From Asterias rubens (taxonomy: Eukaryota): a stretch of DNA of 64,000 bases. A model generated the notes under the pieces. It saw only the letters and a list, made by a program, of their open reading frames with translations, made no database searches and was not told the origin of the DNA. Each line of letters starts with the position of its first letter. The stretch's first letter is position 1. Shown here in pieces: positions 1 to 64,000 of the stretch. A program made the position numbers and the translations under genes. The stretch spans positions 2,852,001 through 2,916,000 of the forward strand of contig NC_047076.1 of assembly GCF_902459465.1 (NCBI RefSeq). Direction: 5' to 3'.

Positions 1-29
1 AGCTCTATGAAATTGGGCCCAGTTAAGTG

Positions 30-480
30 ATGAGTTTGTAGACAAAGTCGAAGATATCAATTTTTAAGTGTGATGATAAACTTAAATAATATGGTTCAAC
101 ACCAAAATTAAAATCACCTCAATGACGTGTACCAATGTTTAATTATAACCATAATTGATTGGTTGACTAACTTAAATCGATTGGTGTATAAACTCGAGTA
201 ACGAGGACCTGTTAGAAAGGTTGATAAGTTGATAGTAATGTCAGCAGTGGCGGTCGGTTATTGAAACATACACTCGTTGTAGCTAATAACCAAATGAATT
301 AACTGATGTATAAACTTGAGTAAACCTATTAACTAGGTTCATAAATTGATAACAAAAGTAATTGTGACGGTTGCTTGTGTCAAAACTCGTTGTATCCGGT
401 ATTACCAAACTAATTGACTGTTGTATCAAAACTCGAATAACCTGTCAGCTAGGTTGATAAGTTGATAGTAGTGTTGTGGT
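30..480. repeat. Degenerate tandem repeat, about 120-bp period, about 3 units
   Basis: Recurrent blocks gtataaactcgagtaac (~187), gtataaacttgagtaaac (~308) and gtatcaaaactcgaataac (~424), each followed by aggttgataagttgata-like sequence. Confidence 0.6.
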
Positions 481-826
481 GCATTGTGTGAAGCGTTTTA
501 AACTCCTTAAGTTATTTTACTGCGCCTCATCAGGTTTGTTAGGCTGACAATTTGAACGACTATTACGTAAGCAATGACTGTGCCGTCAACATCTATCGGC
601 TCTCGCGGTTTAATTTATTTCAATAGCAATGTACCTCTGTTATTTTATAATAAAGTAGTCTTTTTTTAGACCATCTATTTATGGTGTCGCTCTTCAGTTT
701 TTTATGTCTGTTTAACATCACTAAAACACTAGTAGCTGGTAATCAAAATCATAACATTATGCTAGATACCAACACTACGCACGCAGACTTGAAGCGACTG
801 GTAACTTTATACAACTTAGCTATTAA

Positions 827-1212
827 AGACACTGGACACTATTGGTAATTGTCAAAGACTAGTCTTCACAGTTGGTGTATCTCAACAAAATGCATAAAAT
901 AACAAACCTGTGAACATTTGAGCTCAATCGGTCGTCGAATTTGCGAGCTATTAATGAAAGAAAAAAACACCCTGTAGCATCATGGTCACACGAAGTTGTG
1001 TGCTTTCAGATGATTTCGAAACCTCAAATTATAAATCTGAGGTATCGAAATCAAATTCGTGGAAAATTATTTCTTTCTCGAAAACTACGTCACTTCAGAG
1101 GGAGCCGTTTCTCACAATGTTTAATACCATCATCCTCTCCCCATTACTCGTCACTAAGAAAGGCTTTATGATAATAATTGTTTTGAGTAATTACCAAAAG
1201 TGTTCAGTGTCT
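827..1212 (+). mobile_element. Kolobok-like non-autonomous DNA transposon (MITE family A)
   Basis: TTAA at 823-826 and 1213-1216; termini AGACACTGG...CAGTGTCT. The internal sequence recurs at least 8 times in the window. TTAA target plus RR...YY termini match the Kolobok superfamily (established knowledge). Confidence 0.8.
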
Positions 1213-1235
1213 TTAAGTGTCTCATGCCTGTTTGT

Positions 1236-4200
1236 TTACGGATTGCAGGGTTTACATGCACACTTCGAAGGCTCCTGTATGACCATCTCCCGGATGTAGT
1301 TTGAAATGCAGACGCCCTCAGCGGTGACACAGTGAGCAAGTTGGATATTGATGGACCTCAGTTCGACCTCTCTACAACAGGTACATTTCTGTAAAATATA
1401 AAATGTAAACGAACATGGTAATTATTTCAAGCTAGGTTTTTAAAAGATTGAATAGAAGGAACGAAGAAGAAGGTAAAAGAAGACCAATAGACCTTATCAC
1501 GCTTTCACCATCTTGGTCATGTTCCCTGTTTCAAACAACATTCATTGCGCAAACGTGGCACCAGACTATTATTTCGTCCTGCCTCAGTGTTGTTACAATG
1601 AGTTGACATGGAGTAAAATCAAGATTGCCACACCGTGATAAAGGTATATTGCCCTGGAAGTTATCAAGTTGATTATAAACACTTCAGGGTCAGAATTAAC
1701 CCGGATCTGGGTCCCGTGGGGCCTGACACATTTATGGGTCAGTTTGACCCGGACTCTGGGTCAAATTGACCAATATGGGTCAATCTGTAGAATGCGCGTT
1801 AAAATCCTAACCACTTTCCAGGTCAGTCTGACCCATAAATGGGTCAGGAACCATTAGACCCGGAATCAGACTCAATTTTAACCCACGAGCCTTTCTTTGC
1901 AGTGTAGGCCCTACCAGAAACAACTCATACTAAAGAGTCTTGGCCTGGAACATAATGCGTTTAAAGGCAGTGGACACTATTGGTAATTACTCAACATAAT
2001 TATTAGTATAAAACCTTTCTTGGTGACGAGTAATGGGGAGAGGTTGATGGTATAAAACATTGTGAGAAACGGCTCCCTCTCAAGTGCCATAGTTTTCGAG
2101 AGTTCGATGACCGATTGAGCTCAAATTTTCACAGGCTTGTTGTTTTATGCATATGTTGAGATACACCAACTGTGAAGGCTACTCTTTGACAATTACCATT
2201 AGTGTCCACTGCCTTTAACATCACATCTTTTGGACATGTGAAGGAATTCACTGACAGTAAAAGCAGACCAGAAATAATATACAGTCAGCATAATATAGCG
2301 AGCACAGTAACAGAAAACTGGAGATACCGTGTCTAACGGTAAACCTATATACATAAGATAGCAAAAAATAATGATCATTAAATTGTCACACAGAGTCTGC
2401 ACAGATAGTTACCTTAAACTCAAATTGGTTTTACACACTATTTATTATATTGACTTTAAAAATCATTGACCACAAGAGCCTGGGAACTAAAGACACTCCA
2501 AGGAATATAATATTGGCTGAAACGTGGTTGTGTGATGGCGAAATGAGGACAAACAGGTGAATCCAGCAGAAAGTCAATTGTGTAAGAATCCAATATTGCT
2601 GGCCTTAATCCAGCCGTGTTTAAAGGACAGCTGTATAGATCTATCAGGTAATGTAGACTGACCACTAAAACCAAGTCAGGTCTTGAGGTGAATCCCTTAA
2701 ACATGAAATAAACACAACCTGGGTATTATTAGGTAGAACTCGTGTGAACTCACAACGCAGCTCCTCGTGCACTTTCTAAAGATCGGCTTAGTAAACCTTT
2801 ATTGTATTTAGCGTCCAAACCAACAGCGGACGAACCGCCAATTTAAAGGAAAGGGACAAATAAAACCAACAAATTCATTCTCAAATTTAAATTTATAAAA
2901 ATAAATTCATAACAGCTAAATAAAATTGCAATTGGTAAAGAAAAAAAATGCATCTATAAAAAATGTCAATAATAGAAGAAGAACAAAATCACAAAAAAAA
3001 CAATCAAAGCAAAACACTGCCTTTGGATTGGGCGATTTGGGCTATACAAAAGCGTTTGTTTTGATGTAGGACAGCTCTGTTTAAAAGAAGATTCACACAA
3101 ATTGTTATATCTCTCGAAATTGTGTGGTTTCCTTTAACTTCGTGAACTAAGACGGTCCTTATTTTTGTCAAAACTTGGTTCTACAAAACAGCGGACTGTG
3201 AACGATTCACGAAGAAAAAAAGAAAACTTCGCAATTTCGGGGGATATTTTGGGTGGATCGTTATATTTATTTATTCTGTTTTTAAAACATTATTGTTAGC
3301 CAATGTCAGCCATAATACTATCTTCATAACGAACACGTTTTACAGCCCAAAAGCACCCAATCCGAAGGCAACGGTGTCCCTTTAAACAAACACCTTGTTT
3401 TCACGGTTGAGTGAAAGGCTGCGGGAGTTAACGCAAACAAGTCGCCCATTCATTCAACAATTCCAAGCTGACCTTTTCCGGCGCGAAAATTCATTTTGTA
3501 TTGATAGTATAAATTGCCGGCGCGGGATTTATTTTTTTCACATTATAAAGAATGTCACGTAAATAGGTTTTGCACTTTTTGCCGGCCATGTACACATGTT
3601 TTGTTCGTTTCCTCATTGGAACAGTCAAGGTGCATTACTAGGTTAGCATGTTGATACCAGTTGCTTCAACAACAATTTTAACCACGTCCAGAAAAATAGT
3701 GCAGCTGAACAGCTTTGCTCTTAAGTTGCCGTTGGCGGCGCTCCACATCTTTTGTAATGAGAAAAACCTGTGATACTCTCGTGGTTATTTTTAAGGTTTA
3801 AATTGACATGCTTTGAACATTGTATCTCTTAGTGCCTTACGATACTAGCTAGCAACTCACTAATTAAGCGCTTGTGTAGTTACTCTGTGTATGAATTTAA
3901 GTAAAAATCAAATTCCCTGACTTCTGAGAAAACATTCTGGAGAAACATAATATACATTTGAAGTGGCCATGGCAAGGTCGTTTACCCGCTGGTCTTTTTA
4001 AAACATAGACTGGTCCGCTTTTTTAGGGAGTTTCCCATTGACTTGTACATAAAAAATACTGACCCCTGACCCCACCTATGCACATATTATTCTTGGGTCC
4101 GCCCCTGGAATTGTTAAATTTTGAATCTCTAGATCATCGATGGAAGACTTTATGATTGCTATCAGTTAGTTTATCCCTCGCTATTTGTGACTATAGTATG

Positions 4201-6760
4201 TTGATATCAGCATTGCCAGTTGTCAAATGTCAGAGTTTTGATATGACGTCCCAAATGAACTCTTGTGCACTTGCAACTTGGATAAATACTTTGGGGTGTA
4301 CGTGAGGGGGAAGGGGCATAATCGCACAAAAGGTAGGGTTGTGTGTTTTCAAAATTTAATGAATGCGTTGGTTTATAAGAAACTATAAATAAGCTCTTCC
4401 TTTAATTCTTATTCATCTTTGCACGGAGCGGAATTTACGGAATAGCCTTCAATTTCGTGAAGATTGTCGCATACAAGATTGATAGTGTTGAGTCTATTAA
4501 TAGCCACAGTGTCCACATGACGCCAATAATTTATTCTAAGCAAACAATCTGATAAAAACCTTCTCAAAAGGCATTCTACCTTTGTGTCGCGTTCCCTGTA
4601 CGCACGTAACAGCTATCAATACTGATTGATTAAGGGGTCGGACTAAAAGTCCCTCGCAGCCTCGATTTGGTTACAATTGATTTGAACGAGTGGCAAAACA
4701 AGATAACTGCTTCATTACAAAAAACCAGTAACTCAAGCTGCTGGCAAGGACGTACAGTGACATGTGATACCGTGTGTCTTTGTAAAAGTACAAGGGTAAA
4801 CACAATGTGTACACGTTTGAATATCAAGTTAGATCGTGTCAGTCTCACCCGTACTCCTTTTTAACCGTCATGATCCCACGTATGTTTCTGTAGTATTGTA
4901 GATACCCAGCCGTCAAAATTGACCGCAAAATTATATAAACACAAAGAGTTTTTGGGGTTCTTGATATCTCGATAGTTGTTTTAACATTCTCAAAATCATG
5001 GTAACTGTACATCATAAAACAACAAAAATAAGTATTTCAAATTGATTAATTTCTGTAGCACACTACGGCCCATAATGTAGCCCAAATACTGTACCTAATA
5101 TTGTAACCCAAAACCTTTTACCTACATTCAGCCTAAAAACCTACATTTAGCCCAAAACCCTTTCCAGAGCTCAACTCCTGTACCTTAAAGTATTCGGGTA
5201 CTTTTTCAAAATGTCCACAGATTTACATTAAACTTACAGGGTTTGAAGATAATATGGTGGAAAGCTTCCCTTCGAATACTACAAACTAGGTTTGTGTAGT
5301 TTTTGAGAAATGAGTAAAACAAGTCACAAAATCATTTTGGTCTCATGAGATCAAAATGATTTTAGCATGTAAAATCCCCTTAACCAGTTATGATATACCA
5401 AAACCATAGCATAACTAATAATACGTTTTTACATGCTAAAACTGAGACGAAAAATATAACTTTTACTCATTTCTCAAAAACTACAGCTCCTCGGTAAGTA
5501 AAATTTCAAGGAAAGCTTTCTACTATCAAAATCTTCAAACTGTGTAAGTTTAATGTTAAGCTGTGGACATTGTGTTTTTTGTTAGGAAAAGGTACATATA
5601 CCCTTTAATGTAGTCCAAACCATGTACTCAACTTAAGTCCAATCATTTACCTAAATGTAGCCCAAAACCTTGTATATACATTTGCCCAAAACCCTTATCA
5701 AAATGGAGCCCAAATTACCATAGCCCAAACCTATATCTATACATTTTATCGGTACATGGCCCGGCTATATTGGGCCCCATGCTGTGTGAAAAAGGAAGTC
5801 AAAAAGTTAAAGTTGATTTGAAATTCTGAAAAACGTTTTGCACCAAAGTATCAAACTAGCAATATTGTTAAGGGATCTGTTTTTACCCATAACAATTGTA
5901 GGTTTTGGCCAGAGTGAACAGTGGATATCGGTTACTTAAAGCCTTTGTGCACTTTCGGTACAGAAAAAAAAATTAAAAAGTTCACAGATTTTCAAACAAC
6001 TTACAGGGTTTACAGAAGGTAATGGTGAAAGACTTCTCTTGAAATATTATTCCGTGAAATGCTTTTCTTTTGAGAAAACATTAAAACAATATCAATTCTC
6101 GATATCGAGAATTACGAATTATTTTAAAACACATGTCATGACACGGCGAAACGTGCGGAAACAAGAGTGGGTTTTCCCGTTATTTTCTCCCGACTCCGAT
6201 GGCCGATTAAGCCTAAATGTTCACAGGTTTGTTATATAAGTTGTGTAGGCCTTGGACAATACTGTTTACCGAAAGTGTCCAAAGTTTTACCTAGTGATGA
6301 ATTTGAATAGTCTTTGTTGCTCTTATATCTACAATGAAACCAAAGGTGCTTGAGCAATAACTTAAACATTTTAAAACACTGACATAAATTTCCTTCATCA
6401 GGGGTTGCATTTTTCAGGCAGATGTCGTTGTAGTTGCATCTCATCGCCTCTTACCTTTACAAACCCCACAGAAGCAACGACACTAGGAGCCACCGACGAC
6501 ACGCACTGTCCCTCGCAACTCGTCAGCGTCACGTTACCGCGACATCGTAAATAATCACCCGTCTCTTCATCAACAAAACGCCGGTCAAGTTCGATACTGA
6601 TCGTCTCCAGTCCGCAAAACTGCTGCAGAGAGGCAGAGACCTGGCCGCCAGCCCGCTGCTGGTGGTGCTGAAAGGCAGTCAGTAATAAGCAAAGGAATAA
6701 TAGACGGACTCCGCTCGTATTAGATAATGAAGTAGCCTGGTTCCGATGATGGGCTAACAT
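1236..6760 (-). CDS. Bursicon-beta-like cystine-knot hormone, paralog 1; join(complement 6455..6760, 1236..1388); 152 aa (alternative upstream ATG at 6787)
   Basis: Exon 1 encodes a hydrophobic signal core (VRLLFLCLLLTAF) and C-x23-C-x8-CEGQC...SVGFVK, then donor AAG|gtaaga at 6455/6454. Exon 2 follows acceptor tattttacag| at 1389/1388 and reads KCTCCREVELRSINIQLAHCVTAEGVCISNYIREMVIQEPSKCACKPCNP-TAA. The intron is phase 0 and about 5 kb. Cys spacing fits the bursicon beta subunit (family pattern recalled from memory). Confidence 0.85.
1965..2214 (-). mobile_element. Kolobok-like MITE family A, internally deleted, reverse orientation
   Basis: TTAA|AGGCAGTGGACACTATTGGTAAT...ATTACCATTAGTGTCCACTGCCT|TTAA. 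Confidence 0.8.
3005..3385. mobile_element. Old, degenerate relative of the fold-back MITE family D
   Basis: Ends resemble family D (actgcctttggattggg...cccaatccgaaggcaacggtgtccctttaa); internal ctcgaaattgtgtggtttcctttaact block. Confidence 0.5.
5189..5604 (+). mobile_element. Kolobok-like MITE family C
   Basis: TTAA flanks (5185-5188, 5605-5608); inverted subterminal blocks aatgtccacagatttacattaaacttaca / tgtaagtttaatgttaagctgtggacatt; second copy at about 10381-10770. Confidence 0.75.
5940..6285 (-). mobile_element. Kolobok-like MITE family B (one end degenerate), in intron of bursicon-beta-like 1
   Basis: Near-identical to copies at 9436, 11212, 33019, 48274 and 58032. Confidence 0.8.
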
Positions 6761-7886
6761 TGTCACAACTGTTTTACAACCACCCATTGGTAAAATGAAT
6801 AATAATAAATCCAAGTGGCTCAGCTTGAAACAGCCAATTCAAACTAGTGATAAAATATTTAAGCTTTGCTCCTCACAAACCTTCAACTTCAACACTCAGG
6901 CTGGTAATAAATCCATCCATAATGGTTTAGATGAGTGGTCAAAAATGAGACGAGACTAAACAAAAAACTGCGATCCATCAATGAATCGAGCATACGTGCG
7001 AGGCCCCCTGTGTTGCTTCTGTGGGGTTTGTAAAGGTAAGAGATACAAAATTGCGTTCGCGCATGGATGACCTTTTATGGATTACGGGGAAGGCCGAGGA
7101 CGATGGGACGAGGACGAGAGAAGAAGAAGAAAAAAAAAAGAAAAAAACACACACAAAGGAAAAAATAAACCGAAGACAGCCGGTGATGAGTTATGGTTAG
7201 GAGTGGGTTGGTGTAGAGGGTGGCTGATTCGATGACCTTGTACCGGGCGAAACGCCGAGCGAGACGGCGATGGTTTGCCGCTGCCAGTGGCGTCCCGGAA
7301 AGCAAGACAGTCTTTGATTCATTTATCGTAAATAAACAAAGTGCACACTTTACACCTTCGGGCCAGCAGTAGGAGATGAACACCGTGGTGTGACGGGATT
7401 TAAGTTGAATCCAACACTGTTTTCAAAATTACATACATACTAATATTACTCAGCAAAAAAAAAAAGGAAACAGAAAAACCTCAATGACAAACAGGTACCG
7501 TGCACCGACACTGCGTAGAACGTTAATCTGGATTACAAATCCGGATATGCGTGTATAAGTTTAATTAAAATTGAGTTCGCGATATTTCAAGTTCAAGAAC
7601 GCGGCCCCTTTATTTATCGCGTGTTTGACATTTTAAGTTTTTCGGCCTACTGTATTTGTGGACAGGTGAAAACAAATAGATACATTTCTGTCACCTAGAA
7701 ATTAAAGAACGTAAATTTATTCTGTTTATTATTGGTGTATCGCAAGACGTAATAAGGAATAGAATTTGAAATTGTCCAGGGCCCATGGTAGAGTTGATAC
7801 AGCATGCGCTGGTTTTGTTTGGGTACCCATTCTTTAGGCAGTCGACTATTGTTTTCCTTACTGCTACTGTTACTTTATTTTATTAA

Positions 7887-8270
7887 AGGAACACGTTGCC
7901 TTGGATCGGTCGAGTTCGTCTTTGAAAAGCGTTTGTAACCGTTTGTTATAAAATGTATATGGTTAGAAAGACGTTTAAAAAGTAGAATACAATGATCCAC
8001 ACACATTTGCCTCGAAATTGCATGGTTTTCCTTTTACTTTGCGAACTAACAGTACACGGTCGGCCATTTATGGGAGTCAAAAATTTGACGCCATGAATGG
8101 CCGACCGTGTTTGTCGACGAGGTAAAAGGAAAACCACGCAATTTCGAGTGATACTTTATACTTGGATCATTATACTTTTAAAATATCTTTCCAATCATAT
8201 GCATTTTATAACAAACTGTTACAAACGCTTGTCAAGGACCAACTCGACCGATCTAAGGCAACGTGTTCCT
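7887..8270. mobile_element. Fold-back (palindromic) Kolobok-like MITE family D
   Basis: TTAA|AGGAACACGTTGCCTTGGATCGGTCGAG...CTCGACCGATCTAAGGCAACGTGTTCCT|TTAA; left and right halves are reverse complements along most of the length. Confidence 0.85.
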
Positions 8271-9435
8271 TTAATTGATCCATGAAATGGTCTGTATATA
8301 CGTTTGGTAATGACTCTGAAAACTGACGTGGTAGAAGTCTTTCAGTTTTGGATACTATCATGCATTTTTAAAACATTTGACTTCGAATAACTACGGTACT
8401 TTATGGAAAAAGTAATCACTTTTTATCCCCCAAAAATTAAATAAAGAAGCGATACCACGGATCTTCCTGCGTGGACATAGTCGCTCAAGAGTTTCGGCGA
8501 TATCTCAACTTAACGCGATCACCTTTCGAAATGAAATGGTTCACATTATATTATTACAACTACATTTATGTAGGATTGTAACAACCGACAGTTTCAAAAA
8601 TCAAAGGTGCCTTTAAGTTGGTTCATTATTTTAGTATTGCCGGTTGGTTGTTTTTGCAAAGCGCTGTTGTTCGACGCTCGATGAATAAATTGAGCAATTT
8701 TTGCCTTAGCTTAAAGCAGTTTTATGGAGCTGTACCTTGTCTCTGTTTGAAAATATCTCTCTGAAGTACTTAGCAATCCACTAAGCAATATTGTTTGATC
8801 CAACACCTACGTAATGAACTTATCCAGCCCCCTCCCCAAACCCAAACCCAAGGGTCCCCCATCTAATTATAATTACGGACAGTTGAAGTTGTCTTGTATT
8901 GAATGCAACAAAATGTTTGTGGAAAATTTACAGAAGATTGTTGGTTGGTAGCTATAGCAACCCCATAGATCTAGGATTTTAAAAGATCAAACAAGTGGGC
9001 GTCCGGGAGGGTCGGGGCAAAAAGGCAATTTGCTTTAGACTTTGGGGCCGGTTTGTTAATAGAGTTACGTGTAGTTTACCATTAATTTAGGCGTGGGTGG
9101 AGAGAGGCGTGTACTGCTAGTGGCGACTCCGTCCGTGTACGGCCGTGTAATGACCCCGTGAAATGGACTGTTGCATTGGATTGGTCGCTTTAGGCTATAA
9201 AATGTGTTAGTTGTTAAAGGCACTGGACACGTTTGGTGATTGCCAACAACCAGTATTATCACTTGTATACCACATAATAATTTATCTATAAATTGGTTAT
9301 CTAAGTTGCATATGGATAGTGAAAGAACCCTTGTTGCACATAACTTCAACACGGTCTGCTATTTTGTTTCAAAACCTAATAAATTCATAACAATTATTAA
9401 CACGTTTCTCAACGGCGACGTCCCCTAAGTATTAA

Positions 9436-9759
9436 AGCCATTATACACTTTCGGCCCAGAAATTTTTTTAAAGTTCACAGATTTACAAATAATTTACAGG
9501 GTTTACAGGTGAAAGACTTATCTTGAAACATTATTCCATGAAATGCTTTACTTTTTGAGAAAACATTAAAACAATATCAATTCTCGATAGCGAGAATTAC
9601 GGATTTATTTTAAACACATCATGACACGGCGACCCGTTCTTTTCTCCCGACTCCGATGACCGATTGGGCCTAAATTTTCACAGGTTTGTTATTTAAGTTG
9701 CGGTACAAGAAGTGTGGGCCTTGGACAATACTGTTTAATACCGAAAGTGTCCAATGGCT
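9436..9759 (-). mobile_element. Kolobok-like MITE family B
   Basis: TTAA|AGCCATTATACAC...GTGTCCAATGGCT|TTAA; preceded by an older family-A-like fragment from about 9215. Confidence 0.85.
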
Positions 9760-10380
9760 TTAACGGAGAAAAAGGGGAGTCATCGGTTATGTCCGGCCGA
9801 TCACCTTTTACAAAGTGTGGACCAAGAGACAGGTCCACCACAGACTGAGGTACATCACGTAAGTGTAGGAACTTAAATACTGTATGGACTGACGACATAC
9901 ATGTTCGTCCACACAATTATTCATACAGTGTTGAAGATTTTTGTGAAGTGTACAGAACAAAGAAATGTCCACAGAGACAACATTCTATTAGCTGCGTTGG
10001 GGGGGGGGGTGATACTTGAATAATTTAATTTGTGCATAATTTTCCGCGGCTTTATTTGATTGCTTGACAAACGTTTTCAACGGGCGGTCTCTTCTAAAAA
10101 TCAATGACGTACCATGATGTCTAATCAATAATGTAATCCCATCCCAAAACTATGTTACCACAATGGTAAAATGTGTGTAGCGCCCTCTCTTGGCGCGATC
10201 AATCACTTAAATCTGCCATCCGTACTGGTCAACCGGAGACGAGGGCGCCGTGTTAATGGCGCATTAGCCTGGTTCAATAGCCTACACGTGCCACTTCGTT
10301 GAAAAGAAACCAATTGTGACAACTGCTTGGCTTGCATAGTGGCATTAGCTTGGCTGTACGGTAAACGTATAGCCTTTCAA

Positions 10381-10770
10381 AAGGGTCTTTTTTATTGTAC
10401 TTTTTGTAGGACAAAAGAACACAATGTCCACAGATTTACATTAAACTTACACAGTGTGAAGATAATGATAGTAGTCAGCTTCCCTAAAAATATTACTTGC
10501 TGAGGTGCTGTAGTTTTTGAGAAATGAGTACAACAATGTCATGAAATTAATTTAAGGCTCAGTGATCATGAGACGAAAATTATTTTCGCATGTAAAAACG
10601 TATTTTCATGACATTGTTTTACTCACTTCTCAAAAACTACAACACCTCAGCAACTAAATACTTTAAGGTACATTTATTAAGCTTTCTACTATCATTATCT
10701 TCAAACGGTGTAAGTTCAATGTAAATCTGTGGACATTGTGTTTTGTGTTACAAAAAGTACCCAAATCCTT
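10381..10770 (+). mobile_element. Kolobok-like MITE family C
   Basis: Homologous to 5189-5604, with the same inverted subterminal blocks. Confidence 0.7.
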
Positions 10771-11211
10771 GTGAGGTCGGTGTAGTGTAGAATTTAACTT
10801 TCCGGGTAAGTTTTTCCCCTCCACTTTTTATAGAGAATTGTTTTAAGTCCATACCTCCAGCTTCCCTTGTAAGTTTGTTCATGAATGTTTTCCTCCTGCA
10901 ACTTTACAAGAGTGACTTTTATCCTTATTTGTGGCAAATTATTTTAGAAGCTGACAAACAAAACAGTTTGACCATTTTTCACTCTACACGCAACAGGTTC
11001 ATCAGCCGCTTTATAAAGGTAGTATTTGAACTCTCGCATGATCATCAAGGGCAACATTTGTCTCGCGAGGTCTCATCCTCCTGTACGCGAAACATCATCC
11101 TGATAACAAACAATACACAAGATAATAACAAAAACTCGTGTTTTTTTCTTCAAATAAATTTATTGACTTAAAGTGAGTTTCAGAAACCTTTTTCGTCTCG
11201 TCATCGTTTAA

Positions 11212-11575
11212 AGCCATTGGACACTTTCGGCAAACAGTATTGTCCAAGGCCCACACTTCGTGTATCACAACTTCTATATAAAATAACAAACCTGTGAAAA
11301 TTTAGGCTCAATCGGTCATCGGATTCGGGAGAAAATAACGAGAAAACCCACCCTTGTTTCCGCACGTTTCGCCGTGTCATGACATGTGTTTAAAAGAAAT
11401 CCGTAATTCTCGGTATCGAGAATTGATATTTTGTTTTCGTTTTCTCAAAAAGTAAAGCATTTCATGGAATAATATTTCAAGAGAAGTCTTTCACCATTAC
11501 CTTCTGTAAACCCTGTAAATTATTTGTAAATCTGTGAACTTTTTTTTTGTTCTGTACCGAAAGTGTATAATGGCT
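11212..11575 (+). mobile_element. Kolobok-like MITE family B
   Basis: TTAA|AGCCATTGGACAC...GTGTATAATGGCT|TTAA. Confidence 0.85.
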
Positions 11576-14089
11576 TTAATGCCATGCAGTTTTATGCAAT
11601 TACCAGATAAGGTTGTTCCATTAAAAAGTAAACGTTAAACACCATACCCTTCCAAAAAAATTCTCAATTAATCCATCTTCCTAAATATCTTATCTCTTTG
11701 GGACAGCATCTTGCTCAACGTCTTGCATCTAACACACCCTAATCGCGGATGCAGCATTTCACAACAGAGAAAAAGAAGAAAAAAAATGAACCTTTCCCAG
11801 AGAGACTTATTGAACACTCAGTCGCGTAACAACGACACTATGAAATCCACACTCGAGCTTGAGAAATGAAAATCTAGCAACATTCTGACCAAAAAAAATC
11901 TTGCATAATCAAGCCTCGTATTATGTTACAATTCCATTCCTTCGTTTCGTCCGGGGGGCTTTCTGGACGCGCATAATGGGTACACTGTCTTATTGTCCCA
12001 CTTTGTCAATGTCTCAAGGGGTTTAACAAGTCTTTAAAGAGACCCAAATTAGCGGAGTGATTTTCTCGCCGCGGTGCAACCTCAGATTTACTTTAAGTCA
12101 GGGTGACTTCATATAAAAGACAAAAACAGATTAAACTGTTTTAATTGCATAGGTTATTAATAGTGCCGGTTTTCATAACATCTAAATTGTGACTTTATGG
12201 TAAAGTACCTATAGCAATGTGTTTTAATCTCTGTTCGCCGTTTTAAATCTCTGTCATCTTGTGTCTGTTTCCTTACCCATCCTGTTATTGATGAAGTTTG
12301 CGCTGTTGGATGTGGCTGAAACAAAACAATGAAGTAGATCGAAATGAAACATTAAGCACCCCCCCCCCCCCGCGGTACAAGACGCGTGCGCAATATTATG
12401 ACATTACTTTTAGCAGTTATTTTCAGTAACGTTTTTTGGCTTGGTTTTGTTCTTCGAATTACATGACATACAGAAACCAAGACACAGTTTTTTGTTGCAT
12501 TTTAGTCAGTGTGGACATTCCCTTGTTCTTTACACTTCAAGAAAATCCCATTCTTCAACACTGTAAAATACAAAAGAAAAAAAATGTCCTAAAATGTCCA
12601 CATAGTGTTGCAAGATGTGGACTTCTTTTGTTCTCATCAGGTCCACCCATCGTATTAGCGTTATAAAACCTTGCCGTATGCTATGGCTATAATCCACAGA
12701 CAATTGGAAACAATGAAGGAACGCGACATTTATTCTCTCCTATATTATTCTTTTCTAAAATACTAAATCTAAATACTAAATACTTTCTCTATCGTTAATA
12801 CGTGCACTTAGACCGCACTGCACAGCTAGACATCCGGGATAATTGAACAATATCAAGTATCAAGCCAGTAAGTGCAGTTTCACTTAACTGAGTTCATTGG
12901 CAAAATGTCAGCATATTCTTGAGATGTTTTTCAAGAAGAAGGCCTTACATCTTTAAGACGGGATTAGCCATTGTGTAAGACACCCTCTTATCAGCTTCAA
13001 CCGCTTTTAAACCCTTCGAGATAAACACTCACCTTTTATCAGTACGTCGGCTCGCTCGCGCAAGCAGTCTATACTCCCGCGGTTTATTTTTTTGCCAATA
13101 CTGTATCTTGTATCGTTTCGGTTGTAGTCCTTTATTTAATTCATCTCAATAAAAGAGATGGGAAGATTGTCCCATCTATATTAGGAATGTAGCCTCGTGC
13201 GACAATGATGTGACATGGGATGTCCCGTTCGGGGAAAACAGAAATAAGAAAACGAGGAGGAGGTTGTGAGCGACTTCTTGTGGAGGAGAGATTGTGTGAT
13301 TTTCTTTGGAGAGCAAACAGTGGCGAAGGAATTGAGCAACAGCAGCAACTGAATTATTTTGTAAGTATTCACGGTTAACGTTCACCAATGATATTAAGCG
13401 TTGATATTAATGTGTGGATATTAGCTATTTCAGTGTTGGATTTATTGGGTGGGGTCTGAGCCGATCGTAAATTTGAAACTGAATTAGTTTGTAAGTATTT
13501 GTTGTGTTCACCAATTATTTTGATATGTTTAGATATTCTTTTTTAATTTACGAATATATTATAGGTATTTTGGTATAAGATTTTACTCTGTGAGTGAACT
13601 TAGTAAAAAACTTGTTTGTGAATTTGAAACTGAATTATTAGTAAGTGTTGAATGTGTTCACCAATTATATTTTAATAAGTTGTGATATTTTTAAAATATG
13701 TGCGAACATATAGTTTTTCAGTATAAAATTTTACTCTCTGAGTAAAATTAGTAGAAAATATACTCTTATTGTAAGGGATCCGAACGTGAATTTGAAACAA
13801 ACTGTATGAATCAAAGTGTGTGAAATACACAGCGAACGTGAAGCGTATTGTGTGTGGGGTAAAAATAGGCATTTGTTTGTTTTCAAAGACAGTTCCGTAT
13901 GTTCTACCGTCCCTCTCATAACAGCCATGTACTTTCTGTTACATTTCAAATCGGCAGTCACACTGAAAACCATCTGCAGCTGAAAACACAATATAGGCCT
14001 ATATCATTTTAGCAACTATTTCGTCTGATGTCACAGATCGGTCGAAGAAATATTACTCTTGGTCAAACCTACAATCTCATAATTATACA

Positions 14090-14400
14090 TAATTTATGAC
14101 CAGACAAATTCATGCTCTCGTCACTGAACTGAGTATAATTGTTTCTCTTTTCTGTTAAGATTTTGTGAATTGCTATAGCTCCAATCTCGTCATGGATAAA
14201 GATCCATTATGAACAGTCTTATTCATGCTTTCTGAACCTACATTTTGTTTTCTCTTTTTACCAAGATTTTGTGAATTGTTAACTCCAATCTCGTCATGAA
14301 TTTACATAATTTATGAACAGTCGAACTCATGCTTTCTAAGTGACATATTTTGTCTCTCGTTTGAACAAGATTTTGTGAAGAAACTCCAACCTCATCATGG
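14090..14400 (+). repeat. About 100-bp tandem triplication containing splice acceptor plus ATG of bursicon-beta-like 2
   Basis: Unit aag-attttgtgaa...ctccaa(t/c)ctc(g/a)tc-ATG, with ATG at 14192, 14296 and 14397. Confidence 0.8.
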
Positions 14401-15993
14401 ACTATACCAGAACTAGACCCTTCCTCATCATCAGCTTTCTCCAATGTCTTCTGGTAGTAGTCACCGCCCAGCCCCAACCCCAATCACTGGGTCTTCGACG
14501 GGGTGGGGACCCGGCCTGGCGTGGTCGGCCCGGACGCTGCGTGTTAACGTTTCAGGATATCGAAGTGCAGCGTCAGGTTGAGTTGCTGACCGGGGAAAGG
14601 GCGGTTTGTTACGGCACCGTTACGGCGTCGGCTTGCGAAGGGGAGTGTATGTCATCCTCGCTCTCTACTCTTCATAGTGCAACCGGTTTTATCAAGGTAA
14701 AACAAAGAGGCAATTTATTAAGTTGCATTGAAGCTAATTGAAGGGTTAACACGTAACATGACGAATGCGTCTTGTACTTAACTCTTAACATTAATAAGGA
14801 AACGATAGTTATGTTTTTATTAACAAGTATTCTTATTAAGTTCATTTTTGTTTTAGGTCAATACTAATCCATATTATGTTGGTTTTGAATGCATTCAAGA
14901 GAATTTGCATGAGTGTTAGCCTACACTAATACATAATGGGTACGTTTTTTTTAGCACAACAATAATCATATCCAAGCTGCGACGAACACTTCAGTTGCGT
15001 CTGTATTTTAGAATTTGGTCTTTGAAAAGTGTTTTGTAATCGTTTGTTATAAAATGCATATGGTTAGAAAGCTGATTTAAAAGTAGAATATAATGAGCCA
15101 CACACGTTTGCTTCGAAATTGCGTGGTTTTCCTTTTACTTTGCGAACTAACACGGTCGGTCATTATTTTATAGTAAAAAAATTTGACTCCCATAAATGGC
15201 CGACCGTGTTAGTCGACGAGGTAAAAAGAAAACCACGCAATTTCGAGTGATACTTGTGTGGATCATTATATTCTACTTTTAAAATATCTTTCTAATGCAT
15301 TTTATAACAAACGGTCAGGCCTACAAACGCTTTTCAAAGACCAACTCGACCGATCCAAGGCAACGTGTTCCTATAAAAGAAAGTAAATCATATTCATTTT
15401 GGTTTTACCCGTTAATGAATATTCAGTATCCCCGATGCTAAACGTAAAGTAAAGTAAATCACACGACAACAATTATTATTGCAAACTACTACAAAACAAC
15501 ATCAAGTTCCAATCATCATTTTTCTTGTGTGGGCACAGCTTGTTTTTTCTGCTCTAATTATGACGATTCGCCCATCCAGAAATCCCAATAGGTAGACAAA
15601 AATAGCAGTAGTGGGTGTTACATAATTTGAAAACACGTGTACAAGTCAATGCAGTCGATCCAACTGTGTGGGTTAACATTATTGAGTGACTCGGGACACC
15701 TACAATACATAACAACCAGTCATTGATGATTCCACGTCTGTAACACCTGCTTGTCCACCTTGCCTACGCGCTCATTTTAAAATATCTCACTTTTTATTTA
15801 TTTCCATCGTCCCCTGACACCTCTTTCCCGCCAGAACTGCACCTGTTGTCGTGAGACCCAGATGACGTCACATACCGTAGTCTTGTCTCCGTGCTTCGAT
15901 GTGGACAGCGGCGATTTGATGGCGGGAGCGGAGTTTGTGGAAGAGTTCCAACAGCCGTCGGGTTGTGACTGTCAAACATGTACTATTTCATAG
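14397..15993 (+). CDS. Bursicon-beta-like cystine-knot hormone, paralog 2; join(14397..14696, 15835..15993); 152 aa
   Basis: Signal peptide (FLIISFLQCLLVVVTA), then C-x22-C-x8-CEGEC...TGFIK and donor AAG|gtaaaa at 14696/14697. Acceptor ctctttcccgccag| at 15834/15835, then NCTCCRETQMTSHTVVLSPCFDVDSGDLMAGAEFVEEFQQPSGCDCQTCTIS-TAG. 11 Cys in the mature domain; same intron position and phase as paralog 1. Confidence 0.88.
15015..15373. mobile_element. Fold-back MITE family D (5' end eroded), in intron of bursicon-beta-like 2
   Basis: Homologous to 7887-8270 and 53795-54175. Confidence 0.8.
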
Positions 15994-16128
15994 AGGGCGG
16001 TTTCATTAGCGGCTACAGCTACGGCTACGGCTAGATTTCCTCGTCATCGTGCATTGAAGTATATGACACCCTTAGCAACACCCTTAGCAACATTCGAAGC
16101 CGTAGCCACCAGTTTGGATACGGCTTAC
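15994..16128. mobile_element. Small hairpin MITE (gcggctacagctacggctag family), directly after the stop codon
   Basis: Shares cggctacag(c/t)tacggctag and gaagccgtagcc...gatacggc termini with elements at 37081 and about 53140. Confidence 0.55.
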
Positions 16129-16717
16129 GCCCGGACGCTGCTGCATAATGCATTTGTGTCCGCCCGGCTACATTTGCATATGCAGTTTGTGTCCGCCCCG
16201 TGCAAAACCGTCCTTGCAGTAAATTAAACGCCCTTGCTCGACGAAACACGTTCGCCATATGATTTTTTACAAGCTATTGTACATGATGTTCAGCCGTTGG
16301 GTGATCGCTGCAATCATAAAATACGTGAATATTCATACTGCAAAACATGTAGGTAGGTTTAGTGCATGCACGCTCGCTAACGCGCGCCCATACAGTCATG
16401 TACATGTCCTCCGGACGGTTTTTGCATAGCCCCGGACACGATTGTATATGCAAAAGTGCCGGAGCGGACAGTATTTTATGGCGGACACAATTGAATCTGA
16501 CACCTATTAAGGCATACATTTTGATCTTCACTATACAACTTGCCCAATTTCAAAAAGCCTATAAGCACACTTGCTTAATGCCGAACACACAGCTCTTGCT
16601 TATCAAAACTAGGTTACCAGGCTGGAAACCAAACAGTTACAATTGCTTCGACTGGGTACCACACTCATTTCATGCTTAGCATATTTTTCTGCTTAACAGA
16701 ATTATGACAGTGGGCCC

Positions 16718-16880
16718 CCGAGTACGATTTCATAGAGCTGCGCACGGAATGTCGCTAAACACGCTTGCCAGAATGATTTTACCAGTGTGTAAAATCTGCG
16801 ACTGGCATTGAGCTCATTATTATTGCTTAGCAGAACATTGTCAAGCAATATTTTCTGCCTGAGCAGCTCTATGAAATTGG
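16718..16880. mobile_element. Harbinger-like MITE family E (degenerate)
   Basis: atttcatagagctg ... agcagctctatgaaattggg terminal inverted repeats; the window also begins with the same terminus (1-20). Confidence 0.55.
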
Positions 16881-17159
16881 GACGTTGTCCTTATTTAAAT
16901 AAATAAACACAAATTCAACATTTGTTTTTTTGTTGCTCTTTCCGTTTTAATGTTTCAAGTTAAAAGTTCAACAGTTCAACTTGACAAAGTGTTCTTGTCG
17001 TAGCAGCATTTAATGATGAGGGAATAGTAAGTTATATAAAGGTGGTTTCTGGCAACAAAAATCATGGTTTCATAATTCAATATGTTTATGAAAGTATTAC
17101 ATTATAAAATAAATTATTCCCTTTAAACTATTTTGGACACTGGTTTGGTTATAAGCGTA

Positions 17160-17447
17160 AAGGCACGGAACACGTTTGGTAATAATATTACTTGAATCAT
17201 GTACACATGTATTAGTATAACAATAATTACTTGGTGACGAGCAACGGTGGGCTGTGACTACCTCTGCTGAAGTAACTCAATTTCTCACTGAAAAAAAATC
17301 GAATCTGAATGAGGAAGACTTCAAGACTGAAGCCTTTCTCGGGCATCTTAAAGCACACAATTTCACTGATTTCTTTTAAGCACATGTTGAGATACACAAA
17401 ATGAGAATGCTATAGTCTTTGACAATTACCAAACATGTCCAGTGCCT
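17160..17447 (-). mobile_element. Older Kolobok-like MITE (family A relative)
   Basis: AGGCACGGAACACGTTTGGTAAT...ATTACCAAACATGTCCAGTGCCT termini. Confidence 0.6.
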
Positions 17448-18099
17448 TTTAAAGAAAGGGAAAACAAATTCAAAGATAAAGTTCATTGCAAAAACCTGGA
17501 TGTTAAAATTGACACCATGGGTGTTTTTATCGAAGAGAGAATCAAAATTACCATCAGATGGTGTTATAAATTAAAATAACACAATTTTTTTTATTTTTGT
17601 TTAACAAATTGTTATTTTAACAATCTTTGTTTTTCATGTTGATTTCTCTTAGGTTTTGGACAATGTTATACAAATAATTGATCAGAAATATGATACTCTT
17701 TTATGAAAGTCAAAACATCATTGTTTATAACATTAAAACATGTTGTCAATTGTATGTCGGTGTGGCAGGAGGCGATGGTCGACATTTTGTGTGATAGCGC
17801 CCTCATGGCTCAAATTCATCCAGCCCATGTTAATTTATCGTATGGGGGCATGGAGAGACAGATACACTGGGGTTGGGTATCCCCTGCCACACCGGATATT
17901 ATAAATACGAACAAAGAGTTTGGTCCATAAATGTTATGGAAGTCAACAAACATTGTCATTCTTCTTGTGTTGCTCTTTCTTTCGAACCATTGGTGTGCTG
18001 TGTGACAAAATGCAACTTGTTTTTCTTCTGGGTTTTTTCAACTGGTTTTGTTCAGAGCCGCTATTGTAGGCATGGAATCAATCTATCCATCCGGCTGGC

Positions 18100-18370
18100 C
18101 TGAAAATGTAATATTGACTGACTCGTACAGAGTGAAAAGTGCTTGTACCAAATTAAAAGTACTTGAACTTACTAAAACAGAAAGTCGGACCGACTGACTG
18201 AAATGAACTCGTATTGCCTTAAAAGGGTACTTGTACCCAGTGAAAAGTACTCATACTTAACCGACTGAAAAGTACTTGACTTACTAAAACAGTTTACTCA
18301 AACTGATTGCAAATTACTTGTACACGTACATGTACTAATACTAAAACAGGTACTCTTGCTGAAATGTCAA
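18100..18370. repeat. Degenerate minisatellite
   Basis: Recurrent aaaagtacttga(a)cttactaaaacag and ccgactga blocks. Confidence 0.5.
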
Positions 18371-19070
18371 CACAAAACATTATTTCAGGTGATACAAATA
18401 GATCCATTTTAAACAATAAACCCTTTTGTATGAATTGTCCTGTTGTTTATGACTGTCTGAAGCCAAATTCGTTGATAAAGACACTGTGTTATTACGGTTT
18501 ATGGCTTCAGTGGTTCTCATTGAGCGTAGCCAGAGGCAATGGTTATTTATTTGCTTAGCAAGTTGGATCTGCTGAGCACAATCTAGCCAGAAACCAGTCA
18601 AAAACAGTATATATTACGTAATCCATATTAAGCTAGTAAGAATCCGGCCAGGGTTAGCCAAAGTGTGCTTAATGCACCGCTCAAATACTGCTTAGCTACT
18701 ATATCATTCTTGCTTACCCGTACAATTATGCACTAAAAAATCTGAGGTCTATGCCATATTCCCTTTCTCATAGCAATGTTCTGCGCAATTTCTTTCAGTA
18801 TCACGCCCCAACATCATAGGTAAGGGAAAAAAATCATTAACAAAAAATTCAAATTATTTTGATTTCTTAGAATTACATTCCCTGATGCTTGTGAATTTCT
18901 TGTACTAAAATTTTAAAATCTCTTATGCTCTGAGCTGAAAAGAAGATTACTTTTTATACATAATACTAAATTGATTTTAGTTGAAGATTATTTGGACCCT
19001 TACAGGGACAGTTGAACACTAGAATACTCTCTGATTAGCCTTACAGTTAAGAGGTCACACTGGTACAGTC

Positions 19071-22000
19071 TCAAATGGCGTACTTCTTCTTGCCGTTGTC
19101 ATTGATAATACAGATGTGCTGTAAATAAAAAATAGGGAGAACAAAATTCAGAAATGCACTAATTACAAGAGGACACAAGAGGGGGCTACTTACACTTAAT
19201 GGAAGTTAAACTAATTTCACATGTACTGGATGTGTACAACAAAACATGAACTGATCTGGTTCCAGGTTTGATTTGCTGCATAACGCATATTGCGCCAGAG
19301 AACCTTGTAAACCAATACATGGTGCTATGTAAAGGAATTGGTCTCATATTTCAAAAAAATAGCTCCACAATACCTTGCACAAAATAACTTACTGAAATAA
19401 TGAGCGCTATACAAGAAGCCGCTATTATTGTTATTTCTTTTAACCCCCTCCTATTCTTGGTATCATTTTCCAGGGAGTTGGCCAACCAACTGAAACAATT
19501 TATAGGCACAGCCTGTGTATGGCGGCAGAAATGTGCACAGAACAAACTAATGAGGCTGGCATATTTTATCCATAATTCAAAATCACAGGGGATTATATTA
19601 AATGGTCAGGCAGTAGGAGGGTTGACTTTGTACTTTGCAGATGGGCAATTCCGAGCAAACATGGCCATTACACCAAAAAATCACAAGTTTCTTTCCACTT
19701 AGAAGTTATAGCTAACATATGAAACCAATTTATTTTTAGTTGTTGACACGGAATGAACCCAATATTGCCAAATAAGAACTCAGCTTGGGCTCCATGTAGG
19801 CGTGGCTTAATTGACTGGAAAGCAGTATGCGACTGACCGTAATGTGACTGACCATGGTTTTGCCATGTATACCTAAAAGTTCAAGTTGCTGACCATTTAT
19901 AAGTATCCTGTTGGATACTCATGTATAAGAGTTGTTTGTTACATAATAGTAACACTTTTGCAAGCTTTTGGGGTTGAGGAAATTTTTGAATTATGAACAG
20001 TTTTTTTTTTTACCATGTCATTTTATGTAATGCGACTGACCGCTTTTTACAACGTTATAACATCCAGAGCACAAAGCCTACAACATTTCTAATATCATCA
20101 GTTCAAAGCCTTGGGTGTCAAGTACAAATCAGTCTATAAACTTAGTGGTAAGAATATCTAACATAGAACTTCTAGCACCAAGATCAAGAAATGACACAAA
20201 AAAGTGTAATGCGACTGACCATGGAATTGCCCAGATGCATTCAACCTATGATACTATTTCAGATTGCCAAAGTTTCATTGAAAGGCGGATTAAAAAAGGC
20301 AAAGAAAAAGTCATCAAAATTGACACTTACACTGAGATCTCTGAAGTACTCATTGTAATCTAAAGCATAACCGACCACAAACTTGTCTGGAACTTCAAAA
20401 CCAATGTCTGCAAAAACCAGATCATGAAATGTCAGATTATCACAAGTGACAAACAAAAAAAGGAGAGGTTATAATAAAAATTAAAATTTATTTAAACTGC
20501 GCCAATTCCAGGCAAACCTGTTCAAAGGCGCATGACAATGAATGATAAAAATATTAAACCATTTAACCATCTAGGAAGTATACAATAAAATATAAAAATA
20601 CACAGTGTTTAAAATGCAGAGAACCCTAATAATTACAAAAAGAGATGACCAAAATTAAAGGATGTATCTTCCACTAGGAGCCTGGTTAGTAGAGCAGAAT
20701 GTACTACCGTCCAACCTGTTTACAAGGCGTAAAATGCCTTGCTCAAGGACCAAGCTTTGCCAAGTTCCCTTCTTGGGAAGATCATTTAAACAACCAACAA
20801 ACAAAAGCCCGAGTTGAAACCAACATTCATAAATACCTAAGACAGTTTCGCTATTCCTATTGGTGGAGAGTGCGTCACGTGGGGGTGTTTAAACCTTTGA
20901 TAATGACCAGTAAAAAGTGTTGAAACATAGGCGTGACACGTGAGCTTGCACCTGTGCTTATAAGACAGTTTCGTCATTCCTAATGGTCAAGAGCAACGGC
21001 TGGAACAGTTGTACCACATCACGCGATACGCGCGACGCGCACAGCATTCCCTTATAAGGAGTTGTTTACCCGAGGGCCTTACCATTTCATAGCTGGAGGG
21101 GTGTTGTGTTGAAAGAAATTATTGAACAATTATAATTTTTGCTTTTATTTTATTTTTTGACAAAAAGTGTTTTGACCGAAAAGGTATTTATGAATGGGAA
21201 TCAAAGTGTGTTGAATCGGTTTTCAACTAGTGGTTTAAACCCACCGAGGCCTGCTTCTTGATAATTTACCTCAACTTCGTCTCGGTAAAATTATCAAGAA
21301 CCAGGCCTCAGCGGGATTTAACCACTACTTGAAAACCTCTTCACCACACATTGACTCCCTTAGTTCTTTTCAGATCCACCCAAACTGATTTAGAGATTAT
21401 CATTACATGGTGTTACCGCATACCTTTCTATATCATATTTCCACCATGCAAAATTTCAAATCCTACTGAAACAATAGCCTGTTCAGTTAGATACTTACAA
21501 TCCGGACGGTAACCCACACTCCTGGGTGTCCTCTTGACTAGGAGGCTGGCAACTTTAACACTCGATGGGTTATGTTCAGCAATCAGCTTTAGCAGCCTCT
21601 TCATGGTATTACCAGTATCAACAATATCCTACACGTAATGAAGAGAGAGATTCTTAAATCATTGACGTTGTCCGAACTATAGTCTAGCCTGTCCAACTGT
21701 AGTACTAGTCTAGAGTACAGACCTAACTTTGGCTGGGTAAATCCCAACTGTAGTTGGACAGTTCCAACTTGGGTTTGACATTCCCAACAGGGCTCATTTT
21801 AATGTACAGAAATTGAGAAAGTTACTTAACATGAGACTGATACTTTAATACAGGTAGCTTTGTCATTTTCCCCATTTGAAATAGTAATAGTACATACAGA
21901 TCCCAGATATACAGATGATCTGAGGTACATTGTCGCAGTCTTTAATACCTTCTATCAGTCTGGGCAATAAATATTACACCAGTTTGAAATTATAGCAGAC

Positions 22001-24635
22001 TCTGCTTTAGGGGGGGGGGGGGATGGGGGAGGGGTACAAAGACAACCTTTCAATCCTTTCTCATCTTACTTATAGACATCTTTCAGTACTTTCTTGTCTT
22101 ACCTCTACAATGAGAACATCTTTGCCTTTAAGATCTGAGAGGTTGTCACTTCCAACTACTTTGATTTCTCCTGTTGATTTGTCATTCTGGGAAACAAATG
22201 ACAGAGGGAATTAAAACAAGTAGTTTATTATGCATTAGGCCTTGTACAAAATTAACAGCTTCTGGCTATGGCTAACTGAAATCAATGCATTATACTCCTA
22301 TAGGCCTACATCACCATTATAACCAAAATGCCATAGTCAGAACTAAAGTTGCATGACCTCATCAGCCAGAGCCTGGTTGGGTCTGGTTTTTCTTCCAGCT
22401 CAGCCACAACCACTTGACTGATAATCTGATGGCCTTTGACCCCTGTCGATCTAATTTGATGATCCATGACAAACACTTTACTCAGCGAGGAAAAGTTCAA
22501 CGACATGGAAACTTGAAAAGAATCAATTGATTATATAGGCCTATCTGACCTTCTTCATGGATAATTGAGTTTCCATCAATAAATTATTATTACTGGACAA
22601 ATAATCAGTCAATCAATAGGGAATAGATTGATCAAATTCTGTGTTAATTTTCTACTCATACCTCGTAGCTCTTCAGTCTGATAAAGTCCACCCGGAGCTG
22701 GACAGATCGTTCAGAATTTCTATTCAATGCCTTGATGTAGTCTAAAAGGTCCGAGCAGAATTTATAGCCGCCTTTGAGCACACACAGAACCACAAGCGCG
22801 TCTTGCCCCATGTCGTTTACAATGTCTCTGGCTAACCTCTCTGTCCTGCAAATTAAAGATTAAGATTTTAGATTACAAATATTTATTGTCATAATAAAAA
22901 AACATGAAATTTTTCTTCCCAAGGAGAATACACACAAATAAAGGCATAATAACAATAGAAAACGAAGAGATTTCAAACAGTTCATGGTGTGTTAGACATA
23001 AAAAAGCATTTTATGTGTGAATAGTTCAAGCATACTTTGCAGATCACTTTCTTGATATGACAGATCACCACTCTTAATGTTTAAACTTCAAGGGGGACTT
23101 AAGCAAATGTTTGGGCACATGCCCCTGTTAAGTTCACAGAAAGCACTTTGGCAAAAACTAGGGGCGTGCCTCCGTCAATCTCATGGAATGTATTTAATGA
23201 AGCACACCTGGGCAAGCCTCCTTGCCCCACCAGGGAAGCCTAATGCCTGCAAGCATACACTGGCCTCAAATTAACCAATGGCACCCACAGCAATTACCAT
23301 GGTTCCCTGTGCTTTTGCTGTGGTGACTTTTGCAAAGTTCTAACACAAAATTGACATTTTGCTCTATATAGAGGTGCCCTCACCAGAGCAAATTTGTTGC
23401 CCTGGTCTTTGCCTTTGTGCCTCTTCCAAGTCTCCCATAATTTTTTGAAAGATTTTCCAAAGGAAGAGGCTTACACAACATGCCATGAAAATGGGCCTGC
23501 TCTCTCAAAGACGATATTCCAATCTGTATGAGTCAGTCTAGTGAAAGTTATTTGAAGGCCAACATGGTTAAAAGATTAAGGACAGCCCAAAACACAATGT
23601 TCACCGCTACAGACCTGTCTGAGATCACCCCATATGGGATTAAGATTGATTCTAAGTCTTGTTCATAATGACGAGGGACGCAGAACATTTTCAGATCATA
23701 TCCGTTGTAATCATCTTCAATCTGGAAAGAAGAAACAGAGGCTCAATAAACGATGCTAGCACAGAAGAAACGCGAAGCATTAACTCATTCTACCTCATTG
23801 GCTGAATCTTGTTTAGCCAAGTTCTACCTTATTTAATATTAGGAAAACTCTGGGGTTACAGGGGCTAAATGTCTTGAACATCAGTCACACCTATGTAAGG
23901 AGCATTCCTTTCAACAATATGTACTTCAATCCATTCCATTCTAAGGTATAAGTTCCTTTGTCGAGACACAAACAAGAACTCTGCTGAGTCTGGCTCTGAG
24001 TCTTTAATACGCACACTAACACATACCCAATCTGACCCTCAAAATAAAAATTGCACTTGTTGTAGTACAATACAATAAAACTCAACTGCATATTTAGTGT
24101 GTAGTGAGCTATCCAATTGCATTATTTTTTTGTTATAGCAGTAAACAGAGACCTGCTAGTATTTGGCTGATGTGTGTATTGCATTACATTGCTCTAAAAC
24201 CTGAAAACAGCCACAAACAGTGAAACACAGACAAACAGTGAGTTGAGTTTTTGTTGTCTTTTGTCCAAAGTTCACCTAGTGAACTAAAGTAGTCATGATA
24301 GTACGTACGGTAGTTGTTGTTATTTACCTTTAATAAAGGCTTTATGAAATCTGTCATACTATTTATTATGAACAATACAACAAAAGTCCAAAACCCAACT
24401 GCATAGTGCGTAGTGAGCAAGGCAATTGCATTCTTTAATTTGTTTATTAGTATTGTAAACAGAGATCTAGTAACTGGCTGCTGTGTGTATTGCATTCCAT
24501 TGCTCTAAAACCTGAAAACAGTCACAAACACAGACAAACAGTGAGTTGGGTTTCTGTTGTCTTTTGATTTGTACAAAAAGTTCAGCTAAACTACAGTAAT
24601 TTAATTGTTGTTAGTACCTTTATGAAATCTGCCAT
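19071..24635 (-). CDS. HPRT1: Hypoxanthine-guanine phosphoribosyltransferase; exons (complement) 24618..24635, 23615..23721, 22662..22845, 22103..22186, 21499..21628, 20331..20407, 19071..19118; 215 aa
   Basis: All exons are GT-AG with compatible phases. Translation includes [18 protein letters not shown], the PRPP motif [28 protein letters not shown] and [23 protein letters not shown]. The 18-bp first coding exon is the least certain part (alternative copy at 24328..24357). Candidate 5' UTR exon donor aag|gtatgt at 24923/24922. Confidence 0.95.
20838..21362. mobile_element. Non-autonomous element without TTAA/CWG termini: direct repeats plus terminal ~165-bp hairpin
   Basis: taagacagtttcg..attcc repeated at 20838 and 20961; hairpin gggaatcaaagtgtg...cacattgactccc at 21196-21359. 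Superfamily not determinable from the sequence alone. Confidence 0.5.
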
Positions 24636-24650
24636 ACTGTTTATGAACTT
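24075..24650. repeat. About 310-bp tandem duplication including the first coding exon of HPRT1
   Basis: Two aligned units starting aaaac(t/c)caactgcata (~24077, ~24390) and ending tatgaaatctg(t/c)catact...ttatgaac (~24373, ~24648). Confidence 0.85.
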
Positions 24651-27302
24651 GTTACTTGGTCGCCAAGTAGGTGCTTTGTGGAAGAGTTAATTATTCTGCA
24701 AATTATGTCCAACTCTCTGAAATTCAAACAAAAAATACAACAGCACTGTCACTGTGAGCGTGGTATATAGCCTAGCTACATGCTGTGATTCAAAGAACAA
24801 AGCAAAGTTAACTATGACTTAATTTAGTAACATAAAATACAATTTTGATTGGTCGACGTGAAATTATAACATTTTTGAGCAAGGAAGAAAGACCTCCAAC
24901 TACAATTCATTAGTATACATACCTTTCAAGTTTTTACTAGTCTCTGACGGTCTACGTTCAATCAATGAAGTTTGTCTTAAGAAGAGACACCCTTTAGCTA
25001 GGCTCTCCGACCCACTAAATGGTAAGTAACCAGGTGTTTGATTGATAAGAGATTAAGAGGTCACCTTTTCATAATATTCTAGACATCACGCATCACGTAC
25101 AGACTGCATGCATTTGACATGGCGGGAGTTATTTCGCGAACTTTTTACCCAAATTGAGCTGGTGCTACAACGTTTACATTAGCTTATCACGTTAAGAGAC
25201 GTCCAGAAACTGCAAGATGTTGAGATGTTCGTTTTTTACAACAGCGCCACCACACGTTGAAACGTGACCAGTGCTAATTGACCGTGTCGAAATCAGAGCG
25301 ATCCTACAAACAAAGCCAAGTTGTTTTCAAACAAGTGGCCATTGAATATCACTTAGAGGTTGTTTAATTAGTTTTGGTCGATGACTCACCAACGAAGTAA
25401 ACAATTAAAGTTCTTCTTCTTTATGTGTACATGTACAATATTGTTTTATTTTTTTATTACAAAAACTAAATTTTGAGTTCTTTATATTTGTTCCACCTAG
25501 ATGTGGATCGATTGAGCAAAAACTTCGACAGGTTTTTGTTATTTCATGTATGTTGGGTCACTTCAAGTGTGGATACTGGTCTTTGACATTACCAATGTGG
25601 CACAAGTCCTTCAAAAGAAAATTGATTTATTGTAGTTGTTGGTTTTACTTAAACATGGATGCAGTTGCAGTGGAGCCTGATCAACAAAAATTAATAACAA
25701 ATGCACCGTGTTCACAAAATTGCTTCTACTTCCATGAACTCAGAAAAATGAAAATAGAAATGACTTGACTCTATTTTTTAGAAATAGAACATGTACCATT
25801 ATATCTTTTTGAATTTGTTTACCATTTTACAGCAATATGAGTGAAGTGATCACTGGAATCAAACAATAAACTTCACAATAAAGTTGAAATTGTTACTTTA
25901 AAAACATTTATTTAAGAACATTCCTGTATGTACAAGCATCTGTTATTTTCATCTATTTACAAAAAGTAGGCTCAAGTTTATTACACATGCTACGATAATG
26001 GCATGGATTGACTTGATAAAAATACAAAATTAAGAAATGGACGGATGCGGTATGGAGTACAGCTATACTAACAAAATTGATTTTTTTTAATTGTAAGGGC
26101 TCAAGATAAACTTTGCATGTAGAGAGACAAGTAATGCTTTATGCAAAGAAAGACAGTGTTTTTGGTCATTACCAAAGAAGTTGGGAATGCCCTCCTACAA
26201 ATGTTTTCAAGTTTTGACAGTTGACATGAATGTACTAATTAACAGTGTTAGTGTAGCCATTTTGTCCAGCACCCAGTATTTACCAGTGAGTTAGGCACCA
26301 ACCTGTTTTAAGAACCGTGAAATATATTCTGAAATGGCCACATGGCGATTGGCCTTATGTCTTCAAAGCCTCATAACATGATAGATCTTTTTTGTCCATA
26401 GGGTGAATATTCAACAACATGTACATCTCTGGACAGGGAAGATACAGGGAGGCATCAACAGAAAAAAAGGTTGACACATTGACTCCAGAAACTATTGTTG
26501 ATCATTAACCCTAACCATCCAGTTAGTCATCAACATCCAACAGCATGTTTTGTTTGATTCTGTTGGATTGCAGACTGCACTCAATGCTTTACACTGGAAC
26601 ATCTTCAATTCATTATACAGGAATCCTGTATTAAATGGTTAGGATAAAAAACACCATTGTTTAATTTCAGTCTGACAGATTACTGATTATGAAGTTTAAA
26701 CTAGAACAATTTTGATACCAAATATAACCTCTGAAATGAAGTTATATTTGAGAAAACTGCATCTGACAACAAAAAGGCAACATCAGTTGATGTTGGTTGT
26801 AAAAACCAAAATTAAGAACAATGTGTTTTCTTGCTGAAAATCGAGCATTGTTTTTCTTTTCTTTTTTTCTCCCAAGTCACACAACAGATAATGCCCAAAT
26901 TTTCACAGGTTTCATATAATGCACATGTATGTACGTATATGGTTGATTCCACAAAACATGAACACTGTATGTGGCTGCTTCACCAATTCTACCAATCCTG
27001 TTTGATACCTTTTACATAATGACATGGTGTTGGACATGTGAAAGAGTGAGGCAGAATCCTTAAATCAATCTAACAATCAATCCATTTGCCTTTTTGAGAT
27101 ATTTGCACTGTTTGGTTTGGGTTTACATATACAGACAAATTTACCTAAACCTAATGGTGCCGTAGTGTTGTGTCCACCATACCTCAAAATGGCTTACGGA
27201 CTTAGGGTTAATGATGCATAACAATTTCGTCTTGTAGCTCTTCACTGGGAGTCAGTCGTCCCATCTTACATAATGTCTTAAGTTCTCTGTATTAAGAAAC
27301 TC

Positions 27303-29538
27303 CTAGTGGTTAGAGATGTAAATGGTTTTGTGTTTCTCCAGAAGCTCAATGTCTCTCTCAAGCTGTTTCATCTCCGCCTCCATTCTTTCCTTGCGAGCCT
27401 TCTTAGGCGCTGTATCCGTCACGACCGACAGGCCTTGATACTGGTGATGGATCTCCTCCCAGTTTTTCTTGAGACCGTCGAGGACTAGTTGACGTTCCCC
27501 GTTGGTCAGCTGCTTCATAGCCCCTCGTCTGTAATGCTCTTTGATGTATTCGTCGTACTCCTCTTGTGCTTGTTTGACTTCGGCGTTTCGTCGACGGAGG
27601 TAGTCTGGAACATCACCGTAGCCCTGTGTAAATAAAAAATGTGATGTTGTTAGAGTTTGCTTTCAAGAGTTCAAGTGTAGCATTTCCTGAAGTGAAGCAT
27701 TTTCTGAATCTTGGTCTTAAAGGGAAGGTACTCATTTGGTAATTGTCAAAGACCAGTCTTCTCACTTGGTGTATCCCAACATAATATAAAATAACAAGCC
27801 TGTGAAAATTTGGGCTCAATCGGTTGCGAGAAAATGATGAAACAAAAAACACCCTTGTTAGACGAATTTGTGTGCTTTCAGATAGGAATAAAAGACTTCT
27901 AGCTGGAAGTCTTTTATTATTTTATTGAGAAAATACCTCTTTCTCAAAAACTACGTTACTATAGAAGGAGTTGTTTTCCACAATGTTTTAGACTATCAAC
28001 AGCTCTCCAATGCTCGTTACCAAGTCAGTTTTTAAGTTAATATTTGTTTTGAGTTATTACCAAACGTGTACCTTCCCTTTAAATCCAAGTTTCAAGAGTA
28101 CAGTGTATATTGCTATTCAAACCCATGTCTGTCCCAGGATTGAAAAAAAACTTAGGTATATTATTGGCGTACTCTCCTGTCCTATCGGCTCTAATACCAG
28201 AAAAGTCCACAGTAATGAACCATTAGGTTTTCCTATAATACCAGCTCTGTACAACAAACAGAAGAAACTCATGAACCCATTGCTAGCCTGGTGGTCTTTG
28301 ATACCCTTGTTTTAGAGGGTTTTAATTGCTAAATATGTCATCAAAACATGTGACATATCAAAACATCATTTTGCAGGATTTTTGTGAAAGTTAGGTTTAG
28401 AAAATCTGTTTTCTGATATTGGAAAAATAAACCACAAAAAAGTGTACATTTCTAATTAAATATTTCAGGAATGGAAAGTTTGTGACCGGACACCCACCTT
28501 CTTGTTCAAAAACTTCGGGACCAGACCAGAAGGTTCAAGTGGATGAGTCGACCCCTTTGCTGTGTCCACAAAGTTCGCCGCTGGTTTCTTCGGCACAGAC
28601 ATGATGTTTTCCACAGCGTTGGTCGTGATGAAATTCTTGTTAGATTTCAGGCCCATCAAAGGACGGTCTTCTTTCTTTGGTACCATGGGTTTTTTGGTGT
28701 CATCGTCGGGGTACTTGAAGGAGGTTTTGCCTGGCAGCACTGGTTCCTTGGAACGTTTGGCGAGGTACTCCCGTGGCGCGTTGAGATCCACCTTGGCTGG
28801 ACCCATTGTCTTGTTGGGCGATTTGTTGACTTTCTTTTCTTGTTTCACATCAGAGCGAAACTTTGACTGATATCTATCAAATAAATAGGAAAGATTCAAT
28901 TCACTTTTTAACAAATACAAAATTTAGACTTAGAGCACTTCCAAAAAAATGATGAAACAAGACTGGCATGATGTGCGGTAATCTTCAATTATTGAAGCAA
29001 CACTTGAAAGGAAGAAGAAGATGGAGACAGATTGACTTAAGGGCGGAGTTGACCGGAGAAAGAAAAAACAATGTTGTGTAGCATCTGCGATTTGATATTT
29101 GCTGTCTGAATCAATGGGAACATCTCCATTTATTTAATCAAAAATTGTAATTAAAAACCAAGCAACGACACAGATGAGAATTGAGATTTGAAAAACAATT
29201 AGTTTTGTTACCTCCCTGTTTTTTAATTCAGTAATTTATAATTTACATCAAATACATTTCTCTGCTGTATTGTGACATCAACGATTAGGCCCCGAGTTCT
29301 TGAATATAATTTACTTCACCAAATTCTGCTGCGTGTGTGCGATGATCGCACTAGCGGGTCGGTAGCAATTTGTTGGTGGGTGATTTTGACACGAAGGTCG
29401 GGCGTGTCGCTCAGCTCAGTCAGGGGGACGGACAACACGATTTTTAGGAAGCGGTTCTTACCTCGGATTTTTCGGTGGTTTTACCTCCTCCCGAGGGATA
29501 AGATTGTAGATACTCTCCGACATAACTTGGGTAGACAT
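27303..29538 (-). CDS. ENKUR: Enkurin (ciliary/flagellar microtubule inner protein); exons (complement) 29462..29538, 28498..28873, 27303..27623; 257 aa
   Basis: MSTQVMSESIYNLIPREE N-terminus; KTMGPAK; KNFITTNAVENIMSVPKKP; GYGDVPDYL; C-terminal enkurin domain GLKKNWEEIHHQYQGLSVVTDT...LERDIELLEKH; GT-AG junctions in phase. Confidence 0.93.
27721..28078 (+). mobile_element. Kolobok-like MITE family A variant in enkurin intron 2
   Basis: TTAA|AGGGAAGGTACTC...GTGTACCTTCCCT|TTAA. Confidence 0.8.
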
Positions 29539-30485
29539 CTTGAAGATTGTAATGGACTGGTAAAGAAGAGTTGATATGCAAAAACTGGGTATTTTTCAGT
29601 TGAAATACTGCTGTTGTTTCACTGCGAATTTAATGCACAGAGTGGTGTGTGACGTGTGTTTCCCCGTGTTTTGTGTACACAGAATTTTACCGCACGTTTC
29701 TACGTACAAAAACACACAATGATTTTGGGTCGCTAAGGCCTCCTGTTCGCGCAGGCGTAGTGCAGTTGCCAAACAAAATTAAAAAAATAGTTACCCTGTA
29801 CTTTCGCAAAATAAAAATCGGATCGTGCTTAAAAACATTTGAGTTGATTTTTTACAAAATGACAATAACTTCTTTAAAAAAAAACATTATTTAATCGATT
29901 AAAACATAAGGTATGTTTTTTGCTTCGTTTTATAACTGAAGTACAAATATATGGTTAATTTCACAAAATATGTATCTAAGCCTATTGGCATGCAGAGGCT
30001 ACCATAGTTTTTTTGTGGAGGCGCTTTAGAATAGACTTGCAGTCAAAAAGTCAACCACAGGTTTTAACGAAAATGTATATACATTTGGGGTCTATTATCA
30101 CTTAACTTCTTAATTGCGTCAGATTAAAGTCAGTATTTATCCATGTCTGACTTAAAGGTGAAAAATATTTACAATTAGAAGCTAACTTACATTTATTTAA
30201 ATAAAACATGCGTTACATAACTCCAAATAAAACCAAACGACTGGAAATAAAGGCTAGCCAAAGTATTTTTCAACCTCGCATCCACTTATTTTCAGCTACG
30301 TTGAGTCTAATGGGAAAACGCACAACATTTCTGAGAAAGAGGCGTGTGTCTTATGCATTATCGTCTGCAAAACACCATTTTGGACTTCGGCCTTTGAACA
30401 GTGGTTGTTAGTTTTCTTTTCTTCCCCAATTTTGGTGAACAAAAAAAATTGAAGACTGACCGGAGGAGTAGGCATGTTTTCCAGC
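29539..30485. promoter_or_regulatory. Candidate shared (bidirectional) upstream region of ENKUR and the DUF1295 gene
   Basis: Divergent start codons only about 950 bp apart; no transcription start site mapped. Confidence 0.5.
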
Positions 30486-33400
30486 ATGGGGTCTACAATG
30501 AGCATTCTAGCGAGGAGTGCTACGTGGGATTTTGCTATTCAGTGGGGACTTTTCGCCCTCGCTGCCGCACTCAAAACAGAAAAGTTTTACGATTTAGCAG
30601 GTAAAGTAAGCACATGCTTGACCGCCGGCGGGGACCGGACGCCGAGCACCCGCGCGGGGGCGCGTGCCGGGCACAGGAGGACAAATAAAATACTGAAATA
30701 ACATGTTGTTTGTTTTGCATAGTATAATTAGTAATGAGCTTATTTAGCCTGGTTTGTGTTTTACCATAGACTGTGTTGCTATATTTTCACAAATATATAG
30801 GGGGCCACGTTTTTTGTGAAAACAAAATTAATCTAAAATATCTAAATCGTGAAATTGAAAAATTCATGTTTTGTCAGAACATAGTCATAGATTTGTGTAT
30901 TTAATATCACTGCACTGCATACAGGTTTATTTTGAGCAATTAGTGCAGAATGCATAGAGTTGAAATTGTAACTCCTTGTAATAAAATAACGCTATTCTTA
31001 TTCTTATTCTTCTATTCTGATGATGTGAAGGCACTTTGAATAGCATTTGTAGTCAGCTGGAAAGGGAACTGATAATTCATTGTTAAAACAATATGAAACA
31101 ATTAAAGAGGCCGGAGGTGCAGGGGGCAGAGGGGGACAGCTTATACAGGACACTGAAGTAATCACATCGACATGCTGACCGTGCCTTTTTATCAGCCACC
31201 TGTGAATAATTTATTATTATGGACAATCAGCATCCAATCCAACATTGTGAATCAATGGAAAGGGCAAACTTCAATTCAAAGGTTGACTCCAATGTTGCCT
31301 CATGTCCCATTCTGACAGAATTATTGCCTTCTTATCTTACAGGTAGTGGTACATTTCTTCTGCTGACCTACCAGACCCTGAAATGGGGAGGGACGCAACA
31401 TTTTCGTCAGACTGTTCAGAGCGGAATGGTTGGTGTTTGGGCCCTTAGGTAGGTTAAGTTACATCTCTGCCTCTGCCAGATCTACCCCTGCCAAAAAGAG
31501 AAAGAAATATGTACCGGAGAGTGGAGGATAACGGAGGGTCTCTCGCCAAGGGGGTTCACATGCCTGATGCTACATGGAGGGAATGTAAGCAATTGCTTCC
31601 AGTGCCACTGGTCATTGCCTTGGACGGTGCCCCTAGAAATGTTCAAAATAGAATTTATACATGTAAATGCCTCATCATAGAGGTGCCCTTTACCAAGAAG
31701 AAATTGCCTTGGTGACTGTGCCCTTTCTAAAAATGAAGCCTCGGCCTGAGTTTTTTTTATCAACTGATTTTGAATTTTTTGTTCCAGGCTCGGGATGTAT
31801 TTATTTTCCCGTATCATGGGTGATGGTGAGGATCGTCGCTTCAGACAAGCGAAGGAAAACTTGGGTCTTTTCTTCGTCTTCTGGACAGTGCAAGGTAAAT
31901 ATTGGTACTCTCAACAGCATCAAGTAAAATTCCTGTAGTAAAGTCCGGTCATACTTCCTGTGAATGTTTCGACCATCAGGTTGGTGTATAAAATCATCTT
32001 TATTTGAAACAATTGTTAGCTTGGCCTGACGTTTTGACCCTAGCAGAGTCATTCTTGAAGTCTCGACCCGAACCCTTTGAGAAGGTCGAAGCGTATGGCC
32101 ATTAACAAACATCATTTTCCCTCAATAACGATTACTTTTGTCTTGTTTTGGTTTTTAAATTTATTTGCAGCGATTTGGGTGTGGATTACTCTACTTCCCA
32201 CTCAGATTCTGAATGCTGAGAGAAAGGACAAACCTATTGGAATGAGAGATTACATTGGGTGGGGACTGTTTGTGGTTGGTTTCATCCTGGAGGCGACGGC
32301 AGACTACCAAAAAGCAGCTTTCAGACAAGACCCTAACAATGTGGTATGTGGTTGCCGTGTTTTAGTTTTATATTGTATTCATTAAAGATGCTATGTCAGA
32401 TTTTGGCCGATTTGACCCCAAAATTTTGGTTTAAAATTCATTAGGTATTTTGATTGGGGTCGAGAAAGTAACAAGCTTTCATTTCAGCCATTGCTCGAAA
32501 AAGTCCGCCAATTATTAGTAGCAACTAGCAGTGAAATAAAGTGCTCAAAATTAGTTTTTGTCGGGATCCTGACAATATATTACGTGACCAATTCTTATGT
32601 GTTTTATAAGAAACGTTTTAAACTTTTGTCATGGTTCCTGACCATTAAAAGTAAAAGTTAAACTTTTTTTCGATGGCGGGTGATACTCTTTGAAATACCA
32701 TTCACTCAAAAAATCTATTTTTTAATGTTTGGGGCCAAAAATCTTACATAGCATCTTTAATTCTATTACACATCTAATGGCATAATTAGGGCAAGGCCTC
32801 ATAATAGGATGCATAGGAAACGAGAAGTAATGTTTATGTGGGAGGAAGTTCCAAGTTGGGGTGGAAAATTACCTCTTTTTCTAAAACTACATTACTTCAT
32901 GGGGGGTTAGCCCTAGCAAATATTTATAATATCAACTGCTCTCCAGTGCTCTGTACCAAAGTAAGTTTCTATGGTCATTAACTTGTGAAGTAATTACCAA
33001 AAGCACGACCTGTCTTAAAGCCATTGGACCCTTTCAGTACAGAAAAAAAAAAGTTTACAGATTTACAAATAATTTACAGGGTTTACAGAAGGTAATGGTG
33101 AAAGACTTCTCTTGAAATATTAGTCCATGAAATGCTTTACTTTTTGAGAAAACGGTAAAACAATATAAATTCTTGTTAGCGAGAATTACGGATTGATTTT
33201 AAACACATGTCATGACACGGCGAAACGCGCAGAAACAAGAGTGGGTTTTCCCGTTATTTTCTCCCGACTCGGATGACCGATTGAGCCTAAATTTTTACAG
33301 GTTTGTTATTTGATATATAAGTTGTGATACACGAAGTGTGGGACTTGGACAATACTGTTTACCAAAAGTGTATAATGGCTTTAAATGGGCATATAATGCG

Positions 33401-34121
33401 TTTCATGTAGTGCACTAAGCTAAATTAGTCACAAGAACTATCTCTACCCTCACAGGTACTCAATTACCCCTGGTTAATGAGAACCAGCTATAGTTAAATG
33501 TCTTGCTTAAGGACACAATTGTCATGACCAGGATTCGAACCCACACCTTTATGACTCATCAGCAACCAGATCTTGAATCTAATGCACTAAACATCTCGGC
33601 CAAGACATACTTGTTATTTTCATTTTTAAAGCGGGCCTTGAACGTTGCTATTGAAGAGGCATGGCAGTTTCCCTCTGGTAAGGAGCGCTTCTACATGTAT
33701 GAGGAAAATGTAAATTTTGTTTTGGAACTTTGCAAAGAGCACCACAGCAACAGCACAGGGCACCACAGCAATTGCTGCAGGTGACGTTGGGTTTTCGAGC
33801 CCTATTAAAGTAAATAATTTGTTTCCACTCTGTTTCATGAAACAGGGCAAGTTCATCAACACCGGCCTATGGAGCGTCAGCCGTCACCCCAACTACCTCG
33901 GAGAGATCCTGATATGGTCAGGTCTCTACATCTCCGCCTCGTCAGTCATGTCCGGTAAGCAGTATCTTAGCGTCATCTCCCCCATCTTCGTCTACTTCCT
34001 CCTGACTCGGGTGAGCGGCATTCCCCTGCTCGAGAAGTACGGCCTGAAGAAGTGGGGGAGCAACCATATGTATCAGAATTACCTTCAGAAGACCCCGGTG
34101 TTGTGGCCGAAGCTCTGGTAG
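30486..34121 (+). CDS. DUF1295 family integral membrane protein (steroid 5-alpha-reductase/ICMT-like superfamily); join(30486..30600, 31343..31448, 31788..31894, 32171..32343, 33846..34121); 258 aa
   Basis: Motifs KTEKFYDLAGSG, WALRLGMYLFSRIMGDGEDRRF, FWTVQAIWVW, EATADYQK, GLWSVSRHPNYLGEI and VSGIPLLEK; all junctions GT-AG and phase-compatible. Confidence 0.9.
32386..32756. mobile_element. Kolobok-like MITE (AGATGCTATGT termini)
   Basis: TTAA|AGATGCTATGT...ACATAGCATCT|TTAA. Confidence 0.75.
33019..33380 (-). mobile_element. Kolobok-like MITE family B
   Basis: TTAA flanks at 33015-33018 and 33381-33384; homologous to the other B copies. Confidence 0.85.
33400..33607 (-). mobile_element. tRNA-derived SINE fragment
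   Basis: Minus strand reads tcttggccgag (A-box-like)...gggttcgaatcc (B-box)...gtgtccttaagcaagacatttaac, a typical SINE head-body junction; no acceptor stem or CCA. Confidence 0.65.
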
Positions 34122-34265
34122 TGCCTCGAGCTCTGGTAGTGCCCCAAGCTCTGGTAGTGCCCCAAGCTCTGGTAGTGCCCTAAGCTTTGGTAATGCCTCA
34201 AGCTCTGGTATTGACTCAGAATTATCTTCAGAAGGCCCCGGTGTTGTGGCCAAAGCTGTGGTAGT
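34106..34265 (+). repeat. 18-bp tandem array plus 49-bp duplicate derived from the 3' end of the DUF1295 CDS
   Basis: Unit gccNNaagctctggtagt about 6 times; 34217-34265 repeats 34074-34122 with 4 mismatches. Confidence 0.9.
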
Positions 34266-35271
34266 CTCTTTGGAAGGTGTTCAAAATACTCTCATTAGCA
34301 GGCCTTACACTTCGGTCTTGAAGGGGCAAGGCGATTTTCTTCTTTTTAGGGGCACTCTATGAGGAAAAATTTAAACTTGTTTTGAAACTTGTAAAGGGCA
34401 CCACAGCAAACGCACAGAGCACCAAGGCAATTGTTATGGGTGTCATGGGTTATTTTGAGGATTGCATTTGGACCCAATTTCATAAAGCTGTCAAGCAGAA
34501 TTTTGTTTGTGTGCTAAGCAAGTTTTGTGCTTACTACAGGTTCAGGGTATAATCAACTTGTACAGCTGGTAGTGTTTATGATTTTCCCACTGGAGTTTTC
34601 GATGTGCTGTCTTAGCACTGTCACTTGTGACTTGGCACATATAATATCTTTATAAGAAAATGTTAGCTAAAAATGCTAGTTGCAAAATGGTAGTCGCGAC
34701 TTGACTAATGAAAACAGTTATGACTACGACACTACAGTGTACAAGTTGGATGAAGAACTTTGACATAATGTTAACAACGTATCAAAGGACATGAATTACT
34801 GGCCTTGAATTTCATCTTTGAGAGGGCAAGGCCATTTTCAATTTGTAAAGTCTAAATGGCATCAATGCCAAGACCAGGGGCAACACAGGCCATAACCTTC
34901 ATGGCCTCCATGTTATTTCAGGCCTGCAATTATCCTGGAGTTGCCCTTTGGCCCACCATGTGCATCCTGCACACGTAGCTGTGCATTACCATTAGTTCAT
35001 CATTGTTTAACAATCCATAATAAGGTTTACCAGGGATGACAATTTTCTGACTTTTATCGGAGTTCAGACTCGTTTTTATATATCCTTGTTTGAAAAGGCA
35101 GCTATTATTTTTCTCAGATGTAAAGAAATCTTACTGTTTGATCTACTTCTCTAGTGCTGAGAAGACTGATCCCCAAAGCTCTTGAAATTTGCAACACAAG
35201 AGGTAACCAAAAATTTGGATTCTAATGTCAGACCTTTTTGTCAGCAATGTCCTTCATTCCTGGTTTACCTG

Positions 35272-35516
35272 GGCCCAATGTTATGGCTCTGCTTACTGCC
35301 GACTTCTGCGCTTACAATCACCATTCTCCGCTTGAGGTGCAAGCGCCGAATTTCTGTGCTAGCTGTGTAAGCACAGAATGCCTATAGGGAGTACGCAGGC
35401 ACACAATTTCCCGCTAACCCGTGAAATAATATTGACATAAGTGCAAAATTCCAGGCTTCCGTAAAGCGCCGTTTCTTTGCTTTTAATGGTAAGCAAAGCC
35501 ATGCAATTGGTCCCTA
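35272..35516. mobile_element. Harbinger-like MITE family E variant
   Basis: ctg|ggcccaatgttatggctctgcttac...gtaagcaaagccatgcaattggtcc. Confidence 0.55.
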
Positions 35517-37080
35517 ATATTGTGAAACTTTGAGATGACATGGTATGTTTAAATAAGCAACTTTTATAACATCTTTGAGTTTGGTTCCACCATTGCATGG
35601 TTACTGACCATCTTTGCACACAGTATTTATTCACTTCATATAGTTTACAAGGCATTGTACATAAATATTAACACCTTAACTACCCCAAATAAACCACCGA
35701 GTCCATTTCATGCAACCCTAGCAAAATGTGATCTCTCAGGCTTGAATCAAGACTAGCATTTGAGGGCCTTGTCACAAAATCAACATTTCAGGAACTTGAG
35801 AGGCAACAAAGCCAAAGAGAAATTTTAATTGCATTTTCCATCAGTGCAGTGTCTCTTTATCTCTAATCAATTTCAAGTGAAAATGAAATTGAGTGTGTTT
35901 TCACCTGGCAGATTTCTATGAAACTGTTTGCCTGTAAAGAGATCCTCGTGTGAGAAGGTTCTTAAGTAATCAATGAATGACCGAGTAAGCTAATCCTTCA
36001 GTTGAGTCAAAGGTACATGTATAGTGTGGAATTATCAATATCAGTACAAGGAAAGATTGAGTTATACTAACAAGTTGATTGTTTAATAATTATTGTATTT
36101 CGTTCATATTATTAGTAATTCCTGGTAACATTGTTTTTCTTTTGAGTTGTAATTGTCACAATTGTTTCATTTGGAAAACCACATCACTGGTTTTGATTTT
36201 TTTGTTTCATACATTGTACTTGGTTTCACATATATTCTTTTTGTGTTTGCATGTTCATATTTCTTTATTATTTTCTAACATCCAACGTTCATTAACAGGC
36301 TGTTTATAATTACACAATTTGCGTTTAGTTGAACTCAAATTTATTTTTGTTGATTTCTACAAAAGTCCAATGCTCAAACATTAAGAGAAGACATGAGAAT
36401 TAGAAAAATAAATTAGTATGTTTCATCTGCAAGCCGATTTAATTTTACATCTGGACGAAGATGATGAATCTTCTTTTAAGGACAGGGTTCCGTAGGTCAT
36501 GCAAGGAATGCATGTCCAAAGTCCAAATTTAACATCTATTAAATGTCCAACGTCATATAAAATTTAAAAAAAAAGTATTCTGATTTCTTCTCTTTGGTTT
36601 GTTAGAGCAGTTTGGCATTCTTATCTTACTCTTTGGGTTTGTGTTAGTTTTAATTTTTTTCCCATGGATTGATTTGGTGTATTTTTGAGGTACTAATAAA
36701 AAAGATAATCATGATTTGTAAATGTTTCAACCAAAGAAAGTAATTGTGAAATAAAATAGTAGAATAATTATTTTGCACATCATGTGTTTCGATTGTTTGT
36801 TCAAATGCACCCCCCCCCCCCGATTGCCCAAACTTTTTTTTAAATCTCTTGTTTTTCACATGCTGAAATTACCGAAGCATCCCGATGACTGGTCTTAAAG
36901 CAAACTTTTCTCATGACAGCTGTTGGAAATTTCATTTTGTCCACGTGCACTTTTAATATGTACACACATTTTAAAGTTAATGCAATTCACAGTTCATAAT
37001 GCACAATTTGATTTTTTTTTTTACAAGTAACACCGACTGAGCATGGAGCTTTTTATGGCTCCAATGTCTGATGAGTATTA

Positions 37081-37210
37081 AGCCGTGTCCGAAACGGCGA
37101 CTTCGGCTACAGTTACGGCTAGATCGCGCGCGTCTGCCTATTCTTCAACACTGGTAGACGCGCTGATCTAGACGTAGCTGTAGCCGAAGTCGTCGTTTCG
37201 GACACGGCCT
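37081..37210. mobile_element. 130-bp hairpin MITE
   Basis: gccgtgtccgaaacggcgacttcggctacag...ctgtagccgaagtcgtcgtttcggacacggc, inverted arms of about 45 bp. Confidence 0.75.
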
Positions 37211-37625
37211 TCAGAAGAATTCATTGTTGTTCGTGCCTTATCCCATAACATTTGAGTTGAATTGTCAACTATACCAATTCTTTTCAGAACCAACACTACT
37301 CAAAACAGATTTATACACATGGTGCTACCGCAAACCTCACTCAACAAAACATTTCCTTCATCCAAAATAGATGGATTGCCCATGACGTCATTGACCGCCA
37401 TCTTTGATGGAATGTGCACGCTTGCAATGCTATCATTGTGTCCTTTTCCATTGTTTGTCATTTAATATGGCGGTCAATGACGCTTTGTGCTATCCACGTA
37501 ATGTATTAAATTGACCGGTACTCGCGTGAATTAATCATGAAAAACAACATGTTTATAAGGCCAATACTTGTCCGATGACGGAAGGAAGCGAAATGAGTTC
37601 ATGGTCTGGCCACACTGGTCATCAG

Positions 37626-37816
37626 GGCTCAATTTCATAGTGCTGCTTAAGCAGAAAACCCTGCTTAAAAAATCACTGCTTAGCAAAAATGGGCAGGATA
37701 CCAGGTCACCAATTGTACATGTGACATGGTATTTTGACTTGTAACCTGATTCTGGTAAGCATGTTTTGCTTAGGTTATTTTTGTGCTTTATAGGCAGTTC
37801 TATGAAATTAGGCCAT
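37626..37816. mobile_element. Harbinger-like MITE family E
   Basis: cag|ggctcaatttcatag...ctatgaaattaggcc. Confidence 0.6.
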
Positions 37817-37977
37817 AGGGCCGATTTCACAAACAGCTAAATTGATCTTAACTGCACATCAATCGTAGCTGCTAAGCAAAGTGTGATGTCACAACACAAA
37901 CCACTATGGTTGTACTGACAGTTTGTCCTGATGCGATGAATTTTATTGCCCAGTTTGTCAAAAAAAAGTACGACGCA

Positions 37978-39060
37978 TCAAACTTTCAGAGTGGTCACTT
38001 TGGCTTTTTCATATTGAAGGTCACACGTGAAATCAACCGAAGACTTTGCCCTTATGGCCCGAATGAAATCGGCTGCTTCGGGTATCTCCGTACACTTGCA
38101 GAGAAATATGGACCTGAAAACGGTCTTGAAGTGCGGGTGCTTAGTGGCGTAGATGATCGGGTTGATCCAACTGTTTAGAAGGAGGACAGTGACGGCATAC
38201 GGGACTGCTGGCTTGAGGGTATCCACAAGAATGCAAACAGAGTATGGTGTTAGGCATAAGATGAAGGCACACACGATATAGAAAGTGTTCTTGGTTATCT
38301 CCATTTGTAGCTGGTTCCCGCTCTGCTGTCTGGTCCCCGTTCCCGTCTTCCACGCCGCATTGGTGGCATGTGCGGCCTGTCTTGCCGAGTGTCTTTTTAT
38401 ATGCCTGTAAATTTGATAGTAACTTCCAATCAAAATTATGAGTGGGATGGGATAGTTGGTGAAGACTATGATAAAGTCATACCACAATGCCATGTTGTTG
38501 CGATCAACAAAAGTGCAGAATTTATACTGGAAGTCGTACCCGAGTTCCACAAGTCCGAATATACCCGGTAACGATGCTGTGAGTAGGGGTATCAACCAAG
38601 TAAGGATAACCATTATTGTCATTTTCCTACGTGTGTAGACGCTCTGGTAAACCGAGAGCGGTTTGGTGACGAGGAGGAGTCGATTCAAGGCGATGAACGC
38701 AAGGGAGTGGATGCTGCAGCCGACCCCGGTGGTAGTCCCCACGGATACCACGGAGCAGAGCCACCCCGGTAAAGGCCAACCGTTCGGAGCCACCAACGCC
38801 GGTACCTGCCAGGCGAAGAAGAACCCGGTAAGTAAGTCTGCCACACTTAAATTCACGATGAACACATTTGTTGGTGTCCTCAGTCGTTTAGAAAGCACCA
38901 CTGCCAGGATAACTATACTGTTGTCCAGTACAGCAATAAAGGACCACAGTGATATAAGAGTTGCCACGATCAGCCTCTGCGTGTAATCACAAAATTCAAA
39001 TTCAAGATCGACCACTTGGGAAGAATTCTTCGGAATCTCATGCTCGGCACAGTGCTCCAT
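37978..39060 (-). CDS. Class A 7TM GPCR, Tre1/Moody/GPR84-like, paralog 1 (360 aa, intronless CDS)
   Basis: Seven hydrophobic segments; NLSVADLL (TM2), WLC and KFC disulfide Cys, ALNRLLL (TM3 end), CLTPY (TM6), NSWINPIIYATKHPHF (TM7/H8). Confidence 0.9.
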   Translation of the reverse strand: MEHCAEHEIPKNSSQVVDLEFEFCDYTQRLIVATLISLWSFIAVLDNSIVILAVVLSKRLRTPTNVFIVNLSVADLLTGFFFAWQVPALVAPNGWPLPGWLCSVVSVGTTTGVGCSIHSLAFIALNRLLLVTKPLSVYQSVYTRRKMTIMVILTWLIPLLTASLPGIFGLVELGYDFQYKFCTFVDRNNMALWYDFIIVFTNYPIPLIILIGSYYQIYRHIKRHSARQAAHATNAAWKTGTGTRQQSGNQLQMEITKNTFYIVCAFILCLTPYSVCILVDTLKPAVPYAVTVLLLNSWINPIIYATKHPHFKTVFRSIFLCKCTEIPEAADFIRAIRAKSSVDFTCDLQYEKAKVTTLKV

Positions 39061-39789
39061 TTCGAATAATACAAACAGCTTCGAGCTAATAACTTTGTTT
39101 TATACCAATAATATTTTCAAGGCGTTTCCTGCTTCCTTTGGGTTTTTCCAAAGTTAACCTTGACGTTGAAGATATCGCACTTCCTGTAGTTCATTCGTTG
39201 TACCTTTTGTCACCTCTTCGGCTGGTCACGGCCGCACACTAAGACTGCAGTTATTACCTCAGAAACAAATGACCTAATGATATTAACAAGAAAACCGTTA
39301 TCGAAACCTTTCAAATCTCAGACAAAGTAGCACGTGGTAATCTTACAATCCATTGAAATATAGACATCATCAAGGTAAGCGAAAGTATTGCAGTTTCGCA
39401 TCGTATAGCGAAATGATAGATACAACTAAAACACAAGAAAAAACATACAATTCAGTTACGTTCTGAATTTTCGGTTTCAAATCTCAGGATCGGTGCGGTG
39501 GTCGAAAATGTAATCGCTTGTGACGGTGTCCTGTACTGTGCATGCTTGTATACTATTATAAAATGCAAGGCGAGACGTGTGTTGGACCTAACGATCGAGT
39601 TCGAACTCTAGGCCATTATGCCGAAATTACCAAGGTCACAGTGATTTGAAACAATAAGGAAATGGCAAAATCAATTTGATTTTTGTTGTTGGTCTTCAAC
39701 GACCTCCTTCCTGTTAGTAATTCATGTACATCTGGTCTCCATTGTGAGAACATTCAATGGTGTAAGTTAGGCTACATGCTTTATCTTAC

Positions 39790-40125
39790 AATGTCCATTG
39801 GGTTATGATTCCTGCCCATAAACAAGAGCTAGTCTGCTCCGTTTGAGAATTATTAACTCATCCGAAGGATTTTTTTTTTTAAATCAGGTATATATTCCAC
39901 GTGTAGTTTAAAAAGAGTTTCAAAATCTTACAATGTTCATTGAGGTATGTTTCCTGCCCAAGTAAGATCAGTCTGCTCCATTTGAGAATTTATTAACTAT
40001 CCGACGAATGTTAAAGCATGTAGTTTTAAGAGGTTCAATGGTCACTGAGTTATGTTTCCTGCCCAAGTAAAATCATTCTGCTCCATTTGAGAATTATCAA
40101 CTCATCCGAAACAACTCATCCGAAA
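39790..40125. repeat. Tandem repeat, 3 degenerate units of 105-140 bp
   Basis: ttcctgccca...tctgctcc(g/a)tttgagaatt...actcatccgaa recurs three times. Confidence 0.75.
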
Positions 40126-40379
40126 TGTGTTCGAATAGAAGCAGGTGATACCGGTATTCCGCGTATAAGAGTTTCAAAGATGGGCATCTGTAATCAATTT
40201 TTCAGGCTTTAGTGAAACCATAAAGTTGCTCCAAAGTGTCGTCTGTGTAGTTGCACTGACGTCGAATAATATCCAAATCCAAGCGGTGCATCCTTCACAA
40301 ACTCACAGTGCGCTCAGATAGTTCCAATGTGCATTTAGAGTTGTACTATAATCGTTTGTTTTCTGGAACCATCCGAAAA

Positions 40380-40790
40380 TTTGCGACTGAAATTTGGAAA
40401 ATTGTCAGTTTGACCATAGCGTAAAGTTATTGTTTATGGTTTGACAGTGTCCAAGTTCAAATCAAAATGAACCCAAAGTTCGCTCTTCACTCATGGAGTA
40501 CTGCAATTCGATTTCAGTACTATGGAATCACCCAAGCCAAATCAAACACCACGTAGATTTGTTAAAACAGATCTCTGTCGACCGTCGACATATCCCGGTG
40601 TGCACACTTGCGACTGAAATCCGGAAAATTGTCAGTTTGAAATCATTGTCCAAGTTCAAATCATAATGAGCCCAAAGTTCGCTCTCGACTCCACTCTGCA
40701 ATGCGATTGCAGTGCTGAAAAATCACCCAAGCCAAATCAAACACCACGTAGATTTGTTGAAACACATCTCTGTCGACCGTCGACATCTCT
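40380..40790. repeat. About 230-bp tandem duplication
   Basis: ttgcgactgaaat..ggaaaattgtcagtttga to tctctgtcgaccgtcgacat occurs at about 40380-40592 and 40608-40787. Confidence 0.8.
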
Positions 40791-41259
40791 AAATGAACAT
40801 CTCTGACAAGAGCATCCTGCCGACGGCCTGTTCGTGAGCCCCATTTTAAATCCCCCTACAGGTGACCCGTTTTCCCGTCAAACGTAATGACTTTTACAAC
40901 CGTACCCTTTGGCCGAGGCATCGTGCACAAATTACGCATAAGATAATGTTCGTCTTTCTGCTTGGCCTGACAGAAACACTCTATCACCCAGATTGATTCT
41001 GGTCGTTAGCTTGTGGGAACATGGCACACAAATTGACATACCAAGTTAAATTATAACCCGATAAATTAATCAGTCTGTGGACTTAATGCGTGCCGTATAC
41101 CCTTTCCGGAAACTAAATCGACGGAGTCATCTTTCGTCCCATGCCCCATTATTGCTCCACTGGTTGTATTTGTTAGAGATTTACAATAACATGTTCGGCC
41201 TTCGCGAGGCAATGATAAAACATCAAAAGCAATGCTAGCAGAACATAATAAAAAACATA

Positions 41260-41810
41260 TGACTGAGCAAGATAAAGCACATATTCAATTCCGCTCTGTT
41301 TTATACTGTTTATACTTTAGATAATGGCCTAAAGTTCCCTCCGAGTGTTGTTTTGTGGTTAAATCGATTTTTCATCAAACAAATTTTGTAACTTTCAGGG
41401 CAGACAATTACAAAGAAAACTGACTGAGCAAGATAGAGCACAATTACTTATTTTCAATTAGTATTTCTCTCTGTTTTGTATGGAGCCATGCTCCATCCAA
41501 ATACTGCTCACTTTGGAGGGGTGATGTCATAGAAATCTTTATGAGAGTCTTTTTTATTTGTGGTTAAATCGACTTTACATTTATTGTAATTTTAAGGGCA
41601 GAAAAATGGAAAGAAAAAATGGCTGAGTAAGATAGAGCACATTTATTTTCAATTTGTGTTTCTCTCTGTTTTGTAAAATGGCGCATGGCAGGGCCATACT
41701 CCCACTACTGCTTACTTTGGATTTGGAGGGATAATGTCATGTTCTCTGTGTGTATGTTTTTTGGTTGAATCGACTTTTCATCAAATAAATATTGTAATTT
41801 TAAGGGCAAG
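41260..41810. repeat. Tandem repeat, 3 degenerate units of 160-200 bp
   Basis: g(a/g)ctgag(c/t)aagata(a/g)agcaca...ggtt(a/g)aatcga...gtaa(c/t)ttt(c/t)agggca three times. Confidence 0.75.
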
Positions 41811-42841
41811 TTGAATCACTTATTGTAAACTTGTATGCCAGAGTGTCGTGTTAATACTTGTTGCCCTTCACTCAAGTGACTGTGTTTTGCTATTTGTTCA
41901 CTATTGATTTGATTATTCAAATCAGTTTAAGTGCAGGAGGTCAGTTTATATGTTGAGACATCATCTTATGGATTCTGCTGTAGTGTTTTAAGTGGATGCT
42001 CGGTCTTTTTAATTAGTGGGTCGGCCTTTTAGACATGTGTCTCCATGACAAAGAAAACAGCTCATTGCAGGAAAATAAAGACAAAATAATAATGCAAAAT
42101 TATTTTCAAGAGAAATGTAAATTGTTTATTAGTAGATCTACAATTCTTATTCAATTAAAATGATTAATTCACGATACAAGGGTGTCATTTATCGACATTT
42201 TGTGATGAAACTAGTTTCTCTGTGGAAACATATGTACGGTAAACATAACATGGTAGCAACCTAAGACATTGACCCAATTAAGATGAAATGTACACGCCCG
42301 TTGTCAAGTAAATGCAATATTGGTTTGTAAATGATTATGGTTTTGTCATTATATTGCAGAGTTGTGTTTTATTGTTCAATTCTTCTTAGAAATGGTATCC
42401 GAGCTTTGCGCTGGTCCCACATAATTGTACTGACATGGCGCACTAACACTATTACTAGAGCAAAAGCATAGGCCTACTATTTTAAATTTTATACAAAAAG
42501 CTTATCTGTGATACAGCCTATTATTCCAGCTTGTGGTCCTGCTCGCCGTTTTTCCAGCTCATCTGGTTATTAAAACACTTATGTTTCCATGGTGGCGCCA
42601 TTCTGTTTATCTACCATTAAACCTTAAACAGTTGGCGTTTTCCAAACCTCAGCTAATACTTCTGCTCCCGGTTTCAGGCTTTGTTTGATGCGGGAAACAC
42701 TGTACAATGTAATGACGGAGCCTGGGTTTGAGCCCAAGCCGAGGGTTCGAAAATGCCAAAGGGATCACAATAATAATTGGCCTGGCCCCAGTTCAATAAG
42801 AAGCGTTTGTCTCATAATTGCAGACGAAGAACTATACTTAA

Positions 42842-43155
42842 AGACACTGGACATGCACTTTTGGTAAGTTTCAAAGACTAGTCTACACAGTTGGTTTATC
42901 TCAACATATGCATAAAATAACAAACCTGTGAAAATTTGAGCTCGATTGGTCGTCGGAGTTGCGAGATAAAACACCCTTGTCACACGAAGTTGCTTTCTTT
43001 CTTTCTCGAAAACTACGTCACTTCAGAGGGAGCTGTTTCTCACAATGTGTTATACTATTAAGAGCTCCCCATTACTTGTTACCAAGTCAGGTCTTATGCT
43101 AATAATTACTTTGAGTAATTTTATTACCAATATAAAAATATAGTATCCACTGCCT
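42842..43155 (+). mobile_element. Kolobok-like MITE family A
   Basis: TTAA flanks at 42838-42841 and 43156-43159. Confidence 0.8.
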
Positions 43156-44064
43156 TTAAGGGGTGCTGGGTACACGGTCTCTAGTTTTACAATTGGTCAT
43201 GTTCAGTGACATACCTTTCTCTACTTATGCTTTTTTGTTATACCATTCTTACTTTCATCAAATAATGAAATGAATGATTAGTGAAATACCGTAATTTGAC
43301 AAGAATGATATCATGTCCTGTGTCCTAGGGCGCTAGACCCACCCCTGGGTTAGTGTAACTCGGGATCTGTTGTAAACTGAGACCTGAAAATGTGCTAAAC
43401 TGACGCAGAATTTGAATCGAAAACCCCACCTTATTAAAACCAGTTTCCGGTCAGCCTGACCCAAAATGGGTCCGGTCCTTTGGTTTCGGAATCCGGGTCG
43501 ACCATGACCTGGTCATTTTCAGATCATGTAAAGATTCAACGATTTCTGATAAGCAACAAGGGAAAACAAAAACATAAGCCAAAATTCTTTGTATTCGGAA
43601 ATGTGAACGATCTCTCAAGCGCGAGCGAATGAACATCTTCATTATTGCGCCCTCATAGTGAAACTCGCTGCGTACCGCGTCATAAACGCTGTGTATACTT
43701 TTAACGTTTAACATTGTGTGTGCTGGTGTCATTCTATCTTTACACAGAAGTTTTGTTTTGTTTACCATGAAGAGTTTGCGTGCTTGTTTAATACCCTTTT
43801 CTATAATAACAAGCTGTATTGGCAGTGTGTTAACCAGTACGGCAATCGCAATTATAAAAGAAGAAATAAAAAACCGTTAAATGCATCGAGACTAAACCAG
43901 ACAAAATGGAATGTTTCAATCTTGTTCGTGATGATAATTAATACTGACTTGAAGAAGCAGAGTTTCCGTGACAAATCTTTTAATATCATTTAATTACATA
44001 CATAGAATTACGTACAGCCATCCGATGTGCATGGACGGTCTATTTTAATATTGTCACACTACAG

Positions 44065-45138
44065 TTATCTTCTGCGTATTACAGCCTTTCGGACAAAAGG
44101 ATCAGGTTGTATTTTGTTGAACTGGCAACGTAGCATCAAACGAAACACTTGCCTGAACTGAGGGTGCTTAGTGGCGTAAATAACCGGGTTGACGCAACTG
44201 TTGAACGCCAAGAAGACGGCGGCCCACGGTATGAACGGGTCGCTCGGAGGTATCATCAACGCTATGCCGAACGGCGAGACGCAGATCACGAAAGCGAGCA
44301 CTACGCAGAAGAGATTCTTGGTGATATCAATCTGTCTTCGCGATGACGTCAGACGCCTCGTGACACTGTTGTTCTCCTTAGGGTGGAGCGCCTCCTTGGT
44401 CTGTACACTCGAGGAGATCGACAGCTCTAGGCTTGATGACGTCATCATGTTCTGACAGTGCTGTTTGACGTGCTTGAAGATCTTCACGTAGCAGATGACG
44501 ATGATGACCATTGGACCCGGGTAGAACGAGACAGCCTGGAAGATGCTGTAGATATGCGACAAGGGGTTACTTGTCTTATGGTTGCACGTGCCGTACTTTT
44601 CAGCGTAGCCTAGCTCACCGAGTCCGAACAACGGCGGGACGAACGCGACGAGCAACGGTACGAACCACGTGGCGGTGACCATAACGGCAACTTTGAACGG
44701 TGTGTAGAGACTCCTGTAATGCTTTATGGACTTGGTGATGAGTATGTATCTGTTGAGAGCGATGGCAGCAAGGGTGTACAAGCTACAGCCCCCGCATGTG
44801 TACAGGATCAGGGCCAATGTTTTGCAGACCAGGTCAGAAAACATGGAGTTGCTCAAGTCCGAGTGAAGCAGGTTAGCGGCGTTGAAAGGTAAAGACATAC
44901 AGGTAAGCAGGTCAGCAACGCTTAGACTGACCACGAAGGCGTTGGTGATGGTCCGGAGACGTCGCGAGAGGGCCACGGCGAGGATGACTAAGACGTTGCC
45001 GAAGATGCCGAAGACCGAGATAAGGAGGTTTAAAGAGGCTACCACCACACGCTGGTTGTAGTCTGAGAATCTGAACTCACCAGCGCCCTCATCGTCTAGA
45101 GCGTCACCTGATTCTGTTCCATTTGGTTGTGGATACAT
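44065..45138 (-). CDS. Class A 7TM GPCR, Tre1/Moody/GPR84-like, paralog 2 (357 aa, intronless CDS)
   Basis: FGIFGNVLVILAV (TM1), SLSVADLL, ALNRYIL (NRY motif of the Tre1/Moody type), CVSPF, NSCVNPVIYATKHPQF. Confidence 0.92.
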   Translation of the reverse strand: MYPQPNGTESGDALDDEGAGEFRFSDYNQRVVVASLNLLISVFGIFGNVLVILAVALSRRLRTITNAFVVSLSVADLLTCMSLPFNAANLLHSDLSNSMFSDLVCKTLALILYTCGGCSLYTLAAIALNRYILITKSIKHYRSLYTPFKVAVMVTATWFVPLLVAFVPPLFGLGELGYAEKYGTCNHKTSNPLSHIYSIFQAVSFYPGPMVIIVICYVKIFKHVKQHCQNMMTSSSLELSISSSVQTKEALHPKENNSVTRRLTSSRRQIDITKNLFCVVLAFVICVSPFGIALMIPPSDPFIPWAAVFLAFNSCVNPVIYATKHPQFRQVFRLMLRCQFNKIQPDPFVRKAVIRRR

Positions 45139-45699
45139 GCTTAACTGTTACTGTTCAGCTTAAAAAAATAACTTTGAAGACGACTATTGTTGAAAAAGGT
45201 GTCTATCTTTCACAAAATCAGATGAAATGTTTTCTGTACTCAACGACAACAGTGTCAGCAACCATAGTTGCGGGCAGTGAATGTGAGAGTCGCTATTCAT
45301 AAGTCCTTTATATACATTTCGTTCCTAGTAAACAAACCCCACCCCAGGGATCGGTTTTATGTGACTCTACTCAGACGTTGTTTAAAACAACATTGCTTTT
45401 TCGCGTCACCGGACGCAACTTAGCTTATTATTAAGCGCAGTAGCATCCTGGGTACGGCGCTACCTGGTAAGCAGAGTCAGAAATGGCACACATTTGAGTA
45501 TGTCACTTTAGCACTATCACATCCGCTACTGTTCAGTATTGTGGACGATTTTGAAATGTGTTTGTTCAAGGCAAAGGGAAGTTCAGTCATTTCATTTTGT
45601 TTTTGTCAGAGGCAGAAGGAAGTAGGATGGTTGTTTGCTGTCTGGCATTGATTCTAGCGGTTAGCATGGTGACTTGCACCTTTACATGCACCTTTACAT

Positions 45700-46010
45700 T
45701 AAACTTGTTTGACCACTGTGAAGGAACGTTATGTCCTACAACCGAGTTTGACCATTATGTCCAAACCACTGTGTCCACTTTCCACAATCCACTGATGTCC
45801 AACAAATCATGTTCGACCCATTGTTTCCAATAATGTCTGACAAGCCAATTATGTTCGACCCATAGTGGCCGACAGTCATGTCCGACAGACCATTATTTTC
45901 GATCAACTGTCCAACAAATAATTACTGTTCGACCCACTATGTCCAACAATGTCCGACATGCATTTTGTCCAACTTGTCCGATAATGTCAAACAAACTATC
46001 AAGTCTGGTC
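45700..46010. repeat. Degenerate short-unit minisatellite (gtccaac / gttcgaccca / gtccgac)
   Basis: More than ten recurrences of tgtcc(a/g)ac or gttcgaccc. Confidence 0.6.
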
Positions 46011-48273
46011 CGCTGTGTGCAACAGCAGCCATTATTGTTCATCATTTTATTTCCAAACAAACCTTTTTTGTTCATGGAACTTTGCGTATAGGGCTATTAC
46101 TCAATATCAATCATGTAGTTGGTTTTCACGTGTGTTTGGTTGGATATACTACTTTGGAGAGAAAAAAAACCAAATTGAATGTAACTGTTTCCGCAACATA
46201 AAGTGTCAAACAAACGCATAGTCACCCAAACTGACCGAGTTTTTCACCTTTTAATTAAAGGGAAATTATATTATTGCTGTTTGTTTTTAGAAAATGGATT
46301 CGTTGACACGGTATTATGATCAGTATTAGTCTAATCAGCCTGATGTCAGCCTTGACTACCGAGAAAAACGAGGGCAAGTGATGACGATTTCAAACTTTCA
46401 AGTAGGTCACGTTGAATAAACACCCTCAAACGATGGTTAACCGTCACTTCAAAGTTGACTCCCAACAAGGCAAGCGTGACAGCAGTAGCTGCATGTTCGC
46501 ACCGCCAGAGGGTTCAATACCTGGATGCATGTTGTCATGTATGTTCGCATTTTTATGGAAGTGTATTGTGGCTATAAAATATGGACGATGTGGATTGCAT
46601 GGTTTTAATATTCAATTTACAGTTAACACGACGGGATTTGACTCAGTTATTTGTAGATCATATTACACTGGCTGCAGCCATATTTTGTGCCAAACAATGG
46701 AAACGTGAACGCGCTGTGCGCGACTCTCAGCTAATGGTAGCTAGTTGGGCGGGGGGGGGGCGCTGTTTTGGGGCTGTGACGTCATATTAGGGAGTAAAAG
46801 GTAGCCTATTGTACATTGTTTTAAGAAAACATTAACTTGGGAGTCGGAAGTATGACCTTCAGCCTGATAGGGGTTCTGATTCTTATCATTAGCGAAAGAA
46901 CCTACGTCCGGAACTAAACAAATCACACGTTAGCAGTCAGACGTGCTCGAGAGAGCATTGGCAATGTATAGAGCGCCCTCGAGCGGTGAATGTCTCTGTC
47001 AAAACATCTTTACCGATTCTGTAATAATTGAAACAGTCATCGCACTTTTTCGAAGCAATGAATTACGTTAGGGAGCACTGCCGATAAAGTAGATTATGTT
47101 CTCAATGCTGAAAGTGACAACTCAATTTGTAATTGTGTGCAGGCCTATAGATGTCCTTTTTTTTTAGTTTAAAAATAAGCCTATACGTGGGTCGATACAA
47201 CACTTCCAGGAATAATTGTGAGGAAGTGATTAAACAAAAGTGCAAGTGGTCTTCATTTCGTTCGAAATAAGTAAAATTTTGCCCTATAAGGTTGTACGTT
47301 TTTAGTTAAAAATAGGACTTTATGTGGGTCGACACTCTTCAGTTCTAGGAATAATAAATTTAAGGCAGTGGTAACCAAATGCGTTTCATAGTGTAATCAG
47401 ATGACAACAGTAAACAAACAAGCCTAGCATCTCTTGTTCGAGAAGATGCCGCGTTCGAATTGCACACAATATTCATGTACATCAGCTGTCAAAATATAAA
47501 TGCACAAAGGGGTATTTTTGTCGTCCAAGATAAGATAAGATAATCATCCTCCTTTAGGGAAGGTGTGCATCCGGAGTTAAAAGAGTACACGAACCTTTTT
47601 TATGTAATTTCCTACCCCTATTAGGATTTTGACACTTTGCATGCCACCGCAACTGATAGATATGGCCTCTTTCAAATAAAAACAATAACAACAACACTTG
47701 ATTTTGACAGCTGGTGGGGGCATATCAAACAGTTAGCGCTATAAAGGACTTTTTGGTAACAAGAAAATGAAAGGCCGCCAGAGACAAATGGAACCGTTAT
47801 CTTGAAAAGACAGGTTGAACGTCAGGCTTGGTGTGACTGGCAGACATGAAGGGCGCCATCAATGTTGTTTTACCCCTAAGGAAGGTTAGCGTTTCAATTA
47901 ATCTAAGTGCAGCTCTCGAGGAAAACTGTTTTGGGAATCGTTCGATTGTTTTAATCGTATATACAAAAAAAGTATACACTAAAAGTAACATCTGAAAGTA
48001 AAGTTTTCAAAGCATGCTCACGTTTTTTTTTTGATCGCCTGATGAATTCCGGAGCGATATTATTATGTCCACTCGGCGGGTCCTTCACACAATCTGAGAA
48101 GCGTTACTGACAATAACGCTTCTCAGAATCAAATTTGCATAATCACATTACTTCGAAATGAAATGTTTCTCCAACAATATAAATTACACTATCGAACGCT
48201 GTACTAAACAGTTTGTATATCCATAAAGGTATCTAAATTTGCAAGTTCCTCATTACACTGTTTGATTATTTAA

Positions 48274-48623
48274 AGCCGTTTGACACTTTCGGTAAACAGT
48301 ATTGTCCGAGGCCTACACTTCGTGTATCACAACTTTTATATAAAATAACAAACCTTTGAAAATTTAGGCTCAATCGTTCATCGGAGTCGGGAAAAAATAA
48401 CGGGAAAACACGTTTCCGCACGTTTCGCCGTGTCATGACATGTGTTTAAAATAAATCCGTATTTCTCGATATCGAGAATTGATATTGTCTCAAAAAGTAA
48501 AGCATTTTATTGAATAATATTTCAAGAGAAGTCTTTCACCATTACCTTCTGTCAACCCTGTTAGTTATTTGTATATCTGTGAACTTGTTTTTTGTTTTTC
48601 TGTTCCGAAAGTGTCCAATGGCT
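48274..48623 (+). mobile_element. Kolobok-like MITE family B
   Basis: TTAA flanks at 48270-48273 and 48624-48627. Confidence 0.85.
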
Positions 48624-48736
48624 TTAAGTAAAACAAAGTAAAAAATCATGTTGTCTTTATATGGTTCAATCATCCATGGTTCAATCATGGAGGTAGGTCA
48701 CGTTTGTAACCAGATTCCAATAGGCGATCGTTCAGG

Positions 48737-48818
48737 CTTCCTCAGTCCCTCATCTATATAGAAACAATGTCTTATAGACTTCCTCAGTCCCTCATCTATA
48801 TAGAAACAATGTCTTATA
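48737..48818. repeat. Perfect 40-bp direct repeat (42-bp period)
   Basis: cttcctcagtccctcatctatatagaaacaatgtcttata at 48737 and 48779. Confidence 0.9.
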
Positions 48819-49099
48819 AAACGTTTCAATGCCAGTCTGCTATTTACGATTATTAATTGGAACTGCTGCTGGACGCGGCGTGCTTCGTGACGATTTATTT
48901 AGCACACGAACGACTGTTACAAATCTAACCGGACCCTGATAGGCACGCTTTCCAACGACCCACAACGCTCCCTTTCAGATGCAAAATGTACATAATATAC
49001 AATGCACTGACCCGCAAAGTAAATTTGAAAAGATGTTCACTGTTTTCACACCTGACGTCATTCATTGTGCTTACTGTGTGTGACGTGCAACCTGTATGG

Positions 49100-49660
49100 G
49101 ACTCATCGTCAAGAAGCCATAACTGTGCAGGGGGTTTACTTTAATACGGCCCACTCCATCATCAAGAAACTCACTGACTGTGTCTTCTCTGAGGACGGGA
49201 TGATGAAAGACGGTGATTGATACCACTCAAGAAATCATATGGGGACATTATTTGTGAAAGCTGATTTATCTATGATCAAATTCATAGGATCGATTGACGT
49301 ACCGGTACGCCAGTTGGGTGTTAAAGCTGGAGGGTCTTTGGGGTGAAGAACATTGGAGATTGCTACCGATTGAGAAATCACCATTACTATATCCACTTAC
49401 TCTAGAAAGCTGATTTATCTAGGATCAAACCCACAATTGGATCGTACGCCAGTATTGGGTATTGAATATGTGACCCGAAATACCTTATCTTAAGACTCGA
49501 AGCTGGATGTCGTTTTAAGAAAACTGGGTGACATTGGTGACTGACCCCTCAAGAAACTTAATTTGGTGATGTGCATCGATCTGATTTACCTCACAGCTAG
49601 GAGCGGACGCACGTATTGAATGTGGGGTTGACCCGAAATACCTACACGTCGAGTCACTAG
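49100..49660. repeat. Highly degenerate tandem repeat, about 170-180-bp period
   Basis: Recurrent tcaagaaa, aaagctgatttatcta, gtacgccag and gacccgaaatacct blocks. Confidence 0.45.
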
Positions 49661-51100
49661 AAACGATCGATCTACAATACAATAGTCAAGACGAACGCTG
49701 ATCGCAGCTGATATAAAGTGATTGTCAGTAGGGGTCAAACATATTGTCAAACTTTTACCTGACCTCGTGCTTTGTTTTTGTTTAGACTTTATTTATCGGC
49801 AGTGTATCTGGAAAGCCTTCACACGAATTTAACACTCAAGGTTTTCAACTTGGTTCTACGACTGTTTTGGAAGCGAATTCGGCCGTCAGGTGTTACTTGT
49901 AGCCACACACGAAGACGTCTTCAAGAACACTGAGCCCGGAAGGTGACCGTATAAGAAATGAGATAGGAACATGAATTAATCGTATATCATTATATCTATG
50001 AGGGAACTCGAAACTGTTGATTTCAACTGTAAGAATACCGACGAATAGGATTACAAGAAACCACTCATCAAACAGTCGTATACTCAAATTGAATTTCAAG
50101 TTCAGTGTCACGTCCTACCGACGACTAGGATTACAAGAAACCACAATACCACAACCATAATACACTTCGCGTGATAGAGGAACTATAGTTTGATGACAAA
50201 CGGTACATCCGGTCTTAAGTTATCCGCTATAATTCCTGTCCTCAAACCCAACCATAACTTAATATTGCATGCTGTACAAAATTAGTTGGTGTCACCTACC
50301 TGTAGCATTATAGCCACCTGTGTATGATGTCAGTTGTCACATAGTTGTAAAAGGTCATCTTTTAAAATAAAGGCAGGAGTCAGTGCTGATCTACCAGGAC
50401 ACAATACAATAATTCGGAAATGGTTTGACAGTAATGCAGCCTTGTTCTTGAAGTATATAACTATAGCCAGCGCACACCTGTTGACATTAATAATGACATG
50501 ATCAATCGATCGACTCCTTTGTTATTGAACAACAATCGCTCTCAGCAGATAGGTGTTCAACGCAACTGTTAAATGTTCGCCAAACAGCCAATCGAAACAG
50601 CAAAAGTAATCTTGAACATTATTGTCTGACTTTGAGGTCAAAAGAACAAGGCTGCGATCGATACAACCTGTACTTTCAATTTCACTTTCACCAATTCATT
50701 CATTCATAGCTCACACTCAGACCGTTGAGGCACTGCTTGTCAGCTACCACCACCCGTGACATCACTGGTCGTGTACCACCCCGACTATCTGCCGGAAACG
50801 CAAGTAAGAAGCAGTCAGATATTATGAGTACGACTGTGTAACTTTACTGTGCATTAGTTGTATTCGTAAGCTCGTCATATTGTGCAAAGGTCTGTGGAGC
50901 AGTTATTATGGCTTTTGTTTACCTGCATTGAATTTCAAGGACCGGCATTCTGTGCAGTCTGTGCGGAAAGTGTCTAATGCTTGCAGAGCTATTGGCTACC
51001 TATTCGGACGGTCCCGGTGAGTGATTTTTGTAACAGAACATTTTGAACACTGCGTTTGGACTTTAAGTTGTATCATTCTCACACAAACTTGAAATTGACC

Positions 51101-52249
51101 ATGGAGTTTGATAGCTACGATAGCTTCAACTCCTCGGAGGTGGACAATTCCACGGACATTCCTTTCGAATTCAGCGACTACACCCAGAGAGTGGTGGTCG
51201 CCACGATGTTCCTGACCGCCTCCCTAGTCGGTACCCTGGGCAACGCTCTGGTGATACTCGCCGTACTGTTGTCCAAAAAGCTCCGGACAGCGACCAACGC
51301 GTTCGTGGTGAATCTAAGCTTAGCGGACTTGCTGACCTCGCTGGTGATCGTGTGGGACGCTGTGGCCCTGCTGGGCAAGGATGGATTCCCCGTCTCGGAA
51401 TGGGTGTGCAAGGTGGTCGCCATTATCCAGTCCACAACTGTTGGTTGTAGCATGTACATGTTGGCTTCTATTGGATTGAACCGGCTACTGCTGATCACGC
51501 GAGCCGCTACAACGTACAGGGTTCTCTACACGCCTAAAAAGATCGCCATGTGGTTAATATTCACCTGGATGATCCCTCTATCGATAACCCTCCTACCCCC
51601 TGTTTTCGATGTGGGTGCGGTTGGGTACAACCCCAAATACCACACCTGTGGGTCCATCTCATCTCACCCCTTATCCAACTACTACGATCTCATCGTGGCC
51701 GGTGGGTTATACCCCATCCCACTCGTCACAATCATCGTCTGCTACGTCCTCTTGTGGCAGCACCTTAATCGCCATGCCAAGAGGATGATCACCTCCCCCC
51801 AAGCTTCCGTGGATTCCACAGCCAACAACCTGTCCATCGTCTCTAAGGATGTAGATGCCGTCAACAACCACTATCCACAGTCACCGAGGCACAGCACGGG
51901 GACCGTCCGGACCAACGCCACCATAAGCCGTAACCGTATGAGCCGACGTCAGTACGAGATCACCAAGAACATGTTCTATGTCTTGTGTGCCTTCATGCTT
52001 TGTCTAACTCCCTACGCCATTTGCCTGTTCTTCGACGACAGCGATCCGGCGATACCATATGCCGCCGCCATTTTGTTTATCAACAGCTGTATAAATCCCG
52101 TTATTTATGCAGTTAAGCACCCGCATTTTAAGACTGTATTCGGCTGCATCTTCCGTCGCCAGTGGGACCACATCCCTGAGCCCTCGGACACACTCAAGAG
52201 GCTAATAAGGGGAGGAAACTGTTGTGGGAGAAGTGCTTTTTACGCATGA
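51101..52249 (+). CDS. Class A 7TM GPCR, Tre1/Moody/GPR84-like, paralog 3 (382 aa, intronless CDS)
   Basis: ATG in gaccATGg context at 51101 (the ORF-track start at 51056 is TTG); GTLGNALVILAV, NLSLADLL, GLNRLLL, CLTPY, NSCINPVIYAVKHPHF. Confidence 0.92.
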   Translation: MEFDSYDSFNSSEVDNSTDIPFEFSDYTQRVVVATMFLTASLVGTLGNALVILAVLLSKKLRTATNAFVVNLSLADLLTSLVIVWDAVALLGKDGFPVSEWVCKVVAIIQSTTVGCSMYMLASIGLNRLLLITRAATTYRVLYTPKKIAMWLIFTWMIPLSITLLPPVFDVGAVGYNPKYHTCGSISSHPLSNYYDLIVAGGLYPIPLVTIIVCYVLLWQHLNRHAKRMITSPQASVDSTANNLSIVSKDVDAVNNHYPQSPRHSTGTVRTNATISRNRMSRRQYEITKNMFYVLCAFMLCLTPYAICLFFDDSDPAIPYAAAILFINSCINPVIYAVKHPHFKTVFGCIFRRQWDHIPEPSDTLKRLIRGGNCCGRSAFYA

Positions 52250-52364
52250 GAATTCTGAAACACCTGCCTTATCTTATGGAACTTTTGCGATGCTACGTCT
52301 CAAGTTTAATTAGACTCGCCGCCAGTCACCTATAATGTCATTTAAACAGTGGTTTCCAAAATGG

Positions 52365-52720
52365 TGGGCGTTGCCTTAGGCTCAGCCCGGGCAAGAGCTA
52401 GAGGTAAAGAGGTGCGGTGGTTTAAAGATGATAATTTTTAACACAACATGTTTTAAGCAAACGAGCAATTATCAGTAGTTTTTAAAATATTGTCGGCGTT
52501 GCCTTAAGCCTCAGCCGGGGTTTTAAAGATAATAGCTTTTATCCCAACACTTTTAAGCAAACGAATTGTTATCAGTGGTTTGTAAATGGTGGGCGTTTCC
52601 GAATTCCTTAGCCTCAGCCCGGGCCAGAGGTAAAGCAAACGTTTTGGAAGAGGCACTGTGCTTTGATGACAATATTAATAAAAGTAGTTTTTAATACTTA
52701 ATTTGTTAAGCAAACGAACA
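52365..52720. repeat. Degenerate ~120-bp tandem repeat downstream of GPCR paralog 3
   Basis: ccttag(g)c(c)tcagcc(c)ggg and ttttaagcaaacga recur three times. Confidence 0.55.
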
Positions 52721-53187
52721 ATTATTCAAACGATTTTGGAAGAGAAACTACGTTGTGATGATGTCGATACAAAATAGTGACTGCTGTATACCATGTAAAG
52801 TAGAGGCAAAATGTGTAAACTGCCAAAGATGAAAAAAATAAGCAGGATTGAAAAATTAACTGGAGCTTGTGTCAAGAGACATGTATTGATTTAAATATAA
52901 TACATTATTGGCTTTTGAAAGAGTATATAAATTCGTATTCTCGAATGAATACACCACATGACAAACGTATGCAAATTTATTCAATTAAGGTTGCTTGTAT
53001 CCAGACCGAGGCTGAATTGGTTATAGTCTGGCTCCATTCCATAATGTTTCAGTCAGTATTCATTTCTGTTGTTGCATACATGGAAAGCGATAAACATGAC
53101 TGCTGCCCTCTTGATTATTACAATGTGCCACTCACAGTATTAGGCCATGTTCGAATTAGCAGCTACATCTACGGCTATGGCTAGTGT

Positions 53188-53562
53188 CATTGGCACTGGA
53201 CACTATTGGTAATTGTCAAAGACTAGCCTTCAGAGTTGGTGTATCTCAACATAAGCATAACAAACCTGTGAAAATTTGAGCTCAATCGGTCATCGAACTT
53301 GCGAGATAATAATGAAAGGAAAAAACACCCTAGTCACACGAAGTTGTTTGCGTTTAGATGGTTGATTTCGAGACCTCAAGTTCTAAATCTGAGGTCTCGA
53401 AATCAAATTCGTGGAAAATTACGTCTTTCTCTAAAACTATGGCACTTCAGAGAGAGCTTTTTCTCACAATGTTTTATACCATCAAGCTCTCCCCATTACT
53501 CGTTACCAAGTAAGATTTTATGCCAATATTTATTTTGAGTAATTAACAATAGCGTCCACTGT
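53188..53562 (+). mobile_element. Kolobok-like MITE family A
   Basis: Homologous to 827-1212; termini eroded. Confidence 0.75.
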
Positions 53563-53794
53563 TAAGAAGAACTGTCGAAAGCCTCAAATTCGTGCACGGT
53601 GGTCTTAGGGCCTTGTCAAACTGGGCATCTTTTCCAGGCAATTTGGAGGCAACCAATTGTGTGCATGCCACATGCTCACTTTCATAATTATACCACATGA
53701 GTATTTTTTTCTTACGATCCCTTAGGGAAATTATGTGAACATTCAAATGTGAATGCCTTTTCTTCATTATTGCAAGAGAAATAGCTTTATTTAA

Positions 53795-54175
53795 AGGAAC
53801 ACGTTGCCTTGGATCGGTCGAGTTGGTCTTTGAAAAGCGTATGTAACCAATTGTTATAGAATGCATATGATTAGAAAGATATTTTAAAAGTAGAATAAAA
53901 TGATCCACACAAGTATCACTCGAAAGTGCGTGGTTTTCCTTTTATCTCGTCGACAAACACGGTCGGCCATTTATGGGAGTCAAAATTTTGACTCCCATAA
54001 ATGGCTGACCGTGTTAGTTCGCAAAGTAAAAGGAAAACCACGCAATTTCGAGGCAAATGTGTGTGGATCATTGTATCTACGTTTTAAACATCTTTCTAAC
54101 CATATGTATTTTATAACAAACGGTTACAAACGCTTTTCAAAGACCAACTCGACTGATCCAAGGCAACGTGTTCCT
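53795..54175. mobile_element. Fold-back MITE family D
   Basis: Near-perfect hairpin centred on atgggagtcaaaattttgactcccat (~53985). Confidence 0.85.
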
Positions 54176-55844
54176 GTAATACACGCTGACCCGAGCATTA
54201 TTCATTTTTAAATAAATTTAAAATAGTTCATTCAATAATTTTGAGCAACGGGAACTTTATCATTCAAAAGTGGATGCCATTGCATGGACCGATGCCATGG
54301 GCAGGCCATTTTTGAAACCACGGCCTGTACTGACTTCGCGTGTGGTTTCGAAAATGGCCACTTCCACCCAATTGAAAATGGTGCCCGATTGAAAACATTG
54401 TAGGGAAGCAATGACACACGTGTGCTATGTTATTTTGGCTGGTTACATAACTCTGGCAAGGACAATTTGATTTTGCTTTTTTCTGCTGAGACAGCGCTAT
54501 GCAATTGCCCCCTGGCTATAGCAACTGTCCAAAAATGCTATTTCTCACCCAGACTATAACATGTTTTTAATGATTTTATTTTGCGATCTGACGATCGTGC
54601 CTAAGAACATTCAGCTCAGTTAATTGTATTAACTCAAATAAACAAGTTCTAAACGCTTAATTTGTCAATTTTACTTCTCTTTCAAAAGGGGAAAATATTT
54701 TCCTTTTTTAATTTTGAAAATATTAGCAAACAAAATGTTCGCTCTCACGATAGCATATAGGACTTATCGAGGGATTTTTGTAAAAACTGGTTTAACCCAC
54801 ATACTCGAATCTAATTTATACATCCATTATTTTGAAGGAGCATTTAATATTATAAATCAGCGACACAGTAAAACAAATGATAACGTTGCCATAACCTGGT
54901 TTGTGTGGGTCTTTTCTTTTCTCTTTTGCATGCATCAGCTAGGCTTTATTTGTAGTAAAATCTTAATTTAGAAATCAACCCCTGAGTAATTTAGGATATG
55001 TAAAGCGAAATAATACCTCCATGTATCTGGGGAAATCACCAGACCTTCCCCGGAAATTAATGAACTTCAATTTGTCGTTAAAGTAAAGACTTTGGCCCCA
55101 GACAGAGTTGAACCTTTTACTCTTCTTATCTAAAAACGAGGAAGTATGAGCTTTCAAAACCTGATATATTTAACTCCTAGTAGACTATTGGTCTTTTTTG
55201 TTTCTCATATGGCTATTCTCGTTAAAACAACAAAGAATAACAACTTAATTTTCACTTAATACAAACCAAAGGTGAATAATTTGTTTGGTGTGGGCGTCAC
55301 ATTCCACCAAAAACAATAAATTAAAAGGGTGACAAACACTTCCGTTTTGTTCGTTCTTGGAGTGCATCCAACGTTTACTGTCTGACAAAAGTTTGCATAA
55401 AGTGACACTATTAGCAACTAAATAAGATTGACATGGCATAAATTTAGACGAATTATGGACTGGATTCTATTGATCACTGTTTCTCTAGTGTGGTTCTCTT
55501 TTGACAGATTACGATTGAGTATTAGTTATTGCTGTTGAATGATAAGGGAACACGGAATTGAACTGAATCTGAGAAGTGTTACCGCGTGATACGCTTCTCC
55601 GATTGTGTATTCCTATCCTGTATTCGTGGACATTATTCGCTCCGGATTTTCGGCAATATTCTTGACCATCTGCTGAATTGAAATTTACAGATGCTAGTTT
55701 TATTGTGTATTATATCTACATTTAATAATTGACTAAAACAATCGAACGGTTAAAACAACCAAAATGTACACTTGCCCTTTAACAAGGGTCATGTGAACCA
55801 TTTATTCCCTCTCCTGTTTAGATTAAATGATTCAAACTACTTAA

Positions 55845-56209
55845 AGACACTGGACACCTTTGGTAATATTGTCAAAGGCCAGTGCACTTCGTGTATCTCA
55901 ACATATGCACAAAATAACTCAATTGGTCGTCGAAGTTTGCGAGATAACAATGGAAGAAGAAAAAAAACACCTTTGTCACACGAAGTTGTGTGCTTTCAGA
56001 TGCTTGATTTCGAGACTTCACGTGTGAGTTCTCGAAATCAATTCGAATATTTTACTGAAAAATTACTTCTTTCTCAAAAACTACGTTACTTCAGAGGGAG
56101 CTGTTTCTCACAATGTTTTATACATGCCAACAGCTCTCCATTGCTCGTTACCAAGTAAGTTTTTATGCTAACAATTATTTTGAGTAATTACCAATAGTGT
56201 CCAGTGCCT
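55845..56209 (+). mobile_element. Kolobok-like MITE family A
   Basis: TTAA flanks at 55841-55844 and 56210-56213. Confidence 0.82.
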
Positions 56210-56949
56210 TTAAGCTAAAATGTAAAGAAAACAATATAATGTCTGTATTGAGGATTGAGGATTAGTATAATTGTATCCATGAAACTGATAGTATGAAACT
56301 AAAACCACCCTAATTTCTTGTTGGTGTGCAACCAAATCGTTCATCTCCACTTTCTGTTTCATTCTGGAAAACTTCATGTTTATTTCTTTCCCGGTCCGTC
56401 TTCCGATCACATGCATGGTGTTGGTGTTATAACCACGCGGGTGGAAAATCCCCCAAGTCTACACACCCCAAATAAATCCTCGTGCATTCCATCAATTTGT
56501 ATAATCAAAACACCTTTCCGTTCGGGGTTCCGTCGGCAAGGTCGTGAAGCCATTGTGTGAAAAGCTTAGGGATTCCATTGGCTCTAATCTTTTATAGCAA
56601 AACATTGTTATCATTTTTATCTGCCCTCTTGTTTTCACTCCGACTATGTACCGTAGTACAACCATTGATGGAGCAGGTACAACCGAATAGAGACGTGCAT
56701 TGACCTTGTGTTCTTTGTGTACAAAACATTAACCTCCTACATTCCGTGGCTTTTCATGGTAGGCAAGATAATACACTGGTCTTCAATTGGAAATGGGAAT
56801 GTTTTCATTGTGTTATTTAAATAAAGAGTTATACAAGTATCAGCTGAACATTTTTTTTTTCAAATGTGCACTCTTTTTCATCAAAGAATGCTGAAAATCA
56901 GACGCAGTGCAGTCACAAGATACACCTGTACGATTTATAATAATTTTAA

Positions 56950-57627
56950 AGACACTGGGCCCAATTTCATAGAGCTGCTTAAGCAAAAAATTTGCTTAAG
57001 CACGAAAATAGCTTGCTTATTTTACACATGTTACTGGCAAAAATTTCATGCCATGTATATTAATTGTGACTAATATTTAGCTGTTGTTTACTTAACATAA
57101 CAATTGAGTGGAGTCTTAGCCGCTAATCTGCTTTTACAAAGCAAAGATTTGTTTGCTTAAGCAAAGATTTGTTTGCTTAAGCAAAGATTTGTTTGCTTAA
57201 GCAAACATTTTTGCTTAAGCAGCTCTATGAAATTGGGCCCTGGACACTATTGGTAATTGTAAACGACTAGCCTTCACACTTGGTGTATCTCAACACATTC
57301 ATAAAATATTAACAAACTTGTGAAAATTTTAGCTCTATCGTTCTTCAAAGTTTCGAGATACCAATGAAAGAAAAAACACCCTTGTCGCATCATGGTCCCA
57401 CGAAGTTGTGTGCTTTCAGATGCTTGATTTCGAGACCTCAAATTCTAAATCTAAAGTCTCTAAATCAAATTTGTTGAAAAATTACTTCTTTCTCGACAAC
57501 TACGTCACCTATGAAGAGGGAGCTGTTTCTCACAATGTGTTATACTATCAACCTCTCCCCATTACTCATTATCAAAAAAGGTTTTATGATAATAAATATT
57601 TTGAGTAAACAATAGTGTCCACTGCAT
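56950..57627 (+). mobile_element. Kolobok-like MITE family A, interrupted in its left TIR by a family E element
   Basis: TTAA|AGACA-CTG [insertion] CTG-GACACTATTGGTAATTG; removing the insertion and one CTG restores the family A terminus. Confidence 0.85.
56958..57239. mobile_element. Harbinger-like MITE family E with perfect CTG target-site duplication
   Basis: TIR GGCCCAATTTCATAGAGCTGCTTAAGCA...TGCTTAAGCAGCTCTATGAAATTGGGCC; TSD CTG at 56955-56957 and 57240-57242; internal 20-bp unit gcaaagatttgtttgcttaa three times (57141-57200). Confidence 0.88.
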
Positions 57628-58031
57628 TTAAGTTGTGTATACATTGGTATCTTTGATTATTGAACTGTCAATATAGGATTATACAATTTGTGATTCTGAG
57701 ATGGACAGTGTGGGTATTAAAAGTCATCAAATCATTGTCACAACAGCTCGCGGCGTTCGGATGGTTGTGACTGACTCATTAAAAAGGGAGCAAATATTTA
57801 TCTGGACAGCTTTCCCGGCTGGCATGGCCTCAATTTGGCTGCGTCTACAAGTGAGGTGTGTGACAGCATGGTCCATAATCATAACATTATTATTATTATT
57901 ATTTGTTGCGATGTTTATGTTTGTGGCTCTTCTTGGCCTGGTTTCATAGTTCACCCATGGAGGTAGAAATATATCTCACCCAACTAAATCTTACGAATGC
58001 GTCGCTCACTTCTGTAAATGAAATCCATTAA

Positions 58032-58408
58032 AGCCATTATACACTTTCGGAACAGAAAAAAAAAATCAAAAACAAAAAAAAATCACAGATTTACAAATAA
58101 CTTACAGGGTTTACAGAAGGTAATGATGAAAGACTTCTCTTGAAATGTTACTCAATGAAATGCTTTACTTTTTGAGAAAACATTAAAACAATATCAATTC
58201 TCGATAGCGAGAATTACGGATTTATTTTAAACACATGCCATGACACGGCGAAACGTGCGGAAACAAGGGTGGGTTTTTCCGTTTTTTTCTCCCAACTCCG
58301 ATGACCGATTGAGCCTAAATTTGACAGGTTTGTTATTTTATATATAAGTTGTGATACACGAAGTGTGGGCCTTTGGACAATACTGTTTACCGAAAGTGTC
58401 CAATGGCT
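58032..58408 (-). mobile_element. Kolobok-like MITE family B
   Basis: TTAA flanks at 58028-58031 and 58409-58412. Confidence 0.85.
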
Positions 58409-58902
58409 TTAAAGTAATTAAACAATATTTGAATAATAAGTATATAGGCTATCATTGTTTACATTACTGTCATATCTTTGTAGCTTGCGAATACTCCATT
58501 TGAATAATTTTTCACTGTCATATAAATTCAAGAGGTGGCCTGTGAACTTTTATTGTAATTATGGAAATGAAAATGTTTTTGTGAATAAGCGGAACTGCCC
58601 TGAATAAGATGTGTATATTGCGTGGGTCATTAAGGAAGTCCAGTCAGATTCTGGTCTTGTTATGATGGACACAAGGACGAGGTCATAAACGCCAACCAGT
58701 CCCCTGGTCAGCCAGTGTTGACACATAAAACAGCACGTAAAACGTCACAAGCGCCATCTTTAAAAAATACATCGCAGTTGCAGCTTGTGGTGTACTCCAT
58801 AAAATAGAGAGTAAACAGGCACTCAACATACCCTAGTACCTTAGACAGATTTGAGACCCCCAATAATGTAAAAGGGATACAGTGTACACATTTTGTGACC
58901 TG

Positions 58903-59177
58903 GGCCCAATTTCATAGCGCTGCTTAACGGTAAGCAAATTTGCGTGCTTACTGTAGCAGGAAAATTTGCTTGAGCCTTAGCGTATTTCACAGGTTAGCAG
59001 AAAAATTGGGCGGCCATTTTGCGTGTTTACCGTGGATTTGCATTGTGACGTCATTTTTTTTCGTGCGGTAAGCACCGGAAGGTTAGCATGCATTTTCGTG
59101 TGCTTAGCAGCGCTATGAAATAGAAATTTCACAGTAAGCACAAAATCGGCCGCTAAGCAGCGCTATGAAATTGGGCC
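58903..59177. mobile_element. Harbinger-like MITE family E
   Basis: ctg|GGCCCAATTTCATAGCGCTGCTTA...TAAGCAGCGCTATGAAATTGGGCC|caa. Confidence 0.8.
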
Positions 59178-59773
59178 CAAGGCATTGTTGACTTCTAAAT
59201 AAATTATGCATTTTGGATGACATTTTGCCGAGAGGGAATATTTCTTAAGATTGATGCTCGGACGTTACGAAAATTACACTCAGCTGGTTCAGGGGTATTT
59301 TTTATTGGAGTGTGAATAACTCGACGAGCCCATATTAAATTGAGCAGCTGATTACAGTTCAAGAGTCAATGTTATGTCCCTTTTACTGTACTAAGCTGTA
59401 AGACTTTTAAGTATCTTGTGTGCAATGTCCCATGTGGGACATGCGTGGTCGAAATAAAGAGATATAAAACAAAGTCGTGCTGAACATTGTTTATTAGAAC
59501 TCATGGTTAATTCTAAATTCTGAGGAACATCTGCGTTAAAAAAGTTTGTCCCGACTCTTCGTTTTTAAAGTAACTCACATGAGTGATTGTTCAAAGAAAT
59601 TTCCCTTTTTATCCTTAAAAAATGTGTTGTTTCGTTTTGGAAGAGGTATGTTCATGGGGCAGGGGTGAGGTCGAGGTTCCACATTGTTCTATTGTTTTCA
59701 GACTCAGCTGGTCTGATTGTTTTTTTCCGACCCACTCAGCATCCGGTGAAACTGATTTTATTTTGATTCTCAC

Positions 59774-60819
59774 CTCTTGCGAAATCAGTAGCTTTCCGGT
59801 TGGATCCAAATCGAAAATGTCATTACAATAGTTTCTGTCTGGATCATCATATTCTCCAGGGTTTGATAAAGCTGTTAAGCAGAAAATACAGCTTGACAAA
59901 TTGCTAAGTGGAAAGTGAGTGGGGCACCAGTTACAACAATGTAAACTTAAAGTAACTTTGGCTGGGAACCAGTTTATGTTAAAGGAAAACAATACAGAAC
60001 AATATTGGTAAGAAGGAAAAACTCGTCGATCACAGATTATCACACGATCTATGATGATGATAGTAGAAAACATCCCTTGAAATATTTCTGTCTGAAATGT
60101 CATATTTTATGAGAAATAATTAAAACTAATTTCCTGTTTGGCCGGGAGCTTATCGCTCAGTGAGCGTTTTTTTTTAATACAATTTTTTGTTTTTTAATCG
60201 GCGTCACTCAAAAATTTTTTGTCCCCCCCACTATTTTCTCGTGACCCAGATGGCCGATCGATCTCAAACTTCTACAGGTTTGTCAGTTTATGTATACACT
60301 GGATTACATAAAGTGCTTACACTGCCAGCGACTGTTTTGTTAGCAAAATCCAATTCTGTAAGGTTTCCTTAAGCAATACTTGTCTTTGCTTAGCAAGTTT
60401 GTGCTTACAGTCTTTATGAAATTGGGCCCTGGGTTTGATTTCATAGAGCTGCTTATACGCAGAGAATTACGCCTAGCAACTTTCTGCTCAGCGAAGATAA
60501 GCAGGATACCAGTCGCAGATTGTACATGTGGCATAGTACTTTGACTGGTAACCTTATTCTGATGAACATATTTTTGTTGAGCTTAGCTACTTTTTGCTCT
60601 GTAAAGTTGGGCCCAGATCAGCAGAACAAGCACTCGAGACCGAAAGCTATTGGTACGTCACCGCCGGGTAAATCAAAAGAGCGCGACTTGGAATTGTCTG
60701 TCTGCATACACCCGGCGGGACACATGCTCGTGGGGTCAAGTCGGGTTAATTCTTCCCTGGTTATGTTGCGGAACTTGTTTGTCCGTGGGAAAGTTTTTCG
60801 GGTTGTTCCCAGATTGTTC
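59774..60819 (-). CDS. Two candidate internal exons of an unidentified gene: complement(60662..60819) and complement(59774..59871)
   Basis: Acceptors tcatttcag| and tattttctgcttaacag|; donors GCG|gtgacg and GAG|gtgaga. Phases are compatible (1 to 1), giving the open read NNLGTTRKTFPRTNKFRNITREELTRLDPTSMCPAGCMQTDNSKSRSFDLPG-A-LSNPGEYDDPDRNYCNDIFDLDPTGKLLISQE. No family recognised; start and stop exons not found. Confidence 0.45.
60335..60613. mobile_element. Two abutting Harbinger-like family E elements joined at a CTG
   Basis: ...ttatgaaattgggcc|CTG|ggtttgatttcatagagctg...ctctgtaaagttgggcc|CAG. Confidence 0.6.
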
Positions 60820-61114
60820 CTGAAATGACCCTGGTCCCTCTCCGTGGGATATACTGCTGAGTCCGACTGTTTTAAAGTAAAGCAAAGTAAAATATTTGAA
60901 GAATATGCAAGTGGTTGTCTGATATGAGTGTGTCGATGAACCTTTACAGACAGGATGTTCTTCCGATTTTAATAGTCTGATTTCCAATTTTGTTCTCTCT
61001 CAGAAAGATCAGCAAAATAATTGTTAATAAAGGCCCGAAAAGTCTATACAAGCATTACACCCACGTGTACATGCACTGTTCAATATTGAACTGTGTTTTC
61101 AAGGGCAACTTTAA

Positions 61115-61498
61115 AGTTTGAGTAATTGGGTTGTAACGATTTATATGTTTAAACAAATAAATAAAGTTGTGTGTGGTGTGACTCCGCCTACCCCTTTTGT
61201 GACGTCAATCGAGGCAGACTTTTCCTCGATCGAAGATCGAACATCGAACACACGTACGTGCAGGTACATTACAATCCTAGTCGTGAGTTTGTAGGTTTCG
61301 AAAAAGGTTTTTCCGGCAATGTCGTTGTGTTGGCACTGTATGCGATTCATCGCGCCTCGATTGACGTCACGAACAGTAAATAACATGGAACCTAATTTTT
61401 TTCAACCTTAGTTAATTGTTTATTCATGTTCCACTCATCAAAACACATATTTTAGTGACAAAAGCTTTATTTTGACAAAATACCACTTCCAGGTGACT
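61115..61498. mobile_element. Kolobok-like MITE (gacgtca inverted-core family)
   Basis: TTAA flanks at 61111-61114 and 61499-61502; internal inverted pair gtgacgtcaatcgaggc...gcctcgattgacgtcac. Confidence 0.65.
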
Positions 61499-62463
61499 TT
61501 AAATATGTCATGTCTACTAATACCATAAACGCTTGCCGTTTCTTGGTGTTGTTATTGTTGTGTTGAATATTGCGGAATTACTATTTCCCCGTAGATAACA
61601 TTAGTGTCACATACCCAGGTAAACAATAGTGTTTTTTCGTCAGATATGAGCCTGTGGTGCGTTCAGTTTAATATCCGAATTCTTAAAGGTTCAACAGGCG
61701 TTGGTCTCAATGGTGTAGCGCCTCCGTGATTGGAAGTATCAGAAAATAGTCTGATACCAAACAGATGGTAGCTGACATCATCTTTATTTCCTTTAGGCCT
61801 GTACGCTACACCAGTTATAAATATCAGTGAGCAAATCACCTAAAGGAACCAGACAACCCCCACCCCCCCCCAACCAGCCTCGGTTTTCATAGCATAATTT
61901 GTTCCGAACGGTTTCGAGTGAAGAAATATTCTTGAAATGTTGGAGAAGCGGACCTCACGCGGGTCTCGGTTACGAAAACACTTGATACGAGGGTCGGGTT
62001 TGGAGCATCACTCTGAACTATGGATTATAATTTTGATTTCATTTTAAATGAAACAATGGCCCAGAAAGATTTCACTGTGAATAATATACAATATTTATTC
62101 CATTTCTCACTTGTTTTTGTAGAATCTGAAGCAACTTTTCTTGAAGCTGTTTTCAAAACGTTATAATAGCGTTTTTGTTATCCATAAAACATTGCGGCAT
62201 GACAAAATTGAGGAATTGGTGCACCTTAAAGATGGATTAGAACGGAACTCCCACATAAATATACTATCGAACCTTGTTTATGTTGTGTCCAGCTATCAAT
62301 TCATTGTTGTGGTCATGTTTTTTAAATTCTTTCAAAAAGTTTATACACATTTTTTACTGGCAGTTTAAAACGCACACATTGTTTGCAACCAAACACTATG
62401 TAGTGCAGGGATAGGGCAAAGCCACGAATAAGGTATTGAGTAAGTTACATGAAGTAGTTTACC

Positions 62464-62477
62464 GTTACCATGGTAAT
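62464..62477. promoter_or_regulatory. RFX X-box candidate GTTACCATGGTAAT
   Basis: 13/14 match to the palindromic consensus GTTRCCATGGYAAC; second half-site atggtaac at about 62509-62516. Confidence 0.45.
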
Positions 62478-62931
62478 CAAACTTAACATAGAGGCCCGCG
62501 GTCTTCCGATGGTAACAAAATAAACCGCACACACGACCCTACCGTGAACACGTAATCAAACACGTCTAGTTAAGATGAATTGCTTTATTACCAATTTTTA
62601 AACTAACATAACTGCATATCTTCGAAGTCAGAGGACAGCGTTACATAAAGATGTACATGTTAAAACTTGGACACGCTCACTTATCACGTAATAATTTTTT
62701 ATTCGAAATAATCGAATAGTTTTTTTGAAACACGTTTTGGAAGACAACGCGTTCAACCTTATTCAGCAGAGCCGTATAGTTCTCAATAGACATAATCTTT
62801 TGAATACTGAAATTCTATAGTAAAGAAAAAGCTAGGTTATGTGACCCGTTTTCAACCCGAACGTGCAGTTGCTGTGTCTATCGCACTCAAATATCGTCTG
62901 CGTTGTTTTTAGAGTTTGGTTGAAGTTTTAA

Positions 62932-63436
62932 AGGCAGTGGACACTATTGGTAATTACTCAAAATAATTATTAGCATAAAACCTTACTTGGTAACGAGTAA
63001 TGGGGAGAGGTTGATGGTATAAAACAGTGTGAGAAAACGGCACCCTCTGAAGTGCCATAGTTTTCGAGAAAGAAGTAATTTTCCACGAATTTGATTTCGA
63101 GACCTCAGATTTAGAACTTGACGAAATCAACCATGTAAACGCACACAGCTTCGTGTGACAAGGGTGTTTTTTCTTTCATTATTATCTCGCAAGTTCGACG
63201 ACAAATCGAGCTCAAATTTTCACAGGTTTGTTATTTTATGCATATGTTTAGATACACCAAGTGAAAAGACTGGTCTTCTATTATTATTTTGAGTGAGAAG
63301 TTACCTCTTCCCTCAAAAAATTACGTTACTTCAGAGGGAGCCGTTTCTCACAACTATCAACAGCTATATATCCATTGCTCGTTACCGAGTCCCAGTTCTT
63401 TGCTAAACATTATTTTATAAATAGTGTAGCAGTGCT
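62932..63436. mobile_element. Chimeric Kolobok-like family A element
   Basis: TTAA flanks; reverse-oriented body to about 63280, then a forward-oriented 3' segment. Confidence 0.65.
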
Positions 63437-63914
63437 TTAAGCATGCATGCCGATGATAATGCATGCAAGTCGAACCTACCGGTGTGTAAAGTTTGCTCAA
63501 CTGGCCCTTATTTCCGATGGTTGACGGAAATGGTTCGGACACTGGAAACTAATGGCTTTGCTTTTTAATTAGTTCTTAGCTTTTATTAGACTTGCCAATG
63601 TCCGTTTCGCTCTGGGTCTAAATCTGTAGACACACTTTTGTTATACTTAATATTTAATACCCCCCCCCCCCCCCCCCCCAAAGACTCCATTACGGGACCA
63701 GAATGTTTATGATTTGTTTCCCACTAGTTTGTATGTTTGTGTGTTTGCTGGGGTGTTTGTTTGCGTATTTTGCTTTGTTTATGGATTTTTGTTATAGTCT
63801 CAAAGAGTGTATATGTTGTTATCTTAAATCACCCCGTAAACACATGTATTATTTGCTTTGCTTAATCTAGTGAAGTCCAATAATAAATTCTGTGAACGTT
63901 TACTCCATTTTCAA

Positions 63915-63928
63915 CCGCCAGAGGGCGC
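63915..63928 (+). promoter_or_regulatory. CTCF-like motif CCGCCAGAGGGCGC
   Basis: Close match to the CTCF core consensus CCASYAGRKGGCRS; binding untested. Confidence 0.4.
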
Positions 63929-64000
63929 ACTACAATAAAATAGAGAAACTTATTCACGGAAAAACTCATTCACGGAGACTATTACTATTAGGAGCTCAAC

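Follow-up and report, generated by a model that had tools for sequence, protein, structure and literature searches.

Three bursicon-beta-type genes at one locus in the sea star Asterias rubens

In insects, a single beta gene encodes the partner of bursicon (Pburs), which pairs with the product of a single alpha gene and acts on LGR2/rickets; through LGR2, arthropod bursicon drives cuticle tanning and ecdysis. Norrin, which has the cysteine pattern CxGxC ... CxCC ... CxCxxC, is a homodimer that binds a type-B LGR and also Frizzled-4, and its CxC and last cysteines form inter-chain bonds.

The function of bursicon in echinoderms has been stated to be unknown (PMC4772807, PMC6586643, PMC9793003), and a single orthologue of the bursicon receptor has been reported per echinoderm species (PMC8286064). 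An alpha precursor of Asterias rubens, ArBAP, has been published (PMC4772807), and a 2016 study of the radial-nerve-cord transcriptome that searched for bursicon-type precursors reported ArBBP as the sole precursor of beta type (PMC4772807). Published echinoderm catalogues give sea stars one alpha and one beta, whereas the locus described here shows three beta-type genes. Two of these, which we refer to as genes A and B, are already RefSeq models with automatically assigned names; our literature search found no paper that describes either gene, nor was the three-gene beta cluster found described in any.

Structure and family assignment of genes A and B

The window, a stretch of 64,000 nucleotides, is part of A. 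rubens chromosome LR699106.1 (about 2,852,001-2,916,000). It carries genes A and B in divergent transcription, their start codons 7,610 bp apart (Table 1), and six-frame motif scans of the spacer between them found no other cystine-knot exon. The exon coordinates and two-exon layout originally predicted for both genes proved exact by translation, splice sites and RefSeq match: the spliced product of gene A is RefSeq XP_033640065.1 (P0005), that of gene B, 152 aa long, is identical to XP_033640069.1 (P0003), and both entries carry the automatic name 'partner of bursicon-like'. The length of 152 aa also predicted for gene A holds from the second Met (in-frame alternative start at 6760), while the RefSeq model begins at the first Met (6787) and has 161 aa. 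In both genes the phase-0 intron lies directly after GF[VI]K; that of gene A contains high-copy repeats at about 1800-2400 and 5000-6400.

Table 1. Features of the divergent gene pair, in positions of the window
Feature	Position	Strand	Description
Gene A coding exon 2	1236..1388	-	KCTCCRE... to stop codon; carries extra 12th cysteine
Gene A intron	1389..6454	-	5,066 bp, phase 0, GT..AG
Gene A coding exon 1	6455..6787	-	Putative signal peptide and Cys1-Cys4 of knot domain, up to GFVK; donor GTAAGA
Spacer between divergent start codons	6788..14396	.	7.6 kb
Gene B coding exon 1	14397..14696	+	Putative signal peptide, linker and Cys1-Cys4, up to GFIK; donor GTAAAA
Gene B intron	14697..15834	+	1,138 bp, phase 0, GT..AG
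Gene B coding exon 2	15835..15993	+	NCTCCRE... to stop codon

The putative signal peptides have hydrophobic cores at residues 29-39 in gene A (LLFLCLLLTAF) and 11-21 in gene B, and the structure models of both proteins place N-terminal helices at these cores. The N-terminal linker of gene B has no counterpart in the much shorter B protein of Patiria miniata, and for this reason we dropped the idea that an RR site in the linker releases a separate small peptide.

Alignments of 53 sequences, in which 11 Cys columns are invariant, confirm inter-Cys spacings of 23/8/3/17/1/0/14 for gene A and 22/8/3/17/1/0/14 for gene B, as had been read from the sequence, and both predicted signature motifs are present (CEGQC and CTCCRE in gene A, CEGEC and CTCCRE in gene B). 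The count of 11 mature-domain cysteines for gene A has to be corrected to 12. The additional one, C138, lies within AEGVC and is kept in A. amurensis and Patiria, and it is missing from all other beta sequences examined. The two proteins share 35% of about 105 aligned residues.

We found that genes A and B are both of bursicon-beta type and that neither is of alpha type, which upholds the original prediction. In BLASTP, both reach 62-70 bits with arthropod beta subunits and 25-35 bits with those of alpha type, and ArBBP shows a like contrast. Among 1.84 billion representative proteins, a profile search retrieved 94 matches; those that reach the relevant motif all have the beta pattern (CEGxC and CxCC[RKN][ED]), and none has the alpha pattern. 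The AlphaFold models average 83-84 in pLDDT overall, with about 89-98 in the knot domain. A Swiss-Prot fold search places four 'Partner of bursicon' entries at the top for each model, with E = 8.5e-12 to 4.9e-11 in the case of A and 2e-9 to 9e-9 in that of B; bursicon alpha is reached only at E = 2e-6 to 1e-3. The intron position, too, is common to A, B, ArBBP, the three Patiria genes and the beta genes of Amphiura, Strongylocentrotus purpuratus and Saccoglossus. Other searches were less informative. Word-indexed homologue searches reached sea-star proteins only, the exhaustive profile search having reached a wider set; a PDB sequence search gave a single weak match (8enb_B, E = 0.046); and neither Pfam nor NCBIfam yielded a significant match to the exons or the full-length proteins. 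As a canonical arthropod Pburs representative (P0035) is likewise unmatched there, these two collections are uninformative for the bursicon-beta family.

Alpha and beta genes adjoin in some arthropod genomes, and two of the representative proteins found, P0029 and P0045, are beta-alpha read-through fusions, so that an ordinary alpha/beta pair with one member misread as beta might be considered. These tests refute it, and we give it practically no chance: both genes have a long Cys1-Cys2 loop (22-23 residues) together with CEGxC and CTCCRE, and both match beta four to six orders of magnitude better than alpha. The short Cys1-Cys2 loop (about 13 residues) and CxCCQE of bursicon alpha, which are present in ArBAP and in the arthropod alpha parts, were found in neither gene A nor gene B, and the true A. 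rubens alpha is another protein, ArBAP itself, with its short loop and CQCCQE.

Position and age of the three-gene cluster

Published ArBBP (KT601727) lies about 52 kb from the pair on this chromosome and makes a third beta-type gene. This settles whether A or B is the starfish bursicon-beta already catalogued, a point that had been left undecided: neither is. On LR699106.1, ArBBP occupies 2,793,168-2,801,512 and gene A 2,853,236-2,858,787. In Patiria miniata the order is BBP(-), 40.6 kb, A(-), 5.8 kb, B(+), and in A. amurensis it is B(-), A(+), about 55 kb, BBP(+). Because these two species share the order BBP - A <-> B with A. rubens, the triplication predates crown sea stars, and the last common ancestor of Asterias and Patiria already had the cluster. 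The duplication that gave rise to the pair had been called old, and the same pair in the same orientation in Patiria bears this out.

The divergent layout of A and B, with a spacer of 5.8-8 kb, is thus kept in three species across the deepest sea-star split sampled. Its retention speaks for a reading that we nevertheless consider unlikely, namely that A and B are mutual partners in an alpha-independent beta/beta heterodimer, a sea-star-specific hormone whose divergent gene layout would serve co-regulation. The two are slightly closer to each other (36-42% identity) than either is to BBP (30-37%), which also fits such a partnership, and the extra cysteine of gene A could give it an additional inter-chain bond. 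The spacer, however, far exceeds a classical bidirectional promoter. Blastn between Asterias and Patiria aligned the coding exons only (exon 2 of gene B at 76.6% identity) and found no conserved non-coding block, which likewise counts against this reading. At closer range, a segment comprising the upstream region and exon 1 of gene B (13557-14715) is 96.7% identical to A. amurensis, and most of the remaining compared region is 88-91% identical.

In our phylogenetic tree, A and B fall with ArBBP in an ambulacrarian beta clade (support 87/69), the alpha outgroup being a single very long arthropod branch. Branching within the clade is poorly supported on about 105 alignment columns, and AU tests of five groupings (A+B, A+BBP, B+BBP, A+B+BBP and A+Amphiura) rejected none of them. 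A and B as sisters are neither supported nor rejected (p-AU = 0.25), a point that we count against the A/B partnership. With about 105 columns the duplications are therefore undatable relative to the other echinoderm classes, and the description of the expansion as lineage-specific is not supported, as every topology tested survives.

The Amphiura gene is locally like gene A (GNVTLASCEGQCVS vs GNVTLTSCEGQCVS), and the two group together in the best tree (75/55).

No alpha gene was found in the window, in the 10 kb on either side of the three beta genes of A. rubens and Patiria, or, in A. amurensis, anywhere along the roughly 55 kb that separate A from BBP. ArBAP must therefore lie elsewhere. 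The claim that the locus has no alpha subunit thus stands for the window and these flanks and fails for the genome, from which ArBAP has been published.

Transcription and selection

Gene A is transcribed. Its exons are covered about 7-19x in RNA-seq run X11 (about 7-15x over exon 1, and 10-19 reads at positions 1299 and 1347 of exon 2), with about 0-1x over the unique part of the intron (2400-4999) and 10^3-10^4x over the intronic repeats. An A. rubens-type contig from run X17 spans 6561-6831 with no differences to the gene A region; a contig from run X2 spans 1249-1383 in exon 2, and an X2 contig breaks off precisely at 6455, the donor of exon 1. For gene B, matches of sampled words in sequencing runs suggest transcription indirectly: all sampled words of its exon 1 occur in run X1, labelled 'RNA?', and a fraction of 0.33 occurs in X4, a metatranscriptomic RNA-Seq run.

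Run X1 contains none of the words of gene A, and run X17, with 0.58 of the gene A words, is missing from the list of runs for gene B, while runs X2 and X3, which come from one sample, contain words of both genes. At low depth, this run-level presence and absence suggests that expression of A and B does not always coincide. For a heterodimer of A with B, the shared sample is a point in favour; the runs with gene B only (X1) and gene A only (X17) count against it in that expression is not obligatorily joint, again at low depth. Because the 2016 nerve-cord study reports ArBBP alone among beta-type precursors, A and B may be non-neuronal or may be expressed at a low level.

Between A. rubens and A. 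amurensis, dN/dS over the whole coding sequence is 0.26 for gene A and 0.05 for gene B, and over the knot domain 0 and 0.09, respectively. These low values show both genes to be under purifying selection. In the comparison of Asterias with Patiria, dN over the knot domain amounts to 0.20 in A, 0.31 in B and 0.32 in canonical BBP.

Gene predictors can also call decaying or silent duplicates, and we asked how well such an account of one or both copies agrees with these data. Neither gene appears in the nerve-cord report, and no contig on record in the contig collection represents a complete spliced transcript for either protein, both of which would agree with silence. However, the genes keep intact reading frames and splice sites in three species, dN/dS stays well under 1 with dN not above that of canonical BBP, the RNA-seq coverage of gene A is limited to its exons, and exon 1 of gene B is found in a metatranscriptomic RNA run. 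We regard decay or silence of either copy as highly unlikely.

Candidate partners and comparison with known systems

Genes A and B are probably functional bursicon-beta paralogues that form a three-gene cluster with ArBBP. Their products would be secreted cystine-knot subunits, each about 105-125 residues long. Because the full 11-Cys, Norrin/CTCK-like framework is kept in each subunit, disulfide-linked dimers would be expected, and these dimers would be candidate ligands for the leucine-rich-repeat ectodomain of a bursicon-type (type B) LGR; the PDB fold matches include Norrin, the Norrin-LGR4 complex and the C. elegans LGR ligand alpha2/beta5. The 12th cysteine of gene A lies off the canonical framework and could alter dimer chemistry.

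As to partner choice, the beta1/beta2 and alternative alpha/beta pairings first proposed are speculative. We tentatively favour a model, quite possible rather than probable in our judgement, in which the one known alpha, ArBAP, pairs alternatively with A, B or BBP as its beta. Such sharing of an alpha would mirror the vertebrate glycoprotein hormones, in which several betas have a common alpha, and the three hormone variants would differ in the site or time of their production, or in potency. That three betas stand beside a single published alpha and reportedly a single orthologue of the receptor raises the questions of which dimers exist and whether their activities differ; given these numbers, additional heterodimers need not differ functionally. 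We think it decidedly improbable that A and B form an alpha-independent hormone of sea stars (or of eleutherozoans) in which C138 supplies a lineage-specific inter-chain bond and which acts through the single bursicon-type LGR or another receptor.

The reported presence of one bursicon-type receptor per echinoderm species beside three betas could also be taken to mean that A and B work as homodimers, as antagonists or as ligands outside the LGR system rather than as hormone subunits joined to alpha, whether in the manner of BMP antagonists (cf. DAN/gremlin) or in immunity. Their fold matches do include PRDC, Gremlin-1/2 and NBL1 (E = 4e-4 to 9e-3), and a published account (PMC5320557) attributes a separate immune activity to insect bursicon homodimers. 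In both sequence and fold, however, A and B are much closer to Pburs than to the DAN family, and we hold such roles to be very doubtful. The locus enlarges a known hormone-subunit family and is not the uncharacterised hormone system that had been proposed. For comparative endocrinology the finding is incremental and does not amount to a new kind of system; still, functional studies of A. rubens bursicon signalling (knock-down, in situ, receptor deorphanisation) limited to ArBBP would miss two-thirds of the beta repertoire.

Beta-subunit duplication is recurrent among ambulacrarians. The crinoid Antedon mediterranea has two alpha-type and two beta-type bursicon precursors (PMC9793003), and Saccoglossus kowalevskii has two tandem beta-type genes (XP_077863738 and XP_077863739). 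In Saccoglossus the two copies share a strand at a distance of 9 kb and form a sister pair (97/95), so that they represent an independent duplication. Within 10 kb of the Antedon, Amphiura and Strongylocentrotus genes examined we found no second beta, and among the genomes examined the head-to-head A/B pair is seen in sea stars only.

The nearest described relative is ArBBP, which lies on the strand of gene A and resembles A and B in having two exons, a phase-0 intron after G[FY]xK and the same Cys framework with CEGxC and CxCCRE. It differs from them in sequence, at 30-35% identity, and is the most conservative of the three copies (42% and 84 bits to an arthropod beta, where A and B reach 30% and 64-69 bits); relative to ArBBP, gene A has its 12th cysteine and gene B a longer, acidic Cys8-Cys9 loop. 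More distantly, Norrin and other CTCK ligands of LGRs (PDB 5BPU; 9KHH, Norrin-LGR4; 8END, C. elegans alpha2/beta5) have the same fold (Foldseek E = 3e-4 to 1e-3), and the cysteine pattern of Norrin is also that of A and B, but at about 20% identity to A and B they are not orthologues. Insect Pburs, for example that of Drosophila (Q9VJS7), is the best fold match for both models (TM 0.62-0.71) and shares their 11-Cys spacing and motifs; it differs in its 22-31% identity to A and B and in being encoded by one gene, whereas sea stars have three clustered beta genes.

Gene structure and the neighbouring bursicon beta gene

Reading and translating four stretches of the window bore out the original prediction of two two-exon genes, here called genes A and B (see table). 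The product of gene A is 161 aa long from the first methionine or 152 aa from an in-frame methionine at 6760, and that of gene B is 152 aa; the genes are divergently oriented, with 7,610 bp separating their start codons. Six-frame motif scans of the 64 kb window found no cystine-knot hormone exons besides those of A and B. The window corresponds to approximately 2,852,001-2,916,000 of chromosome LR699106.1 (assembly GCA_902459465.3), where two A. rubens RefSeq models are identical to the spliced proteins of gene A (XP_033640065.1) and gene B (XP_033640069.1). Both models bear the automatic name 'partner of bursicon-like', and the two genes are already annotated, by pipeline only.

Coordinates of bursicon beta-type genes in A. 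rubens (window positions) and two related species; BBP, ArBBP-type gene
Feature	Position or length	Strand	Details
Gene A coding exon 1	6787..6455	-	translation
Gene A intron	5,066 bp	-	GT..AG, phase 0, directly after GF[VI]K
Gene A coding exon 2	1388..1236, including stop codon	-	translation
Gene B exon 1	14397..14696	+	translation
Gene B intron	1,138 bp	+	GT..AG, phase 0, directly after GF[VI]K
Gene B exon 2	15835..15993	+	translation
Patiria miniata BBP	7,095,091-7,102,904	-	scaffold JADOBP010000029.1
Patiria miniata A	7,143,510-7,147,087	-	scaffold JADOBP010000029.1
Patiria miniata B	7,152,883-7,154,546	+	scaffold JADOBP010000029.1
A. amurensis cluster		B(-), A(+), BBP(+)	BBP ~55 kb beyond A

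In the 2016 starfish neuropeptide paper (PMC4772807), a single alpha precursor (ArBAP, 139 aa) is listed alongside a single beta precursor (ArBBP, 142 aa). In the sequences from its supplement, ArBAP has the alpha pattern, namely a short first loop and CQCCQE, and ArBBP has the beta pattern and is unlike either A or B; neither gene is the published beta. ArBBP (XP_033639410.1 / ALJ99969.1) is found at 2,793,168-2,801,512, on the same chromosome and strand as gene A (2,853,236-2,858,787) and about 52 kb from it, and has its intron at the position common to A and B. Thus A. rubens carries three clustered beta-type genes: A and B are extra, divergent beta-type genes, as had been proposed, and are distinct from the catalogued beta, with ArBBP as a third gene nearby.

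Elsewhere in the window, three intronless ORFs of the rhodopsin GPCR family (37978-39060 and 44065-45138 on the minus strand, 51056-52249 on the plus strand; Pfam 7tm_1, E 1e-39 to 4e-43; 40-47% mutual identity) constitute a small local family at a distance of 22-36 kb from gene B. As they have no leucine-rich-repeat ectodomain, they are not bursicon-type leucine-rich-repeat receptors (LGRs). An ORF or exon at 33717-34121 (+) matches DUF1295 (E 3e-28) and, less strongly, the PEMT and ICMT methyltransferase families; it probably represents a single exon of a multi-exon gene.

Assignment to the beta subunit

That both genes are of beta rather than alpha type is upheld by a profile search, BLASTP and predicted folds. 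A profile derived from A, B and the Patiria orthologue of A, run against 1.84 billion representative proteins, returned 94 matches, and every match that reached the relevant motif carried the beta motifs. Against arthropod sequences, both A and B score 62-70 bits with beta and 25-35 bits with alpha by BLASTP, a contrast also seen for ArBBP. AlphaFold2 models built on 53-sequence alignments are confident over the knot domain, with block pLDDT values of about 89-98, and in the Swiss-Prot structure library the top four matches for either model are without exception 'Partner of bursicon' (E-values 8.5e-12 to 4.9e-11 for A, 2e-9 to 9e-9 for B); bursicon alpha matches more weakly (2e-6 to 1e-3). Among solved structures, the models match Norrin (including the Norrin-LGR4 complex), the C. 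elegans LGR ligand alpha2/beta5, PRDC, gremlin and NBL1. Neither protein has a significant match in Pfam or NCBIfam, but this is uninformative, as canonical arthropod partner of bursicon has none either.

The copies have peculiarities of their own. Gene A encodes a twelfth cysteine, C138 (Asterias AEGVC, Patiria DEGAC), with no counterpart in the other betas examined. Its NVT sequon, immediately preceding CEGQC, also occurs in the Amphiura protein and in the Patiria orthologue of gene A. In gene B, the Cys8-Cys9 loop is longer and acidic. Of the three copies, ArBBP comes closest to arthropod beta (42% identity, 84 bits), whereas A and B are, on sequence comparison, the more derived copies.

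Age, phylogeny and constraint

Gene order and orientation in Patiria miniata and A. amurensis match those in A. rubens, indicating that the cluster and its head-to-head pair are older than the Asterias-Patiria split. This split, of the order of 200 million years old, lies at or close to the base of the living sea stars. The suggestion that the duplication is old is supported by the same pair, in the same orientation, in Patiria miniata. Between Asterias and Patiria, blastn still aligns no part of the locus other than the exons of A and B. In Patiria miniata, gene B is followed after about 5 kb by a gene with a phosphoribosyltransferase domain (PF00156; locus L005, 16699-21664). In A. amurensis (locus L011, CP134967.1 14,696,987-14,768,192), RefSeq isoform X1 of the ArBBP orthologue (158 aa) has a far-upstream first exon, so that the gene model spans 51 kb and begins just 12.5 kb away from gene A, and L011 position 52440 is the start of the 142-aa isoform.

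In a maximum-likelihood tree of 57 beta domains, with one arthropod alpha part as outgroup, A, B and BBP fall into one ambulacrarian clade (support 87/69) with beta proteins of Amphiura, Antedon, Apostichopus, sea urchins and Saccoglossus. Within it only orthologue pairs and two Saccoglossus sister genes are resolved: the best tree contains A+Amphiura (75/55), and AU tests rejected none of A+B, A+BBP, B+BBP or an asteroid-only triplication. Any two paralogue groups share 30-42% identity. The duplications are thus placed within ambulacrarians and before crown sea stars. No second beta gene was found within 10 kb of the Amphiura, S. purpuratus or Antedon beta genes. Saccoglossus kowalevskii has a tandem pair of beta-type genes that share a strand and are separated by about 9 kb (locus L009, GL012226.1 808,128-831,441); these are sisters in the tree (97/95), marking an independent duplication of bursicon beta in hemichordates.

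All three sea stars retain intact reading frames and splice sites. The comparison of A. rubens with A. amurensis gives a dN/dS of 0.26 for A and 0.05 for B, and of 0 and 0.09, respectively, in the knot domain alone, all from small counts. Between Asterias and Patiria dS is saturated, and knot-domain dN (A 0.20, B 0.31) is not above that of canonical BBP (0.32).

Transcription and putative partners

Gene A is transcribed, with a coverage pattern that fits the predicted splice. Reads were aligned to the gene A region (1000-6999 of the window): in X11, a declared RNA-seq run of a related species, depth is about 7-15x over exon 1 and about 0-1x over the non-repetitive intron (2400-4999), with 10-19 reads at informative positions of exon 2. 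A second RNA-seq run, X12, gave no reads at the gene A exons. A contig from X17, a run guessed to be RNA, is identical to the window and spans 6561-6831, indicating that gene A mRNA includes the first ATG; another, from X2, aligns at 6791..6455 and ends exactly at the donor, its 35 further letters not continuing into the intron. Very high-copy repeats lie just downstream of gene A (1000-1200) and in its intron (1800-2400 and 5000-6400), with RNA-seq depths of up to 10^3-10^4x and 'opposite strands' joints (about 1011 with 2101-2109, 1988 with 2159-2177), which suggests foldback or MITE-like elements transcribed genome-wide.

RNA support for gene B is indirect, coming from short sampled sequence strings (words): all those of its exon 1 are in X1 (guessed to be RNA) and 0.33 in X4 (declared metatranscriptomic RNA-Seq). 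For gene A exon 1, 0.58 are in X17, and words of both genes are in X2 and X3, two small runs of a related species. Gene B is present and gene A absent in X1, and gene A is present in X17, which is not listed for gene B; given the low depths, this is a weak hint that expression of the two genes does not always coincide.

Each protein combines a hydrophobic N-terminal core with the complete Norrin/CTCK-like set of cysteines, from which secretion and assembly into disulfide-linked dimers are predicted. Homology with insect bursicon, together with a fold resembling that of other LGR ligands, would make the bursicon-type (type B) LGR their likeliest target; Veenstra (PMC8286064) reported a single orthologue of this receptor in each echinoderm species apart from one brittle star. 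One published alpha against three betas favours a reading in which A, B and ArBBP serve as alternative beta partners in alpha/beta heterodimers, which we predict tentatively, at slightly under even chances; an A/B heterodimer, and homodimer or non-LGR roles, are live alternatives to such alpha/beta pairing.

A full-text literature search, with most subscription journals outside its coverage, turned up reports of one alpha and one beta in each of four groups (sea stars, sea urchins, brittle stars and sea cucumbers) and of two of each in a crinoid. It found no description of the A/B pair in sea stars or of the cluster of three genes. A and B are additional genes of a known family, in a conserved and previously undescribed cluster arrangement.
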